DNA from: an uncultured Candidatus Saccharibacteria bacterium
Lineage (GTDB): Bacteria; Patescibacteriota; Minisyncoccia; Phycocordibacterales; UBA9973
Direction of reading: 5' to 3'
Assembly: GCA_964596395.1 (NCBI GenBank)
Contig: CAZQSY010000004.1
Location: 9,008-73,007, forward strand
Length of the DNA stretch: 64,000 bases
Below the pieces are notes generated by a model. That model had not been told where the DNA came from and did no database searches. It saw only the letters and a list, made by a program, of their open reading frames with translations. The stretch's first letter is position 1. Every line of letters starts with the position of its first letter. The position numbers were made by a program, and so were the translations under genes. Shown here one piece after another: positions 1 through 64,000 of this stretch.

Positions 1-868
1 CGGGTACAGCCAAGGGCAGGGCGGATTCGGCGGCTTTGATTTTTCGGGTTTTCAAAACGGCGGAGTTGAGTTTGACTTTGGCAACCTAAACGATATTTTC
101 AGCGATTTCTTCGGCGGGGGAATGGCTAGAGGAGAAAGAGGCGCGAGACGTGGGCGGGATATATCTACTGAAATGCAGATTTCTTTTCAGGAATCGGTTT
201 TCGGCGTTACGCGGAAAATTTTAATTACTAAAATGTCGCAATGTTTTACCTGTGGCGGCTCTGGCGCGAAGGCCGGAACCAAGACGGAAAAATGCAAATA
301 TTGCAACGGGCAAGGCAAGATACGGGAGGCCAAGAGGACGATACTGGGCACTATTTCTAGCACGAAAATTTGCGAGGAATGTCTGGGGGCCGGCGAAGTG
401 CCGAAAGAAAAGTGCGATGCCTGTAAAGGCAGGGGCGTCCTGCGCCGGGAAGAAGAAATCACGGTAAATATACCGGCTGGCATTCGCGATGGAGAAATGA
501 TACGCATGGGAGGTATGGGCGAAGCGGTGCAGAAAGGCACCCCGGGAGACCTGTACATAAAAATCAACGTGGCTCCGCATTCTATTTTCAAGCGGGACGG
601 CAGCGATTTGATAATGAATCTTGAATTAAAGCTCTCCGACGCCCTCTTGGGGACTGAATACTCGATTCAAACGCTGGACGGGGAAATAAAAGTAAAAATC
701 CCGGAAGGTGTTTCGGTAAACGAAATCCTGCGCGTGAAAGGCAAAGGGGTGCCTGTATCAAAGAGCAGGCGCGGCGACCTTTTAATAAAACTAAAAATAA
801 AATTACCAAACAAACTTTCCCGCAAAGGAAAAGAGTTGATCGAAAAGCTCAAAGAAGAGGGAGTGTAG
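1..868 (+). CDS. dnaJ: Chaperone DnaJ, 5'-truncated at the window edge (G/F-rich region, 4x CxxCxGxG zinc finger, C-terminal domains)
   Basis: The frame is open from nt 2 and reads GYSQGQGGFGGFDFSGFQ... (G/F region). Four CxxCxG(x)G repeats and a DnaJ C-terminal domain follow. The ORF-track ATG at 122 is internal. Confidence 0.85.
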   Translation, partial: GYSQGQGGFGGFDFSGFQNGGVEFDFGNLNDIFSDFFGGGMARGERGARRGRDISTEMQISFQESVFGVTRKILITKMSQCFTCGGSGAKAGTKTEKCKYCNGQGKIREAKRTILGTISSTKICEECLGAGEVPKEKCDACKGRGVLRREEEITVNIPAGIRDGEMIRMGGMGEAVQKGTPGDLYIKINVAPHSIFKRDGSDLIMNLELKLSDALLGTEYSIQTLDGEIKVKIPEGVSVNEILRVKGKGVPVSKSRRGDLLIKLKIKLPNKLSRKGKELIEKLKEEGV

Positions 869-874
869 AGAGCC

Positions 875-1483
875 ATGCTTCCAGAAAAAATCATTTATAT
901 TTCTTTCTTGATAAGTTTTTTTGGGTATTTTTTCTATTTCAAGGATATATTTCGCGGCAATACTAGACCAAACATGGTTTCTTGGATTGTTTGGATGTCG
1001 GCTCCTTTCATTGGCGTGTATTTACAATTGAAAGCGGGCGCAGGACTTTCGGTGGTGCCGGTATTTTTAGCTGGATTTGGCCCGTTTCTGGTTGTTGCAA
1101 TTTCAGCCATAAGAAAAAACACTTTTTGGCATGTAACCAAGCTAGACATATGGTGCGGCATTTTTGCGCTTCTATCGCTTATATTTTACGTGCTTACCCG
1201 GAACCCGGGTCTTGCGATTATATTTGCAATAACAGGCGATGGTTTAGCGGCCGTACCCACCATAGTTAAATCTTGGAAATTCCCCGAGACAGAAAACTCA
1301 GGAGCTTATTTCCCGGGTGTAATAAACGGCATTCTAGGGTTACTAGTAATCAGAGAATGGAAGTTTGCCGTATATTCTTTCAATATATATTTGATAGTAA
1401 CTTGCTTGATTATTATCTTTTTTATTTACCGCAAGAAGATTTTTACATCACAATGTTTTACAATCTCTAATTCGCGCGAATAG
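875..1483 (+). CDS. Hypothetical polytopic membrane protein
   Basis: 202-aa ORF with multiple hydrophobic helices and no recognisable motif. Its 3' end contains the 28-mer repeat tctctaattcgcgcgaataggcgaata. Confidence 0.4.
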   Translation: MLPEKIIYISFLISFFGYFFYFKDIFRGNTRPNMVSWIVWMSAPFIGVYLQLKAGAGLSVVPVFLAGFGPFLVVAISAIRKNTFWHVTKLDIWCGIFALLSLIFYVLTRNPGLAIIFAITGDGLAAVPTIVKSWKFPETENSGAYFPGVINGILGLLVIREWKFAVYSFNIYLIVTCLIIIFFIYRKKIFTSQCFTISNSRE

Positions 1484-1538
1484 GCGAATAGTTTTTAAAC
1501 TTCGTTGAGATTTACTACAATATATCGTAGTAAATTTT

Positions 1539-2432
1539 CTAACCCAGTTTATTTTTAAACTTCCACGCCATTATTTTGTAGGCGATAAACGCCACGCCCC
1601 ATTCGGTGACAACCGAATCTTTTTGCGGAGAAACTTCCACGATGTCTGCCGCGATAACTTCTTTTTCTACCAGAAGACGCTCTATCAAGTTTAGGCCGTA
1701 ATGCCACCCGAGCCCGCCTTGTACCGGTGTTCCCGTACCCGGCATATGCGCCGGGTCAAAACCATCCACATCAATGGATAGGTAGACCTTCTTTGTGTTT
1801 ACGGCTTTTAATATTTCGCTTATCTTGTAAATTTGCGGCAATTTTTCATTCCACTCAAAAACCGTTATGGTATCTTTGTTTTTCTGCCAGTATTCATATT
1901 CGTATTTAGAGAAAGTTCTGATGCCAACCTGTACCAGATTAAAGCCGAGTTCGTGCGCCCGGCGCATGACGCAGGAATGCGCGTATTTGTTTTTGTTCTC
2001 GCTGTAATCGCTCGAGTCGTCGCGCAAGTCCTGGTGCGCGTCTATTTGTAGAATTGTCACATCTTTTGGATTTTCTTTTTTAGCTATGGCCTGAAAAGCG
2101 CCGAGCGAGATAGTATGTTCGCCGCCCAAAAGCATTACCAGCTCGTTTTTCCCAAAAACTTTCCCGTACTCAGCAGTTATTTTATCTACCGCTTTTTTTG
2201 ACGAGAGGTTGCCAAGCCCGGTGATTTCTTTATGTGCGGTTTTCAGTATTTTGGCCGGCTCGCACAAAAAGTCGCGATCGAATAGCTCTAGATTATGGTC
2301 TAGGCACTCAATAATCTTCCTTGGACCTTTGGAAGTGCCTCCCATGAAAGACACGCCGTGCTCATACGGCGCGGAAAGGATTATCGTGTCGGCCTCTTCT
2401 ATTTTTTTAGTGTTAATTATCCGGTCTATCAT
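1539..2432 (-). CDS. Arginase/agmatinase/formiminoglutamase-family ureohydrolase
   Basis: Mn-binding motifs of the ureohydrolase fold: DAHQDLRD and SIDVDGFDPAHMPGTGTPVQGGL. Confidence 0.75.
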   Translation of the reverse strand: MIDRIINTKKIEEADTIILSAPYEHGVSFMGGTSKGPRKIIECLDHNLELFDRDFLCEPAKILKTAHKEITGLGNLSSKKAVDKITAEYGKVFGKNELVMLLGGEHTISLGAFQAIAKKENPKDVTILQIDAHQDLRDDSSDYSENKNKYAHSCVMRRAHELGFNLVQVGIRTFSKYEYEYWQKNKDTITVFEWNEKLPQIYKISEILKAVNTKKVYLSIDVDGFDPAHMPGTGTPVQGGLGWHYGLNLIERLLVEKEVIAADIVEVSPQKDSVVTEWGVAFIAYKIMAWKFKNKLG

Positions 2433-2436
2433 GTTT

Positions 2437-3780
2437 TTATATTTTATTTATTCTTTGACCTTGAGAAGTATCCTTCACATCATACCCCAAAGAATTTATT
2501 TTTTTTCTAAGCTCATCTGATTTTTTAAAATCCTTGTTTCTGCGCGCTTCCTCCCGCTCTTCCGCGATTTTTTTCACCTCTTCCGGGATTTCTTCTTTTT
2601 TCAGGTTCTCGAAGCCCAAGCCGAAGACTTTGTCAAAATCAAGAATGGTTGCTTTCTTGTCCGAGTTTGAGAAACCATTGTCTTTAACCAGATCCCAGAG
2701 CAGGGCGAGGGCCCGTGGAGTGTCTAAATCATCTTCCAGTAACGTTTTAAATTTGAGTTGATAATCTGTATTTACTTGCCCAGTTTCATCGCCTAGGCCT
2801 AAAAATGCGCTTTGGAGCCGTCTTAGGGCAGAATCCGCTCCCCTCAGTGCTTCTTCGTTGAAATTCATAGGGGAGCGGTAGTGAGTCATTAACACCCATA
2901 GGCGAAAAGCCTTCGGTGATATTCCAGATTCTTGTATGTCCCGGATAGTTTTAAAATTTCCCAAGCTCTTGGACATTTTTTTTGAGTCAATATTGAGGAA
3001 TCCTGTATGTGTCCAATAGCGCACAAGGGGTTCCAGGCCGGAGGCCGACTCCATTTGCGCAATTTCACATTCATGGTGGGGAAAAATAAGGTCAATTGCT
3101 CCGCCGTGGATATCGTACTGCGGGCCGAATTTCGTTTCGGTGATTGCCGTATCTTCTATGTGCCAGCCCGGCCGGCCTTTACCAAATGGGGAATCCCACG
3201 ATGGTTCGCCGGGTTTTTCCGCCTTCCATAAGCAGAAATCATTCCATCCGCGTTTTTCCCTCGCCTCATCTACCCGCGAGATAGAATCATCTTCTTTTAG
3301 TTCTGTCCGTCCAGAAAGTTTGCCGTAATCTTTGAATTTCGCCGTTTCAAAATAAATACCGTCAGCGATTTTGTACGCGTAGCCTTTCCCCGAGAGAACC
3401 TCCACTTGTTTGATTATTTCCGTAATAAAATCAGTCGCCCGCGCATATTCGTTTACCGCGTCATTGCCGAGTGTCGTCATGTCTTCTTTGTATGCTTGCT
3501 CAAATTTCTCCGCGAGTTCTTTCCATGGCATCTCCCGTTCACGGGCGCGGTTGATTATTTTGTCGTCAATATCAGTAATATTTTGCAAGTAGAAAACATC
3601 GTAACCGAGATAACGCAAAACTTTTGCCAGCACGTCAAATTGCGTATAGGTTTTACCGTGCCCTAGGTGGGGAAAATCGTAAACAGTCGGGCCGCACACA
3701 AAAAAGTTCACCCTTTTTTCTTTTAACGGCACGAATTCCTCTTTTTTTCTCGTCAGGGTATTGTAAAGTTTTAAAGACAT
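2437..3780 (-). CDS. cysS: Cysteinyl-tRNA synthetase
   Basis: HIGH motif (PHLGHGKTY) and KMSKS motif present. Length 447 aa is typical. Confidence 0.9.
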   Translation of the reverse strand: MSLKLYNTLTRKKEEFVPLKEKRVNFFVCGPTVYDFPHLGHGKTYTQFDVLAKVLRYLGYDVFYLQNITDIDDKIINRAREREMPWKELAEKFEQAYKEDMTTLGNDAVNEYARATDFITEIIKQVEVLSGKGYAYKIADGIYFETAKFKDYGKLSGRTELKEDDSISRVDEAREKRGWNDFCLWKAEKPGEPSWDSPFGKGRPGWHIEDTAITETKFGPQYDIHGGAIDLIFPHHECEIAQMESASGLEPLVRYWTHTGFLNIDSKKMSKSLGNFKTIRDIQESGISPKAFRLWVLMTHYRSPMNFNEEALRGADSALRRLQSAFLGLGDETGQVNTDYQLKFKTLLEDDLDTPRALALLWDLVKDNGFSNSDKKATILDFDKVFGLGFENLKKEEIPEEVKKIAEEREEARRNKDFKKSDELRKKINSLGYDVKDTSQGQRINKI

Positions 3781-3790
3781 AAAAGATTCA

Positions 3791-3834
3791 AAACACAGGG
3801 TAGTCCTGTGTATACACAGGACTACCCTGTGTTT
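3791..3834. repeat. Family-E nested palindrome, intergenic copy between AI-2E transporter gene and cysS
   Basis: aaacacagggtagtcctgtgta|tacacaggactaccctgtgttt: perfect 22-bp inverted arms, each arm itself palindromic. Confidence 0.7.
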
Positions 3835-4844
3835 ACGGCTGTTTTAAATTCGTTCCGGTATATGGAAATAAGAGTATATAGAAGACTGATGGTAAGCGGC
3901 CCGACCAGGATTCCCACTGGGCCGAGCAGTGAAATACCTCCCAGAACGGAAAGCAATATGAGAAGCGGGGGAAGATTTATTTTATTTCCCACGATGTAAG
4001 GAGAAAGCAGATTGTCTACTGTTCCGACTATGATGATTGCCCAAAACATGAGTCCCACCGCCTCTGCGGTATTGCCCGAAAGAAACAGGAAGGCAATCGC
4101 CGGCACGGATATTAGGGATGTCCCTATCGTAGGAATCAGCGCGGCAATCACGGCTACCAGGCCCCACAGGGCGGGGTTTGGCACCCCGAATACGGCCAGT
4201 CCTGCGCCCATCAGAATTCCCTGAATCAGGGCAATCAAAAGGTATCCCTTGATGATTCCGTTTACCGCCAGAGAAAGTTTTTCCATGATTCTTTCGTCTT
4301 CGGTATCGGCAAGCGGGGATAGCAACACGAGCGCCCCCTTCCAGCGTGCTCCGTCTTTCAGGAAATAGAACATGGACAAAAGAATCAGGAGGAGGGAGAA
4401 AATCGCTTCCAGGGTGGAGGTGAAAATTTTAGCCAAACTACCCGAGACGACAGAAATGAAACCCGAAATTTTATCGTACAGATTGAAAGAAATATTTTCC
4501 GGCAAAATGTTGTTTACCCAAGTGTTCACCGAGTCAATGAAAGAAAGGGCGTGCACATTCTCTACGATCGAGCTGTAGGCGTTCTGGCTTTGGTTAAAGA
4601 CCATCGCGCCGATGCCGAAAAGCGGAATACCTATGATTAAAATGAAGAACAAGACAGTCAGCAGGGCGGCGAGCCAGCTGGGCAACTTTTTATTGAACCA
4701 CCGATAGATTGGATAAAGAACTATAGAGAAAGAAATGCCAAGCGTCAGCACTATCCAGAAAGGCCGGAAAATAAGAAAAGAAAACACAAACACCGCGGCC
4801 AGCAAAAAGAAGAAAAAATATCTTTCAATTATTTTCGTCTGCAT
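3822..4844 (-). CDS. AI-2E family transporter (PerM-like permease)
   Basis: 340 aa with ~8 TM segments and an AI-2E/UPF0118-like C-terminal region. Confidence 0.65.
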   Translation of the reverse strand: MQTKIIERYFFFFLLAAVFVFSFLIFRPFWIVLTLGISFSIVLYPIYRWFNKKLPSWLAALLTVLFFILIIGIPLFGIGAMVFNQSQNAYSSIVENVHALSFIDSVNTWVNNILPENISFNLYDKISGFISVVSGSLAKIFTSTLEAIFSLLLILLSMFYFLKDGARWKGALVLLSPLADTEDERIMEKLSLAVNGIIKGYLLIALIQGILMGAGLAVFGVPNPALWGLVAVIAALIPTIGTSLISVPAIAFLFLSGNTAEAVGLMFWAIIIVGTVDNLLSPYIVGNKINLPPLLILLSVLGGISLLGPVGILVGPLTISLLYTLISIYRNEFKTAVNTG

Positions 4845-4884
4845 GGGAATAGTATAACAGAAAAAGTTTGTCTCGTAAAACCGA

Positions 4885-6672
4885 TTAGTTCTTCTGATTC
4901 TGTGTTTTTAGGTACTTTTTCCAAAGCCGTTGGAATTCTTTTGAACGCTCTTTTAGCTCTTCCAGGTTTCCACGGGCGATGATCTTGCCTTCCTTGAAGA
5001 AAAAAATGTCGTCAAAAAGTGAAAGTAGATGCAGGCGGTGGATAGAAGAAATGATTGTTTTGTCGGGAAATTCAAAAAATATATTTTCGTAAATTTTTAA
5101 TTCGTTGTGAAAATCCACACTTGAAGTAGGTTCGTCAAGCAAGATTATATCTTTTTCCTTTGATGCCAAGAGCCCGCGCGCGAGCGCCAAGCGTTGTTTC
5201 TCGCCTCCACTTAAGTTCACCCCTTTTTCCACTATATTTGATTCAAGCCCGCGAGGGAGGCGGTCCACAACTTCGGTAAAAGAAGCCACATCAGTAAAAT
5301 GTTTTATTTCTTTCTCGGAGTACTCTATGCCCAACGTGATGTTTTCGCGGATGGTGGTCGAAAAAATTTCCGGGTCCTGGGGAATGAGAGAGATAGATTC
5401 GCTTATCCCGTGAAAGCTGTTTTCATAATTGCGGCTGTCTATCTCTAGAATCATATTTTTCGGCGCGTAGAGTCCGCGTAGAAGTTTTAGGAATGTTGTT
5501 TTACCGCCACCAGACTCGCCAATAACCGCGATTTTTGCCCCTTTCTCGAAACTTAAATTAATGCGATCAAGGGATAGTTCGGTGTCTTCGCCTTCTCCGT
5601 AAGAAAAAGACAGATCTTTGATAGATACCCGTTGCCAATCTTTCGGAAGGTATTTGCCTCCCGCGTCTTCAATTTTAGAGAAATCCTTGGCAATTTCTTC
5701 GGCATTAAGCACGCTAGACCTCCATCTGACGCTGTCGTTGTAAAGCGAGGCAAAACTGAAGAATGTTTCCCGCACCCTAGAAGTGTAATTCCAGAGGGCG
5801 TATATTGAGCCAATGAGGATTACTTCACCCGCATTAACGTTTGAAAAAAGATAAGCGGCCATTGCCAAGACCACGGAAGCTTGCCCTAAGATGCCCGCCC
5901 AGCCCCACTTCAGTTCGTTGTTGATGATGTTTTTCCTGAATTGAGAAAATGGCGCGTCGATTGCCTTGCTTATTGACTTGAGAACCAGTTTCTCAACCCG
6001 CAATATTATTACGGTTGTGATGTTGCTTATGGTGTCATATACCTTGGCGGAAGTTTTGTTTTCCAATTTGTTTACAATTCCGTATCCCGGCACTAATTTT
6101 TTGTCATACAGAAATATAATATAAAATATAAAGAAAGAAGTGATTATTACCACCGCGAAGGCCAGTAAGTTCATAAAGGCAAGGACGATAAAAGAGATTA
6201 CAATCCTGTTAAATGCATCAATAAATTGGAAACTATTTTCAGAAAAAGAGAACAATCCATTGCTTCCTTTTTCTATCTTATCTATTGTGTCCCCAGAGTG
6301 ATGATCAGCATGCCAAGACAATGGGAGCGCCATGACTCCCGACAAAAGACGTTCTTTGTAGTTTTTCTTTACCAAGAAAGCAGTCTTTTCCTCAATGATT
6401 CTCCCAGGCCCCCAAAACACCCAGTTTAATATCTCGGAAAATAAAAAGAGGAAAAGTATAAAAAACAAATGTGCAAGGTTTTCCCGATAAATACCGTTTT
6501 CTTGTATGTAATTTAAAAAATAAGCCAATATGAGCGGCTGGGTGGCAAAGATTCCCGCCGAGCAGAGAAACAAAAGAGTGGCGACTATGACCTCTTTCTT
6601 TCTTTTCCCGGCGTAGGCCCACATTTTGCGCCATAGAAATATCACCGGATTGTCTAACAAAGCTTTCATAAA
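4885..6672 (-). CDS. ABC transporter, fused permease/ATP-binding exporter
   Basis: N-terminal TM domain, then Walker A GESGGGKTT, signature LSGGEKQRLALAR and Walker B ILLDEPTS. Start placed at MKALLDNPVIF (ATG at 6672) to avoid overlap with rplU. Confidence 0.85.
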   Translation of the reverse strand, partial: FMKALLDNPVIFLWRKMWAYAGKRKKEVIVATLLFLCSAGIFATQPLILAYFLNYIQENGIYRENLAHLFFILFLFLFSEILNWVFWGPGRIIEEKTAFLVKKNYKERLLSGVMALPLSWHADHHSGDTIDKIEKGSNGLFSFSENSFQFIDAFNRIVISFIVLAFMNLLAFAVVIITSFFIFYIIFLYDKKLVPGYGIVNKLENKTSAKVYDTISNITTVIILRVEKLVLKSISKAIDAPFSQFRKNIINNELKWGWAGILGQASVVLAMAAYLFSNVNAGEVILIGSIYALWNYTSRVRETFFSFASLYNDSVRWRSSVLNAEEIAKDFSKIEDAGGKYLPKDWQRVSIKDLSFSYGEGEDTELSLDRINLSFEKGAKIAVIGESGGGKTTFLKLLRGLYAPKNMILEIDSRNYENSFHGISESISLIPQDPEIFSTTIRENITLGIEYSEKEIKHFTDVASFTEVVDRLPRGLESNIVEKGVNLSGGEKQRLALARGLLASKEKDIILLDEPTSSVDFHNELKIYENIFFEFPDKTIISSIHRLHLLSLFDDIFFFKEGKIIARGNLEELKERSKEFQRLWKKYLKTQNQKN

Positions 6673-6744
6673 TTGTTCCTGATTATAGCACGGACTATGT
6701 AGAATAATTTGCAATTTTTGGGAAAATTGTTTAGTATGATCCGT

Positions 6745-7062
6745 ATGGAATTCGCGGTAATACAAACAGGCGGGAAGCAATACAGGGTATCAAAAGGGGA
6801 TTCTGTCCTCATAGAGAAACTTGCCGGCAAGCACAAAATCGGGGATGAAATCACCTTCGACAAAGTTCTGCTTCGCGATGACGGCAAAAATACCGACATT
6901 GGTACTCCTTATATCAAGGATGCAAAAGTAGGTGCGGAAATTGTACAAATTGGCCGGGCTAGGAAAATTTTGGTTGTAAAATACAAGCAGAAATCCCGCT
7001 ACCTGCGCCGCAACGGCCACCGCCAGCCTTTCTTCAAAGTGAAAATTACTTCGATAAAATAA
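6745..7062 (+). CDS. rplU: 50S ribosomal protein L21
   Basis: MEFAVIQTGGKQYRVSKGDSV... matches the L21 N-terminus. Start moved to the internal ATG at 6745. Confidence 0.85.
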   Translation: MEFAVIQTGGKQYRVSKGDSVLIEKLAGKHKIGDEITFDKVLLRDDGKNTDIGTPYIKDAKVGAEIVQIGRARKILVVKYKQKSRYLRRNGHRQPFFKVKITSIK

Positions 7063-7095
7063 CCCTGTCGCTCGCGAGAGACGGGGTTTACTGCC
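7063..7095. terminator. Bidirectional hairpin terminator between convergent rplU and recR (family D hairpin ccctgtcgctcgcgagagacgggg followed by T-run)
   Basis: Perfect stem ccctgtcgctcg/cgagagacgggg followed by ttt, immediately after the rplU stop. The same hairpin recurs inside tRNA-like pseudogenes at 26213 and 26621. Confidence 0.6.
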
Positions 7096-7702
7096 GGTTT
7101 TTCAGCGCGTTTTTGAGAGTGTCATTGTCTGAATATTCTAGCTCGGTGCCGGTAGAAAGCCCGCGGCCGAGAGAGGAAATTTTTATACCCGCCGGCAGAA
7201 CTGCTGATTTCAGCTGGTTGCGGATGTAAAAATCGGTATGGTTGCCTTGCGGGCTCAGCGAGAAACCCAGGATTATTTCCTTGATATTTTTATCGTTTTC
7301 TACTCTCTTGATAAGTTCGCTTAGGCGGATTTTTTTGTGCGTGTCTTTTTCTACGATTGGCACGAGGCCGCCCAAGACAAAATATTTTCCGCCGTAAACA
7401 TGGCTTTTACTCACGCTTTCGAGGTCTGAATCCTTTTCGACGACCATTAAAGTAGAGGCATCCGTGTTTTTGCCCGAGCAAATCTCGCACGCGCTTTTAT
7501 CCAAGCTCTCTCGCAGATTAAAGAACCTGAAACATTCTTTACACTGTTTTGTTTCTTTTTTTAGTTTCAAAATCAGCCCGCTTAAATTTTCGGCATATGC
7601 CGGATTCTTAAACATCAAGAACCGCACAAAACGCCCGGCCTGCCTTTCGCCGATGCCGGGGAATTCTTTGAAGATTTCGGTTAATTTTTCGATAACATCC
7701 AT
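7088..7702 (-). CDS. recR: Recombination protein RecR
   Basis: HhH N-terminus, C4 zinc finger CKECFRF...CEIC, and a Toprim domain. Confidence 0.85.
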   Translation of the reverse strand: MDVIEKLTEIFKEFPGIGERQAGRFVRFLMFKNPAYAENLSGLILKLKKETKQCKECFRFFNLRESLDKSACEICSGKNTDASTLMVVEKDSDLESVSKSHVYGGKYFVLGGLVPIVEKDTHKKIRLSELIKRVENDKNIKEIILGFSLSPQGNHTDFYIRNQLKSAVLPAGIKISSLGRGLSTGTELEYSDNDTLKNALKNRQ

Positions 7703-7710
7703 TTTTTTCT

Positions 7711-9102
7711 TTAAAAATCATCCAACCCTTCACTTGTTTTCGGCTGGGTAAACTCGCTCAAACTGCTTTTTTCAAGATTGAGGAATGTGGTGGTTTTTTC
7801 GTCGAAGTACAAATCCACTTTGCCGGTCGGGCCGTTGCGGTGCTTTTCAATCAGGATTTCGGCGATATTTGTTTTTTCCGATTCTTCTTTGCCTTTATCT
7901 TCGCGGTGAATGAACATCACCACGTCGGCGTCTTGTTCTATCGAACCCGAATCACGCAGGTCCGAAAGCCGGGGCTTGCCACCGCGCGCTTCCACCGCGC
8001 GAGAGAGCTGAGACAGGGCGAGTACCGGCACGTTAAGCTCTTTGGCCAGCGCTTTGAGAGAGCGCGAAATTTCGGTGACTTGGTTTACCATAGAATCATA
8101 ATTCTTGGTTGTGGTCATGAGCTGTAAATAATCCACGACAACCAAGTCGAGACCCTTTTCGGCTTTCAGTCGGCGGGCCAGCGCTTTCATGCGGACGATT
8201 GTGTTACCCGGCTGGTCGTCGATGAAAATTTTCGCCTTAGCCAGCTTATCCAGCGAGTCCCGCAATTGCGAGAAGTCGCGGTCTGAAGTGAGATGCCCGG
8301 TGCGCAGGTTCCAAGCGTTTACCCGGGACTCGGCCGAGAGCATTCTGTCTACCAGCTGCTGGGAAGACATTTCCAAAGAAAAAATTAGAACCGATTTGTC
8401 GTGTACCGTAGCGGCCATGCGGGCGATATCGAGCGCGAGCGTGGTTTTGCCGATAGAAGGCCGCGCGGCCAATATGATGAGGTCTGATTTCTGCAGACCC
8501 GAGAGGGTATTATCCAGATCCTTAAAGCCGGTAGGCAGGCCCCTGAGCGCGCCTTTGTGTTCATGCAATTTTTCCAGACGTTCCCAGGCCTCGGGCAACG
8601 CCTCTTTCAAGCTGGTGTATTTTTGATTTTTTGGAGAAGACACGACGCCGAAAATTCTTTTTTCAGCCGCGTCTAGCACGTCTTCTATGTGGTCGTCGCT
8701 TTCTTCAAAACTGAGTTCCGAAATATAATCGGCCGCTTCGATTAAGCTACGCAGGATAAATTTCTTCTGCACGATGCCCGCGTAGTGTTTGATGTTTGTC
8801 GAGGAAGGGACAGAGTTTGCGATTTCGGCCAGATATTGGTTGCCGCCGATTCTTTCAAGAACTTTTTGTTCGGAAAGCTTGGTGGAAAGCGAAAGCATGT
8901 CGATTGGCTCGTTTTTGGCCGATAGGTCGAGCATCGCTTTGAAGATTATTTTATTTTTTTCGGCGTAAAAAGAATCCGGTATCAGTATGTCTTCGACTTC
9001 ATGCATCGCGTCTTTGCGGAGCATAATCGAACCCAGCACCGCCTGTTCTGATTCAATATTTTGTGGGGGTATTCTAAGGTCGGTTTTTTTCTGCTTGGCC
9101 AT
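7711..9102 (-). CDS. dnaB: Replicative DNA helicase DnaB
   Basis: DnaB N-terminal domain (ESEQAVLGSIM), Walker A GARPSIGKT and RecA-like C-terminus. No intein. Confidence 0.9.
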   Translation of the reverse strand: MAKQKKTDLRIPPQNIESEQAVLGSIMLRKDAMHEVEDILIPDSFYAEKNKIIFKAMLDLSAKNEPIDMLSLSTKLSEQKVLERIGGNQYLAEIANSVPSSTNIKHYAGIVQKKFILRSLIEAADYISELSFEESDDHIEDVLDAAEKRIFGVVSSPKNQKYTSLKEALPEAWERLEKLHEHKGALRGLPTGFKDLDNTLSGLQKSDLIILAARPSIGKTTLALDIARMAATVHDKSVLIFSLEMSSQQLVDRMLSAESRVNAWNLRTGHLTSDRDFSQLRDSLDKLAKAKIFIDDQPGNTIVRMKALARRLKAEKGLDLVVVDYLQLMTTTKNYDSMVNQVTEISRSLKALAKELNVPVLALSQLSRAVEARGGKPRLSDLRDSGSIEQDADVVMFIHREDKGKEESEKTNIAEILIEKHRNGPTGKVDLYFDEKTTTFLNLEKSSLSEFTQPKTSEGLDDF

Positions 9103-9187
9103 TGAGGAAATTCTAGCAATACCGCTAGGATAGTCAAAGCCCGAAAATGCGTAAGTGTGTTATTAAAATGTGGACAAGCAAAACGGA

Positions 9188-9286
9188 CGAAGCCCCTGCA
9201 AATTCTTCGCTTCCCGAGGGTCCCGCTTTGGGGACCTAAAGCGCACCAAAGAAGGGCGCAGGGACGAAAAATTTGCAGGGGCTTCG
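9188..9286 (+). repeat. Family-A palindromic element (conserved ~62-nt core in the loop of a 16-17 bp hairpin) in the trpS leader
   Basis: Core ttcccgagggtcccgctttggggacctaaagcgcaccaaagaagggcgcagggacg is flanked by gaagcccctgcaaatt / aatttgcaggggcttc. It is ~95% identical (reverse orientation) to 39128..39214 inside dus. Confidence 0.7.
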
Positions 9287-9307
9287 CCTAAAGTGTTAAA
9301 ATTACAC

Positions 9308-10258
9308 ATGCCTAAAAAAGTGCTTTTGTCGGGTGTTCAGCCTTCAGGTAAGCCCCACATTGGGAATTATTTTGGCGCGATGAAACAATTCGTGGATTTG
9401 CAGGACGAATACCAAAGCCATATTTTCATAGCCGATTATCACGCCTTGCATTCGCTTCGGAATCCGAAGGAGATGCACGACAACATTATCGGTGTTTTGC
9501 TTGATTATCTAGCCATCGGTCTTGACCCGGCAAAAGTGACGATTTACAAACAGTCCGATATTTCTGAACACACAGAACTCTGCTGGATTTTCGACACCGT
9601 GATTACCATGCCGTATCTCATGCGCGCGCATGCTTTCAAGGACGCAGAGGCAAAAAATAAAGAGATAGATGTCGGCACTTTTAATTATCCAGTTTTAATG
9701 GCGGCGGATATTTTGCTTTATGGGCCGGACGTGGTTCCCGTCGGTGCAGACCAGAAACAGCATGTTGAAATATGTCGGGATATAGCAGAAAAATTTAATA
9801 ATGTATATGGCGAGACCTTCAAACTGCCCGAGCCGATGATTTTGAAAGAAGTGGCCACGGTGCCGGGTACCGACGGACGCAAAATGTCCAAGAGTTATAA
9901 AAATACGATTCCGCTTTTTGCCGAGTACGAAGAAATCAAAAAATGCGTGATGAGCATTGTCACTGATTCTGAAGAAAGCGTGCCGAAAAATGTCTATGCT
10001 ATACACAAACTTCTTCGCCCCGAAAGTGAACTAAAAGAAATTTATAAAGAAAAGGCAGGGAAGTATAAAGAGCTCAAAGAAATGCTCGTAGAAGATTTAG
10101 AAAAATTCATTGCTCCGCTTCGGGAAAAACGAAAAGAATTTGAAAAAGATATCCCTCGTGCGCTCGCTATTCTAAAAGAGGGCGGTGAAAAGGCAAAAAA
10201 GGTCGCCTCGAAAAAAATGGAAGAAGTACGCGAGAAAGTCGGGGTTTTGGTGTATTGA
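9308..10258 (+). CDS. trpS: Tryptophanyl-tRNA synthetase
   Basis: Class-I motifs PSGKPHIGNY (HIGH-like) and KMSKS. Start set at MPKKVLL (ATG at 9308); the upstream part of the ORF-track ORF is the translated repeat element. Confidence 0.85.
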   Translation: MPKKVLLSGVQPSGKPHIGNYFGAMKQFVDLQDEYQSHIFIADYHALHSLRNPKEMHDNIIGVLLDYLAIGLDPAKVTIYKQSDISEHTELCWIFDTVITMPYLMRAHAFKDAEAKNKEIDVGTFNYPVLMAADILLYGPDVVPVGADQKQHVEICRDIAEKFNNVYGETFKLPEPMILKEVATVPGTDGRKMSKSYKNTIPLFAEYEEIKKCVMSIVTDSEESVPKNVYAIHKLLRPESELKEIYKEKAGKYKELKEMLVEDLEKFIAPLREKRKEFEKDIPRALAILKEGGEKAKKVASKKMEEVREKVGVLVY

Positions 10259-10269
10259 CTTGCCTGAAA

Positions 10270-10490
10270 ATATAGCTGTGTTATTATCAATTTGTAAGCC
10301 GTTGAGCCGGATGACACCGGGGAGGTAAAGAAAGAAAGCCGAAAGGCAAGGCCTTTCGGTAAGTAGAATCTTTCGGGTATGCCCGTTACAGCTGTAGAAA
10401 AGCAAAAAGTAGGGTGGCACCGCGACACAAAAATCGCCCCTGCAAATTTATCAATTTAATGGTAAGTTTGGAGAGGCGATTTTTGTTTTC
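10270..10490 (+). promoter_or_regulatory. T-box riboswitch leader controlling aspS (T-box motif, antiterminator/terminator)
   Basis: Near-consensus T-box sequence aagtAGGGTGGCACCGCGac at 10408-10426. Intrinsic terminator aatcgcc...ggcgatttttgtttt at 10432-10489. Long-range stem I agctgt...acagct. A GAC codon at 10313-10315 is a possible Asp specifier. Confidence 0.75.
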
Positions 10491-10504
10491 TCCAAGAAAA
10501 CACA

Positions 10505-11818
10505 ATGAACAGAATTTTATCTAGGGATGTAAAGAGCCACGCGGGTGAAGAAGTCATGATGCAGGGGTGGCTACACAAGAAGCGCGCCTTGGGCGGCATG
10601 ACTTTCATATTGCTTCGTGATCGAGGCGGCGTGATGCAAATTTTAATAGAAGACAAAGCCGAAGCAGCGAAACTTGATAACTTACAGATCGGCACAGTGC
10701 TCCAAATTACCGGCAAGGTTTTTGAAGAGCCGCGCGCGCCCGAGGGCGTAGAAATCCACGAGCCGAAAATTACCGTTATGCTGCCGGTTACCGACACGTC
10801 GCCGATAGAGCTCGACAAGCCGCTCGGGCATAAGTCGGAAAACCTGGATACGCTTTTTGATTACAGAGTTATCGGGCTCAGGAATTTACGCGAGCAAGCC
10901 GTTTTTAAAATCCAGGCGCAAGTAATGAATGAGGTGCGCGCGTATCTGAAAAGCGAGGATTTTGTTGAGTTTCGTTCTCCGAAACTTTTACCCGGCGCGA
11001 CAGAAGGCGGCGCAGAAGTTTTCAAGCTGGATTATTTCGGCAAAGAAGCGACTCTAGCGCAGAGCGCGCAATTTTACAAACAAATGCTGGTCGGGGTTTA
11101 CGAGAGAGCTTTTGAAATCGGTTCGACTTATCGCGCCGAGCCGTCGGCCACTCCGCGCCACATGACCGAGTTTCAGACCATTGACGTTGAAATGGGTTTT
11201 ATAGAACTGGAGGACCTGCTTCATATGATGAGCGGTTTTATGAATTCAGTAATTGACGGCGTTTGGAAGAATTGCGAAAAGGAACTCAAGATGTGGGAAG
11301 CGGCAAAACCTACTCTGACTAAAGAAATTCCTCAGCTCACTATGGAAGAAATTCACAAGAGGTATTCTGAAGCAAACAAAGAGCAAACAATCGGCGAGAA
11401 AGACCTGCGCCCCGACGAAGAACGATGGATTTGCGAGTATGCAAAGGAAAATTTGGGTAGCGAAGCCGTCTTTGTGGTTGATTGGCCGAGAGAGGGCGCG
11501 AAGTTTTATCATAAGTTCAAAGAAAGTGACCCGAATATCGCCGAACGAGCGGATTTACTTTTCCGCGGAGTAGAAATTGCCACGGGTAGCATGCGCGAGC
11601 ACCGCTATGATGTATTAGTAAAACAGCTTCGTGAAATGGCGGGAGGGAACCCTGATTCTGACGGCTTCAAGTATTTCTTTCAAGCGTTCAAGTACGGGAT
11701 GCCCAGCGAGGGAGGTTTTGGCATGGGTTTGGAGCGGCTTACGCAGAAAATTATCGGCCTGGCTAACGTCAAAGAAGCTGCGCTCTTTCCGCGTGACATG
11801 AATCGCCTTGCCCCGTAA
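10505..11818 (+). CDS. aspS: Aspartyl-tRNA synthetase, class II archaeal/eukaryal-type (likely non-discriminating)
   Basis: 437 aa. N-terminal OB fold, then class-II motifs FRSPKL and GGFGMGLERL. The short archaeal-type architecture is typical of CPR/archaea. Confidence 0.85.
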   Translation: MNRILSRDVKSHAGEEVMMQGWLHKKRALGGMTFILLRDRGGVMQILIEDKAEAAKLDNLQIGTVLQITGKVFEEPRAPEGVEIHEPKITVMLPVTDTSPIELDKPLGHKSENLDTLFDYRVIGLRNLREQAVFKIQAQVMNEVRAYLKSEDFVEFRSPKLLPGATEGGAEVFKLDYFGKEATLAQSAQFYKQMLVGVYERAFEIGSTYRAEPSATPRHMTEFQTIDVEMGFIELEDLLHMMSGFMNSVIDGVWKNCEKELKMWEAAKPTLTKEIPQLTMEEIHKRYSEANKEQTIGEKDLRPDEERWICEYAKENLGSEAVFVVDWPREGAKFYHKFKESDPNIAERADLLFRGVEIATGSMREHRYDVLVKQLREMAGGNPDSDGFKYFFQAFKYGMPSEGGFGMGLERLTQKIIGLANVKEAALFPRDMNRLAP

Positions 11819-12183
11819 TGAATTACATAATTAAAGGTAGGGTAATCAAGGGTGAAGGTTACGGCAAAAAGATCGGCTTTCCGACGGCCAACCTAAGCAG
11901 AAATGGAATACATACGGAGCATACGGAGGCGTTGCCTCCGTACGGAGTGTATGCGGGTTTTGTTTTCATTGGCACTAAAAATTACAGGGCGGGTATTGTG
12001 ATAGGTCCGCTGGACAGGAAGGGTTTGCCGAAAATTGAAGCGCATCTGGTTGGTTTCAAAGGAAATTTGTACGGCAAGAAAATTATTTTACATTTAAATA
12101 AATTTCTGCGAAAATTCAGGAAGTTCGAGACCGAGAGGGAACTCATTATTCAAATAAAGAAAGATTTAGAAAAATGCAAATAA
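11818..12183 (+). CDS. Riboflavin kinase (monofunctional RibF C-terminal-type domain)
   Basis: GFPTANL, GVY and EAHL..F...LYGK motifs of the flavokinase domain. Confidence 0.7.
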   Translation: MNYIIKGRVIKGEGYGKKIGFPTANLSRNGIHTEHTEALPPYGVYAGFVFIGTKNYRAGIVIGPLDRKGLPKIEAHLVGFKGNLYGKKIILHLNKFLRKFRKFETERELIIQIKKDLEKCK

Positions 12184-13088
12184 AAAATTACGCTGGCCCG
12201 ATATTTATAATTATCGCTGCACTTCTGTGGGCTTTTGATGGCGTAATCCGCCGCAACCTGTACTCACTTCCTCCGATAACCATAATTTTCTTTGAGCACT
12301 TAATTGGCCTGATTATTTTGACTCCGTTTGTTCTAAAATATGTATTCAAGACTCAATTCACCAAACGGGAATGGTTCTTGCTTGTTCTGGTTTCTGTGCT
12401 TTCCGGGCTTCTAGGAACGATGTGGTTTACCACTGCGCTCCTTAAAGTGCATTTCATTTCTTTCTCGGTAGTGTTTCTTTTGCAAAAACTTCAGCCGATA
12501 TTCGCTATCACCACCGCCAGGATTTTTCTGAAAGAAAAGATTGACCGCAGGTATGTAATTTGGGCGGTTCTGGCTCTCGTTTCTGCTTACTTTGTGACAT
12601 TCAAGAACGGCATAGTAAATCTTGAGACAGGTGAAGGGACTATCGTAGCCGCGCTCTACGCTCTTGGAGCGGCTTTCGCTTGGGGTTCTTCAACTACTTT
12701 TTCTAAGATGCTTTTGGGCAAAGTTCGCGCCGAGGTTAGTACTTTTTACCGATTTTTGGTTACCACTATTCTGACTTTACCTCTGATTTTTATATTTGGC
12801 CTTGGAAGCACCTTGGGTGCCCCTACGATGCCCCAGCTTGGCCTTTTTGCCCTGATCGCTATATCCACCGGCATGGTCGCCCTGCTTATTTACTACAAAG
12901 GTTTGGCAAAGACACCGGTGCATATATCCACAATTTTGGAGCTGACTTTTCCTTTTATTGCGATTTTGATAGACATGAAACTCTACGGCTCTTTCCTCTC
13001 GTGGTCGCAATTAATCGCGGCGCTCGTTTTGGTATTTAGTATTTACCAGGTTGCAAGATTAAGAGAAGAGAATAACGTCTCAGCATAA
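12174..13088 (+). CDS. EamA/DMT-family transporter (10 TM)
   Basis: Two EamA-like halves; hydrophobic, 304 aa. Confidence 0.65.
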   Translation: MQIKNYAGPIFIIIAALLWAFDGVIRRNLYSLPPITIIFFEHLIGLIILTPFVLKYVFKTQFTKREWFLLVLVSVLSGLLGTMWFTTALLKVHFISFSVVFLLQKLQPIFAITTARIFLKEKIDRRYVIWAVLALVSAYFVTFKNGIVNLETGEGTIVAALYALGAAFAWGSSTTFSKMLLGKVRAEVSTFYRFLVTTILTLPLIFIFGLGSTLGAPTMPQLGLFALIAISTGMVALLIYYKGLAKTPVHISTILELTFPFIAILIDMKLYGSFLSWSQLIAALVLVFSIYQVARLREENNVSA

Positions 13089-13092
13089 GAAC

Positions 13093-13428
13093 ATGACTGA
13101 TTTATTAAACAAAAAGTGCGTACCGTGCGAGGTCGGAGGAATACCGCTTACTAGGGAGGAAGCAGAAAAATATCTTCCACAGACTTCAGGTTGGGTGATT
13201 GATGAGGCGGGCAGGGAAATCTCAAAAGAATTCGAATTCAAAGATTTTGCCGAAGCGATGAAATTTGTGAACAAAGTTGCTGAAATTGCCGAATCCGAAG
13301 GCCACCACCCCGATATCCACGTTTTTTACAACAAAGTAAAATTAAATCTTTCCACCCACGCCATCGGTGGATTATCTGAGAACGATTTCATCCTGGCGGC
13401 GAAGATTAACGCTACCGCTTTAAATTAA
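13093..13428 (+). CDS. Pterin-4a-carbinolamine dehydratase (PCD/DCoH)
   Basis: EGHHPDIHVFYNKVKLNLSTH matches the PCD catalytic motif. Confidence 0.8.
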   Translation: MTDLLNKKCVPCEVGGIPLTREEAEKYLPQTSGWVIDEAGREISKEFEFKDFAEAMKFVNKVAEIAESEGHHPDIHVFYNKVKLNLSTHAIGGLSENDFILAAKINATALN

Positions 13429-13430
13429 AA

Positions 13431-13736
13431 TTAAAAACCAGCTCTCTTTTTTAGCCGGTTGAGTATCATTTTGAATCCACCGAAAGGTGATTTGTGAAGC
13501 CATTTTGAAACTCGGGCGATGGTGGTGGAAGAAAGGCCGGTGTCTTCTACAATGGTGTTGTATTGAACATCTTCGGAAAGAAGCTTGGCGGCTTCCAAGC
13601 GATTAGCGAATTCCTTGATTTCTTTTTCAGTCATCAAGTCGCGCAAAAAACGCTTGGCTTCATCTTTGTTTTTCAAGCATAAAAACGCCTCCAAGAGCTG
13701 ATTATTCTGCTTTGTTTTCCAATTAATCTTTGCCAT
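13431..13736 (-). CDS. YerC/YecD-type Trp-repressor-like DNA-binding protein
   Basis: 101 aa. TrpR-like HTH (TIVEDTGLSSTTIARVSKWL) and a YerC-family N-terminus. Confidence 0.7.
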   Translation of the reverse strand: MAKINWKTKQNNQLLEAFLCLKNKDEAKRFLRDLMTEKEIKEFANRLEAAKLLSEDVQYNTIVEDTGLSSTTIARVSKWLHKSPFGGFKMILNRLKKRAGF

Positions 13737-13763
13737 TTGCTTTTGTATTGACTTACACTATAT

Positions 13764-13800
13764 ATTATAGCAAAATACTTTACTTTAGTCAACTAAAGTA
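13764..13800 (-). promoter_or_regulatory. Consensus sigma70-type promoter (TTGACT-N17-TATAAT on minus strand) with overlapping palindrome, upstream of the yerC-like gene
   Basis: Minus-strand read gives TTGACT (13787-13792), a 17-nt spacer, then TATAAT (13764-13769). Palindrome actttagtTGACtaaagt overlaps the -35. Confidence 0.55.
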
Positions 13801-16379
13801 GATAGATAGGTGTGAATATCCCTTTTGTCTCTCTTCAGCCACAATATATTGCTTTCGAGTTTTTCTATGACTTGCTCTACGGCTCGCTCGGCGCCGGGGG
13901 CGGGATGGGTTCTGAAGAATTTCTTGAATTTGCGCAAGTGCCTTTCTTCGGCGCTTCCGGAAATCGCTTTCATAAATCTGGAGAGCGTGTGTCCGCCTTC
14001 GCCGTACCTCGTGACGAAAGTTTTCCAGTTCCGGGTGATGCATTTGAGCCATGCGTCTCGGCCGAGGGGATTCATTCCGACAGAGGATATTATTCCGGAA
14101 GTATCCTGCGGGCGCACGTGCGAAGACAGCGAAAATTGTGCGGCTTTTCTAAGGATTTCCGGGGAAGAGAAGTTGCCTAAAGCGGCGCCGATCCTGTTTC
14201 TTTCTTCATGCAGCGCTTCTTTTTTGTACATTTTTATAAGCTCTTCATATTCTTTGATTCCGCCGGATTTCGCTACGATGCCGTAAATTGGAGCGCGCAG
14301 GTCCGGGTCAACCCTTTTGCCTTTTTTAATTTTTGCAAAAAGATTTTTGGCTTTTAAAATTGTTTTTTCGTCGCCGGCTTGGCCTAATATTTCTATACAA
14401 AGGGGCCGAAGCATTGAATCAGAAGGGGGTTCGTTTTTTTTCTTACTCCACCCGAGGCGGCGAAAAACAGGGGAGAACAAGCTGATAATTAAACCATCGA
14501 GATTCGCTTCGCTTCCGGTTTTGCAAAAAATTTGCTTGATTCCCCTTATGCCCAGAGCTATCGCGTGCAGGACGGAATAATCACTCTCTCTTTTATACGC
14601 TTTTAAAAATTTCAGAGCTTCGCTCGTTCTTCCGTCGCCAGATTCGGCAAGCGCGAAGAGGTCCCTTATGATTCCCAGGCGGTCCCGCGCGGAGATTTTT
14701 TTATCCCGTACCGGCTTTGCTAATCTGTCGAGCATTTTTTTGGAATAGGCGACTCTGAAAAATCCGCTTTCGCCCGCGTTTATTTTTACAAACTCGGGCT
14801 TGGAGGCCTTGCCTCCAAGCGGAGGCAAGGCCTCCAAGCTCAACTTAGTACTCTGGCTACTAAGCAGTATTTTTGCAGTATTTTTGCCGTCTCCGAAAAC
14901 AATCGGCGTTTGCCAAATTATTTTGTCTTTGTTTTTTCTTTTGGAAATTGGGCTTGAGAAAAATCTGCCCTGCGAAAGATATAAACTTTCACCCTTTATT
15001 TCTGTCTTTATGACCGGGTACCCGGGTTTGGCAGTCCAGTTTTGCATTATTTTTTTTACCGGTTTTCCCGAGATTTTTTCAAATGCTTGCCAGAGGTGCG
15101 CGGTTTCGGTGTTTTTATAGCTATGTTTTTTCAAGTAATAGCGCAGACCGTCTCGAAAATCTTTTTCTCCCAGATATTCGGCCAGCATTCTGATAATACA
15201 GGCGCCTTTTGAATACGATACCTCGTCGAAGATTTCGCCGATTTCGTCGGGGTGATGCACTTTCACTTCTACCGGATGTGTGTTGGCCAATGAATCCAAA
15301 CGGAGTGCTACTCCTAAATCCTGCACCGAAAATTGTGTCCACATATTCCATTCAGGGAAGACCTTTTCCAGCGCCAAATATTCCATATATGAGGCGAATC
15401 CTTCGTTGAGCCACAGGTGTGTCCACCACTCCATAGTCACTAGGTTGCCGAACCACTGGTGGGCAATTTCATGTGCCACGACCAAAGCCACTCTCTGTTT
15501 GTTTGTGAGCGAGGAATTTTTTTCGTCAAAAAGCAGGGCGCTTTCGCGGTAGGTAATGGCGCCCCAGTTTTCCATGGCGCCGGCGGCAAAATCCGGGACA
15601 GCTATCATATCAAGCACGGGCAGGGGGTACTTGATATCAAAATATTTTTCGTAAAAATCCAGCATTTTGGCGGCGCAAGAAAGCGCGAACCCTGCCTGAT
15701 GCTTTTTCTCGGGATGCGTAAAGACGCGCACCGCGACCCCCCGTCTGGTTTTTGTCTGGAGCATATCAAAATCTCCCACAATGAAGGCCAGGAGGTAAGT
15801 GGACATTTTCGGCGTGGGAGAAAATCTTACAATGTCAAAGCCTGCCTCGTGCTCTTTTATTGAAACCGGCAAGGTATTAGAAATCGCCGTTTTGCCTTTT
15901 TCCACCACCAGTGATACCTTGAACACGGCTCTGTGTGCTGGTTCGTCGAAACAAGGGAAAGCCCGGCGCGCGTCGGTGGCTTCGAATTGGGTAGTGGCCA
16001 TGTGGCGTTCTTTGCCGTAAAGCATATACCGGCTGCGATAGAAGCCCCGCATTTTGTCGTTCAGTATGCCTTGAAATATCAACCGTAATTTGGCCGTGCC
16101 AGCTGGTATTTTTTTAGAAAATACAAAAGTCGCGGTTTCCCTTTTTTCGTCGTAAGAAATTTTTTCGGCGAAAAGTTTTTCTGCCAATACCGTGATGCTT
16201 GCCGTCTCAATGTCTATTTCTTTGCTGTGCAGGGTTATCTCCTTTGTCGGCTTCAAGATTTTTATTTTTATCTCCTCTTCGCCTTTGAAGGTGAAGTTCA
16301 GAAGGTCCGGATGCAATTTCAAATCGTACTCCGAGGGGATTATAGACGAGTCAAGTTTTGCGGATTTTTTTTTCTGCAT
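13785..16379 (-). CDS. pepN: Aminopeptidase N (M1 family metallopeptidase)
   Basis: HEIAHQWFGNLVT...WLNEGFA zinc-binding motif and GAMEN-like GAMENWG. Confidence 0.9.
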   Translation of the reverse strand: MQKKKSAKLDSSIIPSEYDLKLHPDLLNFTFKGEEEIKIKILKPTKEITLHSKEIDIETASITVLAEKLFAEKISYDEKRETATFVFSKKIPAGTAKLRLIFQGILNDKMRGFYRSRYMLYGKERHMATTQFEATDARRAFPCFDEPAHRAVFKVSLVVEKGKTAISNTLPVSIKEHEAGFDIVRFSPTPKMSTYLLAFIVGDFDMLQTKTRRGVAVRVFTHPEKKHQAGFALSCAAKMLDFYEKYFDIKYPLPVLDMIAVPDFAAGAMENWGAITYRESALLFDEKNSSLTNKQRVALVVAHEIAHQWFGNLVTMEWWTHLWLNEGFASYMEYLALEKVFPEWNMWTQFSVQDLGVALRLDSLANTHPVEVKVHHPDEIGEIFDEVSYSKGACIIRMLAEYLGEKDFRDGLRYYLKKHSYKNTETAHLWQAFEKISGKPVKKIMQNWTAKPGYPVIKTEIKGESLYLSQGRFFSSPISKRKNKDKIIWQTPIVFGDGKNTAKILLSSQSTKLSLEALPPLGGKASKPEFVKINAGESGFFRVAYSKKMLDRLAKPVRDKKISARDRLGIIRDLFALAESGDGRTSEALKFLKAYKRESDYSVLHAIALGIRGIKQIFCKTGSEANLDGLIISLFSPVFRRLGWSKKKNEPPSDSMLRPLCIEILGQAGDEKTILKAKNLFAKIKKGKRVDPDLRAPIYGIVAKSGGIKEYEELIKMYKKEALHEERNRIGAALGNFSSPEILRKAAQFSLSSHVRPQDTSGIISSVGMNPLGRDAWLKCITRNWKTFVTRYGEGGHTLSRFMKAISGSAEERHLRKFKKFFRTHPAPGAERAVEQVIEKLESNILWLKRDKRDIHTYLSTLVD

Positions 16380-16383
16380 ATTC

Positions 16384-17598
16384 TTATATTACTCCCTCCA
16401 ATTTTTTTATATTATCTTCTGGCATGGTGCGGTAAGTTCTAGAGACCATCACGAAAGCTACCAGAAGCATTGTACCGTTTAAAACGAAAGGCATCCATTC
16501 TTTTATTTCATAAGAGCTTCCGCCGAGCATCGGCCCTAATATCATCGCGAGCGATATGAGCGAAGTCATCACTCCCACCGTTTCTCCCTGTTCGTTTTTG
16601 TCGTAAAAGTTAACGATTTGGCTGTTTAATATAACCCTTAGCGTCGAATAGCAGATGGCGGTCAGTATTGCGCCGGCCACAAAAAGGAATTTATGAGGCA
16701 AAGACATTATGAAGTAACCGAGCGCGAAGGGCAGGAGAAGCCAGACCAAAAGAGAAGAGCTACTAAAGAAACGCAGCCAGAATTTGGTTATGAAAAATGC
16801 CTGATTCAGAGAAATTATTACACCAATAACGGCGAGCAGTGAGCCGGCGGTGATGACTGTCCATAAAAATTTTTGCCCTATGTACAGGGCGAAAACGGAT
16901 TGAGTTAGAGACAGGGAAGTGGCAAAAGCAAGCCAAGCAAAATACAGAGGAAACATCGTTTTATTGGCGCACGCTTTCCAAATCGGCGCGAACGGATTTA
17001 AGGGAATTGCTTTCTTATTTGCCTCGCGGTTGGTTTCGGGCAGGAAAAAGTATGCGAGCACAGTAGACAGAAGAGCCATTCCTCCGATTACGATAAAAGG
17101 CAATTTTAGACTGATGAGAGACAAAAGTCCGCCCAAGGCGGGGCCGATGACAAAGCCGATGCCGAAAATCGCCGCGGTCTGCCCGATGTTTTTCGTCTGT
17201 TCTTCTTTGTTTTTTGAAATGTCTATCAGATAATTCTGGGCGGTAGACATGTTGCCGGCAGCCAGGCCGTCTATGATTCTCCCCAAAAACAGGCCGAAAA
17301 TATTTCTGGAGAAAGCAAAGATAAACCAGCCGGCGGCGGTTGACACCAAGCTTACGAGGAGCACCGGCCTGCGCCCGTGACGGTCGGATATCATACCCAA
17401 AATCGGCGCGCTGAAGAAGGCGAAAAGTGAAAAAGCCATAAACAGGGAACTCACCACAATATCGGGCGCGTTAAACGTCTCGACATAGTAAGGAAGCACC
17501 GGAACAATTATCCCTATTCCCAGCACATCCAAGAAAACTATTGAGAGAATTATCGCTTTCGGCGGGAAGTTGAATTTCCTCCGTATTTTTTCTTGCAC
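16384..17598 (-). CDS. MFS transporter
   Basis: 12 TM segments. MFS motif GMISDRHGRRPVLL between TM2 and TM3. Confidence 0.75.
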   Translation of the reverse strand: MQEKIRRKFNFPPKAIILSIVFLDVLGIGIIVPVLPYYVETFNAPDIVVSSLFMAFSLFAFFSAPILGMISDRHGRRPVLLVSLVSTAAGWFIFAFSRNIFGLFLGRIIDGLAAGNMSTAQNYLIDISKNKEEQTKNIGQTAAIFGIGFVIGPALGGLLSLISLKLPFIVIGGMALLSTVLAYFFLPETNREANKKAIPLNPFAPIWKACANKTMFPLYFAWLAFATSLSLTQSVFALYIGQKFLWTVITAGSLLAVIGVIISLNQAFFITKFWLRFFSSSSLLVWLLLPFALGYFIMSLPHKFLFVAGAILTAICYSTLRVILNSQIVNFYDKNEQGETVGVMTSLISLAMILGPMLGGSSYEIKEWMPFVLNGTMLLVAFVMVSRTYRTMPEDNIKKLEGVI

Positions 17599-17666
17599 CC
17601 GTATAATCTAGCACAGTTTGTTTGATTTTTGAAACGAAAAAGACGATAATATGGGCACAAAAAAGC

Positions 17667-17924
17667 ATGAAAACTTTTGCGCAAAAGGTCCGCGATATTG
17701 TGAGGAAAATCCCGAGAGGGAAGGTTTTAACGTACAAAGAAGTCGCGAAAAGAGCCGGGAACGCAAAAGCGGCCAGGGCGGTGGGAAGCGTTTTGAACAA
17801 GAATTATGACCCGAAAGTACCGTGCCATCGGGTTATCTGCTCAGACGGCAGGGCGGGCGGGTACAACAGGGGAGCGAAAAGTAAGATAAAAAAACTCAAA
17901 GCGGAGGGCGTGAAATTATTCTGA
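17667..17924 (+). CDS. MGMT-family protein (methylated-DNA-protein-cysteine methyltransferase DNA-binding domain, active-site PCHR)
   Basis: IPRGKVLTYKEVA...PCHRVI motif. Start chosen at MKTFAQKV (17667); the ORF-track ORF starts at 17622. Confidence 0.65.
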   Translation: MKTFAQKVRDIVRKIPRGKVLTYKEVAKRAGNAKAARAVGSVLNKNYDPKVPCHRVICSDGRAGGYNRGAKSKIKKLKAEGVKLF

Positions 17925-17943
17925 CAAGTGCTATAATCAGGGG

Positions 17944-18351
17944 ATGGAAACCGGATTGAACGAAAAAATTATCGAGCCCGCATGGGCTTTGTCTTCATCC
18001 TTATCTGAATGGGTGTGGAGCGTTCTTTATTTTATCATCGCTTTTTCTTTCATCTCTGTTTTTCAGAAATTTTATAAAAAGGAGTTACCCGGCAAGGTCG
18101 CCTTGCCGTTTTTGCTGAACTTGATTTTTAATTTAATACTTGTGCCTCTGCAGGTGCTTTCGAATGGAAGCATATTCGCGTCTATCGATGCGGGGCTGGT
18201 CTTGATTACCTTAGTATGGGCGACAGCGGTCGTCGCCCGGCATCTGAAGTGGGTTGCCTTGGTAAATATTCCTTACCTTTTGTGGATATGTTACGTGCTG
18301 GCGGTTGAAATAATCAAATTCATTAATTATCGAGCCATCGTCATCCAGTAA
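17944..18351 (+). CDS. Hypothetical small membrane protein (Trp-rich, 4 TM)
   Basis: Hydrophobic 135-aa ORF, well packed between neighbours. Confidence 0.4.
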   Translation: METGLNEKIIEPAWALSSSLSEWVWSVLYFIIAFSFISVFQKFYKKELPGKVALPFLLNLIFNLILVPLQVLSNGSIFASIDAGLVLITLVWATAVVARHLKWVALVNIPYLLWICYVLAVEIIKFINYRAIVIQ

Positions 18352-19106
18352 TGGAAACCGAAACATATCAAATAAAAACCCGTGATTTTGAGGGGCCGTT
18401 TCATCTCTTACTCTCGCTTATTCAGGAGAAGAAATTTTTTATCAACGACCTTTCGCTTTCACAAATAACCGAGGATTATCTCAACTACATAAAGCAAATC
18501 GGCGAGATTGATACCCGGCAGGTTTCCGGCTTTGTCGCCGTGGCGGCTACGCTGATTCTGATAAAATCCAAATCGCTACTGCCTTCGCTTAATCTTTCGG
18601 CGGAAGAGGAAGGAGACATCAAAAATCTGGAAGACCGGCTGAAGCTGTATGAATTTTATACCGAGCTCTCGGCGGGCGTGAAAAAGATTTTCGGCAAAAG
18701 AATGATTTTCGCCCCGCTTCCGCGGAAAAACGCTTTCTCTATGTTCATGCCCGACCAGAAAATTACCAGGGAAAACATGGCGAGCATAATCTTGGAGGTT
18801 TTGGGCAGGGTTCCGAAAAAAGAATTTCTTCCCGAAGTGGAGGTGAAAAAAGTCATCAGTTTAGAGGAAATGATTTCGAAGCTTTCAGAAAGAATAGAAA
18901 AAAGTTTGGAATTTAATTTCAAAGATTTTGCCTGCCTGCCGGCAGGCAGGCCGGGTCAATCCATAACGAAAGAAGAAAAGGTGGTTGTAATTATCAGTTT
19001 TCTTGCTATGCTAGAACTCGTGAGACAAGGTTTGCTTCACGTTACCCAGAGTGAGAATTTCGAAGATATCATTATTCAAAAACAACAAAATGGAACTCCA
19101 GCATAA
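18351..19106 (+). CDS. scpA: Segregation and condensation protein A
   Basis: FEGPFHLLLSLIQ N-terminus typical of ScpA. Carries an in-frame copy of the 20-bp palindrome CCTGCCTGCCGGCAGGCAGG at 18931-18950. Confidence 0.8.
   Translation: METETYQIKTRDFEGPFHLLLSLIQEKKFFINDLSLSQITEDYLNYIKQIGEIDTRQVSGFVAVAATLILIKSKSLLPSLNLSAEEEGDIKNLEDRLKLYEFYTELSAGVKKIFGKRMIFAPLPRKNAFSMFMPDQKITRENMASIILEVLGRVPKKEFLPEVEVKKVISLEEMISKLSERIEKSLEFNFKDFACLPAGRPGQSITKEEKVVVIISFLAMLELVRQGLLHVTQSENFEDIIIQKQQNGTPA
18931..18950. repeat. Family-C 20-bp perfect palindrome CCTGCCTGCCGGCAGGCAGG (copy inside scpA, in frame)
   Basis: Identical 20-mer at 22291-22310. Close variants at 44726-44743 and 34514-34534. Confidence 0.7.
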
Positions 19107-19695
19107 ATTAGAGGCGATACTTTTTTGGAAGGGCGAGCCGGTACCCATAAAGAAGCTCTCTGAACTTTCGGGCTCCAGCATAGCAGAAACGCGCGACGCG
19201 CTTGCGAAGCTGAAAGAAAATTTGCGAGGAAGAGGCGTAGTGCTTTTGCATTTAGAAAAACCTGCCCACAATGCAACAGAGCGCGATGCAGGCGGGGAAG
19301 ACGAAGTGGCATTAGGCACTGCGCCGGAGCTTTCAGACCTAATACTTGACTTACAGAAAGAAGAATTCAATCGCGAGCTCTCCAGAGCGTCGCTTGAGAC
19401 GCTGTCCATAATTTTATACAAAGACGGGGCCAGCCGTTCGCTTATTGATTATATTCGGGGCGTCAATTCTAGTTTCACCCTGCGGGCCCTTTCTATCCGG
19501 GGGCTTATAGAAAAAACACCCGACCCGGAAGACGCCAGGCGCTTTATTTACAAACCGACTTTTGACCTGCTCTCTTATATGGGTATCAGGTCGAAAGAAG
19601 AACTGCCTGATTACGAAAAAGTCGGCGCGTCGGTGCGTTCTGTCGAAGAAAATTTGGCCGAAGAAACGAAAGATGGAGCCGAAACAGCGTCCTAA
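19090..19695 (+). CDS. scpB: Segregation and condensation protein B
   Basis: ScpB winged-helix N-terminus (LEAILFWKGEPVPIKKL). Start at MELQHKL (19090), overlapping the scpA end. Confidence 0.8.
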   Translation: MELQHKLEAILFWKGEPVPIKKLSELSGSSIAETRDALAKLKENLRGRGVVLLHLEKPAHNATERDAGGEDEVALGTAPELSDLILDLQKEEFNRELSRASLETLSIILYKDGASRSLIDYIRGVNSSFTLRALSIRGLIEKTPDPEDARRFIYKPTFDLLSYMGIRSKEELPDYEKVGASVRSVEENLAEETKDGAETAS

Positions 19696-20593
19696 CTACC
19701 TTCTGTTCTTTGTGTTCGCGGTGATTCTCTTTGAGAGCGTGTTTTTTTTGCACGGGAATCGCAAATGGGAAGCGGTATTTCTGGCCGAAGAAAAAAATAA
19801 GGAAGTCATACAAAGCGCCCTAGACGACGCGCGTTTGGAAGCGAAGGCGGTTTCGGTTTATGATTTTACTTCCAAAGAAAAAATTTATGGCAGAAACGAC
19901 GATGTAGCTATGCCCATAGCTTCACTCGTCAAGACGATGCTTGTCGCTGTGGCTGTAAACGCTATTGGTGGAGAAAGTTCGATCTCGATTTCCCAGGCCG
20001 CAATTTTAGAGCAGGGGGATTACGGTTTTTTCGTGGGCGAAAAGTTCGCGGTTCGAGACTTGGCTCGGCTGACTCTAGTAGGGTCATCTAACGACGGCTC
20101 TTACGCCTTGGCGGAAAACACTTCGGGTATTTTGGAAAAAATGAACAAAAAGGCGCAGAAAATCGGAATGACCCGCGCGATGTTTTCGAATTATACCGGC
20201 CTAGACGTATCGGATGGCCTAAGTTTTGCCCCGAGTTCGCTGGCTTCAGCCGAAGATGTGAACCAAATGTCTTATTACGCCTCGCGGGGAAATTCGGAAA
20301 TTTTTTCCGCTACTGTCTTGCCCGAAATTACCGTTGTTTCCGAATCCGGCTACGCGCATACCATTAAAAACACCAACATTATCCTTGGTAAAATCCCGGG
20401 AATTATTTTTTCTAAAACCGGCTACACCCCGCTGGCGGGCGGTAATCTTTCGATAATTTATAAGAATCAGTACGGGCGCGAAATTGCCGTTGCCGTCCTC
20501 GGCTCAACTTTTGACGGCAGATTTAAAGACGTAGAAAACATAGTCAATTTATTGTACAATTTGGACTATGGAAGCTCAAACCGGCGAAATTAG
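19673..20593 (+). CDS. D-alanyl-D-alanine carboxypeptidase (serine-type, PBP5-like)
   Basis: SxxK active site (ASLVKTM), SxN (SSND) and KTG (KTGYT) motifs. Signal/TM N-terminus. Start at MEPKQRP. Confidence 0.75.
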   Translation: MEPKQRPNYLLFFVFAVILFESVFFLHGNRKWEAVFLAEEKNKEVIQSALDDARLEAKAVSVYDFTSKEKIYGRNDDVAMPIASLVKTMLVAVAVNAIGGESSISISQAAILEQGDYGFFVGEKFAVRDLARLTLVGSSNDGSYALAENTSGILEKMNKKAQKIGMTRAMFSNYTGLDVSDGLSFAPSSLASAEDVNQMSYYASRGNSEIFSATVLPEITVVSESGYAHTIKNTNIILGKIPGIIFSKTGYTPLAGGNLSIIYKNQYGREIAVAVLGSTFDGRFKDVENIVNLLYNLDYGSSNRRN

Positions 20594-22280
20594 AACTTGT
20601 CAGAATTGCAGACATAACTTCGCAATTGAGCCGGAAGATTTTAATTTCTATGAAAAAATAAAAGTTCCTCCGCCGACGTTTTGCCCGGAGTGCCGACTTA
20701 TCCGGAGAATGATTTGGCGCAATGAACGCTCACTTTACAAACGTGCTTGCGATTTGTGCGGCAAAAAAATTATTTCTATGTATGAGGAAGGTGTGCCGTT
20801 TCCGGTATATTGCCCGGAGTGTTGGAAGGGTGACGCCCGGGACCCTTTTCAATACGGAACAGAGTATGATTTTAATAAACCGTTTTTCAAGCAATGGCAT
20901 GAGCTTTTTTTACGGGTGCCAAGGCAATCCACCTGGCAGACGAATGATTGTATTAACACCGAATACGCGAACTTCGTGCAGGAAGCAAAAAATATTTACC
21001 TGGCGTATTCGGTGATTTACGGTTCAGAGGACGTTTACTATTCAAATAATATAGACGGTTCCAAGAAAATAGTGGACGCCTTAAACGCCAAAGAAAGCGA
21101 GTTGGTTTACGAAGGAATTGGGAGCGTGAAAAATTACAACTGCCGGTATGCCTACTGGTCTTCTAATTGCCTGGATTGCGATTTTGTTTTTGATTGCGTG
21201 AATTGCAGTAATTGTTTTAGCTGTGTAAATTTGCGCAATAAGAAATACCACATCTGGAACCGGGAATACTCTAGAGAGGAATATTTTGAGAGATTGAAAG
21301 AATTAAACACGGGAAGTTATAAGTCGGTGCAGGAAAATCTGGAAAAATTCTGGAAATTTTATCTTCAATTTCCCAGAAAATACGCTAAATCAACAAATAG
21401 CGTAAACTCTACCGGGGACGAAATCCGCGAATGCAAGAACGCGCATTTCGTGTTTAGCTCTTACGAATCGGAAGATGTCAAGTTCATATATCGTTCCCTT
21501 AAAATCAAAGACGCAATGGATGCCTGCCATCTGGGCAAAAATTCTGAAATGGTTTACGAGCATGGTTTTGGAGGGTCAGACCATAGCACTAATGTAAAAT
21601 TTGTTCTAGCCGGAGCGCCGGCTGTATCAGACGTGGAGTATATAGATTATTGCCAATCTTCAAGTCACTTATTCGGCTGTATCGGCCTTCGCTCTAAAAA
21701 GTACTGCATATTAAACAAACAGTATAAAAAAGAAGAATATCTTTCATTGACGGAAAAAATAAAAGACCACATGATGAAGATGCCGTACATAGATACCAGC
21801 GGGATAACATACAGATACGGAGAACTTTTTCCTTACGAGTTTTCGCCGTTTGGCTACAACGAAACCATGGCTAGCGCCTTGGTTCCGCTTTCTAAAGAAG
21901 AGGTTCTAAAGAGGGGATATAGATGGAAAGAAAAGGCGGAAAATAAATATGAAATCACAAAAAAAGCGGATGATTTGCCGGACGATATAAAAGATGCGGA
22001 CGATACCATTCTAAATGAAGTGGTAGAATGTGCCGCGACTAAGAGACCTTTTCGAATAACCAAATTTGAGATTGATTTCTATCGGCGAATGAATATTCCT
22101 TTGCCAAGATTGCATCAAGACGAAAGGTATAGGCGTCGGATGGCATTATGTAACCCCCTCAAGCTATGGCATAGGAAATGCATGAAGGAAGGTTGTACCA
22201 ATGAATTCGAGACCTCTTACGCCCCTGAGAGGCCGGAGATTGTTTATTGTGAGAGGTGTTATCAGGGGGAGGTTTATTGA
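20568..22280 (+). CDS. Cys-rich hypothetical protein with multiple zinc-ribbon-like CxxC pairs and internal repeats
   Basis: 570 aa. N-terminal CQNC...CPEC...CDLC...CPEC, central CxxCxxC clusters, repeated KKY.I.N.EY..EEY blocks, and a C-terminal CERC. No family recognised. Confidence 0.5.
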   Translation: MEAQTGEIRTCQNCRHNFAIEPEDFNFYEKIKVPPPTFCPECRLIRRMIWRNERSLYKRACDLCGKKIISMYEEGVPFPVYCPECWKGDARDPFQYGTEYDFNKPFFKQWHELFLRVPRQSTWQTNDCINTEYANFVQEAKNIYLAYSVIYGSEDVYYSNNIDGSKKIVDALNAKESELVYEGIGSVKNYNCRYAYWSSNCLDCDFVFDCVNCSNCFSCVNLRNKKYHIWNREYSREEYFERLKELNTGSYKSVQENLEKFWKFYLQFPRKYAKSTNSVNSTGDEIRECKNAHFVFSSYESEDVKFIYRSLKIKDAMDACHLGKNSEMVYEHGFGGSDHSTNVKFVLAGAPAVSDVEYIDYCQSSSHLFGCIGLRSKKYCILNKQYKKEEYLSLTEKIKDHMMKMPYIDTSGITYRYGELFPYEFSPFGYNETMASALVPLSKEEVLKRGYRWKEKAENKYEITKKADDLPDDIKDADDTILNEVVECAATKRPFRITKFEIDFYRRMNIPLPRLHQDERYRRRMALCNPLKLWHRKCMKEGCTNEFETSYAPERPEIVYCERCYQGEVY

Positions 22281-22330
22281 TTCTCTAATTCCTGCCTGCC
22301 GGCAGGCAGGCGCGCGAATAGGCGAATAAG
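22281..22330. repeat. 28-mer repeat tctctaattc|gcgcgaataggcgaata interrupted by a family-C palindrome insertion
   Basis: The uninterrupted copy at 1463-1492 reads tctctaattcgcgcgaataggcgaata. Here the same sequence carries ctgcctgccggcaggcagg inserted after tctctaattc. Confidence 0.65.
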
Positions 22331-22371
22331 GAAATAAAATAAAAAATCTGTATAATGGTGTTTCTAATGTA

Positions 22372-23139
22372 ATGAAAATGATCGTTCAAAATTTGGCCAC
22401 GGAATACGAAGATGAGGGGGAGGGAAAAACCTTGCTTTTTTTGCACGGATGGCAAAGCAATCTGCACACTTTCGACCCCTTAGTGAATTCCTTGAGGGAT
22501 TCACTAGAGAAAACGCACAGGTTCGTGCGCCTTGATTTGCCGGGTTTTGGCGGGAGCGAAAGGCCGAGGGAGGATTGGGACTTGGACAAATATGTCTATT
22601 TCGTTTCTGATTTTGTAAAAAAAATGAATCTAGATGTATACGCGCTAGTCGGGCACTCGATGGGCGGACGGATAATTATAAAAGGCGTTTCGGAAAATAT
22701 TTTGAAAACCGAGAAAATAGTGCTAATTTCTTCAGCCGGCATCGCCAAGAGGAAAACTTTCCGCAACCGTTTATTAAAGTTTCTGGCGAAAACCGGCCGG
22801 ATGGTCACGTGCATTCCGCCGTTTTATTTCTGGCGGGAGGGATTGCGCCGAAAAATGTACCAAAAAATCGGAAGTCGAGATTACCTTTCTGCCGGCGCCA
22901 TGCGGGGGACTTTCGTTCGGGTAATAAACGAAGATCTTTCTATAAACGCCCAAAAAGTTAATTCTCCGGCGCTGCTTGTCTGGGGCGAGAATGACACAGA
23001 AACGCCCCTTTCTGATGGAATGCGGCTCTCAAAAATGATTGCCGGTTCGGAGCTTAATGTTTTAAAAGGTTGCGGACATTTCGTGCATGAAGAAAAAGCA
23101 CAAGAGGTGGGAGATATCGTGGAAAAATTCTTATGTTAA
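22372..23139 (+). CDS. Alpha/beta hydrolase fold protein
   Basis: LLFLHGWQSN and nucleophile elbow GHSMGG. -10 TATAAT upstream at ~22353. Confidence 0.75.
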   Translation: MKMIVQNLATEYEDEGEGKTLLFLHGWQSNLHTFDPLVNSLRDSLEKTHRFVRLDLPGFGGSERPREDWDLDKYVYFVSDFVKKMNLDVYALVGHSMGGRIIIKGVSENILKTEKIVLISSAGIAKRKTFRNRLLKFLAKTGRMVTCIPPFYFWREGLRRKMYQKIGSRDYLSAGAMRGTFVRVINEDLSINAQKVNSPALLVWGENDTETPLSDGMRLSKMIAGSELNVLKGCGHFVHEEKAQEVGDIVEKFLC

Positions 23140-24623
23140 AAAATATATTCAACAGATTTATTTCTAAATACAGCTTGCGTTATCCTAGGTCGATAGCGTA
23201 TATGCTGCAGGCGAGCGAATACAAACCGGTTCCGTATCTCAAATGGTGGTTGAGGGTAGAAGATTTTTGCCGGGTGGAAAAAAGAAAGAGTTTGGTAAAA
23301 ACCCAAAATGCGAAAATCTTCCTTTCGTTTTCCTGGCTGATTTACCTCGCTTCGTATGCCGCCATTCTGGGCGTTTTGGTTTTTGCAAATTTCGATTATA
23401 AATACGCCGCCGTGGCGGCCATGGCGCTTCTGGCTCCTTATATTCTAGCTTTCGGAGTTTTGCTTTTGGTTTTTGCCATGAAAATTTTTTATCTGCCCAA
23501 AATGCATTTTTTGATTAAAAAAAGAACTGCGGAGCTTGAAAAACACAAGGGCTTGAAAATCGGCATTGCCGGGAGCTTCGGCAAAACGACTATGCGCGAA
23601 ATATTGAAGACCGTGCTTTCCGCCGGTAAAAAAGTCGCTTCGCCGGAGAAAAATTATAATACGCTGACGGGTATCAGCAATTTCATTAAGACGTTAAAAG
23701 GAGACGAAGAAATTTTAATCTTTGAACTTGGCGAATATTACAAAGGGGACATAAGAGAGATGTGCGAATTTGTGCATCCGCAAATCGGGATAATCACCGG
23801 AGTAAATGAAGCGCACTTGGAGAAATTCAAGAATCTGGATACAACCGCGAGCACGATTTTTGAACTAGCTGATTGGCTTGAGGAAAATAAAAAAAACACA
23901 GGGGAACCCTGTGAAAATTTTACACAGGGTTCCCCTGTGTTGTACATAAACGGCGAAAACGAACCGGCAAAAAGTCGCGCCCAGTCGAAGGATTTTGTCT
24001 ATTCAAGGAGCGGCTTGGATGGTTTGCGGGTTTCGAGCGCACATGCTGGGCTCGAAGGCACCAGTTTTACTCTGGAGTATGAGGGTAAAAATTTTGAGTT
24101 TAATTCAGGACTCCTCGGCTTGCACCAAGTCGGCCCGCTTTGCGCGGCGGTGCATCTGGGTCTATGTCTAGGAATAAAGATAAGTGACCTGCAAAAAGGA
24201 GTGGCCGAAACGAAACCATTCGAGCATCGGTTAGAGCCAAAGACCCTCGCCGGCGGAGTAACGATGCTGGATGACAGCTATAACGGCAACCCTGACGGGG
24301 TTAAGGTGGTGATAGAATTTTTGGCTTCGCTTAAAAGCCGCCGCCGGTTTTACGTTACTCCCGGATTGGTAGAAATGGGACCGAGGACCGAAGAAGTGCA
24401 TAAAGAAATCGGCAGGGAACTCGCGCGAAGCGGAATAGAAAAAATTGTTTTGGTAAAAAACTCGGTTACGCCTTATATTGAAGCAGGTCTGAAAGAAGAG
24501 AATTTCGCGGGCGAAGTGATATGGTTTGAAGACAGCTTAAAAATGCTTTCGGCCTTGCCTCATTTGACCGTTTCGGGTGATATAGTATTATTGCAGAATG
24601 ACTGGCCCGACCAATACTACTAA
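23133..24623 (+). CDS. murF: Mur ligase family protein, likely UDP-MurNAc-tripeptide--D-Ala-D-Ala ligase, with unusual N-terminal TM extension
   Basis: Mur ligase P-loop GIAGSFGKTT, central and C-terminal domains, and the gene sits next to ddl. ~130-aa N-terminal segment with 2-3 TM helices. In-frame family-E palindrome at 23895-23941. Confidence 0.7.
   Translation: MLKNIFNRFISKYSLRYPRSIAYMLQASEYKPVPYLKWWLRVEDFCRVEKRKSLVKTQNAKIFLSFSWLIYLASYAAILGVLVFANFDYKYAAVAAMALLAPYILAFGVLLLVFAMKIFYLPKMHFLIKKRTAELEKHKGLKIGIAGSFGKTTMREILKTVLSAGKKVASPEKNYNTLTGISNFIKTLKGDEEILIFELGEYYKGDIREMCEFVHPQIGIITGVNEAHLEKFKNLDTTASTIFELADWLEENKKNTGEPCENFTQGSPVLYINGENEPAKSRAQSKDFVYSRSGLDGLRVSSAHAGLEGTSFTLEYEGKNFEFNSGLLGLHQVGPLCAAVHLGLCLGIKISDLQKGVAETKPFEHRLEPKTLAGGVTMLDDSYNGNPDGVKVVIEFLASLKSRRRFYVTPGLVEMGPRTEEVHKEIGRELARSGIEKIVLVKNSVTPYIEAGLKEENFAGEVIWFEDSLKMLSALPHLTVSGDIVLLQNDWPDQYY
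23895..23941. repeat. Family-E nested palindrome (aacacaggggaaccctgtg-aaaatttt-acacagggttcccctgtgtt) in frame inside murF
   Basis: Nearly perfect ~23-bp inverted arms. A sibling copy (arms acacagggtagtcctgtg) is intergenic at 3791-3834. Here it encodes NTGEPCENFTQGSPVL. Confidence 0.7.
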
Positions 24624-25800
24624 AAAAAACATTGCCGTATTTTTCGGAGGCAGGAGCGCCGAGCATGACGTGTCTATAATCACCGCGCATGTGCCGATAA
24701 TAGAATCGCTTTTGGCGATAGGGAATTTCGACGTTTATCCGGTTTATATAGCGAAAGACGGTTCTTGGTACTCTGACCAAAAAATGAACGACTTGGAATA
24801 TTTCAAGCAGGACAATATTGCCGAGGTTTTGAAAAAACAAAAAAAAGTTCAAATACTTTTTGACAATGGATTGAAAATAATTTGGCCCGGAATTTTCCCA
24901 AAAACCGTAAATATAGATGTTGCCTTTCCCGCCATGCACGGTACTTACGGCGAAGATGGGTCGCTCATGGGGCTCTTACGGATGGCAAATGTGCCTTTTG
25001 TGGGCTGTGATATTTTCGCTTCTGCTGTCGCTATGGACAAAGTTTTAACCAAACAGGTGCTCGCGGCCGAAGGTGTGCCTATAGTGCCGTACGTGTGGTT
25101 TACAAAGAATGATTGGGATAAGAACAAAGAAGAATATAAAAATAAAATTTCTAAATTGAAATGGCCGCTTTTCGTAAAACCGGTGCATTTGGGCTCGAGT
25201 ATTGGTATTACCAAAGTTAAAAAAACAGAAGAACTTGAGAATGCCGTCGAAGTAGCATTTCATTATGATGACAAAATCTTGGTGGAGGAAGGTGTAGACA
25301 ATCTTGTAGAAGTTACTTTACCCATAATTGGTAATGACGATTTGGTGAGGTTGGCCGGAGTAGAACGACCCCTCAATAAAACTGAATTTTTTGATTTCCA
25401 GGAGAAGTATATTTCTGGGGGCGGAAAAAAACAGAGCGGGGTAAACAATGCTTATAGTGAAATTCCGGCCAAGATAAGTGATGACTCTAAGGTTAATGAA
25501 AGTCTTTCCAAACAGGTTATGGATCTCGGTATAAAAACCTACAAAATGCTCGGCTGTGAGGGTGTTGCCAGAGTAGATTTCCTGATAGACGGGGTACAGA
25601 AAAAAGTTTACATAAACGAGGTAAATACGCTTCCTGGAAGCCTATATGTTCACAATTGGAAAAAAGTAGGGGTCTCTGGGGTTGAGCTTGTTACCAAGCT
25701 CGTGGCTCTGGCGGAAGAAAGATTCAACGCGCGGAAAGGCACGACTTATACATTTGATTCAAGTATTTTAAAGCAAATCGGCGGGCCAAAATTTCAATAG
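24598..25800 (+). CDS. ddl: D-alanine--D-alanine ligase (ATP-grasp), long form
   Basis: N-terminal IAVFFGGRSAEHDVS, ATP-grasp motifs, C-terminal EVNTLPG. 400 aa is longer than typical Ddl. Confidence 0.8.
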   Translation: MTGPTNTTKKNIAVFFGGRSAEHDVSIITAHVPIIESLLAIGNFDVYPVYIAKDGSWYSDQKMNDLEYFKQDNIAEVLKKQKKVQILFDNGLKIIWPGIFPKTVNIDVAFPAMHGTYGEDGSLMGLLRMANVPFVGCDIFASAVAMDKVLTKQVLAAEGVPIVPYVWFTKNDWDKNKEEYKNKISKLKWPLFVKPVHLGSSIGITKVKKTEELENAVEVAFHYDDKILVEEGVDNLVEVTLPIIGNDDLVRLAGVERPLNKTEFFDFQEKYISGGGKKQSGVNNAYSEIPAKISDDSKVNESLSKQVMDLGIKTYKMLGCEGVARVDFLIDGVQKKVYINEVNTLPGSLYVHNWKKVGVSGVELVTKLVALAEERFNARKGTTYTFDSSILKQIGGPKFQ

Positions 25801-25835
25801 TTGCTTTTAGGCCTTATTTATATTAAGATTATCCC

Positions 25836-25994
25836 ATGTCCCAAGAACGACTCATAAAACTTGCCTGCGGGCTCTGTAAGCGCATAAATTACTGGTCAAG
25901 CAAGAACAAAAAGACCGTTACCGCGAAAGTTGAGCTCAACAAGTACTGCAAATGGTGTAAGAAGAAGACCAAGCATAAAGAAATCAAGAAATAA
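25836..25994 (+). CDS. rpmG: 50S ribosomal protein L33
   Basis: 52-aa ORF MSQERLIKLACGLCKRINYW...CKWCKK with the two CxxC pairs of the L33 zinc ribbon. Absent from the ORF track because it is shorter than 60 aa. Confidence 0.8.
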   Translation: MSQERLIKLACGLCKRINYWSSKNKKTVTAKVELNKYCKWCKKKTKHKEIKK

Positions 25995-26177
25995 CCTGTT
26001 TCTTTTGCCTCTTTTTTGTGCTATATATAAAGCGCAGCCGAGACCGGTTGCGGGTTCTTTTAGTTCGGAATTTCTTTGCTTAAGTGGAAATTCCGTCAGG
26101 CGCGATTTCTTTTTCGTTTTTGCGCCTGTATGTTTCCGCCCGCGTTTTGATACCGGTTTAAAGTGTGGGCGGAGCAT

Positions 26178-26276
26178 GGGCCTATTGTTCTGTGGTAGAA
26201 TAGCGGTCTCCACCCCGTCGCTCGCGAGCGACAGGGTCCAAGACCGTTGCCGGAAGTTCGATTCCTCCACGGCCCA
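26178..26276 (+). pseudogene. Degenerate tRNA-Trp-like sequence with a 24-nt hairpin inserted in the anticodon loop, directly abutting the GIY-YIG ORF start
   Basis: D-arm gttc/tgtggta/gaat, anticodon stem gcggt + loop ctcca(hairpin ccccgtcgctcgcgagcgacaggg)..accgt, T-arm ggaag-TTCGATT-cctcc. Acceptor pairs only 5/7. Ends 2 nt before the ATG at 26279. Confidence 0.5.
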
Positions 26277-26278
26277 CA

Positions 26279-26538
26279 TGTTTTATGTTTACGTTTTGAA
26301 GAGTAAGAAAGACAATAAGCTGTATTTCGGGTATACTGCTGACCTGAAAAAACGTTTATCTGAACACAAGAGAGGGAACGTAGAAAATACTAGCCATAGA
26401 TTGCCCGTTGAGCTTGTTTATTACGAATCTTATAGAAATATAGATGATGCGAAGGAGCGGGAAAAGAGTTTCAAAAATAGCGGTTCTGTGTATAATGGAT
26501 TGGTAAAAAGAATTAAGAGAAGTATGATGGGAGCTTAG
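26279..26538 (+). CDS. Small GIY-YIG nuclease (COG2827/UPF0213-type URI-domain protein)
   Basis: MFYVYVLKS...KLYFGYTADLKKRLSEHKRG matches the GIY-YIG core. Paralogous to 44802..45059. The TAG stop lies inside the 5' end of tRNA-Trp. Confidence 0.75.
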
Positions 26539-26602
26539 TTAAGTGGTATAACTGCGGTCTCCAAAACCGCGGTCAAGGGTCCGATTCCCTTAGCTCCCGC
26601 CA
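26529..26602 (+). tRNA. tRNA-Trp (anticodon CCA), CCA encoded
   Basis: Acceptor gggagct/agctccc, D-arm gtta-agtggta-taac, anticodon stem gcggt/accgc with loop cTCCAaa, T-arm aaggg/ccctt, discriminator g then cca. Overlaps the last 10 nt of the GIY-YIG ORF. Confidence 0.8.
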
Positions 26603-26690
26603 GAGACATTTAGGTCTCCACCCCGTCGTTCGCGAACGACGGGGTCCAAAACCGCGGTCAAGGGTCCGATTCCCTCATCGCCCGCTAGAT
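26603..26690 (+). pseudogene. Partial duplicate of the tRNA-Trp 3' portion carrying the same anticodon-loop hairpin
   Basis: aggtctcca + hairpin ccccgtcgttcgcgaacgacgggg + tccaaaaccgcggtcaagggtccgattccct... matches the tRNA-Trp 3' half with altered acceptor. No 5' half present. Confidence 0.5.
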
Positions 26691-26710
26691 TAAGTTAAAA
26701 AATTATCATC

Positions 26711-27202
26711 ATGCATGACAGGGTTTTAAATTCAAGGGGGAATTCAGGTTTCTGGAATGTTAATTCCAATGAATTATACGACGCCGCAAAAATTCTTTGG
26801 AATTGTTGGACAATGAACAACCCAATGACAGCAAAAAATCCACTGAGAAAGAAAATAGGAGAAAAAATTCATCGATTTCATTGGATAACTATGATGCTAC
26901 TGAGCTTGAGTTTGGAAACTCTCTTAAAAGGAAAAATTATAAAAAATGAACCTCTTTTAATAACAGACAAAAAATTTCCTCTAGAAACCCATAATCTTGT
27001 TTTTTTATTTAAAAAGGCAGACATTATTTTTAATGATGATGAAGAATTATTTTTAAAACGACTCACGAATTCAGTAGAATGGATAGGAAAATATCCAATA
27101 CCAAATAAATCAGAAAGTTTTAATTCAAACAACACAACTAGGAGAGAGGAAGATTTCAATCTTTTTGAAGAGTTAAGACAAAGAATTCAAAAAAGCCACT
27201 GA
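26711..27202 (+). CDS. Hypothetical protein (AT-rich, possibly foreign)
   Basis: 163-aa ORF with much lower GC than its neighbours and no recognisable motif. Confidence 0.35.
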   Translation: MHDRVLNSRGNSGFWNVNSNELYDAAKILWNCWTMNNPMTAKNPLRKKIGEKIHRFHWITMMLLSLSLETLLKGKIIKNEPLLITDKKFPLETHNLVFLFKKADIIFNDDEELFLKRLTNSVEWIGKYPIPNKSESFNSNNTTRREEDFNLFEELRQRIQKSH

Positions 27203-28045
27203 TTTACTGGCATCCAGCCACCTTATTTCCTTGTCCCTTTTGAACCAGGTCATTTGGCGCTTGGCGTATTTAAGAGTTTCGGCGATTACTTTCTCAGGCG
27301 TGGGGAAGTAGTATTCAAAACCGAGTTCTTTCAATCTTTTGTCAGAAACGCCAAATTTTTTTAATTTTTGAATTTCTTTGATTAGTCCTTGCCGGAACAT
27401 TTTTGCTACTCTTTTTTCTACTCGTTTTTTCAAAATATCCTTCGGTAGAAAAAGACCTATTTTAACAAATGTTATTTTTTCTGCTATAGCAGAACTTATA
27501 ACATATCTTGTTTTCGGTACCTTACCTAACGTTTGAGCGATTTCTATGGCGCGGATAAGGCGAACCTTATTGTTTTGTTCGTTTTTATTTTTTATATCTT
27601 GTGCTCTTTTTGCATCTAGTTCCCGCAGTACGGCAAAAAGCACGTCTGCGGATTTCGCTAGTAGTTTTTTGCGCAAAGCCGGGTCTGGCTTTACTTCGGG
27701 GAAGACAGTTCCTTTGGTAATCGCGTCTATATAAAAACCCGTGCCTCCGCAGATTATCGGCGTTTTGCCTCTTTTTAAAATATCAGTCATAGCACCCATT
27801 GCAAGTTTTTGGTATTGGGCTGCCGTAAACCTCCTTTTCGGATTTGCCACGTCAATCAGGTGATGGGGGACATTCCGCATTTCTTTCTTAGTGATTTTCC
27901 CTGTGCCTATGTCTAACCCTCTGTACACCTGTCTTGAATCTGCAGAAACTATCTCGCCGTTTATTTTTTTAGCTAGCTTAACCGCCAGGTCGCTTTTACC
28001 CGTGACTGTTTGGCCTAAAATCACTATAACTTTCCGTTTTTTCAT
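27173..28045 (-). CDS. miaA: tRNA dimethylallyltransferase
   Basis: P-loop GQTVTGKS, ADSRQVYRGLDIGTGK motif. Confidence 0.85.
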   Translation of the reverse strand: MKKRKVIVILGQTVTGKSDLAVKLAKKINGEIVSADSRQVYRGLDIGTGKITKKEMRNVPHHLIDVANPKRRFTAAQYQKLAMGAMTDILKRGKTPIICGGTGFYIDAITKGTVFPEVKPDPALRKKLLAKSADVLFAVLRELDAKRAQDIKNKNEQNNKVRLIRAIEIAQTLGKVPKTRYVISSAIAEKITFVKIGLFLPKDILKKRVEKRVAKMFRQGLIKEIQKLKKFGVSDKRLKELGFEYYFPTPEKVIAETLKYAKRQMTWFKRDKEIRWLDASKSVAFLNSLS

Positions 28046-29556
28046 TTTAGCACTTTTATATCCGCCCCGATGGAATTCAGGCGTTCGGCGATTTCTTCGT
28101 ACCCGCGTTTGATCATATACACGTTGCGTAAGATGGAGGTGCCTTCAGCAGCAAGCATGGCAATAAGGATCGCCGCTGCCGGGCGCAGGGCGGGCGGGCA
28201 GACGACCTGCGCCGCTTTTAACTTTGTCCCTCCTTGGATATACAGCCGGTGTGGGTCTGCTAGTGTAACGTTTGCCCCTAGTCGATTCAGTTCAGCCATA
28301 TATATGGCCCGATTTTCGTACGTCCAGTCGTGAATCATCGTCTGGCCTTCAGCTTTAACCGCTATCGGTGTAAAGAAAGGCAAGTTGTCCATATTAATGC
28401 CCGGGTAGGGGTTGGGGTGAATTTTATCAGCCAAAGCTTTTAATTTGCTCGGCAATATTTCAATATCAACCAGTTTGGTTCGGCCGTTTTGCGAAAAATA
28501 TTTTTTAGAGACCTTATACTTCAAACCCATTCTTTTCATTTTTTCAAGTTCAAGTGAAAGAAAGTCAATCGGGCAGCGAGTGATATTCAGTTTTGATTCA
28601 GTGACAACCCCGGCGGTGATAAACATCATAGACTCTATTGGGTCTTCGCTGTTCCAGTATTCCACGTTTTTATTTATTTCTTTTATTCCGTGCACGACTA
28701 GTGTAGAAGTGCCGATGCCGTCTATTTTGACCCCCATGCTTTCAAGGAAAAAACACGTTTCTTGGACCATATAATTCGCGCTGGCGAAACTGATAGTCGT
28801 CTCACCGGGGACCAAAGCGGCGGCAATCAGGGTGTTTTCGGTGGCGGTGTCGCCCGATTCGTACATTACGATTTCCGCCGGTTTTAGTTTTTTAGCATCT
28901 ATTTCGTAAGTGGTAGGGGTGACTTTTATTTTTACCCCGAGGTCTTTCAAGGCGTATGTGTGGCCGGCCACGGTTCTTTTACCCAAAGTGCACCCTTGCG
29001 AATGAGGTATGCTGAAACGAGATACTCGATGTATGAGCGGGCCCATCAGCATCAAAATAGATCTAGTTCTCGAAGAAGAGCCGATGTTTATGTTTTTCAG
29101 GTTAAATTCTCTCGGGGTTTCCATCTTCAAGGAATTTTTTCCCACCCACTTTATAGATACGCCGATGCTCTCGAAGATCTCTATCATCCTGTCTACTTCT
29201 TCTATACGGGCGATGTTGTGAAGCACGGTGGTTCCCTTGTTCAGAAGGGAGGCGCAGAGTATGCCCATTGAGCCGTTTTTGGAAAAATTCGTTTTGATTG
29301 TGCCGTGAAGTTTCTTGCCGCCTTTGATTTCAAAGTCAATAGAGTCGTTGATGCAGACAACCTTATGGTCTAGCACTTCGCTTATTTTTGAAAGGATTTC
29401 GGTGCTGAAATTTTGTTCGCCGGCTTCCATGCGGGCCACGGCGCTCTGTGAAGTCGCGAGCGCTTTAGCGAACTCGGCTTGCGTAAGGTCGCGCTTTTCC
29501 CGTAAATTTTTGATAAAATCGCCAATCTGCTTTTGTTGTGTGTTATTTTTTTGCAT
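28042..29556 (-). CDS. murA: UDP-N-acetylglucosamine 1-carboxyvinyltransferase fused to an N-terminal XRE-family helix-turn-helix domain
   Basis: N-terminal ~65 aa IKNLREKRDLTQAEFAKALATSQSAVARME (XRE HTH). The remainder has the EPSP-synthase/MurA fold with a MurA-like C-terminus ...AAILIAMLAAEGTSILRNVYMIKRGYEEIAERLNSIGADI. Confidence 0.7.
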   Translation of the reverse strand: MQKNNTQQKQIGDFIKNLREKRDLTQAEFAKALATSQSAVARMEAGEQNFSTEILSKISEVLDHKVVCINDSIDFEIKGGKKLHGTIKTNFSKNGSMGILCASLLNKGTTVLHNIARIEEVDRMIEIFESIGVSIKWVGKNSLKMETPREFNLKNINIGSSSRTRSILMLMGPLIHRVSRFSIPHSQGCTLGKRTVAGHTYALKDLGVKIKVTPTTYEIDAKKLKPAEIVMYESGDTATENTLIAAALVPGETTISFASANYMVQETCFFLESMGVKIDGIGTSTLVVHGIKEINKNVEYWNSEDPIESMMFITAGVVTESKLNITRCPIDFLSLELEKMKRMGLKYKVSKKYFSQNGRTKLVDIEILPSKLKALADKIHPNPYPGINMDNLPFFTPIAVKAEGQTMIHDWTYENRAIYMAELNRLGANVTLADPHRLYIQGGTKLKAAQVVCPPALRPAAAILIAMLAAEGTSILRNVYMIKRGYEEIAERLNSIGADIKVLK

Positions 29557-29565
29557 TCAAAAATA

Positions 29566-29585
29566 ATATATCATATGTGATATAT
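29566..29585. promoter_or_regulatory. Palindromic operator-like site ATATATCA-N4-TGATATAT immediately upstream of the HTH-murA start
   Basis: Perfect 8-bp inverted arms located 10-30 nt upstream of the minus-strand ATG (29556). Confidence 0.35.
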
Positions 29586-29618
29586 CTGCAAGCAAAGGGT
29601 GTGGATAAAATTTTTGTG

Positions 29619-29690
29619 TGCGCCTGCGGGGAATCGAACCCTGATTACAAGTTCCGGAAACTTGCGTTCTATCCGTTGAACTACAGGCGC
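29619..29690 (-). tRNA. tRNA-Arg (anticodon CCG)
   Basis: Minus-strand cloverleaf: acceptor gcgcctg/caggcgc, D-arm gttc-aacggat-agaac, anticodon stem caagt/acttg with loop ttCCGga, T-loop TTCGATT. Confidence 0.8.
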
Positions 29691-29699
29691 GTTAAATTT

Positions 29700-29784
29700 T
29701 GGTGCCGGAGGAGAGAATCGAACTCTCATGAGTTGCCTCGCACGATTTTGAGTCGTGTGCGTCTACCAATTCCGCCACTCCGGC
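29700..29784 (-). tRNA. tRNA-Leu (anticodon CAA), long variable arm, CCA encoded
   Basis: Minus-strand: acceptor gccggag/ctccggc, D-loop with GG, anticodon loop ctCAAaa, ~15-nt variable arm, T-loop TTCGATT, terminal acca. Confidence 0.8.
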
Positions 29785-29871
29785 ATCTAAAATATACTTG
29801 CGGCGAATCAACAAGATATTAACTTAATTCTTAACTTTACGCAATTTCGGTTCTTGTGTTAAAATCAGCGC

Positions 29872-30906
29872 ATGTCTAACCTGTATTCCAACTCAATTTT
29901 TTGGATTGATACCGAGAAAATAAAGCCAAACCCGTACCAGCCCCGGCGGGATTTTGACGAGACACGCTTGCAAGATTTGGCCGACTCTATAAGGCAATAC
30001 GGCGTGCTGCAGCCGCTTACCGTATCCCGCACCGAGATAGTGAAAGAAGACGGCGGGCTTACCACCGAATACGAACTTATTGCCGGTGAACGCCGCCTGC
30101 GCGCGGCCAAGCTGGCCGGCGTGTCGCAGGTGCCGGTCATCATCCGCGAAGGTGACACTTCAATGATGAAGCTGGAGCTGGCGATTATCGAGAATTTGCA
30201 GCGCGAGGACCTGAACGTGGTTGACCGCGCGCGCGCTTTCTTTCAGCTGGTGAACGAATTCAGATTTACCCACGCCGAAGTTGCAAAAAAAATGGGCCGA
30301 AGCCGAGAATATGTCTCGAACACTTTGCGCATACTCTTCTTGCCCGACGAAATTCTGAAGGCCCTCTCGGAAGGAAAAATTTCGGAAGGCCACACTCGGC
30401 CGCTTCTCATGCTTGTCGACCATCCCGAAGAGCAGATGGTGCTTTTTAAAGAAATTATTTACAAGAAACTTACCGTGCGGGAAGCCGAAAGAAACGCGCG
30501 GCGAATTGCCTACGACCGCGTGCGCAAGAAAGAATTTATGCCCGACCCCGAAATAACCGAACTGGAAGAAGAATTTCAAGACAAGCTCGGCACGCGGGTG
30601 CATATAGACCGAAGCGAGACCGGCGGACAGATTAAAATTGATTTCTTTTCGACCGAAGACCTGCGGGCGATTCTAGAGCTTATGAATAAGCCCGATATCG
30701 AGAGAAACCCCAACAATTTGCTAGAAAAGCATATCGCGAAAATAGAAGGAGGGGAAGAGCCGGCTAATCTTTCCCAAAACATTAGCTCTGCCCCAAACCA
30801 AGAAGAAAAACCTGCCGGCAATGCTTCGCAAAGCGATGCGGGAGTGAAAGAGGAAACAGCCCCAGACGAAAGCAAACTTTACGATATTTCTAATTTTAGT
30901 ATTTAA
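29872..30906 (+). CDS. parB: Chromosome partitioning protein ParB/Spo0J
   Basis: ParB box LIAGERRLRAAKLAG and HTH; acidic, low-complexity C-terminal tail. Confidence 0.85.
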   Translation: MSNLYSNSIFWIDTEKIKPNPYQPRRDFDETRLQDLADSIRQYGVLQPLTVSRTEIVKEDGGLTTEYELIAGERRLRAAKLAGVSQVPVIIREGDTSMMKLELAIIENLQREDLNVVDRARAFFQLVNEFRFTHAEVAKKMGRSREYVSNTLRILFLPDEILKALSEGKISEGHTRPLLMLVDHPEEQMVLFKEIIYKKLTVREAERNARRIAYDRVRKKEFMPDPEITELEEEFQDKLGTRVHIDRSETGGQIKIDFFSTEDLRAILELMNKPDIERNPNNLLEKHIAKIEGGEEPANLSQNISSAPNQEEKPAGNASQSDAGVKEETAPDESKLYDISNFSI

Positions 30907-32381
30907 GACCTTCCAAAGGATTTCAGCCGGGCCAGTAAGCTATTTTTCTCTAGGTAGGATTTAATGTGCTTTTTGGCCATGCTGGTTTTCGCATAATCTA
31001 GCCACTTACTCGAAGGGCGTGCGTCTTTTTTGGTGATAATTTCTACAATGTCGCCGTTTTTGAGTTTGGTGTCTATCGAGGCAATCCGTCCGTTTATTTT
31101 TACTCCAGAAATATGTTCTCCGACGTCGGAATGTATGGCGTACGCGAAATCGACCGGACTTGAATCCTCGGGCAAGTCGATAATGTCGCTTTTTGGTGTG
31201 AAGATAAATATTCTGTCGCTGAAGAAATCCATTTTCAAATGCTCCAGATATTTTTGAGGGTCACTGAAATCATGTTCGTGGTGTAGATTTTTTAATTCCT
31301 CTAGCCACTTGAGCTGCGAGATATCATCAGTTTTTTTCTTGCGCGAAGCGGTTTCTTTGTAGGCGAAATGCGCAGCGAAACCGTATGCCGCTTCCAGATT
31401 CATTTCTCTGGTGCGGATTTGAATTTCGGCGATGCCTCGTTTGCCGGTGAAAATCGTGGTGTGAATAGAGCGGTAGCCGTTCGGCTTGGGCAGGGCGATA
31501 TAATCCTTGATTCTCCCCGGCAGCGGCTTCCAGAGCGAGTGGACTATCCCCAGAACCTGATAGCATTCTTCGATTGTTTCTACTACCACTCGCAGGGCTA
31601 CAATGTCATATACCTTAGAAAGGTCTTTGTCTTTACGCAAAAGCTTGCGCCACAAACTGTATTTATGCTTCACCCGGTAATCTATATCTACGATATTGAC
31701 TTTGTTTTTTACCAGCTCTTTTTCTAATTCGTTCTTGACTTCGGCCAGGTTTTTTTCAAAGGTCTTTTTTTCGTTCCGCAGAAGCTCCTCTGTCTCTTTG
31801 TATTCTTTGGGATAGGCGAAAGGGAAGGCCGCGTCTTCGAGCTCGCTCTTCAATCGTCCCATGCCCAGCCGGTCGGCCAGCGGCGCGTAGACCTCGATTG
31901 ATTCCATCGCGATTCTCTTCCTTTTATCTTCGCGCACGTGTTCTAAGGTGCGCAGGTTGTGCAGACGGTCGGCGAATTTTATAATCACGACGCGCAAATC
32001 GTCGGTCATGGCGATGAAAAATTTACGCAAACTTTCGACGTGCCTTTCGCTGCCCCGATATTTCAGGGTTCCTAGTTTCGTCACGCCGTTCACCAGAAAA
32101 ATTATCCTGTCGCCGAATTCTTTCTTCATTTCTTCTTCGGTTATTTTCGTGTCTTCCAACACATCGTGCAAAAGCCCGGCGGCCACTGTCTCGGCATCCA
32201 TGCCGATTTGGGCGAGTATCTTCGCCGTCTCGAATACGTGCGAAAAGTATGGACTGCCGTCCAATCTTTTTTGCCCGTCATGCGCTTTCTGGGCGAAAGT
32301 GTATGCTTTTTCAATCAGGCCTTCGCCTTCTTTCGTCGTCCCATCGCGCATGAAGCTGATGATTTCTTTCACGTTTGCCAT
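30903..32381 (-). CDS. rel: Bifunctional (p)ppGpp synthetase/hydrolase, short form (HD + synthetase + TGS, no ACT)
   Basis: HD motif HDVLEDT, RelA/SpoT synthetase domain and TGS-like C-terminus. 492 aa. Confidence 0.8.
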   Translation of the reverse strand: MANVKEIISFMRDGTTKEGEGLIEKAYTFAQKAHDGQKRLDGSPYFSHVFETAKILAQIGMDAETVAAGLLHDVLEDTKITEEEMKKEFGDRIIFLVNGVTKLGTLKYRGSERHVESLRKFFIAMTDDLRVVIIKFADRLHNLRTLEHVREDKRKRIAMESIEVYAPLADRLGMGRLKSELEDAAFPFAYPKEYKETEELLRNEKKTFEKNLAEVKNELEKELVKNKVNIVDIDYRVKHKYSLWRKLLRKDKDLSKVYDIVALRVVVETIEECYQVLGIVHSLWKPLPGRIKDYIALPKPNGYRSIHTTIFTGKRGIAEIQIRTREMNLEAAYGFAAHFAYKETASRKKKTDDISQLKWLEELKNLHHEHDFSDPQKYLEHLKMDFFSDRIFIFTPKSDIIDLPEDSSPVDFAYAIHSDVGEHISGVKINGRIASIDTKLKNGDIVEIITKKDARPSSKWLDYAKTSMAKKHIKSYLEKNSLLARLKSFGRS

Positions 32382-32411
32382 GGGGAAAGTATACCACAGA
32401 CCATAAAAGCT

Positions 32412-32451
32412 TTACAAATACTACAAAATGTGCTATAATTAGTAAAGGAGG
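32412..32451 (+). promoter_or_regulatory. Near-consensus promoter (TTACAA-N16-TGcTATAAT) and AGGAGG RBS for the downstream small secreted protein
   Basis: -35 ttacaa at 32412-17, extended -10 tgcTATAAT at 32431-39, aggagg at 32446-51, ATG at 32458. Confidence 0.5.
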
Positions 32452-32457
32452 TGTACC

Positions 32458-32832
32458 ATGAAAAAAACTTTTTTTTGGCTAGCCATCATGCTAGCCACTG
32501 GACCCGCCCTGGCCCAGACTGATGTCGAAACCTACGCCCGAACCCACGGGCTGCAGGTGGAGACATGGGGGTTTTTCGGCAAGTCCCTGCGATGGGATTT
32601 TGTCGACCACCAGGAACCCACCCTGGTGGAGGGCATTTTTTGGCAACCCAAAAAGGTTGCCATATGGGGTGCGGGGTTTGCAGTCGCCGAGCTCCCATCA
32701 TCGGCGACGCGGTATATTGTACCCGCAGTATACCGGGGAATTTTGGTGGGGGCCTCGTACGAAGATGTTTATTCTATTTCGTACGAGGTACTTGAAGCTA
32801 GGATATGGGTTGATGTCAACCTTGTATTCTAG
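32458..32832 (+). CDS. Small secreted hypothetical protein (signal peptide), GC-rich relative to surroundings
   Basis: MKKTFFWLAIMLATGPALAQ signal peptide. Codon usage is visibly GC-richer than the flanking genes. Strong promoter and RBS. Confidence 0.5.
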   Translation: MKKTFFWLAIMLATGPALAQTDVETYARTHGLQVETWGFFGKSLRWDFVDHQEPTLVEGIFWQPKKVAIWGAGFAVAELPSSATRYIVPAVYRGILVGASYEDVYSISYEVLEARIWVDVNLVF

Positions 32833-32913
32833 CTCGAGAAAAGAGTTTTGAGAGTTCTCTTTAAAAAACTCTCAGCCGGCGATACACAAGATGTCTGTCG
32901 GCTATTTTTATTT

Positions 32914-35205
32914 TTACTCAGTTTTTTTTAATTTATGCGGGTTATGGTTAGCGCACATTTTATTACTGCACCGCTCAGGTATGGTCTTTGTGCCGAGCAT
33001 CATTAAGCTTCCGCACATGTCGCAGATCCTGCCGGTGGGTTTGGCTTTTATCGCGAATTTGCAGTCGGGGTAATTTGAGCAGGAATAAAAAATCCCGAAA
33101 CGCCCACGGCGCTCGGTGAGTTCGCCTTTCTTACACTCTGGGCAAGCCACACCTGTTTTCTTTCTGGCCTCCTCGGCTTCATCTTTTTTAATAAACTTAC
33201 ATTTCGGATAGCGCGAGCAGGAGATAAAGGTGCCCGAGCCGTCGCGTCTTTCTTTGATTACCAGTTTGCCACCTCCATTTTTACCCTCCTTGTCTCCGCA
33301 TTCAGGGCATTTTTCGCCCGTTTCTTCCGGGCCCTTTAATTCTGTGCCGTCGAACTTCAGCGCTCCATCGCATTCGGGATATTTCGAGCAGGAATAAAAT
33401 TTCCCTCCGCGAGAGAGTTTGATTATCATCGAACTGCCGCATTTTGGGCATTTTATATTCTCCGGCGCGTCGCCCAAGTTGGTCGCTTTTTCGAGTTTTT
33501 CTTTCGATTTTATTTCTTTTAAGAACGGCCCGTAAAAATCTTTGAGCGTCTTTTCGTACTCGCGCTCGCCCCGCGAGATTTCGTCGAGTTCATCTTCCAT
33601 TTCGGCGGTGAAATTATCCGAGATGTACTTCATAAAATGTTTTTCCAAAAAGTCCGAGACAACTTCACCGGTGTCGGTGGGGAAGAGGGTGCGGTTTTCC
33701 TTGCGCACGTACTCGCGGTCTTCCAGGGTCTTCATGATTGAGGCGTAAGTAGAAGGCCGGCCGATGCCGCGCGCTTCAAGTTCTTTCACCAGGCCGGCTT
33801 CGCTGTATCTTCCCGGCGGTTCGGTGAATTTTTCTTCGCTAGATAACTCAAGCATTTTTAAATTTTCGTTTTCTTTTACTTCGGGCAGAACAACATCTTC
33901 GTTCCCGTTCGCGCTGTCAACCTTGAGCCAGCCGTCAAAAAGTATCCGCGAGCCGATAGCGGTGAAGTCGGGAAACTCAAACTTGGAAGTTGAATTTCCA
34001 CTTGGAAGTCCGACTTCCAAGTTGCTTACATTCGCGCTGATTTTTGTTTTCAGAACCTTGGCGTCGGCCATCTGCGAAGCTACCGCGCGCTCCCATATTA
34101 ACCTGTACAATCGTCTTTGCTCTTCGGTGCCCGCTTCCGCGTTTTCGACGTGGGTAGGGCGAATAGCCTCATGCGCTTCCTGCGCGTTTTTTGATTTAGT
34201 TTTGTACATACGCGGCTCGGCGTAATTTTTTCCGTATTTTTTTTCTACGAGCGCTAGAATTTGCGCTTGAGCCGCGGCGCCCAGGTTCGTGCTGTCGGTA
34301 CGCATATAAGTGATATGCCCGGCCTCGTAGAGTTTCTGCGCGAGTTGCATAGTGCGGGAAGGCGAGTATCCCAAGCGCGAGCTCGCGGTCTGCTGCAGGG
34401 TAGAGGTGGTAAAGGGCGCGCGCGGAGAGCGCTTTTGCTCGGATTCTTTGACTTCAACGATTTTCCAGTTCTCTTTTCTGCCCGTTTCCAGTATTTTTTC
34501 TACCAGTTTTTCGCCTGCCTGTCCGGTAGGCAGGTCACGCGGTTCGTCTTTGCAGGTCAGGGCCAGCTTGTCTCCCTTGCTTGTTTCAAAGACGCCGAAA
34601 ATTTTCCAGTATCTTTCGGGAACGAAAGCGCGGATTTCCCGCTCGCGTTCCATAATAATGCGAAGCGCCGGCGACTGCACTCTGCCAGCAGAGAGCCCAT
34701 AGCGCACTTTTTTCCAGATAAGGCCGGACAAATCATATCCCACCAGTCGGTCGAGCACCCTACGGGCTTCCTGGGCTCTGCGCAAGGCGGTATCTATCTC
34801 TCTCGGGTTTTTGAGGGCTTCTTCTACCGCCTCGGCGGTTATTTCGTGAAAAGTGGCGCGCTTTATCGGCGCTTTTATTTTTTTATCGCCATTTAAAATT
34901 TCTTTGATATGCCAGGCGATGGCCTCGCCCTCCCGGTCGGGGTCGGTAGCCAGAATTACCTCGTCTGCTTTTTCGGCCAAACCTTCGAGTTCGCGCACAA
35001 CTTTTTCTTTGCCTTTGGATATTTCGTAATGCGGAACAAAGCCCCCTTCGATGTCTATGGCTTTCTTGTTTGATTTTGGTAAATCGCGAATATGGCCGAT
35101 AGACGCGCGTACAACATAAGGATCCAGGTCCGCCCCTGAATTGGCGGACAGGTATTTTTCAATCGTCTTTGCTTTCGATGGTGATTCAACAATAAGTAAT
35201 CGCAT
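32914..35205 (-). CDS. topA: DNA topoisomerase I with C-terminal C4 zinc-ribbon repeats
   Basis: Toprim N-terminus, active-site Tyr region, topo IA core, and four C-terminal CxxC...CxxC zinc ribbons. Confidence 0.9.
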   Translation of the reverse strand: MRLLIVESPSKAKTIEKYLSANSGADLDPYVVRASIGHIRDLPKSNKKAIDIEGGFVPHYEISKGKEKVVRELEGLAEKADEVILATDPDREGEAIAWHIKEILNGDKKIKAPIKRATFHEITAEAVEEALKNPREIDTALRRAQEARRVLDRLVGYDLSGLIWKKVRYGLSAGRVQSPALRIIMEREREIRAFVPERYWKIFGVFETSKGDKLALTCKDEPRDLPTGQAGEKLVEKILETGRKENWKIVEVKESEQKRSPRAPFTTSTLQQTASSRLGYSPSRTMQLAQKLYEAGHITYMRTDSTNLGAAAQAQILALVEKKYGKNYAEPRMYKTKSKNAQEAHEAIRPTHVENAEAGTEEQRRLYRLIWERAVASQMADAKVLKTKISANVSNLEVGLPSGNSTSKFEFPDFTAIGSRILFDGWLKVDSANGNEDVVLPEVKENENLKMLELSSEEKFTEPPGRYSEAGLVKELEARGIGRPSTYASIMKTLEDREYVRKENRTLFPTDTGEVVSDFLEKHFMKYISDNFTAEMEDELDEISRGEREYEKTLKDFYGPFLKEIKSKEKLEKATNLGDAPENIKCPKCGSSMIIKLSRGGKFYSCSKYPECDGALKFDGTELKGPEETGEKCPECGDKEGKNGGGKLVIKERRDGSGTFISCSRYPKCKFIKKDEAEEARKKTGVACPECKKGELTERRGRFGIFYSCSNYPDCKFAIKAKPTGRICDMCGSLMMLGTKTIPERCSNKMCANHNPHKLKKTE

Positions 35206-35242
35206 ACGCGCTAAGTATTACACGAGTTTTATTTTTTTTGCA

Positions 35243-35360
35243 AACTAAACTAGAATTTTTGGAATATCACTTTTCTCCGGTACGGAATTTTTGAAGCTTA
35301 AAAATTCCTGAAATTGGCTCGCCGTCGCTCGCCAAACCCCTGCGAAAAGTGTACTCCAAA
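35243..35360. repeat. Intergenic nested inverted repeats (13-bp TIR tagaatttttgga/tccaaaaattcta enclosing palindrome ggaattttt..aaaaattcc) between topA and dprA
   Basis: Read directly: outer 13-bp inverted repeat ~85 nt apart, inner 9-bp-arm palindrome. Could be a MITE-like element or the topA promoter/operator region. Confidence 0.35.
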
Positions 35361-35364
35361 AATT

Positions 35365-36228
35365 CTAATTCAATCGTATTTCTCCAAACTCCTCTCTGAT
35401 TAGCTCCTTGATTTCCATTATCGAAAGAATTGCGTTCGCGTTCGGTACGGGCATTTGCATGGCGCGGATGAGTTCGTCACGCGGGAGAGGTTCGCGTAAT
35501 AGTTCCACTACTTTTTTCTCTTCCGGCGACAGGTCGGCGAAGAGCGAGGCCTGCTTTTCTTTATCGTTTTTTGGCAATTCAAATCCTAAAGCCTCTAGCA
35601 CGTCCTCGGGACAAGTTACCGGCGTAGCTCCCTGGCGGATCAATTTGTTCGTACCCTTAGATGTGGGCAGAAAAATAGAGCCCGGCACGGCCAACACGTC
35701 TCTGTTGTATTCGGTAGCCAGCCGGGCGGTAATCAAAGTGCCCGATTTTTCCTGCGCTTCTATCACCAGCGTCGCTTTTGATGTGCCGGCCATCAAGCGG
35801 TTCCGCATCGGGAAGCTCCAGTTTGTGGCTTTGAAGTCCGGCTCGAACTCGGAAATAAAACATCCGCCCGCGCGCGCCACTTCATCCATAAGCCGGATGT
35901 TTGTTTTCGGATAAATTGCCTCTTTGCCCAGGCCCGAGCCGGGAAAGACTATGGTGGGCAAACCGTTTTGCATCGCGGTTTTGTGGGCGATGGTGTCTAT
36001 ACCCATGGCGAAACCCGAGACCACGCAGACGGGGTAGCCCTTAAGCCCGCGGATTATTTTTTCGCACGCTTCCTTGCCGTACGATGTAAATTTGCGCGAG
36101 CCGACCACGCACAGGTGAATCAGGTTTTGCTTTGGTAGTTCGCCGATAATCCATAAATTCTCGGGCGGCTGGGGAATTTCTAGGAGAGCTTTCGGGAAAT
36201 CTTTCTTTAGGAGTTTTTTGATTTGCAC
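35365..36228 (-). CDS. dprA: DNA processing protein DprA (Smf)
   Basis: Rossmann-like DprA core GSRKFTSYG...VVSGFAMGIDTIAHKTAMQNGLPTIVF. The 5' end is uncertain; the ORF track extends to 36423 but that would overlap divergent serS. Confidence 0.7.
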   Translation of the reverse strand: MQIKKLLKKDFPKALLEIPQPPENLWIIGELPKQNLIHLCVVGSRKFTSYGKEACEKIIRGLKGYPVCVVSGFAMGIDTIAHKTAMQNGLPTIVFPGSGLGKEAIYPKTNIRLMDEVARAGGCFISEFEPDFKATNWSFPMRNRLMAGTSKATLVIEAQEKSGTLITARLATEYNRDVLAVPGSIFLPTSKGTNKLIRQGATPVTCPEDVLEALGFELPKNDKEKQASLFADLSPEEKKVVELLREPLPRDELIRAMQMPVPNANAILSIMEIKELIREEFGEIRLN

Positions 36229-36250
36229 GAAAATAGTATATAATGGCGGT

Positions 36251-37519
36251 ATGCTAGATATCAAATTCATACGCGAAAACAAAAGCATTGTACAGGCCGG
36301 CGCGAAGAAAAAACTTATCGAGATAGACATCGGGAAACTAATAGAACTTGACGATGAACGTTTGAAACAGCTCAAAGAAATAGAAGACCTGCGGAGCGAA
36401 GTAAATAGAGTTTCGAACGACATCGGGAGAAATCAAGATTCAGCGCTTAAAGTTCAGCTTATTGAAGAAATGCGCGCGGTGAAAGAAGACATAAAGGCAA
36501 AAGAAGACAAGCTCCGGGAGACAATGGAAGAATGGCAGAGAATGATGGTGCAGGTGCCGAACGTACCCGATATAACCGTGCCAGAGGGCAATTCGGACGA
36601 GCAGAATGTCGAGGTGCGCGTTTGGGGTGAAAAACCGGTTTTTGATTTCGCGCCCAAGAATCACATGGAGCTCATGCTTATGCATGATATGGCCGATTAC
36701 GAACGAGGGGCGAAAGTTGCCGGTTTTCGCGGATATTTTTTGAAAAATGACGGTGCCCGGCTAGAGTGGGCCTTGATGCGTTTTGTTGAAGAGCGTTTTA
36801 TGGACAGGCAAGGGTTTACGCCGATGATTGTGCCGTCGCTCTTGCGCAGGGAATCTTTCGTCGGCACCGGTTATCTTCCCCAGAGCGAGGAGGATTTGTA
36901 CAAGACACAAGACGGTGAATACCTTGCCGGAACAGCCGAAGTTGCTACCATGGGTTATTACGCCGGTGAAATTATAGACAAGAAAAAATTACCGCTCAAG
37001 TTTTTCTGCTTTTCCCCTTGTTTTCGCCGCGAGGCGGGGAGTCACGGCAAAGACACTAAAGGCATATTCAGAATTCATGAATTTGTAAAATACGAGCAGG
37101 TGGTTTTGTGTGAGGCCTCGCACGAAGAATCGGTGCGCATGCATGAAGAACTTACCGCTAACTCTGAAGCGCTCCTCAAGGAGCTTTCAATCCCATACCA
37201 TGTGGTGGTGAATTGCGGTGGAGATTTGGGTCTGGGGCAGGTGAAAAAGTACGACATAGAGGCCTGGATGCCCTCAGAGAATAAATACCGCGAAACGCAT
37301 TCCTCTTCATATTTCCACGATTTTCAAACCCGCCGGCTTGGTATTCGCTACAAAGATGAAAACGGGAAACTGCTTTTTGCGCATTCTTTGAACAATACGG
37401 CACTGGCCATGCCTCGCCTAATCTGTCAGATAGTCGAGAATTTTCAGCAGGCGGACGGCAGCGTGAAGATTCCGGAAGCGCTTCGAAAATACATGGGCGG
37501 CAGGGAATTCATAAAGTGA
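36251..37519 (+). CDS. serS: Seryl-tRNA synthetase
   Basis: N-terminal coiled coil and class-II motifs (FRREAGSHGKDTKG, GLGQ...). Start at MLDIKFIREN. Confidence 0.9.
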   Translation: MLDIKFIRENKSIVQAGAKKKLIEIDIGKLIELDDERLKQLKEIEDLRSEVNRVSNDIGRNQDSALKVQLIEEMRAVKEDIKAKEDKLRETMEEWQRMMVQVPNVPDITVPEGNSDEQNVEVRVWGEKPVFDFAPKNHMELMLMHDMADYERGAKVAGFRGYFLKNDGARLEWALMRFVEERFMDRQGFTPMIVPSLLRRESFVGTGYLPQSEEDLYKTQDGEYLAGTAEVATMGYYAGEIIDKKKLPLKFFCFSPCFRREAGSHGKDTKGIFRIHEFVKYEQVVLCEASHEESVRMHEELTANSEALLKELSIPYHVVVNCGGDLGLGQVKKYDIEAWMPSENKYRETHSSSYFHDFQTRRLGIRYKDENGKLLFAHSLNNTALAMPRLICQIVENFQQADGSVKIPEALRKYMGGREFIK

Positions 37520-38392
37520 ATGAAAAGCAAGACAGTATCGACATCGCCGCGTTTTCAAAAGTTTAAAAAACAGAAACACAAGACCTTGCGGCGCAAAATC
37601 TTTCTTTGGTTTTTTGCCGTTTCTTTGTTTTTTTTAGGGCTGACTTTTCTTTCAAGGATAGAGAAGATAAATATCGGGACGGTAGAAATCACCGGCAACA
37701 AGGTCTTAGAAAGCGGGGCCATTGAAGAAGTCGTCAGGGATAAGATCGCCGGCTATTATTTGTGGTTTTTCCCGAAGGCGAATTTTTTGCTTTATCCCGA
37801 CGAAAAAATAGCCGCAGAGCTGGCTGAAAGGTTTAAAAGATTAGAATCCATCAGTTTGAATTTGAAAGATTTCAAGACCCTCGAGGTTTACGTTACGGAA
37901 AGAATTCCGGTTTATATGTGGTGCGGCGAGTCGCTGGCTTCCGCAAAAGAAAAATGTTATTTCATGGATGAAATCGGATATATTTTTGACGAAGCGCCGT
38001 ATTTCTCGGGAGAAGTTTATTTCAAATTTTACGGCAAACTTTCAGCCGAAAGCGAAAGCCCGCTCGGCCTTTATTTCGCGCCGGAAAATTTTGCCCGGCT
38101 TGCGTCTTTCAAGAAACTGGTTGAGAAGATGGGACTGAAGCCCGCTGTTTTTTATCTCGACGAAAAAGGCGATGCGCGCATGTATCTTCCTTCGTTTGCC
38201 GGGCCGGTGCTTGAGAGGAAAACGGGGCCGGAAATAATTTTCAATATTGAAGACGATTTGAGCAAGGTGGCAGAAAACCTGCAGTCAATTCTCTCGACTG
38301 AACCCCTACAGACGGATTTCAAGAAAAAATATTCTTCGCTCTTATATATAGATTTGCGTTTTGGGAATAAAGTGTATTATAAATTCCGTTAA
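37520..38392 (+). CDS. Membrane-anchored protein, possibly FtsQ-like (POTRA-type) cell division protein
   Basis: Basic N-terminus and a single TM, then a beta-rich ~230-aa domain resembling FtsQ/DivIB. Weak assignment. Confidence 0.35.
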   Translation: MKSKTVSTSPRFQKFKKQKHKTLRRKIFLWFFAVSLFFLGLTFLSRIEKINIGTVEITGNKVLESGAIEEVVRDKIAGYYLWFFPKANFLLYPDEKIAAELAERFKRLESISLNLKDFKTLEVYVTERIPVYMWCGESLASAKEKCYFMDEIGYIFDEAPYFSGEVYFKFYGKLSAESESPLGLYFAPENFARLASFKKLVEKMGLKPAVFYLDEKGDARMYLPSFAGPVLERKTGPEIIFNIEDDLSKVAENLQSILSTEPLQTDFKKKYSSLLYIDLRFGNKVYYKFR

Positions 38393-39435
38393 TGCGGAAT
38401 TTCTGGATAAAATTAAATAGACCTTTTTTCTGCCTGGCGCCGATGGCCGATGTTACTGATTGCGCTTTCAGAAAGGTTATAGCCAATTATGGCAAACCGG
38501 ATGTGTTCTGGACGGAATTTGTTTCAGCTGATGGCTTGGCACACCCGAAGGCCAGAGGAAAGCTTTTGATTGACTTAAAATTTTCCAAAGACGAGCACCC
38601 GATAGTGGCGCAGATATTTGGTGCTAACCCTGAAAACATCAAGGAAGCTGCCGTCTTGTGCCGAGAGCTCGGCTTTGACGGGGTAGATATAAACATGGGT
38701 TGCCCCGACCGAACGATTGAAAAACAAGGCGCCGGAGCGGCCATGATTAAAAACCCAAAACTCGCGCGCGAAATTATACGAGCAGCCAAAGAAGGGGCAG
38801 AGGGTTTGCCCGTGTCGGTGAAGACGCGCATTGGCTACAGCAAGGTTGAGATTGAAACCTGGCTGCCGGAAATATTGAAAGGAAATTTGGCGGCGCTTAC
38901 GATTCACTTGAGGACCAGGAAAGAAATGTCTGATGTACCGGCGCATTGGGAACTTATGAAAAGAATCGTTGAGATTCGCGATGAAATTAGCCCGGAAACT
39001 TTACTTATTGGCAACGGCGATGTGGTGAGTTTAGAAGATGCAAGAGCAAAAACCAAAGAGTATGGCTGTGATGGAGTAATGCTAGGCAGAGCCATTTTCG
39101 GAAATCCGTGGCTGTTCAGAAACCTCACCAGTACTGTTTTTTCGTCCCTGCGCCCTCCTTCGGTGCGCTTCAGGTCCCCAAAGCGGGACCCTCGGGAACA
39201 AAAAAACAGCACTGGCGAGGTTTCTTTAAAGGAAAAGCTGAAGGTTTTGATAGAACACACGAAACTTTTTGAAAAAGAGTTCAAGGGTATAAAAAGTTTT
39301 GACGTTATGAAGAAGCATTACAAAGCATACGTGAACGGTTTCGATGGCGCGAAGGAGCTTCGCATAAAACTCATGGAAACCAAAAACGTCAGAGACGTTG
39401 AAAAAATAGTGAAGGATTTTCTGGAAAAGATGTGA
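38392..39435 (+). CDS. dus: tRNA-dihydrouridine synthase with an in-frame palindromic-element insertion
   Basis: CLAPMADVTD, FMN-binding TIM-barrel motifs, GNPWLF. Residues STVFSSLRPPSVRFRSPKRDPREQKNSTGEVS are encoded by the family-A element at 39128-39214. Confidence 0.85.
   Translation: MRNFWIKLNRPFFCLAPMADVTDCAFRKVIANYGKPDVFWTEFVSADGLAHPKARGKLLIDLKFSKDEHPIVAQIFGANPENIKEAAVLCRELGFDGVDINMGCPDRTIEKQGAGAAMIKNPKLAREIIRAAKEGAEGLPVSVKTRIGYSKVEIETWLPEILKGNLAALTIHLRTRKEMSDVPAHWELMKRIVEIRDEISPETLLIGNGDVVSLEDARAKTKEYGCDGVMLGRAIFGNPWLFRNLTSTVFSSLRPPSVRFRSPKRDPREQKNSTGEVSLKEKLKVLIEHTKLFEKEFKGIKSFDVMKKHYKAYVNGFDGAKELRIKLMETKNVRDVEKIVKDFLEKM
39128..39214 (-). repeat. Family-A palindromic element copy inside dus (reverse orientation, read through in frame)
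   Basis: The reverse complement matches the trpS-leader core at ~95%. It is flanked by its own inverted arms cagtactgttttttt / aaaaaacagcactg, which differ from the trpS-copy arms but stay complementary. Confidence 0.7.
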
Positions 39436-39447
39436 TATAGTTTTCTT

Positions 39448-40485
39448 ATGCATGAACTCGCGCTATACCGCAAATACCGCCCCAAAAAATGGGAACAGGT
39501 TTTCGGCCAAAACCACGTTACGGATGTTTTGGAAAGTTCGGTTAAGGAAGGCAAGGTATCGCATGCCTATCTTTTTGTGGGTTCGCGTGGCACGGGCAAA
39601 ACTTCGGTAGCCCGCATTTTCGCCAGGGAAATAGGCGTTTCCGAAAATGACTTGTATGAGATAGACGCCGCTTCAAACCGCGGGATAGAAGACATCCGCG
39701 CGCTCCGCGACGGGGCGCGGGTATTGCCGTTTGATTCAAAATACAAGGTCTATATCATAGACGAGGTGCATATGCTTTCTAAAGACGCGTGGGGTGCGCT
39801 TTTGAAGATTCTGGAAGAGCCGCCCAAGCACGTGATTTTTATTTTGGCTACCACTGAGGTTCACAAAGTGCCCGAGACGATTATTTCCCGCTGTCAGGTT
39901 TTCACTTTCAAGAAGGCCCCGGAGGCCATGCTTAGGAACATTGTCGCGGACGTTGCCAAGGAGGAAGGTTATGAATTGGAAAAAGGCGGAGCGGAACTCT
40001 TGGCAATTCTAGCCGAAGGGTCTTATCGCGATGGGCTCGGCGTACTGCAAAAAGTCCTCAATTTTTCGAAGACCAAAAAAATAAAAAGGGAGGATGTCGA
40101 GAAAATAACCGGCGCGCCACAGACGACGCTGGTGAATAATTTTATTCTGGCTATCGCTTCAAAGGATTTGGAAAAAGGAATCCTCTCGGTGCAGGAAGCC
40201 GCCGGGCTCAATTTAGACATGAAGCTTTATCTGCGCCTGATTGTCGAAAAATTCCGCGCGGCGGTGATGCTTAAATATGCGCCGAGGATGGAGAAAGAAA
40301 TTGCCGGCGATTTAGGGGAAGACGATTTGGTTTTTCTGAAAGAAATAATAAAAGAAGATAAAGAGGGCATGCTCCGCTCACCGGCTTTGGTAACGCTCCT
40401 TAAGGCCTACAGCGAAATAGACCGGGCGTTTCTTTCTGAACTTCCGCTTGAGATTGCGCTGGTGGAGATAATTGGAGAAAAATAA
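39448..40485 (+). CDS. dnaX: DNA polymerase III gamma/tau-family clamp-loader subunit (short form)
   Basis: KYRPKKWEQVFGQNHV, P-loop GSRGTGKTS, DEVHML, SRC-like TIISRCQ. At 345 aa it could alternatively be delta-prime. Confidence 0.7.
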   Translation: MHELALYRKYRPKKWEQVFGQNHVTDVLESSVKEGKVSHAYLFVGSRGTGKTSVARIFAREIGVSENDLYEIDAASNRGIEDIRALRDGARVLPFDSKYKVYIIDEVHMLSKDAWGALLKILEEPPKHVIFILATTEVHKVPETIISRCQVFTFKKAPEAMLRNIVADVAKEEGYELEKGGAELLAILAEGSYRDGLGVLQKVLNFSKTKKIKREDVEKITGAPQTTLVNNFILAIASKDLEKGILSVQEAAGLNLDMKLYLRLIVEKFRAAVMLKYAPRMEKEIAGDLGEDDLVFLKEIIKEDKEGMLRSPALVTLLKAYSEIDRAFLSELPLEIALVEIIGEK

Positions 40486-40487
40486 TC

Positions 40488-41018
40488 ATGAAAAAAGTCA
40501 TCGTCGCTTCGGAAAATCCGGTGAAAATAAAAGTGGCGGAGAAGGCTTTTGCTTCGATGTATCCCGGCGAGCAATTTGAATTCGTTGGGGTGAAAACTGA
40601 TTCGGTCGTGCCTGACCAGCCGATGGAAGACGAGGCAAGAATCGGCGCAAATAACCGCCTTAAGTTTATAAAAGAAAAATATCCTGATGCTGATTTTTGG
40701 ATAGCCCAAGAAGGAGGAATTTTCACCGATAAGAGCCAATTATCTGTTTGCGCATGGATAACTGTCTGCGACAAAAGCGGTTTTATTTCTGAAGCTTGTA
40801 CATCTAGTTTTTATTTGCCAAAAAAAGTAGCGGAATACGTGAAAAGCGGTCTTGAGTTAGGACACGCAACCGATAAATTTTTTAATACGGAAAATATGAA
40901 ACAAAAGGGCGGGATTGTAAGCATTTTGACTGATGGTGTCATAGACAGGGTGCACTATTACCTTCAGCCCGCGATTTTAGCTTTGTCTGAGATTAAACAT
41001 AAGGACTGGTTTGTGTAA
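40488..41018 (+). CDS. Inosine/xanthosine triphosphatase (YjjX-family non-canonical NTP phosphatase)
   Basis: VASENPVKIKVAEKAF...VPDQPMEDEARIGANNR...DFWIAQEGG matches the YjjX family. Confidence 0.65.
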   Translation: MKKVIVASENPVKIKVAEKAFASMYPGEQFEFVGVKTDSVVPDQPMEDEARIGANNRLKFIKEKYPDADFWIAQEGGIFTDKSQLSVCAWITVCDKSGFISEACTSSFYLPKKVAEYVKSGLELGHATDKFFNTENMKQKGGIVSILTDGVIDRVHYYLQPAILALSEIKHKDWFV

Positions 41019-41019
41019 T

Positions 41020-41610
41020 ATGAAAATACTTTTTATTCGTCACGCGGAGACAGAGACAAACGTGAAAGAGCTTACTCACAAGACAGGTGACCCCGTTGGA
41101 TTGACTGAACTCGGGAAAAAGCAGGCACAGGATTTGGGCAAAATATGCAAAAAGAACCAAGTTGAAATTATTTTTACTTCTCCTGAACAAAGAGCCGTTG
41201 AAACCGCGGATATAATAGCTAAAGAATTAAACCTAAGGCTGGAGGTTTTGAAAGGATTCGCGGAAAGAAATTGGGGAGAGTGGGAGGGCAGGTCTTGGCC
41301 AGAGATAGAGAAGGTTCTTGCGCCTATGAGCCTGGAGGAGCGTTATAATTTTGTTCCGCCAGAGGGCGAATCTTGGAGGGAGATGGAAGCAAGGCTGAAG
41401 GAAGGCTTGAGCGCCATAACTAATCAACAGTATTCTAGCGTAGCAGCAGTAACTCACGAGGGGGCCTTGCGAGGTTTGATGCCCCTGTTGCATAACTCCC
41501 CGAGAGATAGTAGTTTTAAATATCATTTTGATAACGCTTCGGTATCCGTTTTTGAATATCAAGATGGCATATTCACAGAGTTGATAAATGGAGTGGATAA
41601 AACTAACTGA
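41020..41610 (+). CDS. Histidine phosphatase family protein (phosphoglycerate mutase-like)
   Basis: RHAETE catalytic motif near the N-terminus. Start at MKILFIRHAE. Confidence 0.65.
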   Translation: MKILFIRHAETETNVKELTHKTGDPVGLTELGKKQAQDLGKICKKNQVEIIFTSPEQRAVETADIIAKELNLRLEVLKGFAERNWGEWEGRSWPEIEKVLAPMSLEERYNFVPPEGESWREMEARLKEGLSAITNQQYSSVAAVTHEGALRGLMPLLHNSPRDSSFKYHFDNASVSVFEYQDGIFTELINGVDKTN

Positions 41611-42667
41611 AAAAAATCACAAAGAGGCAATAAAAAAGGCCATCGCCGTTTTAAGGGACGGCGGTTTGGTTGTTTACCCGACCGAGACCTGCTACGGCAT
41701 AGGCGCGGATGCTACGAATCAAAAGGCGGTAAATAAACTTTTGGCGTACAAGACTATGCGCGGGGATAAGCCCATTTCGGTCGCGGTGACAGGCAAAATT
41801 ATGGCCGAGAAATACGTGCATATAAACAAAACCGCCGAAAATATTTACGACAACTTTCTGCCCGGGCCGATAACGGTCGTATCAAAAGGGAAAGGGAAAC
41901 TGGCCAAAGGCGTGGAAAGCCCGACCGGTACGCAGGGCATACGCGTACCCGATTACTCTTTTGTGTTTGAGCTTTTAAAAAAATACAAAAGGCCGATTAC
42001 CGCTACTTCGGCGAATGCTTCATACAAGAAAACACCGTACGCGATAGACGATATTTTGAAAAATATTTCTGAGCGCCAGAAAAAACTGATTGGCCTAATA
42101 ATTGACGCTGGCAAATTGCCTAAAAGAAAACCCAGCACGGTGATTGATACCACGCTCGAAGGAATACACATTGTACGCGAAGGAAGCATAAAAATTTCAA
42201 GCCCTGATATTTTTCAATCAAGTTCCTTGGAAGATACCGAGCGGTTTGTTCATGAAATTTACGGCAAACTGGGAAAAAATTTGGGAAAGAAAAACATTGT
42301 TTTTCTTTTACAGGGGGAGCTCGGGGCGGGCAAGACGCATTTCGCGAAATATTTGGCGAAAAAACTCGGCGTCAAGGAAGTGGTGACTTCGCCGACTTTT
42401 ACGTTGTGCAACGAGTACGCGGGAAAAGCGGGCGGGAAAAAAGTGAAATTCCATCATATAGACACGTACAGAATGTATAATCCCGAAGAAATTGATGCGT
42501 TGAAACCTGAAGAAATTTTCAGAACGCCGAATGTGGTGGCGATTGAATGGGCGAACAAGGTGTATGGGCACATAGGTAAACATTTGGGGAACGCGGTGGT
42601 AGTAGAAATTTTAATCAGCGCGCCGGGGGAGACGGAAAGGGTGTTTGAGTATAAAATAAAAAGATGA
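41588..42667 (+). CDS. Fused TsaC/Sua5/YrdC (threonylcarbamoyl-AMP synthase) - TsaE (YjeE P-loop ATPase) protein
   Basis: N-terminal YrdC domain (VVYPTETCYGIGADA, KxR). C-terminal TsaE domain (GELGAGKTHFAKYLAKKLGV...SPTFTL). Immediately upstream of tsaD. Confidence 0.8.
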   Translation: MEWIKLTEKNHKEAIKKAIAVLRDGGLVVYPTETCYGIGADATNQKAVNKLLAYKTMRGDKPISVAVTGKIMAEKYVHINKTAENIYDNFLPGPITVVSKGKGKLAKGVESPTGTQGIRVPDYSFVFELLKKYKRPITATSANASYKKTPYAIDDILKNISERQKKLIGLIIDAGKLPKRKPSTVIDTTLEGIHIVREGSIKISSPDIFQSSSLEDTERFVHEIYGKLGKNLGKKNIVFLLQGELGAGKTHFAKYLAKKLGVKEVVTSPTFTLCNEYAGKAGGKKVKFHHIDTYRMYNPEEIDALKPEEIFRTPNVVAIEWANKVYGHIGKHLGNAVVVEILISAPGETERVFEYKIKR

Positions 42668-42679
42668 AAAGCAACCTTC

Positions 42680-42758
42680 GCGGCAGCATGCTTTTGCTCG
42701 GGTCCTCGGGTCGCCCTGCTGGGCTCAACCAGACCAGCTCGCAAAAGTATGCTGCCGC
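42680..42758. repeat. Family-B palindromic element (18-bp terminal inverted repeats gcggcagcatgcttttgc / gcaaaagtatgctgccgc), intergenic copy
   Basis: Fills most of the tsaCE-tsaD spacer. A second copy at 42995-43091 shares both termini and inner blocks tcgggtcctcgggtcg and ctcaaccagaccagctcg. Confidence 0.75.
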
Positions 42759-42770
42759 TTCGGCTTAAAC

Positions 42771-43970
42771 ATGAAAAAGATTTACACGTTAGGCATAGAT
42801 ACTTCCTGCGACGACACTTCGGTGGCGGTTTTAGAGAACGACAAGGTACTCGCGAATGTGGTTTCTTCGCAAATTGACGTGCATAAAGAATGGGGCGGGG
42901 TGGTGCCGAACCTAGCGCGCCGGGAACACGAGAGATTAATTGGCGGGTGTATTGAGCTCGCTCTAAAGCGCGCGGGTTTTTTGCAATCGCCTCTGCGGCT
43001 GCATGCTTTTGCTCGGGTCCTCGGGTCGGCCGCACATGAAGTTTTGAATGGTGCGGCCTCAACCAGACCAGCTCGCAAAAGCATGCTGCCGTTTCGGCTA
43101 GGAAGTACGCCTGCGACGAGTTTCGGTGTGTTAGTTAAAAAATTAGACGCCATAGCAGTGACGCATGGCCCGGGGCTCGCACCTGCGCTTGAAGTGGGCG
43201 TGGCCTGGGCAAAAAGAATCGCCTTGGAAAATAATTTGCTTCTTATTGCCGTGAATCATATGGAAGGCCACACGCTTTCGGTATTTTTGAAAAATAAAAA
43301 CGGGAAAAATTATTCGGGGCTGAAGCAGGCAAAGTTTCCTTTTCTCGCGCTGAACGTTTCGGGTGGGCATACAGAACTCGCGTGGGTAGAGAGGTTGGGA
43401 GAATATAAAATTCTGGGGCAGACGCTGGATGACGCTGCCGGCGAATGCTTTGACAAGGTGGCGCGGATGCTTGATTTGGGATACCCGGGCGGGGAGCTGA
43501 TTTCTAAATTCGCTGAAGGCGCTAACCGGGATAAATATCCTCTGCCTCGGCCGATGCTCTGGAGCAAAGATTATAATTTTAGTTTTTCCGGCCTCAAGAC
43601 CGCTTGCCTGTATAATACGAACAAATTGAAAGAAAAACTCGGCAAAGATTTCGCCAAAATTATTCCCGATTACTGCGCTTCCGTGCAGGAAGCGATTGTT
43701 GACTGCCTAGTCATAAAAACCGCCAAAGCTGTAAAAGAATTCAAGCCGAAAATGCTCGTCTTGGGCGGGGGAGTCGCCGCGAACTCGCGCCTGCGCGCGA
43801 GAATCCGCAAAGAGGCGAAAAATTTGGGTGTACCGGTGTATTTTCCCGATAAGAAATTTACTTCCGACAACGCGGCCATGATAGCGCTCGCCGGCTATCA
43901 CAAATTTCTCCGTGGAGAATTCTCCGACCCGAAAAGATTAGAGCGCGTGCCGTCACTTAGATTGGGGTAG
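42771..43970 (+). CDS. tsaD: tRNA N6-adenosine threonylcarbamoyltransferase TsaD (Kae1/Gcp) with in-frame palindromic-element insertion
   Basis: GIDTSCDDTSVAV, HMEGH and GGVAAN motifs. There are ~45 extra residues (LQSPLRLHAFARVLGSAAHEVLNGAASTRPARKSMLPFRLGSTPATSF) between the first helix and GPGL, where homologs have about 8. Confidence 0.85.
   Translation: MKKIYTLGIDTSCDDTSVAVLENDKVLANVVSSQIDVHKEWGGVVPNLARREHERLIGGCIELALKRAGFLQSPLRLHAFARVLGSAAHEVLNGAASTRPARKSMLPFRLGSTPATSFGVLVKKLDAIAVTHGPGLAPALEVGVAWAKRIALENNLLLIAVNHMEGHTLSVFLKNKNGKNYSGLKQAKFPFLALNVSGGHTELAWVERLGEYKILGQTLDDAAGECFDKVARMLDLGYPGGELISKFAEGANRDKYPLPRPMLWSKDYNFSFSGLKTACLYNTNKLKEKLGKDFAKIIPDYCASVQEAIVDCLVIKTAKAVKEFKPKMLVLGGGVAANSRLRARIRKEAKNLGVPVYFPDKKFTSDNAAMIALAGYHKFLRGEFSDPKRLERVPSLRLG
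42995..43091 (+). repeat. Family-B palindromic element copy inserted in frame within tsaD
   Basis: Termini gcggctgcatgcttttgc ... gcaaaagcatgctgccg are retained. The interior differs from the intergenic copy by a ~14-nt indel. Confidence 0.75.
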
Positions 43971-44664
43971 TTTTTCTTTTACGCAAATCCGAAAATATTA
44001 AGATAAGGCACCAGAGCAAAACTATAGAAATTTGAATCAAGAGGTCTTGCATTCCGCCCGATGTCACGAGAACTAGCGCTTTACTGCCCATAGCGTACAC
44101 GACAATTCCGGTAATTAAATTCCAGAAGACCGATGCGCTTATCGAAGATAAAATAAATTTTTTGAAAGGTATTTTCAGTATTCCAGAAGCGGTGTCAACT
44201 ACAGTTGCCAAACTCGGCAGCCAGTAGCTTGCCCATATTGCCTTTGTGTCATTCTGTGAAAGTTTTTCTTGCGCTTCTTCGATTGATTTTTTTGTACCGA
44301 GCTTGGCTAAGAGTTTGTACCATCCGTACCTCCCGAGCACGTAATTAGTCGCGTGGGCCAATATCAATCCCAAAGTTCCCAGAAATACCCTAGTTGCGGC
44401 TTCTTCAACTGAACTTGAACTAACTATGCTCACAAAGATGACAAATAGGCCCGGAAAGTAAGCGCCGATTAAAAGAATTCCTTCCACGAAAGCGCCCGCG
44501 AAAATTACCAACAGGCCATATTTATCCATCCATGCGCTTATGCTTTTTATAAGCTCGTCAGCAGAAGGCAACCCCAAAATTTTCCAGAGGATAAATATGG
44601 AAACAAACAATGCAAGCAAGCTCAAGGGGATGGACAAAAGTTTTAGATAGTATCTGAATACCAC
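43957..44664 (-). CDS. DedA/VTT-domain family membrane protein
   Basis: DedA-like motif FAGAFVEGILLIGAYFPG and polytopic hydropathy. Confidence 0.6.
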   Translation of the reverse strand: MVFRYYLKLLSIPLSLLALFVSIFILWKILGLPSADELIKSISAWMDKYGLLVIFAGAFVEGILLIGAYFPGLFVIFVSIVSSSSVEEAATRVFLGTLGLILAHATNYVLGRYGWYKLLAKLGTKKSIEEAQEKLSQNDTKAIWASYWLPSLATVVDTASGILKIPFKKFILSSISASVFWNLITGIVVYAMGSKALVLVTSGGMQDLLIQISIVLLWCLILIFSDLRKRKTTPI

Positions 44665-44715
44665 GATTTTAATTGTATCAAATTTGTGCTATATTTTCTC
44701 TGTGTTTTGTGGTAT

Positions 44716-44790
44716 TGGGAGATCGCCTGCCTGCGCAGGCAGGTCTAACGGTAGTCACCTCATCGGCGACCCGCCGAAAAGGCGGGGACA
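44716..44790 (+). pseudogene. tRNA 5' fragment (acceptor 5' strand + D-arm) interrupted by a family-C palindrome and followed by a 36-nt double-hairpin element
   Basis: tgggagatcg[cctgcctgcgcaggcagg]tctaacggtag parallels the tRNA-Gln start tgggagatcgtctaatggtag. It is followed by tcacctcatcggcgacccgccgaaaaggcggggaca, which is repeated at 45178-45213. Confidence 0.5.
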
Positions 44791-44801
44791 AAGATTAATC
44801 C

Positions 44802-45059
44802 ATGTATTATACTTACATATTACAAAGTTTAAAAAACGAACGAATGTATGTTGGAAGTACAGATGATTTAAAAAGAAGAGTTTCTGAGCACAATTCAGGT
44901 ATAGGTGGCTTGTATACCAAAAACAATCGACCCTTTAAGTTAATATACTACGAAGCGTACATTGAGAAAAAAGACGCAAGTCGGGCAGAAAAGTTTTACA
45001 AAACAGGATACGGTAGAGAAGTTTTGAATGGTAAATTAGAGGATTATTTGAAAAAATGA
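44802..45059 (+). CDS. Small GIY-YIG nuclease (COG2827/UPF0213-type URI-domain protein)
   Basis: MYYTYILQSLKNERMYVGSTDDLKRRVSEHN matches the GIY-YIG core. Paralog of 26279..26538. Ends 17 nt before tRNA-Gln. Confidence 0.75.
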   Translation: MYYTYILQSLKNERMYVGSTDDLKRRVSEHNSGIGGLYTKNNRPFKLIYYEAYIEKKDASRAEKFYKTGYGREVLNGKLEDYLKK

Positions 45060-45075
45060 TGTTCGCGAGCAGTGC

Positions 45076-45146
45076 TGGGAGATCGTCTAATGGTAGGACT
45101 CCTCCCTTTGAAGGAGGCTATCTTGGTTCGAATCCAAGTCTCCCAG
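45076..45146 (+). tRNA. tRNA-Gln (anticodon TTG) embedded in a 14-bp perfect extension of the acceptor helix
   Basis: Acceptor tgggaga/tctccca, D-arm gtct-aatggta-ggac, anticodon stem cctcc/ggagg with loop cTTTGaa, T-arm cttgg-TTCGAAT-ccaag. Flanks ttcgcgagcagtgc (45062-75) and gcactgctcgcgaa (45146-59) are exact reverse complements. Confidence 0.8.
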
Positions 45147-45173
45147 CACTGCTCGCGAATTAAAAATTTTTAA

Positions 45174-45262
45174 GTGGTAGTCGCCTCATCGGCGACCCGC
45201 CGAAAAGGCGGGGACAGTGGCCTTTGAAGCCATTAATTTTGGTTCGAATCCAAATCTCCCAG
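45174..45262 (+). pseudogene. tRNA 3' fragment (D-loop remnant + 36-nt element + anticodon arm TTG + T-arm + acceptor 3' strand)
   Basis: gtggtag + tcgcctcatcggcgacccgccgaaaaggcggggaca + gtggc-cTTTGaa-gccat + tttgg-TTCGAAT-ccaaa + tctccca g. The 5' acceptor strand and D-stem are absent here but present in the 44716-44790 fragment. Confidence 0.5.
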
Positions 45263-45301
45263 CCCTGGGAGTAAGTCGCGGGAAAATGAAATATTTTTTA
45301 T

Positions 45302-45688
45302 ATGAGTGAAGAAAAAGACGAGAGTCAGTGGTATCAAGATTCAAAAGAGTTAGGAAAAACTTTTTTTGATCGTTGGTCTATCCTCTCAGGAGGAACTTTC
45401 ACCTTATTGATTCCATTTATTCAATCTCTAGATGGCAATATAAAATACCCAGTGTTGTTGGTAGTCATAGAGTCTATTTTGTTAGTAGCGTTACTTACCT
45501 CCTCTTTGCATTCATGGATTGCTAGTGAGATATCATACTATAATTCATTAACAGAAACAGACGAAAAAGATGAAAAGATGCAAAAATTTTATGTAGTAGC
45601 TCAAAGGATTAACCACCGTGTTGCAATTTTCTCTTACCCAATCGCCGTTGTTTTACTTTTGATTTTTATAAATTCTAACATTTTCTAA
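45302..45688 (+). CDS. Hypothetical small membrane protein (AT-rich island)
   Basis: 128 aa with 2-3 TM helices, low GC, no motif recognised. Confidence 0.4.
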   Translation: MSEEKDESQWYQDSKELGKTFFDRWSILSGGTFTLLIPFIQSLDGNIKYPVLLVVIESILLVALLTSSLHSWIASEISYYNSLTETDEKDEKMQKFYVVAQRINHRVAIFSYPIAVVLLLIFINSNIF

Positions 45689-45691
45689 AAC

Positions 45692-46426
45692 GTGGAAAAT
45701 TCACCCAAACCCTTTAGGCCATTAGAAGAGTTCCAAACAGATATTTCCCATGGATTTTCAAAAATTGAACAAGGAGTAGGGCACCCTGAAATTCTCGTTA
45801 AGGAAATAACGCATATTCTCACAAGCACATACACGTTCGATGATTTTAAAAGAGAAGTTGTAGAACCTATAGAGGCTGCCAATGACTATGGGTTGGGTAA
45901 ATTTATACCGTATATAAATTCAGTTTGGGGATTAAATGACGAAGGACAAGAGAGAGGGTTTTTGGTTACGAAAAGAGTGTTTGGTGAAAACATAGAAGAT
46001 GTAACCAACATAAGTTTAGAGATTGCCGAGGAATTAGACAAATTTCTGTCTTTGTCTCTTGTTGTTGCCTCAATAACATTGAGAAACACAGATATGGTCA
46101 TTCTGCCAGATATTTCTTTTGTTTCTTATTCTGATTCGTGTAAATCGGCGGGGTTAATAAATATAGTAATAGGGAAAACAGATTCTGATACAAGAGAACA
46201 CGTATATTTAGTTGACCTCTACCCATTAAAAGATGAGAAAGAGCGTTTTGACCACTGGGATGTAAATTCAGAGAAAATAAAATGGGAAAAAATTATCGAA
46301 AATTTATCTAAACTCTCGAAAGAATATAATTTTCCAGAAACCCGGCAAGCCTTGGGAAATTGGGTAGCTTCCATAAGAAGACATCAACGAACTGTCGTAT
46401 TGCATACTGAACAAGGGACAGATTAG
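45692..46426 (+). CDS. Hypothetical protein (AT-rich island)
   Basis: 244 aa, low GC, no motif recognised. Tightly coupled to the upstream ORF (4-nt gap). Confidence 0.4.
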   Translation: MENSPKPFRPLEEFQTDISHGFSKIEQGVGHPEILVKEITHILTSTYTFDDFKREVVEPIEAANDYGLGKFIPYINSVWGLNDEGQERGFLVTKRVFGENIEDVTNISLEIAEELDKFLSLSLVVASITLRNTDMVILPDISFVSYSDSCKSAGLINIVIGKTDSDTREHVYLVDLYPLKDEKERFDHWDVNSEKIKWEKIIENLSKLSKEYNFPETRQALGNWVASIRRHQRTVVLHTEQGTD

Positions 46427-46469
46427 GTGTTAAAATAATACGTATTATAATACGTATTAAAATACTTAC

Positions 46470-46649
46470 ATGAGCACGAGGAAATTTAGGGAAAGGAATA
46501 TAAGGAATTTAACAAGGGTGGGGAGAACGTCGCTCGCTGTAACTTTGCCGAAAGAGTTCGTGACTAAGCTCGGGTGGAAGGAAAGGCAGAAAATCGTGGT
46601 CAAAAAAGTCCGCGGAGGGCTGTTAATTACGGATTGGAAAAAGCGCTAG
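46470..46649 (+). CDS. AbrB/MazE/SpoVT-type (swapped-hairpin) small DNA-binding protein
   Basis: 59-aa ORF missing from the ORF track: MSTRKFRERNIRNLTRVGRTSLAVTLPKEFVTKLGWKERQKIVVKKVRGGLLITDWKKR, with the SpoVT/AbrB-like core SLAVTLPKEF..LGW. Confidence 0.5.
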   Translation: MSTRKFRERNIRNLTRVGRTSLAVTLPKEFVTKLGWKERQKIVVKKVRGGLLITDWKKR

Positions 46650-46673
46650 GCAAGGCCTGGAAAATTAAAAATC

Positions 46674-47069
46674 ATGACTAAAGAACAAACTGAATTTTTC
46701 TACAATCTGGAGACGAGTTTACACAAAAAAGAAAACAGAAACTCGCGCGAAAAAGTATCGGCTCTTATCGCTGATGATTTCACGGAGTTTGGAAAATCGG
46801 GAAATGTTTATGACAAACAAGACACGCTTGAGCATCTTGAAAAAGAGGAGTTTGATGTGCAGGTTGAAGTGTCAAATTTTTCCGCAAAAGAGCTGTTGCC
46901 GGGAGCGGTACTGGTCATGTACGTTGCTGTCATGCTTGATAAAGAAAACACAGGTGCAAAAGTCAAAACCAACAGGAGCTCTATCTGGGTTTCGCGCGAC
47001 GGAAGATGGCAAATGGTATTTCATCAAGGGACGAAAAAAGAAAATTTAGCCAGTAGGCAAGACATGTAA
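46674..47069 (+). CDS. SnoaL-like/NTF2-fold protein (DUF4440-like)
   Basis: 131 aa with the NTF2-like pattern ...IADDFTEFGKSG...VMYVAV...DGRWQMVFHQGT. Confidence 0.45.
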   Translation: MTKEQTEFFYNLETSLHKKENRNSREKVSALIADDFTEFGKSGNVYDKQDTLEHLEKEEFDVQVEVSNFSAKELLPGAVLVMYVAVMLDKENTGAKVKTNRSSIWVSRDGRWQMVFHQGTKKENLASRQDM

Positions 47070-47107
47070 AACACAGAAAACAAGACACACTCAAATATTA
47101 AAATCAA

Positions 47108-47665
47108 ATGAATATCAAAAAAGGTCCTTGGAGAATAGTAGGCACAAAAATTGTATATAGGAATCCGTGGATTAAAGTACGGGAAGATAAGGTTATTAGA
47201 CCTGACAGCAAGAACGGGATTTTTGGCGTTGTAGAACTAAGAGAAGGGGTATCGGTAATCCCTTTAGACACCCGCGGAAATGTATATCTAACCCAAGAAT
47301 ATCATTACGCGGTGGAAAGAATTACCATAGAAGCAATTAGCGGGGGAATTAATAAAGGGGAAAATAAATTAAAAGCAGCACAGCGAGAATTAAAAGAAGA
47401 AACTGGCTTTACCGCTAAAAAATGGACGTATCTTGGGGTGATTGATCCCTTCACAAGTATGTGTGTATCGCCTAATCACATATATCTTGCGGAACAATTA
47501 ATTGGAGGAAGGGCAAGACGAGAAGGGACAGAGACCATGAAAATAACCAAAATACCTTACCAAAAAGCATTGGAAATGGTAATGAAAAGTAAAATAACAC
47601 ACGGAGCAAGCTGCGTCGCTCTTTTAAAAATTTATCTAACGCTCAAGACACGGAAAATTATTTGA
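47108..47665 (+). CDS. NUDIX hydrolase (ADP-ribose pyrophosphatase-like)
   Basis: Nudix box GGINKGENKLKAAQRELKEETGF. Confidence 0.75.
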   Translation: MNIKKGPWRIVGTKIVYRNPWIKVREDKVIRPDSKNGIFGVVELREGVSVIPLDTRGNVYLTQEYHYAVERITIEAISGGINKGENKLKAAQRELKEETGFTAKKWTYLGVIDPFTSMCVSPNHIYLAEQLIGGRARREGTETMKITKIPYQKALEMVMKSKITHGASCVALLKIYLTLKTRKII

Positions 47666-47694
47666 ATAAGGTAAATGCAAATGCAAATTAAAAT

Positions 47695-48240
47695 ATGTCT
47701 GTAAAAATAACTTACTTTGTGCACGGGACGACGGTGGATAATGAAAACAGGATTTCTTCGGGGTGGAAGGATACGGAGCTTTCACAGGCCGGGATAGAAC
47801 AAGCAAAAACATTAAGGGAGCAAACCAAGGAAAAAACTTTTGATGCAGTATTTTGCTCGGATTTGAAACGGGCGCATGAATCAGCAAAACTTGCCTTTTC
47901 GGGCAAGGCGCCGATTACAGCCGATACGCGCCTGCGCGAATGCAATTACGGGAAACTAAACGGCGCGCCGTCGGCGCTCGTTGAGCCGATGACGGAAAAG
48001 ATGATTACCGATAGATTTCCCGGCGGGGAAGCGTATGAAGACGTGAAAGCGAGAGTGGCCGGCTTTTTAAAATTTTTGAAAGAAAATTATGATGGCAAGC
48101 ATATCGCTATCGTTGCCCACAAAGCCCCGCAGCTCGCGCTCGACGTGCTTCTGAAAGGTATGACATGGGAAGAAGCATTTGCCCGCGATTGGCGCAAGAC
48201 CAAGGCCTGGCAGCCGGGCTGGGAGTATAAGTTAAAATGA
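47695..48240 (+). CDS. Histidine phosphatase family protein (phosphoglycerate mutase-like)
   Basis: N-terminal VHGTT (RHG-like) motif and a typical ~180-aa branch-1 His-phosphatase fold. Confidence 0.6.
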   Translation: MSVKITYFVHGTTVDNENRISSGWKDTELSQAGIEQAKTLREQTKEKTFDAVFCSDLKRAHESAKLAFSGKAPITADTRLRECNYGKLNGAPSALVEPMTEKMITDRFPGGEAYEDVKARVAGFLKFLKENYDGKHIAIVAHKAPQLALDVLLKGMTWEEAFARDWRKTKAWQPGWEYKLK

Positions 48241-49142
48241 CGGCCGAAGAGAAAAAGTTAAAAATTGAATTAGTAAAAAGGTTTACCAACGAATTTCCTG
48301 AAGTAGGTTTTAGAAAAGCAACCTTGGCCAATAATGGCGATGACCATGCTGTACTTATTCTAGACAAACAGCGCATCGTCAGATTTCCAAGAACAGAAAA
48401 ATATAAAAGATCTTTTAAACAGGAATTGAGAATTTTAAAAACTCTTAGAGAAAGAAAAATACCTGTTCCCGTTTATGATTTAGTGTCCAGAAAGTTCGAT
48501 TTCGGTAGTTATAAGTTTATAGACGGAACGGAACTGAGAGAAATGCTATTTGCTAGTTTCAGTAGGGAAGTAAAAGAAAAGTTAGTTTCAGATATAGCCT
48601 CTTGTATTTCCGAGATCCATTCCTTACCTACGACACTTATTGATACTTCTATAGGAAATGGCCGTTGGGATTCCGATGAAATATGGAGATATTCTGAAAG
48701 ATATGAAAAAGAAAGACGCGCGGTTATTAAAAAACACGTAAATATTGAAATGCTGCATCAAATCGACCGGTTGTTTACGGGAATCAAAATAATGAAACCG
48801 CCTCAATTTTGTGTCGTACATGCCGACCTTACGGATGACCATATACTGGTTAGTCCTGATGGGGCCCTTATGGGAATCATTGATTTTGGCGATGTCACCA
48901 TTGGCGATCCGGCTTTTGACTTTTCTCATTTTTGGGATTACGACAAGTGGGTACCTGAAGCTTTGTACGCAAATTATCGTTTGGGAAAAGATGACAGACT
49001 TTTAGATCGTTCACGCTGGCACCGCGCCCGTTCTCTTGCCGACTGGCTTTTTCATTCTTGCGAGATAAATGATTTGAAACACACGAGAGAGTTAGCCAGA
49101 AAGCTGATTAGTATATTGTCGAAAATCCCTGAATTGGGTTAA
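48237..49142 (+). CDS. Aminoglycoside/choline-kinase-like phosphotransferase (APH family)
   Basis: Catalytic loop VHADLTDDHILV and DFGD motif (GIIDFGDVTIGDPAFDF). Confidence 0.7.
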   Translation: MTAEEKKLKIELVKRFTNEFPEVGFRKATLANNGDDHAVLILDKQRIVRFPRTEKYKRSFKQELRILKTLRERKIPVPVYDLVSRKFDFGSYKFIDGTELREMLFASFSREVKEKLVSDIASCISEIHSLPTTLIDTSIGNGRWDSDEIWRYSERYEKERRAVIKKHVNIEMLHQIDRLFTGIKIMKPPQFCVVHADLTDDHILVSPDGALMGIIDFGDVTIGDPAFDFSHFWDYDKWVPEALYANYRLGKDDRLLDRSRWHRARSLADWLFHSCEINDLKHTRELARKLISILSKIPELG

Positions 49143-49172
49143 GATATTGTAAATAAGGAAAATTTTTATCAA

Positions 49173-49877
49173 ATGACTAAATACCACTATTTTTTAATTA
49201 TTTGTTTTTTGGTTGTTTGGGTCTGGGCGGCCATTAACCCGGTGTACCCGCACGACTGGCTTTTAGAAAATTACTTGGTGTTCATTTTCGTGCCTATTAT
49301 TATTCTGCTCGGGCATTACTTTAAGTTTTCCAAAGTTTCGTATACCTTGATAACCATATTTATGATTCTGCACGTTATCGGTTCGCACTATACTTACGCA
49401 GAAGTTCCATTCGGTTATACGCTTCAGGATTGGTTTGGCGCAGACCGCAACATGTACGACCGGCTGGTACATTTTCTTTCGGGATTTTTGATGTTTTATC
49501 CGGCGCGTGAAATATTTATCCGTTTAGCGAAAGTGAAAGGATTTTGGTCGTATCTTCTGCCGATAGATTTATGGGGTTCTTTCTCGGCAATTTACGAAAT
49601 TATTGAGTGGCGAACAGCGGTAAAAGTAAGTCCAACTGCCGGGCTGGCTTTTCTTGGTACGCAAGGTGATATTTGGGATGCGTAGAAAGATATGCTACTG
49701 GCGATACTGGGTGCTTGTCTCGCATCTCTTGTTGTCGCCGGCATCAATTGGTATTTTAAAAAAGATTTTTGGAAGGAGATCAAAGAAAGTTTCAAGTTAA
49801 GCAAAAACGACCACGAGCTGGGGGAGGTGGAGCTGGGCAGAATGATTAAAGATTCTTTTAACCCGCACGGGAAATAA
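49173..49877 (+). pseudogene. DUF2238/YjdF-family inner-membrane protein interrupted by an in-frame TAG (two ORFs 49173-49685 and 49692-49877 in the same frame)
   Basis: ...GTQGDIWDA-TAG-KDMLLAILGACLASLVVAGINWYFK continues the same frame and the same membrane-protein character. Either an inactivating mutation, a sequencing error or stop-codon readthrough. Confidence 0.5.
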
Positions 49878-49948
49878 TTTAAAAGGGTTTTTTCTGGCGG
49901 GCTCTGGAGCGTTTATGGTTTTTCCCCTGCGTTTGCTATAATTTTCGC

Positions 49949-50383
49949 ATGTGGATTCTGCTTGCTTTAGGAGCTTCGCTCTTCTGGGGGCTTACTTATG
50001 TTTTCAACGAAGAGGTTTACAGGAAGATATCGGTCTTTACCCCTATCGCTTTTACATCGCTTGTTGTTTTTATAACTACTTTAGCGATATCTTTGCTTTC
50101 GGATAATCTGAAAACAGACGTGCAGGCACTCCTCGCTTCTAAAAAATTGCTTTGGTATTTTATCGGCGGAGCGATTGCTTTTTTGGTCGCCGAGTTCTTC
50201 ATAGCTTTTTCAATAACCGCCAAAAACGCGACACTGGCCGGATTAATCGAAATCTCGTATCCGATATTTATCGCGCTTTTCAGTTACATTATCTTTAGAC
50301 ACAATTATCTTAATCTACCGACGGTACTCGGGGGGATGCTCATTTTCATCGGGGTTTCTGTGATATATTACTTCAATCGCTGA
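49949..50383 (+). CDS. Small EamA-like (4-TM, half-size DMT) membrane protein
   Basis: 144 aa with 4 TM segments and EamA-like spacing. TATAAT -10 upstream at ~49934. Confidence 0.5.
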   Translation: MWILLALGASLFWGLTYVFNEEVYRKISVFTPIAFTSLVVFITTLAISLLSDNLKTDVQALLASKKLLWYFIGGAIAFLVAEFFIAFSITAKNATLAGLIEISYPIFIALFSYIIFRHNYLNLPTVLGGMLIFIGVSVIYYFNR

Positions 50384-50460
50384 TTTGGGCTGAAAATGAT
50401 ACACTTAAGCTGTGTGTTGCTTGTTGCTTATGTAAGTTTAAAATTTAACCTTTAAATTGT

Positions 50461-51201
50461 ATGGTTGGATTAGGATTAAAAATTGAACTAAATCAGGCGA
50501 TTACGCAAGCTCAAGAGCATAAAATCAAGCAACAGTTGAAACAACTAGAGAAGGTGAGTTTATCCCTACGGCATGAACCCTTTCCTGGGTCTGTTAAGGG
50601 TTTAGAAGGAATAGAGATAGCTGATAAAATTTTGAAAGAGAAGGGGGCAGTAGGGTTGTTAATTGGTGGTTTGTCGGAAGCTATCTGGAATCCTAGAAAC
50701 ACACGAAATGCATTGAATGCATTGTCAGAAAAACATAAAGATGTTGATGTTTTGATACCCTATATTTCCCCAGGGTTAGAAATAGATGATTTTGAGGGGG
50801 GGGTTGATTGGTGGCTTCCAAGAGAGTTAAAAATAAAAATAAAATATGAATCTGCTACTGTCGAAGAGAATGTCTTGTTTTGGGAAAATTGTTTAAAAGT
50901 GCGTTTGGCTTTTACAGTTTTGGTTCGTACAAAAGAACCTTTACTTTCTGGGCTTTATATACCAGAACCTGATTTTATTAGGTCAATGAGGGAGGCCGAG
51001 GTATTTGCTAGAGTTGACACGAAAAATGTAGAGGTGGAGGAAAGTACACGTGAACTTTTTGGAGAAAAATTGAGGAAAAGAATAAAAAATGCAAACATTA
51101 AAGCTATAGAAAAAAAGGGGTTGAGACACGATAGTGTTCCTAACTTTATAGTTCAAGAAATTGATCACGAAACCTTTTTGGCAATAAATTCAATAGAGTA
51201 A
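50461..51201 (+). CDS. Hypothetical protein with a putative Pol-beta-type nucleotidyltransferase core
   Basis: GLLIGGLSEA...KDVDVLI resembles the hG[GS]x9-13Dh[DE]h nucleotidyltransferase signature. Weak call. Confidence 0.35.
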   Translation: MVGLGLKIELNQAITQAQEHKIKQQLKQLEKVSLSLRHEPFPGSVKGLEGIEIADKILKEKGAVGLLIGGLSEAIWNPRNTRNALNALSEKHKDVDVLIPYISPGLEIDDFEGGVDWWLPRELKIKIKYESATVEENVLFWENCLKVRLAFTVLVRTKEPLLSGLYIPEPDFIRSMREAEVFARVDTKNVEVEESTRELFGEKLRKRIKNANIKAIEKKGLRHDSVPNFIVQEIDHETFLAINSIE

Positions 51202-51211
51202 CTGGTTAAAT

Positions 51212-52264
51212 TTATTCTTGATAATCGTTTTTCACCTTTTTGTTTTCATGGGCGTCTTCTTCCGCCTCGCGCTTAAAATCTTTTTCTGTTTCAATCAGGT
51301 AATTCAATTGACCGAGTTCTTGGTCTGCCTGGTTGTAGAGTTTGAACGCTTTCTTTTTCTTTCCGCGGGAACTTTCTTCTTTCGCGTCTTCCAGTATCTC
51401 AGATATTTTTGAAAGTTCTGTTTCTATTTCTTCTTCGCCGATTATTTCTTCTCTTTCTTTCTCTGACGGTTCGTCTAGAATCATCGTTTGTATTGTTTTC
51501 GTCTTTTGAGCCGACAGTTTCTTTAGCATTCTGGCAGTTTCTTTTTCCCGCTTTTCGAGTGATTTTTCAAATTCAGGCGTTTCAGGCGAGGATTCTACCA
51601 TTTCTTCAATGTCGTCTATGATTTTCTGCGTATTCGCAATCTCTGCGCCAATTTCGGCCGAAATTTCGGGGTTTTCAGAATTATCCGCAGAGATTTTTTC
51701 CAAAACGATGCTATGCGCCGACAGAATGGATTGCAATTCATTGGCGGCACCGGCGGCTTCGGAAGTATCGTTTTCTTCGGTTAATTTTTGTATCTCTTTT
51801 TTTGCTTCCTTGATTTGAGAAGAGAGTTCCGTCTGGATTTCTTTTTTCAATTCCGGGCTAGCTTCTTTTTTTACAGAGATTGTTCCGAATTCTTTAAGAC
51901 GCTTATTTACGAATTTGACGGCCAAATCAGCTTTTTGTTCGGAACCGACGGAAAGGATTTTTTGCATCGGCTCAGTAATTTTAGTTTTCACCGGGTATAG
52001 ATACTCGCCGGGCAATGACTTTTCGGCTGCCGACGCGACAGATACTGAAAACACCAAAATTCCCGCCAGCGCCGTGAATGCCGTATGCGCGCGCAAAAAA
52101 CCAAAAAACGGAGAAAAATAACGGCCGCCGTTTTCTGTCTGAACTCGAATATTTTCCCGGGTTATAAATTTCTCTATTTCGGAGCGGTAAAAAAGTTTTT
52201 CATCTCCGGTGAGTTTTATGCCCTCCCTGATGCTTTTTAGTTTGAATTTAATTTCGTTTTCCAT
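51212..52264 (-). CDS. Putative anti-sigma factor (single TM, coiled-coil/acidic extracytoplasmic domain), translationally coupled to ECF sigma
   Basis: Its start overlaps the upstream ECF sigma stop by 17 nt. One TM (~res 60-80) and a Glu/Lys-rich coiled-coil C-terminal region. Confidence 0.5.
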   Translation of the reverse strand: MENEIKFKLKSIREGIKLTGDEKLFYRSEIEKFITRENIRVQTENGGRYFSPFFGFLRAHTAFTALAGILVFSVSVASAAEKSLPGEYLYPVKTKITEPMQKILSVGSEQKADLAVKFVNKRLKEFGTISVKKEASPELKKEIQTELSSQIKEAKKEIQKLTEENDTSEAAGAANELQSILSAHSIVLEKISADNSENPEISAEIGAEIANTQKIIDDIEEMVESSPETPEFEKSLEKREKETARMLKKLSAQKTKTIQTMILDEPSEKEREEIIGEEEIETELSKISEILEDAKEESSRGKKKKAFKLYNQADQELGQLNYLIETEKDFKREAEEDAHENKKVKNDYQE

Positions 52265-52766
52265 CTTGGTATAACTTTTTCAATTTCTCTTCCGCTCTTT
52301 GGATTTTAACCGTAACGGTGTTGGGAAGCATGTCTAGGATTTTTGCGATTTCTTTTACCTCCATATCGTCTGTGTACCGCATAGAAAGGAGTTCTGCTTC
52401 CTCTGAAGAAAGTTCGCGGATTTTTCTTAACAACAACGCTGTCTCAGACGCTGTTTCTGGGGAGGGGAGGTAAGGGTCTATTACGTCAAAGCCAGATTTT
52501 TCCACCATTTCGTCAAGGGAAAATGTTCTACGGCTTGCGATTTCATTTATGCACAAATTGCGCGCAGATTTGTATAGGAAGGCGCGCATATTTTCTATCC
52601 CGCCTTTTATATTCGCGTATTGCCAAACATTGGTGAAAGTTTCCTGCATGATTTCTTTTGCGCGTTCCCGGTCGGATATCCTGAGCGCGCAATACCTGAA
52701 AATGGCGTCGGCGTACTCATCGTATACCCGGATGAAAGTTTTTTTGTTTTTGTAATTTTCTCCCAT
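52248..52766 (-). CDS. ECF-type RNA polymerase sigma-70 factor
   Basis: Region 2 (FRYCALRISDRERAKEIMQETF) and region 4 HTH (EVKEIAKILDMLPNTVTVKIQRAEEKLKKL). Confidence 0.8.
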   Translation of the reverse strand: MGENYKNKKTFIRVYDEYADAIFRYCALRISDRERAKEIMQETFTNVWQYANIKGGIENMRAFLYKSARNLCINEIASRRTFSLDEMVEKSGFDVIDPYLPSPETASETALLLRKIRELSSEEAELLSMRYTDDMEVKEIAKILDMLPNTVTVKIQRAEEKLKKLYQDGKRN

Positions 52767-52918
52767 AAATAAGACAAATCAGGAGGGTAAAATGTGACGA
52801 AAAATCACGCTTGTCACATTTTCTCTGTTTATCTGTCATAATATATGCCACGCTTCCCTGAGTCGAAAAGAGGCGGGTATGAATTATAAACAAATTAACT
52901 TATAAATTATATAAAAGG

Positions 52919-54556
52919 ATGAAAAAATTAACTAGTTACAGAAATCTTCTACTTGGAGTTGCCGTGTTTGCGGTGCTTTTTGCGGGCAGTTTCACTCCGT
53001 CAAAAGCTGAAGCGGATTCGGATAATGATGGTGAGAAGAATTGCGCGGTTTCGCTGACTTTAAGGATGGGCGATGAAGGCAAAGATGTAGTGTGCCTGCA
53101 GAAAAAAATTGGAACAAAGGCGGACGGAAAATTCGGCAAGAAAACCTGGGCTGCGCTGAGGTCATGGCAGGTAATGAACGGTCTTTTGGCTGACGGTGTT
53201 GCCGGCCCACTCACTCTTTCTAATCTGGGAGCGTGGGGTTCGAAGTCGGGCAATTTTCCGCTCGGATGCCGTTCGGCTTCGGGATACAGCGAAGTGACTG
53301 GCCTTCCATGCTACGCGGTTCCCTCGGCTCGTACTTCGGGACTTGCGGCGGGATGCACTTCAACTTCCGGCTACTCTCCCGTTACCGGACTTAAGTGCGA
53401 CAAATATATTTCAGAAGACCTTCCGGCGGGATGCCTGCCCGGGTTTCCTTACAGCACTACCACTGGCAAGCGCTGTTTCTCTTCTGGCACGAATAACGAT
53501 GACCTCTCGGGGGGCTCTGGTTCTATAGAAATATCTCCTCTGTCAACCTATGAAGACGAGACGGTCGGCGAAGGGGATAACGACGCGAAGGTTCTCGCTT
53601 TTGAAGTAGAAGCCGACGATGAATCGGATGTAAGAATAATCTCGATGAAGGTTGAATTAAACCAGCAAGACGGTTCTGCCTCGGAGGAAATAGACGATTA
53701 TATGGATTCGGTCTCTGTGTGGATGGGTTCAAAGAGGGTGGCCGAAGTTGATGCTGAAGATTTTTCTGAAAGCTCCGGTAACATCTGGACCAAGACGATT
53801 TCATTAAACAACGCGATAATCGACGCCGGTGATACTGAGAAATTCTACCTGGCGGTCACAGCCGCGTCTAATATCGATTCTAACGACATGGATTCGGATG
53901 ATTGGCAGATAGGAGTATCGAGCGTGCGTTTTATTGACGGAGACGGTGAAACCACGACCGAGAGTTTAGACCTTGAGGTTGACGACGGAGATGTGGATGA
54001 TGACGTTGAAGAGAGCTTTGACTTCGACGAAAACGGCGGTAGTTCTTCTGGAGACCTGGAGCTTCGCGTGGCTCTAAATAGTGATGATGATGAAATAAAT
54101 GAATCACACGATATAGACGTAGAGTCGGGTTCTCTTGAAACCGAAGATGTGGAAATTCTTTCTTTCACCCTGAAGGCCATCGGCTCGGATATCACGGTGA
54201 ACGAAATTCCGGTAACCTTTACCACCACCGGTGATTCTAATGAATCAAATCTGATTTTGGCCGCGCATTTGATTTGGAACGGCGATGAGATAGACACAGT
54301 AGATGTGCCGAACGGAGGTGAAGTGGTCTTCAATAATCTTGATATAGATATCAATGAAGGTGACACCGAAGAACTTCTGGTAACAATAGACCTAGCTTCT
54401 TTGAATGGCGCGCTGGATGAAGGAGATACGGTGAAAGCCGGAATCACTTCGGCCTTAGTGGATGATATAGAAGCCGAAGACAGTGACGGAGATACCCTGG
54501 ATTCTAGCGAACTTACCGGTTCAGCCGTGGGTGAGGCCTCTACGGTACAGGATTAA
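52919..54556 (+). CDS. Secreted peptidoglycan-binding-domain protein with 3 Cys-containing ~25-aa repeats and a long acidic C-terminal region
   Basis: Signal peptide, PG_binding_1-like motif (GDEGKDVVCLQKKIGTKADGKFGKKTWAALRSWQ). Three repeats GCxSxSGYSxVTGLxC. Then ~350 aa rich in D/E/S/T. Confidence 0.6.
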   Translation: MKKLTSYRNLLLGVAVFAVLFAGSFTPSKAEADSDNDGEKNCAVSLTLRMGDEGKDVVCLQKKIGTKADGKFGKKTWAALRSWQVMNGLLADGVAGPLTLSNLGAWGSKSGNFPLGCRSASGYSEVTGLPCYAVPSARTSGLAAGCTSTSGYSPVTGLKCDKYISEDLPAGCLPGFPYSTTTGKRCFSSGTNNDDLSGGSGSIEISPLSTYEDETVGEGDNDAKVLAFEVEADDESDVRIISMKVELNQQDGSASEEIDDYMDSVSVWMGSKRVAEVDAEDFSESSGNIWTKTISLNNAIIDAGDTEKFYLAVTAASNIDSNDMDSDDWQIGVSSVRFIDGDGETTTESLDLEVDDGDVDDDVEESFDFDENGGSSSGDLELRVALNSDDDEINESHDIDVESGSLETEDVEILSFTLKAIGSDITVNEIPVTFTTTGDSNESNLILAAHLIWNGDEIDTVDVPNGGEVVFNNLDIDINEGDTEELLVTIDLASLNGALDEGDTVKAGITSALVDDIEAEDSDGDTLDSSELTGSAVGEASTVQD

Positions 54557-54604
54557 AAGCCCGTTTTTTACGACAGCTTATTTAATTCTAATAAAAAGTA
54601 CTCA

Positions 54605-54630
54605 CAAAACTGCCCCATTGGGCAGTTTTG
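54605..54630. terminator. Hairpin terminator caaaactgcccaattgggcagttttg after the PG-binding protein gene
   Basis: Perfect 11-bp stem with a 4-nt loop, followed by tgctatt... and a TAcAAT-like -10 for the next gene. Confidence 0.55.
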
Positions 54631-54647
54631 TGCTATTATCTACAATT

Positions 54648-55193
54648 ATGTCAAAGATTTTAATTTGGGTTTTAGCGGGGGCAATCATTTTAACAGGAGG
54701 GTATTTTACACTTAAACAGCGAGGGAGCGATACAGATGCGCCGGAAGAAACGGCTTTAGAGCCCGGAAACGGCGGCGCAGACAATCAGCCGGAACCGAAA
54801 AAAATGGCTTTTAGTGAATTCGTGAAGCAGGGTGGTTCATACAAGTGCTCTGTAAAACAATATCTTTCGGATATGGATAATCAGGGAACAGTATATGTCA
54901 GCGGAGAAAAAATGAGGGGCGACTTTAACACCGTGGCGGAGGGCAGGCCGATGGAGACCTCTTTTATTTTCAAAGACGGCTATGCTTACAATTGGTCTTC
55001 AGTTCTGCCCAACATGGGTTTTAAAATCAAGGTTGAGAAAAACGTCGAGGGTAATTCGACCGCGGATGAAAGCGGCACTTATAGTTTCGACACGACACAA
55101 ATAGGGGATTATTCTTGCGAGAGCTGGACGGTGGATGAATCAAAATTCGTTCCCCCGCAGAATGTGACATTCAACGAAGTGGGCGGGAAGTAA
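54648..55193 (+). CDS. Hypothetical membrane-anchored/secreted protein
   Basis: Start reassigned to MSKILIWVLAGAIILTGG (N-terminal TM). The upstream part of the ORF-track ORF covers the terminator hairpin. Confidence 0.45.
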   Translation: MSKILIWVLAGAIILTGGYFTLKQRGSDTDAPEETALEPGNGGADNQPEPKKMAFSEFVKQGGSYKCSVKQYLSDMDNQGTVYVSGEKMRGDFNTVAEGRPMETSFIFKDGYAYNWSSVLPNMGFKIKVEKNVEGNSTADESGTYSFDTTQIGDYSCESWTVDESKFVPPQNVTFNEVGGK

Positions 55194-55219
55194 AATTTAT
55201 ATTTCCTGTAAGACAAGAA

Positions 55220-55615
55220 ATGAAAAATACTACCGACAAATTTTCTTTTATTTTGAAACCTTCGACAATAAAAGATGCAGGGGTGGGTGTTTTCGCTTTA
55301 CACGATGTTGCCGAAAGTACACACATGGAATTGTTTTTAAAAGATTTCGAGGAGGAACTTTTAGAAAAGAACGATATACCGAAAGAATTAAGGGGTTACT
55401 GTATATATCAAGGAGGAGGAAAAGCCCTATGCCCTAAGTTTTTTAATAGAATGGATATAGGAAACTACCTGAATCATTCAGAAAATGCTAACTTAAAATG
55501 GGAAAGAGGAAAAGGATATTTCGCCAAACGGAATATAAAAGCGGGTGAAGAACTTTTTGGGAATTACCGAGAACTGGGCGAGCCCGAGGATGGAAGAAAA
55601 GATTTTTATAAATAA
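55220..55615 (+). CDS. SET-domain protein (putative lysine methyltransferase)
   Basis: GVGVFA, NHSENAN (NHSCxPN-like), KAGEELFGNY (ELxxxY) SET motifs. 131 aa. Confidence 0.6.
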   Translation: MKNTTDKFSFILKPSTIKDAGVGVFALHDVAESTHMELFLKDFEEELLEKNDIPKELRGYCIYQGGGKALCPKFFNRMDIGNYLNHSENANLKWERGKGYFAKRNIKAGEELFGNYRELGEPEDGRKDFYK

Positions 55616-55619
55616 AAAT

Positions 55620-56150
55620 ATGGGTTCAAACATTCCTGAATTTGGAATCAAAAGAAAAAACGAGGAAAGGCGCGACGGTGGATGCGCGGTGATTTTTGAC
55701 CCAAAGAGCCAGAAATACGCAGTGGGGAGGAATGAGAGAAATGGAATTCTGATACTCTTTGGTGGAGGGGTTGATGATAGAGAAAATATCAAAGAAGGAG
55801 TATTAAGGGAAGTTAGGGAAGAAAGCGGTCTTTGTGATTTTTCTTATTTTGAAAAAATATCTGAGGCTTTGTGTCATTTTTACAACACAAACAAGAAGAT
55901 AAACAGAATCGCCCATGCGACATGTTTCCTGGGAATTCTTAATAGTTTAAACTTGATGCAGACAAAATTTGAAGCACACGAAAATTTTACTTTGCATTTT
56001 TTAACGCCTGTTGAAATTTTAAAAAATTGGGATTCAAATAACCAAAATAAAGACCGTGACCACTGGATTTACTTTCTGAAAAAATCAGTTGTCAGGGCGC
56101 GGGAGCTGGGTTATGATAAGGCCCAAGGCGAACTTCGCGCTGATTTATAA
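55620..56150 (+). CDS. NUDIX hydrolase
   Basis: Nudix box GGGVDDRENIKEGVLREVREESGL. Start at MGSNIPEF (55620). Confidence 0.7.
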   Translation: MGSNIPEFGIKRKNEERRDGGCAVIFDPKSQKYAVGRNERNGILILFGGGVDDRENIKEGVLREVREESGLCDFSYFEKISEALCHFYNTNKKINRIAHATCFLGILNSLNLMQTKFEAHENFTLHFLTPVEILKNWDSNNQNKDRDHWIYFLKKSVVRARELGYDKAQGELRADL

Positions 56151-56169
56151 TTTATTTACTTAAAGGCAT

Positions 56170-56982
56170 ATGTCTAAATTCTCAAAGAAAGATTATTTGG
56201 TGGTGGGCTCGGTAGTTCTGGTAATAGTGCTCGCGCTTGCGCTTTCAGGCGTTTTCGGGAAAGGTTCTTTTTCCGAAAAGAAGAACGTCGAGGTGTTGAG
56301 CGGCGGAAAGAATTTGCAAATTACAGGCGAAGAAGTGGCTTATTTCGGCAAAAACGTGAAGGGGTATTTTGTACGACCTCATGACGACAACCCGTATCCG
56401 GGAGTTGTCTTGATACATGAAAACAGAGGCCTGCGGCCCGAAATCAAAACGGCTGCCGAACAGCTGGCGAAAGACGGGTACATGGTGCTGGCGGTTGACT
56501 TGCTCGGGAAGGTTGTAGAAACCCAAGACGAAGCGAAAGAACTCACGGCGGAATTTTCGGAGCCGATGGGCGTGGCCAATATGCGCATGGCGGTTGATTT
56601 CTTGAAAAGCCAAGGCGCGCAAAAAATAGCTTCGCTCGGATGGTGTTTCGGGGGAGCGCAATCGCTAAACTTGGCTCTCTCGGGCGAGAAACTGGATGCC
56701 ACGGTAATATATTACGGCCGCCTGAAAACATCTGAAGAAGAATTGAAGCCCATTAAATCGCCGGTGCTCGGAATTTTCGGTTCAGAAGACACGGTGGTTT
56801 CAGTAGAAAGCGTTAAGGGTTTTGAAGAAACACTCGAAAAGCTCGGTGTAGAAAATGAGATACATGTTTACGACGGGGTAGGCCACGCTTTCGCTAACCC
56901 GTCGGGCATGAATTACGCTCCGAAAGAAACAAAGGACGCTTGGGAGAAGACGCTGGCTTTTTTGGAAGCGAACCTTAAATAA
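56170..56982 (+). CDS. Dienelactone hydrolase family protein (signal-anchored)
   Basis: VLIHENRGL, nucleophile region GWCFGG, and C-terminal His (GVGHAF). Confidence 0.7.
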   Translation: MSKFSKKDYLVVGSVVLVIVLALALSGVFGKGSFSEKKNVEVLSGGKNLQITGEEVAYFGKNVKGYFVRPHDDNPYPGVVLIHENRGLRPEIKTAAEQLAKDGYMVLAVDLLGKVVETQDEAKELTAEFSEPMGVANMRMAVDFLKSQGAQKIASLGWCFGGAQSLNLALSGEKLDATVIYYGRLKTSEEELKPIKSPVLGIFGSEDTVVSVESVKGFEETLEKLGVENEIHVYDGVGHAFANPSGMNYAPKETKDAWEKTLAFLEANLK

Positions 56983-57012
56983 AATTTAAAAACTCAAGCC
57001 CCATGAAATAAA

Positions 57013-57918
57013 ATGCCCGAGAACAAGCGAGACAGATGGTATATTTTTTTGCTTGTTGTCACGGCTGCTATTTTAGGCGGAGGGGCCGGGGTTTTTGGTA
57101 AAATAGCGTTAACAGAAATCCCTCCCTTCTCTTTTACCTTTTTGAGATTCACAGCAGCTTCTCTTTTTTTGATTCCTTTCTCTAAGGGCTCCTTTCCTGT
57201 TTTCAGCAAAGAACATTCAAAGATAATTTTGTTTTCTTTACTTGCTTCGCTGAACGTTATTTTATTTGCTTTCGGCATAAAACATACAACCGCGAACACA
57301 GGACAAGTCATCTATACCGCGGTGCCGATAATCTCAGCAATTCTGTCTTTTTGGTTTCTGAAAGAAAAGTTCGGAGCAAGAAAGGTCGCGGGCGTGGCAC
57401 TTGGTTTCCTCGGAGCAATGTTTGTGGTTCTTTTGCCGTTTGTAACAAAGGGTTCCGAAGCAGGGACACTTTATGGTAATTCCATAATTTTCTTGGCTAT
57501 GCTCTCTATCTCTTTTTATTTTGTTTGGTCAAAAAAATTTCAGTCAGCATATTCCCCAATGCAAATCAATAATTATTTCATTTTTACCACGGCATTCTTA
57601 GCTCTTTTTTTATCTTTACCTGATTTTCTCAAAGAACCTTACTGGTGGCAGAATGTTTCGTTAAAATCTCTCCTGGCTCTTTTGTTTGTAGCATTTTTTA
57701 GTACGGCTTTATACTATCTCTTACATCAAATTATAGTTAAAAAATCTACTCCTGTTATGGCTTCTATGATTCTGTACATACAGCCCTTCAAGGCCTTCGT
57801 ACTCTCTTACATCTTTCTTGCTGAAAAATTAACTCCCTTGTTCTTAATTGGAGTTCTGTTGTCCTTACTAGGCGTTGGAATTTATAATTTTTCAGAAAGA
57901 GATGGCAGAGCGTTATAA
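57013..57918 (+). CDS. EamA/DMT-family transporter (10 TM)
   Basis: Two EamA repeats; 301 aa. Confidence 0.65.
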   Translation: MPENKRDRWYIFLLVVTAAILGGGAGVFGKIALTEIPPFSFTFLRFTAASLFLIPFSKGSFPVFSKEHSKIILFSLLASLNVILFAFGIKHTTANTGQVIYTAVPIISAILSFWFLKEKFGARKVAGVALGFLGAMFVVLLPFVTKGSEAGTLYGNSIIFLAMLSISFYFVWSKKFQSAYSPMQINNYFIFTTAFLALFLSLPDFLKEPYWWQNVSLKSLLALLFVAFFSTALYYLLHQIIVKKSTPVMASMILYIQPFKAFVLSYIFLAEKLTPLFLIGVLLSLLGVGIYNFSERDGRAL

Positions 57919-58351
57919 AAAGAGCAAAACCGGAGCTGACTTCTTCTCTTTCGTAGAAGAACAAAGAATGGGAAAAGAAAAACCCCGCTGGCTTTTCGGC
58001 GACCTTGATATTTTCGGGGAAAAAGATTTAGAAAAAAATAAAAATTTCTATCTTAAGTATTGGGTTTACGCCCGAGGCGACAACCCAGACCACAAGACCA
58101 AAACGCACCGAATTTCTACCGAATATACGTTTGTAATAAAGGGAAAAATAGAAGGAATGGTAGACGGAGAAGAAATAACGCTAGAGACGGGCGACTATGT
58201 GGTGATTCCTCCCGGCATTCCAAACAATTTGATGCAAAAAATACACGAAAATACGGTGGGAATTACCATAAAATCGCCGAGCGTAAAATTCGATACCGAC
58301 AATTATCATGAGGACTTTGTGTTGAAAAACAACTTGGAAAATGTGTTATAA
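57902..58351 (+). CDS. Cupin-domain protein
   Basis: Cupin_2-like core GEEITLETGDYVVIPPGIPNNL. The start (57875 vs 57902) is ambiguous. Confidence 0.5.
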   Translation: MAERYKKSKTGADFFSFVEEQRMGKEKPRWLFGDLDIFGEKDLEKNKNFYLKYWVYARGDNPDHKTKTHRISTEYTFVIKGKIEGMVDGEEITLETGDYVVIPPGIPNNLMQKIHENTVGITIKSPSVKFDTDNYHEDFVLKNNLENVL

Positions 58352-58360
58352 TAAAAACCT

Positions 58361-58819
58361 ATGCAAAAAATCAGAATAATAATCGGGCTTACGGCTATTG
58401 CCGCTTTTCTTGTTTTAAGTACCTATTTTTTAACTAAGGAGGAAAATTCAGAAAAGAGCGCCGCGCCGGAAGCAAATGTCAGCTTAAACACTGATTCGCA
58501 GAAAACGGCAACTTCGGAAACAAAAAACACAACCGGCGCGAATAAACCCGCTCCTTCTGCCACCACGAAACCTTCTACGGGACCTGCTACGTACACCAGA
58601 GCCCAAGTAGCGTCGCATGATTCAAAAGCGAGCTGCTGGTCTATTGTAAACGGAAGCGTGTATGACCTTACATCTTGGATAAGCCGGCACCCGGGCGGGG
58701 AAGAAGCGATAAGAGAAATGTGCGGCAAGGATGCTTCTGAGGACTTCAACGAACAGCATAGAGGCCAAGACGGGCCCGAGAAAGTGCTGGCTGCTTATAA
58801 AATCGGAATTCTGAAATAA
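58361..58819 (+). CDS. Membrane-anchored cytochrome b5-like heme-binding domain protein
   Basis: N-terminal TM, a Thr/Pro/Ala-rich linker, then the cyt-b5 core (CWSIVNGSVYDLTSWISRHPGGEEAIREMCGKDASEDFNEQH) with HPGG. Confidence 0.7.
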   Translation: MQKIRIIIGLTAIAAFLVLSTYFLTKEENSEKSAAPEANVSLNTDSQKTATSETKNTTGANKPAPSATTKPSTGPATYTRAQVASHDSKASCWSIVNGSVYDLTSWISRHPGGEEAIREMCGKDASEDFNEQHRGQDGPEKVLAAYKIGILK

Positions 58820-58824
58820 AAACC

Positions 58825-59250
58825 ATGAATTATTTTGAACGCATGAAGAATTTCGCCCCGTCGGTTCTACGTTTCGGGCTGGCGTTTGTTTTTCTTTGGT
58901 TCGGTTTCAGCCAGATTCAAAACCCGGGACCCTGGACCGCCTTCTTGCCCGATTTTCTTTCTGGCTTGCCGGTCAGAGAAACGCAAATTGTGCTGTTAAA
59001 CGGGGTCTTTGAAATCGTGGCTTCTGTTTTGCTGATACTTGGGGCTTACACGAATATTGTCGCGCTGTTACTTTCTCTGCACCTCTTCGGTATAGCTTTT
59101 TCAATCGGGCTGACAGCCACCGGCGTGCGCGATTTAGGACTCGCGATTTCAACACTCGCTCTTTCCATGCTGGGCGCCGGAGATTTTTCGATTGATTCAC
59201 TACTCAAGAGAGAAGCAAGCCAAAAGATGCAAGGCGTCGTAACAGAATAA
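58825..59250 (+). CDS. DoxX family membrane protein
   Basis: DoxX-like N-terminus (VLRFGLAFVFLWFGFSQIQNP), 4 TM. Confidence 0.65.
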   Translation: MNYFERMKNFAPSVLRFGLAFVFLWFGFSQIQNPGPWTAFLPDFLSGLPVRETQIVLLNGVFEIVASVLLILGAYTNIVALLLSLHLFGIAFSIGLTATGVRDLGLAISTLALSMLGAGDFSIDSLLKREASQKMQGVVTE

Positions 59251-59272
59251 GGTTTTGGCGTGCTCTGAAAAT

Positions 59273-61033
59273 TTATTTTATAAATCCGCCTGTTTGGCTG
59301 TGCCACAGACCAGCATAGACGCCTTTTTTTTCCAGAAGTTCTTCGTGCGTGCCTTGCTCTGCGATTCTTCCATTTTCAAGCACTACTATCCTGTCCATTT
59401 TTCTGATAGTAGAAAGGCGATGGGCAATTACGATAGTGGTTCTACCCTTCATTAATTCTCCGAAAGCATCTTGGATATAGTGTTCACTTACACTGTCGAG
59501 CGAACTTGTAGCTTCATCTAGAATCAAAATTGGTGAATCTTTCAACATCGCCCGCGCTATGGCTACGCGCTGACGTTCACCACCCGAAAGTTTAACGCCG
59601 CGCTCGCCGACCAATGTTTCGTAGCCGTTCGGCAGCTTGGAAATAAATTCATGGGCGTGCGCTTTTTTGGCTGCTTCCTCTACTTTTTCTTTTGTTACTT
59701 CCGGCTTACTGTAAGCTATGTTTTCTCTGATAGTTCTATGAAAAAGAATTGATTCCTGAGGGACGTAAGAAATGGCGGAACGCAAATCGTTCTGAGTCAG
59801 AGAATTTATTTTTTGCCCGTCAATCAAAATCGAGCCCTTGGTAACATCTGCGAAACGAAGCAGGAGTTTGGTAATAGTGGATTTACCCGCGCCGGAATGG
59901 CCGACCAAACCTACCCGTTCGCCCGGCTTAATAGAGAGGGAAAAATTTTCAAAAACTGCGACACCTCCCTGATAAGTGAAAGAAACATTATCAAATAAAA
60001 TTGCCCCCTCTTTTATTTTTGATTTTTCGGGTTTTGCCGGGTTAGAGATGTCTATCTCGGTGTCGAAAATATCAACGACTTCTTTCATGTCGGTCAGAGC
60101 TTTTACCGCTTTAGTTATAGACCTTCCTAGGCTCCACAAAATACTAAAGAGGGTGAAAATATATGATTGAATTAAAACAATTGTTCCGACTGATAATTTA
60201 TCCGCATACCACAGGCGAATACTTAAAAACAAAATCAAGATTTGCAAAACCCCCATTAAAAGTGCTTGTACAGTATTTTGAAAGTTTGCGAAATTCCAGG
60301 CCTTCAACCTTTTTCTTTCTTCTTCTATCGTTACCAATTCAAACTTTTCTCCTTCTCTTTTTTCAGAGGAAAATATTTTTATATTGACTATGTTTTGTAT
60401 GGTATCGGCTAAACTTGCGGTAACCGCCGAGTCAGCTTCTGCCTCGGGCAAGTCGTATTGAATTTTCTTTTTTACAAAAAAGAAAGTGATTAAAATGTAA
60501 AAAATCGACCATACGAGAAATAGAAGAGCGATTATGGGGGTCTGTGTAAAAAGCACCGCGACTATGCCGATTGTCGTGAGGAGAGAAAACCATATCTGGA
60601 AACTTAATATATCGGTAAAGGATTCGAACGATTTGACCAATCTTTTTGTTTTTGCCACTAAACTTCCGGAAAAGTTGTTCGTAAAAAAATGATAGGAGTG
60701 CTTGAGTAATCTACCCAAGGTTACATCATACAACTCTTGCATTATCTTGCTTTCAAAGTAAGTGACTGCGTAATCACCGGTTCGGTATCCTATGTTCCAA
60801 ACAACAATGCTAGAGGCGATAATTAAGGCGAGGAATAAGACACGCTCAAGTATTTCTTCTTTTAAGCCCCCGGAAACCAGCGCGTCAACAATTTCCTTGT
60901 ATAAGAAAGGTTTTAAAATATCATCCAAGAGTATTCCTACTCCGTACCCTAGGAATATCAGTGAAAAAGATAGCCAGTGTTTTTTCACATGCGGCCACAA
61001 ATAAAAAAAGATACGGGAAAAATTTGTTTCCAT
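59273..61033 (-). CDS. ABC transporter, fused permease/ATP-binding exporter (MsbA-like)
   Basis: 6-TM domain, Walker A GHSGAGKST, LSGGERQRVAIARA, ILILDEATS. Confidence 0.85.
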   Translation of the reverse strand: METNFSRIFFYLWPHVKKHWLSFSLIFLGYGVGILLDDILKPFLYKEIVDALVSGGLKEEILERVLFLALIIASSIVVWNIGYRTGDYAVTYFESKIMQELYDVTLGRLLKHSYHFFTNNFSGSLVAKTKRLVKSFESFTDILSFQIWFSLLTTIGIVAVLFTQTPIIALLFLVWSIFYILITFFFVKKKIQYDLPEAEADSAVTASLADTIQNIVNIKIFSSEKREGEKFELVTIEEERKRLKAWNFANFQNTVQALLMGVLQILILFLSIRLWYADKLSVGTIVLIQSYIFTLFSILWSLGRSITKAVKALTDMKEVVDIFDTEIDISNPAKPEKSKIKEGAILFDNVSFTYQGGVAVFENFSLSIKPGERVGLVGHSGAGKSTITKLLLRFADVTKGSILIDGQKINSLTQNDLRSAISYVPQESILFHRTIRENIAYSKPEVTKEKVEEAAKKAHAHEFISKLPNGYETLVGERGVKLSGGERQRVAIARAMLKDSPILILDEATSSLDSVSEHYIQDAFGELMKGRTTIVIAHRLSTIRKMDRIVVLENGRIAEQGTHEELLEKKGVYAGLWHSQTGGFIK

Positions 61034-61101
61034 TGAATTTCATATTACTCCACAATAAGGTTTTGGCAAATGTCTATTAGTGTGATAAAATACGTTTTCG
61101 T

Positions 61102-62517
61102 ATGCAAAAAATAAAGGATTTCGTTAAAAGAAGGAAGTACCTTCTGATAATTCTGTGTGTTACAGCAGTAATAGCTTTGCTTATATTCAAGAAAAATAAC
61201 GGAGTAGTCGAAAGCTATACGGTAACCAGGGGAGACGTGAAAGAGCAAGTCGCGCTTTCGGGGAAGGTAGAGACAAGCGCCCAAGCCGACCTTGGTTTCG
61301 CCAATTCCGGCAGAATTTCAAGAATTTACGTAAAAAACAGCCAAAATGTCTATGAAGGCCAAATTCTAGCTCAGCTTGAAATCGGCGATATTCTAGCCGA
61401 CTTGGCGATAAAAGAAGCCGGCCTGCGTACGACCAATGTTGACTTGGAAGCGGCTAGGGAAAATCTAGAAACGGTCACCGCGCAGGAAAACGCCAAAGTC
61501 GAGAACGCCTACCGAAAACTTCTGACCGAAGACCTGGCGCTTACTCCATGGTCGGGTAATTATACAGTCACGACACCTGTCGTTTCGGGCGTTTACGACG
61601 GACCGGAAGGAAGTTACAAAATAATAGTAAGAAGAAAAAGCATAACCAGCAGCGATTTTGAAGTTCGCACTTTCGGTTTGGAAGAGACCCTAGAAGACAT
61701 AGACGAGGAGAAACCGACGCCCTTGGGCGGGAGAGGTTTGTATATATCTTTTTCGGACGATTTGGACGACTACAACGACACAATTTGGGAACTTTCAATT
61801 CCTAATAAATCCGGCGCGGCTTATCTCGACAATTACAACGCGTATATTGAAGCAAAGAAAGACAGCAACCTGGCAATAAATAACGCAAAAGCCGAATACG
61901 ACAAATTACTTTCTAAAGAACAAGATAAGGGATTATCAGTAGCGCAGGCGGAAATACAAAAAATCAAAGCGGAAATAAGAAAAAGCACCATTTATGCGCC
62001 ATTTTCCGGAAAGGTGACTAATATTGAAAAAGAAATCGGGGAAAACGCCGGAGTCGGAGAAAGAATAGCGTCGGTCCTAGGAGACGGAAAGCTTGAGGCG
62101 GTATTTCAGGTATCCGAGCTCGATGTCGCTAGGATAAATCCCGGTAGCGCCGTTTCGGTAACGCTCGACGCTTTTAAAGAAGAGAAATTTGAAGGAATAC
62201 TGAAAACAATCAATTCACGAGAAACCTCGATAGACGGCGTGCCTGTGTACGAGGCCTTTGTGGAACTCTCAGCAAACGAAAAAATAAAGAGCGGCATGAA
62301 TGCAGAAGGAATCATCGTGCTTGACGAGAGGAAAGACGTGCTGACTCTACCCGCGCGCCTGATTAAAACTTCGGAAGACGGCACCGTGGTTAAAATACTT
62401 CTAGAAAACGGAGAAACGGAGGAAAGGAAAATAATCACCGGCCTCAAAGGAACGGACGGAACAATCGAGGTCGTCTCGGGTGTTTCGGTGGGCGAAAAAA
62501 TCGTGTCTCCGGAATAA
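61102..62517 (+). CDS. HlyD-family periplasmic adaptor / membrane fusion protein
   Basis: N-terminal TM, long coiled-coil, biotin-lipoyl-like and beta-barrel segments. Precedes the FtsX-type permease and ABC ATPase. Confidence 0.7.
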   Translation: MQKIKDFVKRRKYLLIILCVTAVIALLIFKKNNGVVESYTVTRGDVKEQVALSGKVETSAQADLGFANSGRISRIYVKNSQNVYEGQILAQLEIGDILADLAIKEAGLRTTNVDLEAARENLETVTAQENAKVENAYRKLLTEDLALTPWSGNYTVTTPVVSGVYDGPEGSYKIIVRRKSITSSDFEVRTFGLEETLEDIDEEKPTPLGGRGLYISFSDDLDDYNDTIWELSIPNKSGAAYLDNYNAYIEAKKDSNLAINNAKAEYDKLLSKEQDKGLSVAQAEIQKIKAEIRKSTIYAPFSGKVTNIEKEIGENAGVGERIASVLGDGKLEAVFQVSELDVARINPGSAVSVTLDAFKEEKFEGILKTINSRETSIDGVPVYEAFVELSANEKIKSGMNAEGIIVLDERKDVLTLPARLIKTSEDGTVVKILLENGETEERKIITGLKGTDGTIEVVSGVSVGEKIVSPE

Positions 62518-62519
62518 AA

Positions 62520-63770
62520 ATGATTAATTCTCTGCGAGTCGGCTGGTTTTTGGCTAAAAAACAAATCAAAGGGGGGAGCAAGGCAACCACGCTTCTCATT
62601 GTTTTTATCATGATGCTCACATTCCTAAATCTGGTGGTGGTTTCCGGAATTTTAGTGGGGACAATTCAAGGAGTAGTTAATTCGATTCAAGAAAGATATT
62701 TGGGGCAAGTATTCATCTCGACTCTCAAGAATCACAGGTATATAGAAAGAACCCGGGAACTAGCCACATTCATAAAAACCTTACCCGAAGTCGAGAATTT
62801 GTCGGTGCGATATACGACAGGAGGGGAGATTGACGCCAAATATAAAGAAATACGCAAGAATAAAGAACTGCGCGAGACGGTATCAACCTCGGTGGCGGGC
62901 ATCGTGCCGACCGAAGAAGATAAAACATCTGGACTTTCGGAAAAACTGGTGGAAGGGGAATACCTGTCGGATAATGATTACGACAAGGTGATGATGGGCG
63001 CCACTTTATTCCGCAAATACCTGGATATTGATTCTGATATTTTTGCGGTGCTGGACGAGAATGTGACAATCGGCAGCAAGGTGAAAATAAACGTGGGCGA
63101 CGTATCGAGAGAAGTAACCATTAAGGGCATATTGAGGACGAAGGTCGACGAAATAGACCGCAGAGTGTTTTTCACCGCCGGACAATTTCGGGACCTTCTC
63201 GGCAGATACGACTACAGCGCGAATGAAATTATGGTTACCGTCAAACCCGGCAAAAGCCCGGGCGTGGTAAAAAACGCCATACTGTCGGCTGGTTTTGGGG
63301 ATTACGCCAAGGTGCAAACGGCGCTCGATGCCGAACCGCAGTTCGTGAAAGACATGCGCAACACCTTCGGCATGCTGGGTAATATGATAAGTTCCATCGG
63401 CTTGGTCGTAGCGGCCATCACTGTCTTCATAGTGATTTTCATCAATGCCATAACCCGGCGCAAATTCATAGGCATAATGAAAGGCATCGGAATTTCAAAT
63501 TTTTCAATCGAGGTATCGTATATTATTCAGTCAGTTTTCTACGCGCTGTGCGGCATAATCATCGGCACCTTGCTGGTTTTTTTCCTCTTGAAGCCGTTCT
63601 TTGCCGAACACCCGATTGATTATCCTTTCGGCGACGGAATTCTGGTAGCCGAGTATTTTGGCACGTTCATTCGCGCCATAATCCTTATCGTCGCCACAAT
63701 CGTGGCTGGCTACATTCCGGCGCGAATCGTCGTGAAGCAAAACACACTAGACAGCATTTTGGGAAGATAA
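62520..63770 (+). CDS. ABC transporter permease, FtsX/MacB-type (large periplasmic domain + 4 TM)
   Basis: N-terminal TM, ~230-aa periplasmic domain, and a C-terminal FtsX-like 3-TM bundle. Confidence 0.75.
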   Translation: MINSLRVGWFLAKKQIKGGSKATTLLIVFIMMLTFLNLVVVSGILVGTIQGVVNSIQERYLGQVFISTLKNHRYIERTRELATFIKTLPEVENLSVRYTTGGEIDAKYKEIRKNKELRETVSTSVAGIVPTEEDKTSGLSEKLVEGEYLSDNDYDKVMMGATLFRKYLDIDSDIFAVLDENVTIGSKVKINVGDVSREVTIKGILRTKVDEIDRRVFFTAGQFRDLLGRYDYSANEIMVTVKPGKSPGVVKNAILSAGFGDYAKVQTALDAEPQFVKDMRNTFGMLGNMISSIGLVVAAITVFIVIFINAITRRKFIGIMKGIGISNFSIEVSYIIQSVFYALCGIIIGTLLVFFLLKPFFAEHPIDYPFGDGILVAEYFGTFIRAIILIVATIVAGYIPARIVVKQNTLDSILGR

Positions 63771-63799
63771 AATGAAAAAAATTTTCATAATACAACCTT

Positions 63800-64000
63800 A
63801 TGATTAAAATAAAAAATCTTTACAAAACATATAGAACCAAGGACATAGAAACCCGCGTATTGCGCGGTATAGACCTTGAAATAAAAGAGGGGGAATTCCT
63901 CGGAATCATGGGAAAATCCGGCGCCGGCAAATCAACGCTCATGTACCAAATGGGATTGCTCGACCATCCGACTGAAGGGGAAATAATTTTAAACGGCGTG
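63800..64000 (+). CDS. ABC transporter ATP-binding protein (MacB-type ATPase), 3'-truncated by window end
   Basis: MIKIKNLYKTYRT...GIMGKSGAGKSTLM Walker A. Continues past 64000. Confidence 0.8.
   Translation, partial: MIKIKNLYKTYRTKDIETRVLRGIDLEIKEGEFLGIMGKSGAGKSTLMYQMGLLDHPTEGEIILNGV

What the first reader, a model, noticed from the sequence alone, without database searches (positions are those of the whole stretch)
3791..3834. A nested-palindrome element (family E) occurs intergenically here and in frame in murF
Two copies of a 44-47-nt element are present. Each has arms of ~22 bp that are themselves palindromic (acacaggg-NNN-ccctgtg). They can therefore form cruciform or double-hairpin structures.

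One copy lies between the AI-2E transporter gene and cysS. The other lies inside murF (23895-23941), where it is translated as NTGEPCENFTQGSPVL without disrupting the frame.

The arms share the acacaggg / ccctgtg ends but differ in their centres (gta/tac vs gaa/ttc). The palindrome is kept in both.
Basis: seen in the sequence. Interest (0 to 1): 0.65.

Follow-up and report, generated by a model that had tools for sequence, protein, structure and literature searches.

The report
REP-like palindrome doublets in a Patescibacterium
The two nested palindromes are real lineage-specific insertions from a repeat family found across ultra-small Patescibacteria, where it flanks a REP-type tyrosine transposase gene and often sits in frame inside essential genes, as here in MurF.

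Summary
Window 3791-3834 is a perfect 44-nt palindrome and 23895-23941 is a 47-nt near-perfect one. Each is two CACAGG-N5-CCTGTG hairpin units with reverse-complementary loops (4 units in the window, 0 in shuffles).

Both are insertions. The closest MurF ortholog and nearly all others lack the 48 nt / 16 aa. In a syntenic relative the AI-2E stop and the cysS start are 6 nt apart; in the window the palindrome fills that gap and its loop supplies the TAG stop.

The same doublet occurs in 65 stretches from about 32 genomes, almost all Patescibacteria. About half lie inside ORFs, including DnaE, SecA, ArgS, MurC, MnmA, QueA and HolB.

The one recurrent neighbouring gene is a 216-286 aa Y1/HUH transposase. 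Its best structural match is E. coli TnpA-REP bound to a REP hairpin, and its only NCBIfam hit is the REP tyrosine transposase model (below cut-off). It is bracketed by the units in several genomes. Five of five homologs picked independently are also bracketed by lineage-specific hairpins with compensatory stem changes.

Best reading: a REP-doublet (REPIN-like) element of a RAYT-type system that behaves like Rickettsia palindromic elements. No transposase lies in the window, and mobilisation is inferred. I rate it a new member of a known kind, of moderate interest.

The parts
3791..3834 (.). Copy 1: perfect 44-nt palindrome AAACACAGGGTAGTCCTGTGTA|TACACAGGACTACCCTGTGTTT, a doublet of two inverted hairpin units (REPIN-like)
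   Evidence: It is absent from the syntenic AI-2E-cysS junction of relative L075, where the stop and the cysS ATG are 6 nt apart.
3794..3810 (.). Unit 1a: CACAGG-GTAGT-CCTGTG hairpin
3815..3831 (.). Unit 1b: CACAGG-ACTAC-CCTGTG hairpin; its loop is the reverse complement of the loop of 1a
3822..3824 (-). TAG stop codon of the AI-2E transporter gene. It is supplied by the element, which is a perfect palindrome, so on the minus strand this loop reads GTAGT. The protein tail is TAVNTG*, against QNMAL*/QSMVS* in orthologs.
3781..3834 (-). Terminator-like arrangement on the coding (minus) strand: 20-bp hairpin followed by TTT TGAATCTTTT, ending directly before the cysS ATG at 3780
   Evidence: consensus scan only; function not shown
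23895..23941 (.). Copy 2: 47-nt palindrome AACACAGGGGAACCCTGTGAAAA-T-TTTACACAGGGTTCCCCTGTGTT inside the MurF-like gene
23897..23913 (.). Unit 2a: CACAGG-GGAAC-CCTGTG (7-bp stem CACAGGG/CCCTGTG, loop GAA)
23923..23939 (.). Unit 2b: CACAGG-GTTCC-CCTGTG; its loop is the reverse complement of the loop of 2a
23892..23939 (+). 48-nt / 16-codon insertion (KNTGEPCENFTQGSPV, aa 254-269) relative to MurF orthologs. The boundaries are uncertain by a few nt.
   Evidence: In the AlphaFold2 model it is a coil between helix 244-251 and strand 269-273, with the lowest internal pLDDT (61-66).
23133..24623 (+). MurF-like Mur ligase gene, host of copy 2 (496 aa; orthologs typically 475-477 aa)
3822..4844 (-). 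AI-2E family transporter gene; its 3' end runs into copy 1
2437..3780 (-). cysS (cysteine-tRNA ligase); its start codon lies 10 nt downstream of copy 1 on the minus strand

Best explanation
The two nested palindromes are copies of a REP-like repeat family of Patescibacteria.

**The element.** The basic unit is a 17-19-nt hairpin with a 6-8-bp stem (here CACAGG/CCTGTG) and a 3-5-nt loop. The dispersed form is a doublet of two such units in inverted orientation, 1-15 nt apart. It can fold as one long hairpin or as two short ones. This is the architecture of a REPIN, a REP doublet forming a hairpin.

**Shown in other genomes.** The same units bracket, and sometimes interrupt in frame, a gene for a Y1/HUH tyrosine transposase of the RAYT (TnpA-REP) type.

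**Inferred mechanism.** This enzyme would bind the hairpin on single-stranded DNA and cut and rejoin it, as E. coli TnpA-REP and the IS608/ISDra2 TnpA enzymes do. That would copy the two gene-flanking ends, as a gene-less doublet, to new sites.

**Inferred reason for in-frame copies.** These genomes have almost no intergenic DNA, so many surviving insertions lie in coding sequence. Selection keeps only those that are a multiple of three, free of stops, and in tolerant surface loops.

**In this window.** Both copies are lineage-specific insertions (shown).
- One landed at the AI-2E/cysS junction. There it replaced the C-terminal tail, donated the TAG stop, and created a terminator-like hairpin plus T-run. 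Its effect is inferred.
- The other added 16 residues to a loop of the MurF central domain without breaking the frame.
For: **The element is real and non-random.**

**Both copies are insertions.**
- The MurF ortholog alignment and the codon-level empty site in the closest ortholog show the murF copy is an insertion.
- The syntenic AI-2E-cysS junction in relative L075 is TAA ATCAAA ATG, without the element. The AI-2E tails differ only after EFK.
- Neither relative's 20-kb locus has any CANAGG-type unit.

**The family is widespread.**
- 65 stretches hold 78 overlapping doublet matches in about 32 genomes, of which 26-27 are Patescibacteria.
- With the window's two, 60 of 80 have exactly reverse-complementary loops, and more than 10 different loop sequences occur.

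**Transposase association.**
- All-against-all clustering of 461 neighbouring ORFs gives one recurrent family, in 8 loci from 7 genomes.
- It matches Pfam Y1_Tnp, E 6e-12 to 9e-7.
- NCBIfam hits only NF047646, REP-associated tyrosine transposase.
- It carries the HUH motif MPNHFHLL and a Y---NP motif, YIHLNP.
- The AlphaFold2 model (pLDDT 89.5) has 4er8, TnpA-REP bound to a REP hairpin, as its top PDB match (E 1.7e-6). This ranks ahead of ISDra2, IS608 and IS200 TnpA.
- The gene is bracketed by doublets in L018, L019, L021, L041 and L057. L057 also has one in frame inside the gene. A doublet lies next to the gene in L005 and L008.

**Reciprocal test.**
- Five of five homologs chosen from the protein search, not by DNA pattern, are bracketed within about 60 nt by hairpins of the same geometry.
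- The stems are lineage-specific: GTGAGG, CAGAGG, CCAAGGGG, CATAGGG and CACAGG/CTTGTG. The two flanking units lie in inverted orientation.
- Three of six stem pairs show compensatory changes, and 100% of cells are paired.

**In-frame copies in real genes.** Pfam domains lie on both sides of the element in DnaE, SecA, ArgS, MurC, MnmA, QueA (two genomes) and an ELP3-like radical-SAM protein. Copies also lie within a PMT_2 glycosyltransferase and HolB.

**Literature.** REP doublets next to RAYTs define REPINs (PMC3116915). In-frame REP insertions within tnpA-REP and other genes are reported (PMC6006769).
Against: - No RAYT homolog lies in the 64-kb window (tblastn). The rest of the source genome could not be read, so a cognate transposase in this organism is not shown.
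- Only two copies occur in 64 kb, and they belong to different sub-types (GTAGT and GGAAC loops, different spacers). Recent activity in this genome is therefore not shown.
- The proteins score below NCBIfam's RAYT cut-off (37-48 bits against 80).
- Their motifs (NHFH, YIHLNP) resemble subclass 2.1 / group 1, for which no REP association was found in published surveys (PMC6006769).
- The canonical GT[AG]G guide tetranucleotide is present in copy 1 only, inside the loops. It is absent from copy 2 and from many sub-families.
- In some genomes the units are concentrated at the transposase gene, with few dispersed copies in 20 kb.
- Many copies carry copy-specific palindromic extensions of up to 12 bp beyond the core. 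Simple cut-and-paste of a fixed unit does not explain these.
- No biochemical or population evidence of transposition is available.
Confidence: 0.75

Rival explanations
1. The Y1 gene with its inverted hairpin ends is a genuine autonomous insertion sequence (IS200/IS605-like, or 'TIRYT'), not a domesticated single-copy RAYT. The doublets would then be its ends-only miniature derivatives (a MITE or PATE), spreading selfishly and horizontally between Patescibacteria.
For: - The gene is bracketed by 19-30-nt terminal inverted repeats in L069, L071 and L072.
- Joining the two ends gives exactly the doublet.
- The same CACAGG stem occurs across very distant lineages, including Saccharibacteria, Paceibacterota and Nomurabacteria. 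This fits horizontal spread.
- The motifs resemble subclass 2.1, which was equated with TIR-associated Y1 transposases (PMC6006769).
Against: - Protein clusters are nearly all seen on one or a few contigs.
- The two copies in one genome, STB_91 (L022 and L057), each share only 34-40% identity with the reference protein L018 and are visibly divergent from each other in the alignment. That resembles RAYT class 2, not an IS.
- The top structural match is TnpA-REP.
- Only one viral contig carries the doublet.
- Copies at orthologous sites in HolB (4 genomes) and QueA (2 genomes) point to long vertical persistence.
Confidence: 0.17
2. The palindromes are not mobile. They are intrinsic terminators or RNA-stability hairpins that evolved in place and look alike through convergence or a shared sequence preference.
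For: - Copy 1 scores as a terminator-like site on the coding strand.
- Flanks across the family are A-rich upstream and T-rich downstream. Forty-two of 80 copies have an A- or T-run on at least one side.
- Many copies sit between co-directional genes.
Against: - About half of the copies lie inside ORFs, including essential genes with domains on both sides.
- The murF copy has no T-run on the sense strand.
- Both window copies show clean empty sites in close relatives.
- The units are specifically associated with a Y1 transposase gene in 12 loci.
Confidence: 0.04
3. The 17-bp palindromic units are double-stranded binding sites for a dimeric protein (operator, nucleoid or partition site) or are DNA-uptake sequences of these naturally competent bacteria.
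For: - CACAGG-N5-CCTGTG is a dyad-symmetric site of operator-like size.
- The positions AGG...CCT are invariant across lineages.
- Neisseria uptake sequences also occur as inverted pairs in terminators (own knowledge).
Against: - The density is low: 2 per 64 kb here, and 8 to about 16 doublets found in the best genomes. Uptake sequences occur roughly once per kb.
- Compensatory stem changes keep pairing rather than sequence.
- Sites lie within coding loops of unrelated genes.
- The only recurrent neighbour is a single-strand-specific HUH enzyme.
Confidence: 0.02
4. The palindromes arise locally by replication template switching (fold-back copying) at short hairpins, without any transposase.
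For: - Copy-specific palindromic extensions reach 12 bp beyond the core.
- Loop 'flips' occur between orthologous copies. QueA in L053 has direct loops ACTAC/ACTAC, while L055 has inverted loops ACTAC/GTAGT. This is the kind of change template switching produces.
Against: - It does not explain the same 17-nt unit at unrelated sites and in unrelated genomes.
- It does not explain the association with the Y1 gene.
- It may well act secondarily to keep the arms complementary.
Confidence: 0.02

Closest known systems
REP / REPIN elements with their RAYT (TnpA-REP) transposase, as in Pseudomonas fluorescens and E. coli (PMC3116915, PMC3337134, PMC6006769)
   Same: - A short palindromic unit.
- Doublets in inverted orientation that form a long hairpin.
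- Units bracketing a Y1/HUH transposase gene with a Y---NP motif and a TnpA-REP-like fold.
- Occasional tandem clusters, like BIMEs.
- In-frame REP copies inside the transposase gene itself, as reported for subclass 2.4.
- Copy 1 can be parsed as a 'double-foot' REP: GTAG-hairpin-CTAC.
   Different: - Much smaller: units of 17-19 nt and doublets of 35-49 nt with 1-15-nt spacers, against 21-65-nt REP units (PMC6006769) and, from own knowledge, doublets of roughly 100 nt.
- No constant GT[AG]G foot.
- About half the copies are intragenic rather than extragenic.
- The host phylum, Patescibacteria, was not covered by the published surveys I could read.
- The proteins fall below the NCBIfam RAYT cut-off, and their motifs look like the supposedly REP-less subclass 2.1.
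- Copy numbers seen are tens, not hundreds.
Rickettsia palindromic elements (RPE) (Ogata et al. 2000, as summarised in PMC10969869)
   Same: - A palindromic repeat in a reduced, host-dependent bacterium.
- Repeated in-frame insertion into unrelated housekeeping genes, adding a peptide segment without destroying the protein.
   Different: - RPEs are about 150 bp; these are 36-48 nt.
- There is no sequence relation.
- RPEs have no known transposase partner (own knowledge), whereas this family has a RAYT-like one.
- The phylum differs.
TIRYT: Y1 transposases flanked by terminal inverted repeats (Di Nocera et al. 2013, as discussed in PMC6006769, subclass 2.1)
   Same: - A Y1 class-2 protein of about 220-240 aa with NH[YF]H and Y[IV]HLNP-type motifs.
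- The gene is bracketed by inverted repeats.
   Different: - The published TIR consensus GGGG[AT][CG]A[CG] is not the CACAGG hairpin.
- No hairpin-forming REP and no dispersed doublets were reported for that group.
- No C-terminal HTH or DnaA-like domain was detected here by Pfam.
IS200/IS605 transposons and their palindrome-associated miniature derivatives
   Same: An HUH-Y1 enzyme that recognises subterminal DNA hairpins on single strands, with ends-only derivatives able to spread.
   Different: - IS200/IS605 ends are two different hairpins, not an inverted pair.
- The Y motif is of class 2 (Y---NP), not the class 1 motif.
- No identical multi-copy transposase genes were seen.

Membership tests
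REP/REPIN-RAYT system | Unit is a short imperfect palindrome that forms a hairpin | tested here: met
   CACAGG-N5-CCTGTG units. Stem pairing is kept by compensatory changes across lineages. The unit is only 17-19 nt, at or below the short end of published REPs (21-65 nt, PMC6006769).
REP/REPIN-RAYT system | Replicative form is a doublet of two units in inverted orientation that folds into one long hairpin | tested here: met
   Both window copies are such doublets. Sixty of 80 doublets found have exactly reverse-complementary loops.
REP/REPIN-RAYT system | Units flank a RAYT gene (REPtron arrangement) | tested here: met
   Met in other genomes. Units bracket or adjoin the gene in L005, L008, L018, L019, L021, L041 and L057, and in 5 of 5 independently chosen homolog loci, L069-L073. 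Not shown for the window's own genome, where no homolog lies in the 64 kb.
REP/REPIN-RAYT system | Associated protein is a class-2 Y1/HUH transposase (HUH motif, Y---NP motif, TnpA-REP fold) | tested here: met
   - Pfam PF01797.
- MPNHFHLL and YIHLNP motifs.
- NF047646 is the only NCBIfam hit, but at 37-48 bits it is below the 80-bit cut-off.
- 4er8 is the top fold match, E 1.7e-6, TM 0.61.
REP/REPIN-RAYT system | Many copies per genome, over-represented relative to chance | tested here: inconclusive
   The window has 2 doublets in 64 kb (0 expected), but the whole genome was not available. Other genomes have at least 16 doublets (STB_91) and 8 (LacPavin MAG) by exact pattern alone. These are tens, not the hundreds typical of Pseudomonas or E. 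coli.
REP/REPIN-RAYT system | Extragenic location | tested here: not met
   Thirty-seven of 80 copies lie inside ORFs by crude gene calling. At least 10 are in proteins with Pfam support. Window copy 2 lies in MurF.
REP/REPIN-RAYT system | Conserved GT[AG]G guide tetranucleotide at the 5' foot of the hairpin | tested here: inconclusive
   Copy 1 and the GTAGT/GTAGC sub-families contain GTAG...CTAC and can be parsed as 'double-foot' REPs. Copy 2 (GGAAC/GTTCC) and the TGCCA, CAAGA, TCAGA and TCCGA sub-families do not.
REP/REPIN-RAYT system | Mobilisation of the doublet by the RAYT | not testable with these tools
   Only indirect support: empty sites in relatives and co-variation of hairpin sequence with the adjacent transposase lineage.
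Rickettsia palindromic elements (RPE) | Palindromic repeat inserted in frame in unrelated protein-coding genes and compatible with protein fold | tested here: met
   MurF insertion. DnaE, SecA, ArgS, MurC, MnmA, QueA, HolB and others.
Rickettsia palindromic elements (RPE) | About 100-150 bp element of the ten RPE sequence families, in Rickettsia | tested here: not met
   The elements are 36-48 nt and the host is Patescibacteria. The size and host of RPEs are taken from PMC10969869.
MITE of the IS630/Tc1 type | TA target-site duplication and a related DDE transposase | tested here: inconclusive
   TA adjoins the core on both sides in about 60% of copies. It is itself part of the palindrome, and the window copies have A...T instead. 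No DDE transposase recurs among the neighbours; the only recurrent family is Y1.
Intrinsic (Rho-independent) terminator | G+C-rich hairpin followed by a U-run at the 3' end of a transcription unit | tested here: inconclusive
   Copy 1 meets the consensus on the coding strand. Copy 2 has a U-run only on the antisense strand. No transcript data are available.
TIGR or CRISPR-type guide arrays | Tandem array of conserved repeats separated by variable spacers, next to a Tas or Cas gene | tested here: not met
   These are single dispersed doublets with no variable spacers. The array definition is taken from PMC12045711. There are no Rfam matches at either site.

The most novel reading that the evidence does not exclude
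Patescibacteria as a whole may carry a very large, previously undescribed REP-RAYT system.

- At least about 8,000 transposase clusters were found.
- The hairpin units co-evolve with their transposase.
- The miniature doublets (36-48 nt) routinely colonise surface loops of essential proteins, including replication, translation, secretion and cell-wall enzymes.

This would make the system a steady source of new peptide segments in the most streamlined bacterial genomes. The transposases may belong to the 'group 1 / subclass 2.1' RAYT clade, which has so far been considered to have no REP partner. If so, that clade would gain a substrate and a function.
Probability: 0.4. Interest if true: 0.7.

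Novelty: new member of a known kind. Interest (0 to 1): 0.5.

Why it matters
**For annotation.** It explains an odd 16-residue segment in an essential cell-wall enzyme and an altered C-terminus of a transporter. Both are footprints of a mobile palindrome, not lineage-specific functional motifs. This matters for annotating and modelling CPR proteins.

**For the field.** REP/RAYT systems have been studied almost entirely in Proteobacteria, Cyanobacteria and Bacteroidetes. I found no paper linking them to Patescibacteria in the library searched. Two features stand out:
- The Y1 family is very large across the phylum and has co-varying hairpins.
- About half of the doublets lie in frame inside housekeeping genes.

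Together these would give a second, independent example of the 'protein-coding palindrome' phenomenon known from Rickettsia, this time with an identifiable enzyme partner. That makes the mechanism experimentally testable.

**Practical use.** The doublets could serve as strain markers. They are also likely causes of assembly breaks and gene-calling errors in CPR metagenome bins.

Tried and rejected
- **TIGR-Tas arrays** are common in CPR, so I considered them. I rejected them after reading the array definition: alternating 8-12-nt repeats with 9-nt variable spacers, 5-15 units, next to a Nop-domain gene. The elements here are dispersed single doublets.
- **Rfam** at gathering thresholds finds only four tRNAs in the window and nothing at either site.
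- **A single-sequence PDB search** with one transposase found nothing. Profiles gave only weak sequence hits to ISDra2 TnpA and 4er8. The fold comparison was needed.
- **My own palindrome-finder script** returned nothing on the reciprocal loci. This was a script fault. The repeat finder then showed the flanking hairpins clearly.
- **Alternative assemblies.** A look-up of contigs encoding the identical CysS, to look for presence/absence polymorphism, found none on record.
- **Viral contigs** hold the doublet only once, so a phage vehicle is not supported.
- **Literature searches** for palindromic repeats or RAYT in Patescibacteria returned nothing relevant.
- **Reference RAYT group sequences** are not held as supplements. 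I therefore could not compute a phylogenetic placement among RAYT groups. Only motif-level resemblance to subclass 2.1 is offered.
- **A TA target-site duplication** (IS630/Tc1-like MITE) was considered. It is not supported, because the TA is part of the palindrome and the window copies lack it.
- **DNA-uptake sequences** were rejected on density.
- **The metagenome-contig scan** was not used, because the genome scan gave enough.
Full report
**1. What is there**

Window 3791-3834 reads AAACACAGGGTAGTCCTGTGTA|TACACAGGACTACCCTGTGTTT. It is a perfect 44-nt palindrome. Window 23895-23941 reads AACACAGGGGAACCCTGTGAAAA-T-TTTACACAGGGTTCCCCTGTGTT, 23+23 nt and 96% complementary.

Each arm is itself a hairpin unit, CACAGG-N5-CCTGTG. 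The two loops of a copy are reverse complements of each other: GTAGT/ACTAC in copy 1 and GGAAC/GTTCC in copy 2. A 'nested palindrome' is therefore the same as two tandem hairpins with identical stems and inverted loops.

The unit pattern matches four times in the window and never in 100 dinucleotide shuffles. Relaxing to two mismatches adds one doubtful site. As RNA, each copy folds into one long hairpin of about -37 kcal/mol, z = -7 to -10.
- Copy 1 has a 7-bp inner stem and 5-nt loops.
- Copy 1 overlaps the end of the AI-2E ORF.

**2. Context in the window**

The organism is a member of the Patescibacteria (CPR, Parcubacteria/Paceibacterota type). This follows from the names attached to homologs of its MurF-like and AI-2E proteins.

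Copy 1 lies between the AI-2E transporter gene (3822..4844, minus) and cysS (2437..3780, minus). On the coding strand the AI-2E frame runs AAC ACA GGG TAG through the first arm, so the stop codon is the TAG of the loop. The hairpin is followed by TTTTGAATCTTTT and then the cysS ATG. The consensus scan calls this terminator-like.

Copy 2 lies in the 496-aa MurF-like ligase gene (23133..24623). There it reads AAC ACA GGG GAA CCC TGT GAA AAT TTT ACA CAG GGT TCC CCT GTG. On the sense strand it has no T-run. On the antisense strand it has T8.

**3. Both copies are insertions**

MurF orthologs are typically 475-477 aa.
- In an alignment of 26 sequences the window protein alone has KNTGEPCENFTQGSPV between the helix ...TIFELADWL and the strand LYINGEN.
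- At codon level the closest ortholog (P0002, locus L074) reads ...AAA CCA | CTC TAT GTA... where the window has 48 extra nucleotides.
- An AlphaFold2 model of the window protein (mean pLDDT 88.5) puts residues 252-268 in a coil between helix 244-251 and strand 269-273. This stretch has the lowest internal confidence, 61-66.
- The same loop carries other, unrelated and partly palindromic insertions in a few orthologs, such as P0027 and P0018. It is a permissive site.

For copy 1, a relative with the same gene order (L075, AI-2E 77% identical) has TTT AAA CAA AAT ATG GCT TTA TAA ATCAAA ATG. That is six nucleotides between the stop and the cysS start. The window has TTT AAA ACA GCC GTA AAC ACA GGG TAG ... 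and the rest of the palindrome before the ATG. Orthologous AI-2E proteins end ...EFKQNMAL or ...EFKQSMVS, while the window protein ends ...EFKTAVNTG.

Neither relative's 20-kb locus contains any CANAGG-type unit.

**4. The family elsewhere**

One scan of one genome per bacterial and archaeal species for the full doublet returned 65 stretches from about 32 assemblies. The pattern was CACAGGNNNNNCCTGTG, 0-15 nt, CACAGGNNNNNCCTGTG.
- Twenty-six or 27 assemblies are Patescibacteria: Paceibacterota, Saccharibacteria, Nomurabacteria, Kaiserbacteria, Nealsonbacteria and others.
- Chance expectation for 24 fixed bases is well below one (my own estimate).
- Of 80 overlapping doublet matches, including the window's, 60 have exactly reverse-complementary loops. 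More than ten loop sequences occur.
- Spacers cluster at 2, 6 and 10 nt.
- Flanks are A-rich upstream and T-rich downstream, often with TA next to the core.
- Many copies extend the palindrome by copy-specific bases, up to 12 bp.
- Some genomes hold many copies: at least 16 doublets in Paceibacterota STB_91, and 8 nearly identical 36-nt palindromes in the LacPavin Parcubacteria MAG.
- Some copies are direct tandem arrays of three units, as in L008 and L046.

**5. Intragenic copies are common**

Crude gene calling puts 37 of 80 copies inside ORFs. I checked ten of the host proteins with Pfam:
- DNA polymerase III alpha (L058)
- SecA (L061)
- arginyl-tRNA synthetase (L060)
- MurC (L062)
- MnmA (L049)
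- QueA (L053 and L055)
- an ELP3-like radical-SAM protein (L016)
- a PMT_2 glycosyltransferase (L033)
- HolB (L015)

For the first eight proteins (seven families, QueA twice), Pfam domains span or flank the element. In the LacPavin genome four of eight copies lie in such genes.

HolB carries a doublet at the same position in four genomes (L007, L015, L034, L064), and QueA in two. Between these orthologous copies both loops can change together (GGAAC/GTTCC against GTAGC/GCTAC). One loop can also flip (ACTAC/ACTAC against ACTAC/GTAGT).

The unit has no stop codon in any frame unless the loop supplies one. This is why the GGAAC type reads through in MurF, while the GTAGT type terminates AI-2E in that frame (read directly from the sequence).

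**6. The partner gene**

All-against-all comparison of the 461 ORFs in the fetched stretches gave one clearly recurrent family: 216-286 aa proteins in eight loci from seven genomes.
- All match Pfam Y1_Tnp, the IS200-like HUH tyrosine transposase.
- The only NCBIfam hit is NF047646, REP-associated tyrosine transposase. It scores 37-48 bits, below the 80-bit cut-off.
- The alignment shows MPNHFHLL (HUH) and YIHLNP. The latter is the Y---NP signature that defines class 2 (RAYT-type) Y1 proteins (PMC6006769).
- An AlphaFold2 model (pLDDT 89.5) has the E. coli REP-associated tyrosine transposase bound to a REP hairpin (4er8) as its best PDB match, E 1.7e-6. The ISDra2, IS608 and IS200 transposases follow at about 4e-4 or weaker.
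- In L018, L019, L021, L041 and L057 the gene is bracketed on both sides by the doublets. In L057 one copy lies in frame inside it. In L041 one forms its C-terminus. In L005 and L008 a copy adjoins the gene.

**7. Reciprocal test**

A profile search with these proteins saturated the tool: 7,984 of 8,000 scored clusters had E <= 1e-10. All names among the best 120 are Patescibacteria lineages, and one JGI name is 'REP element-mobilizing transposase RayT'.

I fetched five homologs chosen for long contigs, not for DNA content. All five genes are bracketed within about 60 nt by hairpins of the same geometry but with lineage-specific sequence:

| Locus | Flanking unit | Note |
|---|---|---|
| L069 | GTGAGG-N5-CCTCAC | |
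| L070 | CAGAGG-CAAGA-CCTCTG | 7 units upstream, 1 downstream |
| L071 | CCAAGGGG-N-CCCCTTGG | also inside the gene |
| L072 | CATAGGG-TTA-CCCTATG | also inside the gene |
| L073 | CACAGG-GTAAT-CTTGTG | |

The two flanking units are inverted relative to each other. The complementary arms are 19-30 nt and up to 100% complementary.

Across twelve such units, 100% of stem positions pair, three of six pairs show compensatory double changes, and AGG...CCT at the stem top is invariant. One caveat applies: I picked these units because they are hairpins, so the pairing percentage is partly circular. The compensatory changes between lineages are not circular.

Transposase relatedness tracks loop sequence. 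L018, L019, L069 and L070 all have CAAGA/CAAGG loops on different stems.

Deleting the gene between two inverted flanking units would give exactly the nested palindrome of the finding.

**8. Interpretation**

The anatomy matches the published definition of REPINs: REP doublets in inverted orientation that form hairpins and lie next to RAYT genes (PMC3116915, PMC3337134). It also matches the 'REPtron' arrangement. In-frame REP copies inside tnpA-REP and in unrelated genes have been reported (PMC6006769).

The behaviour in coding regions matches Rickettsia palindromic elements (PMC10969869).

What is shown:
- the element
- its insertion status at both window sites
- its family
- its association with a RAYT-like gene in other genomes

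What is inferred:
- that the Y1 enzyme mobilises the doublet through single-stranded hairpin recognition
- that copy 1 acts as a terminator or stabiliser
- that the MurF loop is functionally neutral

What is missing:
- a Y1 gene in this organism; none lies in the window
- whole-genome copy number
- any direct evidence of transposition

**9. Differences from canonical REP/RAYT**

- The units are very small.
- There is no constant GT[AG]G foot. Copy 1 can be read as a 'double-foot' GTAG-hairpin-CTAC, but copy 2 cannot.
- About half the copies are intragenic.
- The proteins fall below the curated RAYT threshold.
- Their motifs (NHFH, YIHLNP, about 220-240 aa) resemble subclass 2.1 / Bertels group 1. 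For that group no REP was found, and it was equated with TIR-associated 'TIRYT' proteins (PMC6006769, PMC5581495).
- In some genomes the units cluster at the gene with few dispersed copies. An IS-like reading therefore remains a serious rival.

**10. Novelty and score**

The kind is known: REP/REPIN with RAYT, and protein-coding palindromes. I found no description of it in Patescibacteria in the searchable literature.

I rate it a new member of a known kind, interest 0.5. The more novel reading is a phylum-wide system that seeds peptide loops in essential proteins and gives a substrate to a RAYT clade thought to lack one. I give that reading a probability of about 0.4.

Noticed in passing
window 14787-14850 and 11911-11953: A second nested-palindrome family with stem GGAGGC-N3-GCCTCC. 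The doublet lies in frame in the Peptidase M1 gene (13785..16379, minus; aa 510-531, between the catalytic and ERAP1_C domains). A single unit lies in frame in the riboflavin kinase gene (11818..12183).
   Followed up: partly
window 18930-18951 and 22290-22311: A 22-nt perfect palindrome, GCCTGCCTGCCGGCAGGCAGGC, occurs twice. One copy is in frame inside the ScpA gene (18351..19106, peptide ACLPAGRP). The other is intergenic, before the alpha/beta hydrolase gene.
   Followed up: partly
window 33980-34023: A 44-nt imperfect nested palindrome (AACTTGGAAGT...ACTTCCAAGTT) lies in frame inside the topoisomerase I gene (32914..35205, minus; aa 395-409).
   Followed up: partly
window 9188-9286, 39118-39225, 42680-42758, 42996-43091: Longer elements of 79-108 nt with 17-31-nt terminal inverted repeats around a G+C-rich core. 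The core of 39118-39225 is the reverse complement of the core of 9188-9286. The three that lie inside ORFs are 99 nt (a class I Trp/Tyr-type tRNA synthetase gene), 108 nt (Dus) and 96 nt (TsaD), all multiples of three. The fourth, 42680-42758, is 79 nt and intergenic. They are RPE-sized candidates for further protein-coding palindromes.
   Followed up: partly
window 45062-45159, 44763-44790 and 45189-45216: tRNA-Gln (45076-45147) is bracketed by a perfect 21-nt inverted repeat that extends its acceptor stem. A direct repeat of about 40 nt (TCGGCGACCCGCCGAAAAGGCGGGGACA) lies on either side, 426 nt apart.
   Followed up: no
MurF orthologs P0027 (L002 858-2342) and P0018 (L003 10001-11470): The same MurF loop carries other, unrelated 10-15-aa insertions in other Patescibacteria. 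Their DNA is also partly palindromic, for example CCCCTCC-N7-GGAGGGG and GCTGGA-A-TCCAGC. The loop is a recurrent landing site.
   Followed up: partly
L007, L015, L034, L064 (HolB); L053, L055 (QueA): Doublets sit at orthologous positions of the same gene in different genomes. Both loops may change in concert (GGAAC/GTTCC against GTAGC/GCTAC), or one loop may flip (direct against inverted). This suggests long persistence plus a process that keeps or re-sets arm complementarity.
   Followed up: partly
L006, L010, L017, L029, L051, L054, L059 (JBBRBF01, titled Actinomycetales bacterium): A G+C-rich MAG carries CACAGGG-SSS-CCCTGTG units alternating with the palindrome CCAACCNGGTTGG at seven loci. 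It is unclear whether this is a related family, a convergent one, or mis-binned DNA. Actinomycetales are known hosts of Saccharibacteria (own knowledge).
   Followed up: no
L070 1947-2320 and 3014-3032: An array of seven CAGAGG-CAAGA-CCTCTG units lies upstream of a RAYT-like gene, embedded in a 254-nt tandem duplication that also contains a terminator-like hairpin (AAAAACCACCCCGAC.GGGGTGGTTTTTT). One further unit lies downstream.
   Followed up: no
L076 2788-2885 (IMGVR_UViG_3300010885_060591): The only viral contig with the doublet carries two adjacent copies near one contig end.
   Followed up: no
L023 (Ferruginibacter) and L024 (Pedobacter): Bacteroidota hits to the pattern are direct repeats of CACAGG-TTTTA-CCTGTG with 26-29-nt periods. 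They are probably a different kind of tandem repeat.
   Followed up: no

What the first reader, a model, noticed from the sequence alone, without database searches (positions are those of the whole stretch)
22281..22330. The 20-bp palindrome CCTGCCTGCCGGCAGGCAGG behaves as a mobile micro-element, with an empty site versus filled site visible within this window
The 28-mer tctctaattcgcgcgaataggcgaata occurs intact at 1463-1492 (3' end of the membrane-protein gene). It recurs at 22281-22330 with ctgcctgccggcaggcagg inserted after tctctaattc.

The same palindrome is in frame in scpA (18931-18950, encoding ACLPAGRPG). It sits in the D-arm of the disrupted tRNA fragment (44726-43, variant cctgcctgcgcaggcagg). 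It appears as a variant in topA (34514-34534).

An empty/filled pair of an otherwise identical 28-mer is direct evidence of insertion, not merely a conserved motif.
Basis: seen in the sequence. Interest (0 to 1): 0.7.

Follow-up and report, generated by a model that had tools for sequence, protein, structure and literature searches.

The report
Tiny palindrome that inserts into genomes
An 18-21 base GC-rich perfect palindrome has been inserted cleanly into an intergenic repeat, an orphan tRNA fragment and, in frame, two essential genes of this Patescibacteria genome; the same palindrome occurs in many other bacterial phyla and in viral contigs, so it behaves like one of the smallest mobile DNA elements known, moved by an enzyme not yet identified.

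Summary
The 27-mer TCTCTAATTCGCGCGAATAGGCGAATA is intact at 1464-1490 and is split by exactly CCTGCCTGCCGGCAGGCAGG ("P") at 22282-22328. The 27-mer is not a chance match. It is itself a dispersed element with at least 129 non-redundant exact copies in groundwater metagenomes. These include intact copies behind orthologues of the gene upstream of 22282.

The window holds four P-family copies. All four are insertions relative to an empty counterpart:
- the 27-mer copy (20 nt);
- an orphan 5' copy of tRNA-Gln next to a GIY-YIG gene (18 nt);
- ScpA (7 codons);
- TopA (7 codons, absent from about 95% of orthologues).

In TopA, three separate lineages carry P forms of different length at the same nucleotide. 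One is an exact 18-mer with no target duplication.

Exact P occurs in at least 120 loci of species-representative genomes across many phyla and in 35 viral loci. Two composition-matched control palindromes gave 0 viral hits. About 10% of copies lie between 7-nt direct repeats.

No transposase lies nearby and the mobilising activity is unknown. P most resembles the cyanobacterial "small dispersed repeats", REPs and Rickettsia palindromic elements. I found no prior description of it.

The parts
22291..22310 (.). P20, the perfect 20-nt palindrome CCTGCCTGCCGGCAGGCAGG, inserted into a copy of the 27-mer element
   Evidence: Exact 20-nt insertion between TCTCTAATT and CGCGCG with no target duplication. 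As ssDNA it folds into an 8-bp stem with a 4-nt loop, -8 kcal/mol.
22282..22328 (+). Filled copy of the dispersed 27-mer element (9 nt + P20 + 18 nt), starting 2 nt after the TGA stop (22278-22280) of ORF 20568-22280
   Evidence: Orthologues of the upstream gene, which end ...YCE.CYQ.EVY*, are followed by the intact 27-mer in L171, L196 and L259.
1464..1490 (+). Intact (empty) copy of the 27-mer TCTCTAATTCGCGCGAATAGGCGAATA. Its internal TAG (1481-1483) serves as the stop codon of ORF 875-1483.
   Evidence: At least 129 non-redundant exact copies in metagenome contigs.
18931..18950 (+). P20 inside scpA (ORF 18351-19106). The net insertion is 7 codons, CLPAGRP, at 18933-18953.
   Evidence: Most orthologues read FKDFA-G. 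Empty alleles read TTC GCC GGG GTG GCC AAG ACG. The filled allele equals P20 plus one compensating base about 10 nt downstream.
34513..34533 (-). 21-nt P variant inside topA (ORF 32914-35205, minus strand), encoding the 7-residue insertion LPTGQAG (residues 225-231)
   Evidence: These are the only 7 consecutive TopA residues that fall in alignment columns gapped in at least 80% of 120 orthologues.
44726..44743 (.). P18, CCTGCCTGCGCAGGCAGG, the 18-nt form lacking the central CG
   Evidence: P18 also occurs in 25 viral loci, three times in unbiased Patescibacteria-rich loci, and in TopA of L278.
44716..44754 (+). Orphan copy of nucleotides 1-21 of tRNA-Gln, split by P18 after nucleotide 9 or 10
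   Evidence: compared with the intact tRNA at 45076-45147. The same layout occurs in L002, L032, L039, L108 and L120; in L017 the P-split fragment differs from the tRNA downstream.
44802..45059 (+). 85-aa GIY-YIG nuclease ORF lying between the orphan tRNA fragment and the intact tRNA-Gln
   Evidence: Pfam GIY-YIG, E = 3.3e-18. Weak match to group I intron endonuclease.
45076..45147 (+). Intact tRNA-Gln (UUG), the empty counterpart of the orphan fragment
   Evidence: ARAGORN and Rfam.

Best explanation
P is a family of very small (18-21 nt) GC-rich perfect palindromes with arms CCTGCCTGC/GCAGGCAGG and a centre of 0-3 nt. It behaves as a non-autonomous insertion element.

Shown:
- A copy is added precisely, with no loss of target bases and usually no target duplication.
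- Copies enter intergenic micro-repeats, orphan tRNA fragments and surface loops of housekeeping proteins.
- P has no stop codon in any of its six frames. Coding copies are in-frame versions (18 or 21 nt, or 20 nt plus a nearby compensating base).
- Old copies decay in place, while fresh copies elsewhere keep the canonical sequence.
- Some positions are hit repeatedly.
- The same sequence is spread over many bacterial phyla and viral contigs.

Inferred:
- P encodes nothing and no gene travels with it, so it must be copied in trans.
- The most likely agent is an enzyme that recognises the hairpin or cruciform form and pastes it without staggered cuts. This follows the logic of REP/RAYT and IS200/IS605 single-strand elements. 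I put that at roughly 35%.
- The alternative is templated repair of nuclease-made breaks, with the small GIY-YIG nucleases as candidate (roughly 15-20%).
- The enzyme itself is not identified.
For: In-window empty/filled pairs.

Orthologous empty sites:
- 27-mer.
- ScpA.
- TopA. L279 reads CGC GAC|GAA AAG. L278 reads AGA GA[exact P18]C GAA at 93.8% protein identity. Three filled lineages carry inserts of 18, 21 and a decayed 18 nt at one nucleotide position.

Clean 20-nt insertions in five further tRNA fragment/intact pairs and in a tandem pair in L006.

They span Patescibacteria, Omnitrophota, Bacteroidota (including cultured isolates), Planctomycetota, Bdellovibrionales, Thermodesulfovibrio, Chloroflexi and uncultured Proteobacteria. 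P20 is in 35 viral loci and P18 in 25. Two composition-matched control palindromes gave 0.

Non-random context:
- Flanking direct repeats of at least 7 nt in 17.5% of copies against 4-6% in controls.
- A sharp peak of adjacent direct repeats at exactly 7 nt: 13 cases against 0.5 expected.
- 16 of 126 copies within 400 nt of a tRNA.
- Junction tetramers TC|CG, GA|CG and RA|TK enriched 5-8 fold.
- A different GC hairpin at the same ATT|CGCG position of the 27-mer in L256.

Decay series in ScpA: CLPAGRP to HLPSDKL to shorter forms.

No length series of the (CCTG)n kind.
Against: - No mobilising gene was found. No protein family recurs near P. No transposase, HUH, integrase or reverse-transcriptase domain is present in any window ORF.
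- Predicted single-strand loops are not enriched at insertion sites. The hairpin-loop targeting suggested by the tRNA cases is not general.
- The ScpA filled alleles share the same compensating base. They may descend from one event spread by recombination rather than from repeated hits.
- Density is low, about 1 per 90 kb in an unbiased Patescibacteria-rich sample, unlike classical REPs.
- No transposition intermediate or within-population presence/absence polymorphism was observed.
- How a 20-nt sequence stays identical across phyla is unexplained.
Confidence: 0.72

Rival explanations
1. P was inserted only a few times, long ago. Its patchy distribution in ScpA and TopA reflects exchange of alleles by homologous recombination among Patescibacteria, or repeated precise loss. 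On this view P is a relic, not an element that still moves.
For: ScpA filled alleles from three lineages share the same +1 compensating base and the resulting Pro-Ile/Met. A large part of the ScpA tree carries decayed versions. The ScpA neighbour-joining tree rests on about 240 columns and is weak.
Against: The TopA inserts differ in length and form (exact P18, a 21-nt form, a decayed 18 nt) at the same nucleotide, in lineages whose nearest relatives at 92-94% identity are empty. A frameshifting 20-mer in an essential gene could not persist long enough to be resolved three different ways. Canonical copies coexist with decayed ones. The same sequence occurs in unrelated phyla and in viral contigs, where allele exchange cannot explain it.
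Confidence: 0.12
2. P is a repair scar. A nuclease, with the small GIY-YIG proteins as candidate, breaks DNA at preferred sites such as tRNA genes. The break is healed by short templated synthesis from another P copy, so P marks cleavage sites rather than moving by transposition.
For: In the window and in L039, L108, L120 and the viral L154, P lies inside the 16-45 nt orphan tRNA copy directly upstream of a GIY-YIG ORF. Three of six GIY-YIG ORFs in P-fetched loci are within 105 nt of P. Two GIY-YIG genes are the only nuclease-type selfish genes in the window. Junctions show 1-2 nt ambiguities and a preference for |CG and A|T.
Against: Only 3 of 126 P copies in genome loci are near a GIY-YIG ORF. 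No family is consistently nearby. GIY-YIG cassettes without P exist, for example L165, L170, L237 and L277. GIY-YIG enzymes hydrolyse DNA and do not join it. Nothing here shows cleavage.
Confidence: 0.17
3. P arises locally and convergently, by tetranucleotide slippage, quasi-palindrome correction or snap-back synthesis at GCCGG-like seeds. No sequence is transferred.
For: P can be written (CCTG)2CC-GG(CAGG)2. The ScpA empty site reads GCC|GGG, resembling P's centre. Some copies are nested in P-like sequence (L020, L030, L044).
Against: There are no n=1 or n=3 length variants in 613 kb of unbiased loci. Most flanks are unrelated to P, for example TTTTTTA[P]TAAAAAA and tRNA D-loops. Two palindromes of the same composition gave 0 viral hits against 35 for P. 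The 20 nt are identical across phyla.
Confidence: 0.04
4. P is a conserved functional site kept by selection, such as a terminator hairpin, a protein operator or a restriction/methylation site cluster. On this view it is not an insertion. Alternatively it is a sequencing or assembly artefact.
For: It forms a stable hairpin and contains GCCGGC/CCGG.
Against: No T-run follows it and the terminator scan does not call it. It lies inside ScpA and TopA coding sequence, where most orthologues have nothing. Copies decay once inserted. It is present in independent assemblies, in cultured isolates, and with point differences.
Confidence: 0.03

Closest known systems
Small dispersed repeats SDR4/5/6 of Nostocaceae (Elhai et al. 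[quoted passage not shown] The paper is not held in the library. It is cited via PMC5861425 and PMC3116915; details are from my own memory.
   Same: Size class of about 20-27 nt. No coding capacity. Dispersed copies that are absent from orthologous sites. Insertion into other small repeats and palindromes (HIP1 as an SDR5 site). Association with tandem heptamer arrays (my memory of the paper; here). Mobiliser unknown.
   Different: SDRs were reported only in Nostocaceae. P is found in many phyla and in viral contigs. P is a perfect palindrome with a different sequence. P recurs in frame in essential genes and in orphan tRNA fragments beside GIY-YIG genes.
REP / REPIN elements mobilised by RAYT transposases (Bertels & Rainey 2011, PMC3116915; Di Nocera et al. 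2013, PMC3733652)
   Same: Palindromes of about 20-40 nt. Non-autonomous and thought to move as single-strand hairpins without target duplication. REPs are occasionally found inside coding sequences, sometimes at the same site in related species.
   Different: P has no GTAG or CGTC tag. It is not organised as doublets. Its density is low. No RAYT/HUH gene is in the window or recurs near P. REP families are lineage-specific, while P is cross-phylum.
Rickettsia palindromic elements (RPE; Ogata et al. 2000, from my own knowledge; mentioned in PMC3733652)
   Same: Palindromic selfish DNA inserted in frame into protein-coding genes, and also into RNA genes, adding a peptide tolerated at the protein surface.
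   Different: By my own knowledge RPEs are about 100-150 bp and restricted to Rickettsia. P is 18-21 nt and adds 6-7 residues.
GC clusters of yeast mitochondrial DNA and double-hairpin elements of fungal mitochondria (from my own knowledge)
   Same: Short GC-rich palindromic units in a lower-GC genome. They are polymorphic between strains and sometimes sit in frame in a gene (var1).
   Different: They are organellar, longer (about 30-50 nt), and typically flanked by short target duplications.
IS200/IS605-type single-strand transposition (mechanistic analogy only; PMC6006769 abstract)
   Same: Hairpin recognition and insertion without target duplication.
   Different: Those elements carry subterminal hairpins plus guide and target tetranucleotides, and a tnpA gene. 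None of these was found here.

Membership tests
REP/REPIN | Short (20-40 nt) palindrome able to form a stem-loop | tested here: met
   8-bp stem, 4-nt loop, -8 kcal/mol as ssDNA. P is a perfect palindrome, whereas REPs are usually imperfect.
REP/REPIN | Conserved unpaired GTAG or CGTC tag at one end (PMC3733652) | tested here: not met
   P contains neither tag. Flanks show only a weak preference at positions -1 and +1.
REP/REPIN | Cognate RAYT (HUH Y1 transposase) gene in the genome, often flanked by REPs | tested here: inconclusive
   None in the 64-kb window and no recurrent neighbour in about 1.3 Mb of P loci. Whole genomes could not be searched.
REP/REPIN | High copy number within one lineage, mostly extragenic, often as inverted doublets | tested here: not met
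   About 1 copy per 90 kb. Copies are single rather than doublets. The family is cross-phylum. An upper bound of 44 of 170 copies lie in long ORFs.
Small dispersed repeats (SDR) sensu Elhai 2008 | Dispersed repeat of about 21-27 nt, present at a site in one genome and absent from the orthologous site in another | tested here: met
   TopA, ScpA and 27-mer comparisons. P at 18-21 nt is slightly shorter than the stated range.
Small dispersed repeats (SDR) sensu Elhai 2008 | Insertion into other small repeats, palindromes and tandem heptamer arrays | tested here: met
   P lies inside the 27-mer, inside P-like copies and between 7-nt direct repeats: 13 cases against 0.5 expected.
Small dispersed repeats (SDR) sensu Elhai 2008 | Sequence identity with SDR4/5/6, and restriction to heterocyst-forming cyanobacteria | not testable with these tools
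   The paper and its sequences are not held. No cyanobacterial record appears among the loci listed. P should be treated as an analogue, not a member.
MITE | Terminal inverted repeats of a parent IS, target-site duplication, usually more than 50 bp | tested here: not met
   P is 18-21 nt. Insertions with known empty sites are clean, with no duplication.
Rickettsia palindromic elements | In-frame insertion of a palindromic repeat into conserved protein genes | tested here: met
   ScpA and TopA. The size and taxon criteria of RPEs are not met.
Intrinsic terminator | GC-rich hairpin followed by a T-run, downstream of a gene | tested here: not met
   P is not called by the terminator scan and has no T-run on either strand. 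Copies also lie inside coding sequence.

The most novel reading that the evidence does not exclude
P, with its 18-21 nt variants, is a pan-bacterial, virus-carried hairpin micro-transposon. It has preferred landing sites (|CG and A|T junctions, tRNA genes, other micro-repeats). It is moved in trans by a widespread small structure-specific nuclease, with the free-standing roughly 85-aa GIY-YIG proteins as candidate. Cycles of insertion with 7-bp staggered cuts and subsequent excision generate the tandem heptamer arrays seen in these genomes. That would make it the smallest known mobile element with a cross-phylum host range, and a source of recurrent 6-7 residue insertions in essential proteins.
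Probability: 0.15. Interest if true: 0.88.

Novelty: new variant of a known kind. Interest (0 to 1): 0.68.

Why it matters
Mobile DNA is normally thought to need either its own genes or at least 100 bp of recognisable ends. A 20-nt sequence that is added precisely raises a direct, testable question: what enzyme recognises and copies it?

Several features sharpen that question:
- P repeatedly hits the same nucleotide of an essential gene in separate lineages.
- It stays letter-perfect across phyla and in viral contigs.

It also has practical consequences:
- Such inserts break tRNA and gene callers.
- They create recurrent indels that mimic shared ancestry in marker genes such as TopA and ScpA.
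- They may explain part of the many small protein insertions of Patescibacteria.
- The 7-nt signal links P to the unexplained heptamer arrays of several phyla.

Tried and rejected
1. Exact-protein look-up of the window's own ScpA found nothing, so the source genome could not be scanned as a whole.

2. The idea that P targets single-stranded loops came from the tRNA cases (junction 9/10, D-loop, anticodon loop, variable loop). Folding 166 reconstructed empty sites showed no enrichment of loops or of structure: 32.5% against 31.5% in hairpin loops. I dropped it as a general rule.

3. An extended target motif: orientation-optimised weight matrices carry information only at -1 and +1. Only modest tetramer preferences remain.

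4. Guilt by association: clustering all ORFs within 1 kb of P gave no recurrent family beyond small groups.

5. Slippage series (CCTG)n: none found.

6. P as a terminator: not supported.

7. Comparison of TopA with E. coli TopA did not show the insertion. Close orthologues were needed.

8. Rfam found nothing on the 27-mer or at the orphan tRNA.

9. The Elhai 2008 paper could not be read.

10. The second palindrome family (Q) gave no viral hits.

11. Literature searches for the P and 27-mer strings and for related topics found no description.

Full report
**The window**

The window is 44% GC. It carries housekeeping genes of a Patescibacteria (Nomurabacteria/Paceibacterota-like) genome: DnaJ, CysS, DnaB, TrpS/TyrS, PepN, ScpA/B, MurF, Ddl, ParB, RelA/SpoT, TopA, DprA, SerS, TsaD and others. 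No ORF has a transposase, integrase, HUH or reverse-transcriptase domain. The only selfish-looking genes are two GIY-YIG ORFs of about 85 aa.

**Check of the observation**

TCTCTAATTCGCGCGAATAGGCGAATA is contiguous at 1464-1490. At 22282-22328 the same 9 + 18 nt are separated by exactly CCTGCCTGCCGGCAGGCAGG, which I call P20. Nothing is duplicated or lost at the junctions, apart from a one-base ambiguity in placement.

Exact P20 occurs twice in the window. The arm pattern CCTGCCT...AGGCAGG occurs four times. None is expected in shuffles. P20 folds into an 8-bp stem with a 4-nt loop.

**The 27-mer is not a unique locus**

These hold 139 matches, 129 of them non-redundant, with unrelated flanks.

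- The 27-mer usually sits at gene ends. In 22 of 129 cases the upstream ORF stops at the element's own TAA or TAG, as ORF 875-1483 does here.
- The next start codon is often only 5-10 nt downstream.
- In 13 cases the downstream gene is a small winged-helix, ArsR-like protein. Its Pfam matches fall just below the curated cut-offs.
- No Rfam family matches it and the string is absent from the literature library.

The insertion inference still holds, and more strongly. Of the 139 matches only three are interrupted:
- the window copy, by P20;
- L256, by a different GC hairpin (CCCTCCAGAGGCGGGCAGG) at the same ATT|CGCG position;
- L276, by a 15-nt partial duplication.

The gene upstream of the filled copy ends ...YCERCYQGEVY*. 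Its orthologues in L171, L196 and L259 are each followed by the intact 27-mer.

**ScpA**

An alignment of orthologues shows FKDFA-------G in most. The window reads FKDFACLPAGRPG. Other orthologues carry the same 7 residues or decayed versions (CLPAGRQ, CLPTGRL, HLPSDKL, shorter remnants).

At the DNA level, empty alleles read TTC GCC GGG GTG GCC AAG ACG. The filled alleles equal P20 inserted after TTTG plus one extra base about 10 nt downstream. That base restores the frame. The original GCC AAG read out of frame explains the Pro-Ile/Met shared by filled alleles.

Because three filled alleles share that compensating base, the ScpA insertion may have one origin. This holds despite its patchy position in a neighbour-joining tree. 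I therefore do not count ScpA as evidence of recurrence.

**TopA**

The 21-nt variant encodes LPTGQAG. These are the only seven consecutive residues of the window's TopA that fall in columns gapped in at least 80% of 120 orthologues with 76-83% identity.

Six of the 120 proteins (five orthologues plus the window's own TopA) carry an insert at this position. They form three groups, each nested among empty relatives:
- the window (nearest relatives 83% identical, all empty);
- P0148 (nearest 93.8%, empty);
- the P0133/P0134/P0138/P0234 group (nearest empty 92.5%).

The DNA is decisive:
- L279 (empty): CGC GAC|GAA AAG.
- L278 (filled): AGA GA[CCTGCCTGCGCAGGCAGG]C GAA. This is an exact 18-nt P with no duplication.
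- L280: a decayed 18-mer.
- The window: a 21-mer, namely P20 with one substitution and one extra A.

These are three different in-frame solutions at one nucleotide position of an essential gene. They are hard to derive from a single frameshifting event. They indicate independent hits on a hot spot, and a pool of P variants from which only in-frame lengths survive in coding sequence.

**tRNA**

P18 at 44726-44743 splits a copy of nucleotides 1-21 of tRNA-Gln. The intact gene lies 330 nt downstream. A GIY-YIG ORF fills the space between them.

The same architecture recurs in unrelated genomes and a viral contig: an orphan 5' tRNA copy of 16-45 nt split by P, then a GIY-YIG ORF or a short spacer, then the intact tRNA.
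- L002: tRNA-Ile.
- L032: tRNA-Val.
- L039: tRNA-Lys.
- L108: tRNA-Gly.
- L120: tRNA-Leu.
- L154: viral.
- L017: the same layout, but the P-split fragment differs from the tRNA-Met downstream.

In each case with a matching intact gene the insert is exactly 20 nt. L032, which also has a base change at the junction, is the exception. Overall, 16 of 126 P copies lie within 400 nt of a tRNA.

**Distribution**

The records are titled Parcubacteria, Wolfebacteria, Saccharibacteria, WWE3, Uhr-, Davies-, Doudna- and Peregrinibacteria, Omnitrophota, Planctomycetes, Bdellovibrionales, Thermodesulfovibrio, Chloroflexi, uncultured Gamma- and Deltaproteobacteria, and Bacteroidota. The Bacteroidota include cultured Winogradskyella, Flagellimonas, Longitalea and Flavivirga.

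It is also in 35 viral loci, and P18 is in 25. Two palindromes with the same half-site composition gave no viral hit.

In 613 kb of Patescibacteria-rich loci fetched through the 27-mer, and therefore unbiased for P, there are seven family members, about one per 90 kb. There are no (CCTG)n length variants.

**Context**

- Flanks carry direct or inverted repeats of at least 7 nt three times more often than controls.
- The length of the direct repeat immediately abutting both sides peaks sharply at 7 nt: 13 cases with at most one mismatch, plus one of 14 nt, against 0.5 expected. P lies either inside tandem heptamer arrays (L084, L103, L123, L144) or between a single pair of heptamers (L047, L082, L141).
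- Reconstructed empty sites are enriched for TC|CG, GA|CG, TT|CG and RA|TK junctions. There is no longer motif and no excess of predicted loops.
- At most a quarter of copies lie in long ORFs. Convincing coding copies mostly use the LPAGRQ frame.
- P has no stop codon in any frame, as its sequence shows directly.

**Mechanism**

Shown:
- precise addition of a defined 18-21 nt palindrome;
- recurrence at particular sites;
- decay after insertion;
- presence across phyla and in viral contigs;
- absence of an adjacent mobilising gene.

Inferred: trans-mobilisation by an enzyme that recognises the hairpin or cruciform. The lack of target duplication, the palindromic structure and the nesting in other small repeats fit the logic of REP/RAYT or IS200/IS605-like single-strand elements. 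However, the defining tag and transposase were not found.

The GIY-YIG link is real but confined to the tRNA context: 3 of 126 copies, and GIY-YIG cassettes without P exist. I keep it as the main mechanistic rival, in the form of break-and-templated-repair.

The 7-nt signal could mean that arrays are targets. Alternatively, a minority of events make 7-bp staggered cuts whose footprints build arrays. The present data cannot separate these two readings.

**Comparison with what is known**

The nearest described phenomenon is the set of small dispersed repeats of Nostocaceae. They are described as very small mobile repeats that use HIP1 as an insertion site and are restricted to that lineage. I recall further details but could not read the paper.

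REPs can also sit in coding sequence, as do Rickettsia palindromic elements.

P differs from all of these in four ways: it is a perfect palindrome of only 18-21 nt, it occurs in many phyla and in viral contigs, it recurs at the same site in essential genes, and it occupies orphan tRNA fragments. Neither its sequence nor the 27-mer occurs in the searchable literature.

I rate it a new variant of a known kind. The insertion behaviour is well supported. The mobilising mechanism is open.

Noticed in passing
window 1464-1490 and 22282-22328; loci L158-L277: The 27-mer TCTCTAATTCGCGCGAATAGGCGAATA is itself a conserved dispersed element. It has at least 129 non-redundant exact copies with unrelated flanks in groundwater metagenomes. 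It usually fills the spacer between a stop codon and the next start, and supplies the stop codon (its TAA or TAG) of 22 upstream ORFs. Thirteen copies lie upstream of a small ArsR-like winged-helix gene. It contains the 12-nt palindrome ATTCGCGCGAAT and two GCGAATAG units. It may be an operator or another micro mobile element. It has no Rfam match and no literature hit.
   Followed up: partly
window 44716-45147; L002 2581-2760; L032, L039, L108, L120, L154: A recurrent cassette: an orphan 5' copy (16-45 nt) of a tRNA, then a roughly 85-aa GIY-YIG ORF, then the intact tRNA. It looks like a free-standing homing-endonuclease gene integrated with duplication of the tRNA 5' end. The orphan copy is split by P in every case seen.
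   Followed up: partly
window 26150-26680: A second GIY-YIG ORF (26278-26538) overlaps the start of tRNA-Trp (26529-26602). Upstream lies a degenerate full-length tRNA(CCA)-like sequence. Downstream lies a 3' partial copy of tRNA-Trp (about 26612-26675). Both carry a different palindrome of about 25-28 nt (ACCCCGTCG[C/T]TCGCGA[G/A]CGACGGGGT) in the anticodon loop, next to a repeated CCA. A third copy of this palindrome is at 7061-7088. The consensus gave no viral hits.
   Followed up: partly
window 3791-3834 and 23895-23941: REPIN-like doublets: two inverted copies of a roughly 20-nt hairpin (ACACAGGG-N4/5-CCCTGTGT). One forms a perfect 44-nt palindrome between cysS and the AI-2E transporter gene. 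The other lies inside the MurF-like ORF 23133-24623 (residues 255-270, NTGEPCENFTQGSPVL), where E. coli MurF aligns with gaps.
   Followed up: partly
window 14787-14850, 11911-11953, 10339-10359, 18090-18108: Further GC-rich hairpins built on GGAGGC-NNN-GCCTCC or similar lie inside coding sequence. A nested 64-nt palindrome sits in aminopeptidase N (residues 510-531). A 43-nt hairpin with a 9-nt tandem repeat sits in the riboflavin kinase ORF (residues 32-46). Several palindrome families seem to be tolerated in frame in this genome. No orthologue comparison was done.
   Followed up: no
L256 (27-mer copy, minus strand): A different GC-rich hairpin-like 19-mer (CCCTCCAGAGGCGGGCAGG) is inserted at exactly the same ATT|CGCG position of the 27-mer as P20 in the window. 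This suggests a shared landing site for several hairpin families. Similar CCGCC-N3-4-GGCGG hairpins lie next to P in the window (44768-44785) and in L002, L013, L018, L057 and L088.
   Followed up: no
L147 2284 and L124 8616 (viral contigs): In L147 an apparently complete initiator-like tRNA-Met carries P20 in the variable-loop region (GCGGGATGGAGCAGCGGCAGCTCGCGTGGCTCATACCCACGAGG[P]TCGCCGGTTCGAATCCGGCTCCCGCGA). L124 has the same with a deletion. L087 shows a near-complete tRNA(TCT) with P in the D-loop. Whether such tRNAs function was not tested.
   Followed up: no
L084, L103, L123, L125, L131, L144, L146 and others: P is often embedded in tandem arrays of 7-nt units (TCTAAAA, AATTACG, GTGAGAG, TTCGTAT and others), or sits between one pair of identical heptamers. 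This raises the possibility that heptamer arrays and P share a mechanism.
   Followed up: partly
L052 2368-3797: Two paralogous 23S_rRNA_IVP (four-helix-bundle, Avd-like) genes occur here (Pfam E = 1.9e-29). P lies 18 nt upstream of the second, inside an array of GAGTGAT-type repeats. Related ORFs lie near P in L127 and L149.
   Followed up: no
window 42697-42712 and 43012-43027: The 16-nt tandem CTCGGGTCCTCGGGTC occurs twice, 315 nt apart, around the start of the TsaD gene. Not examined.
   Followed up: no
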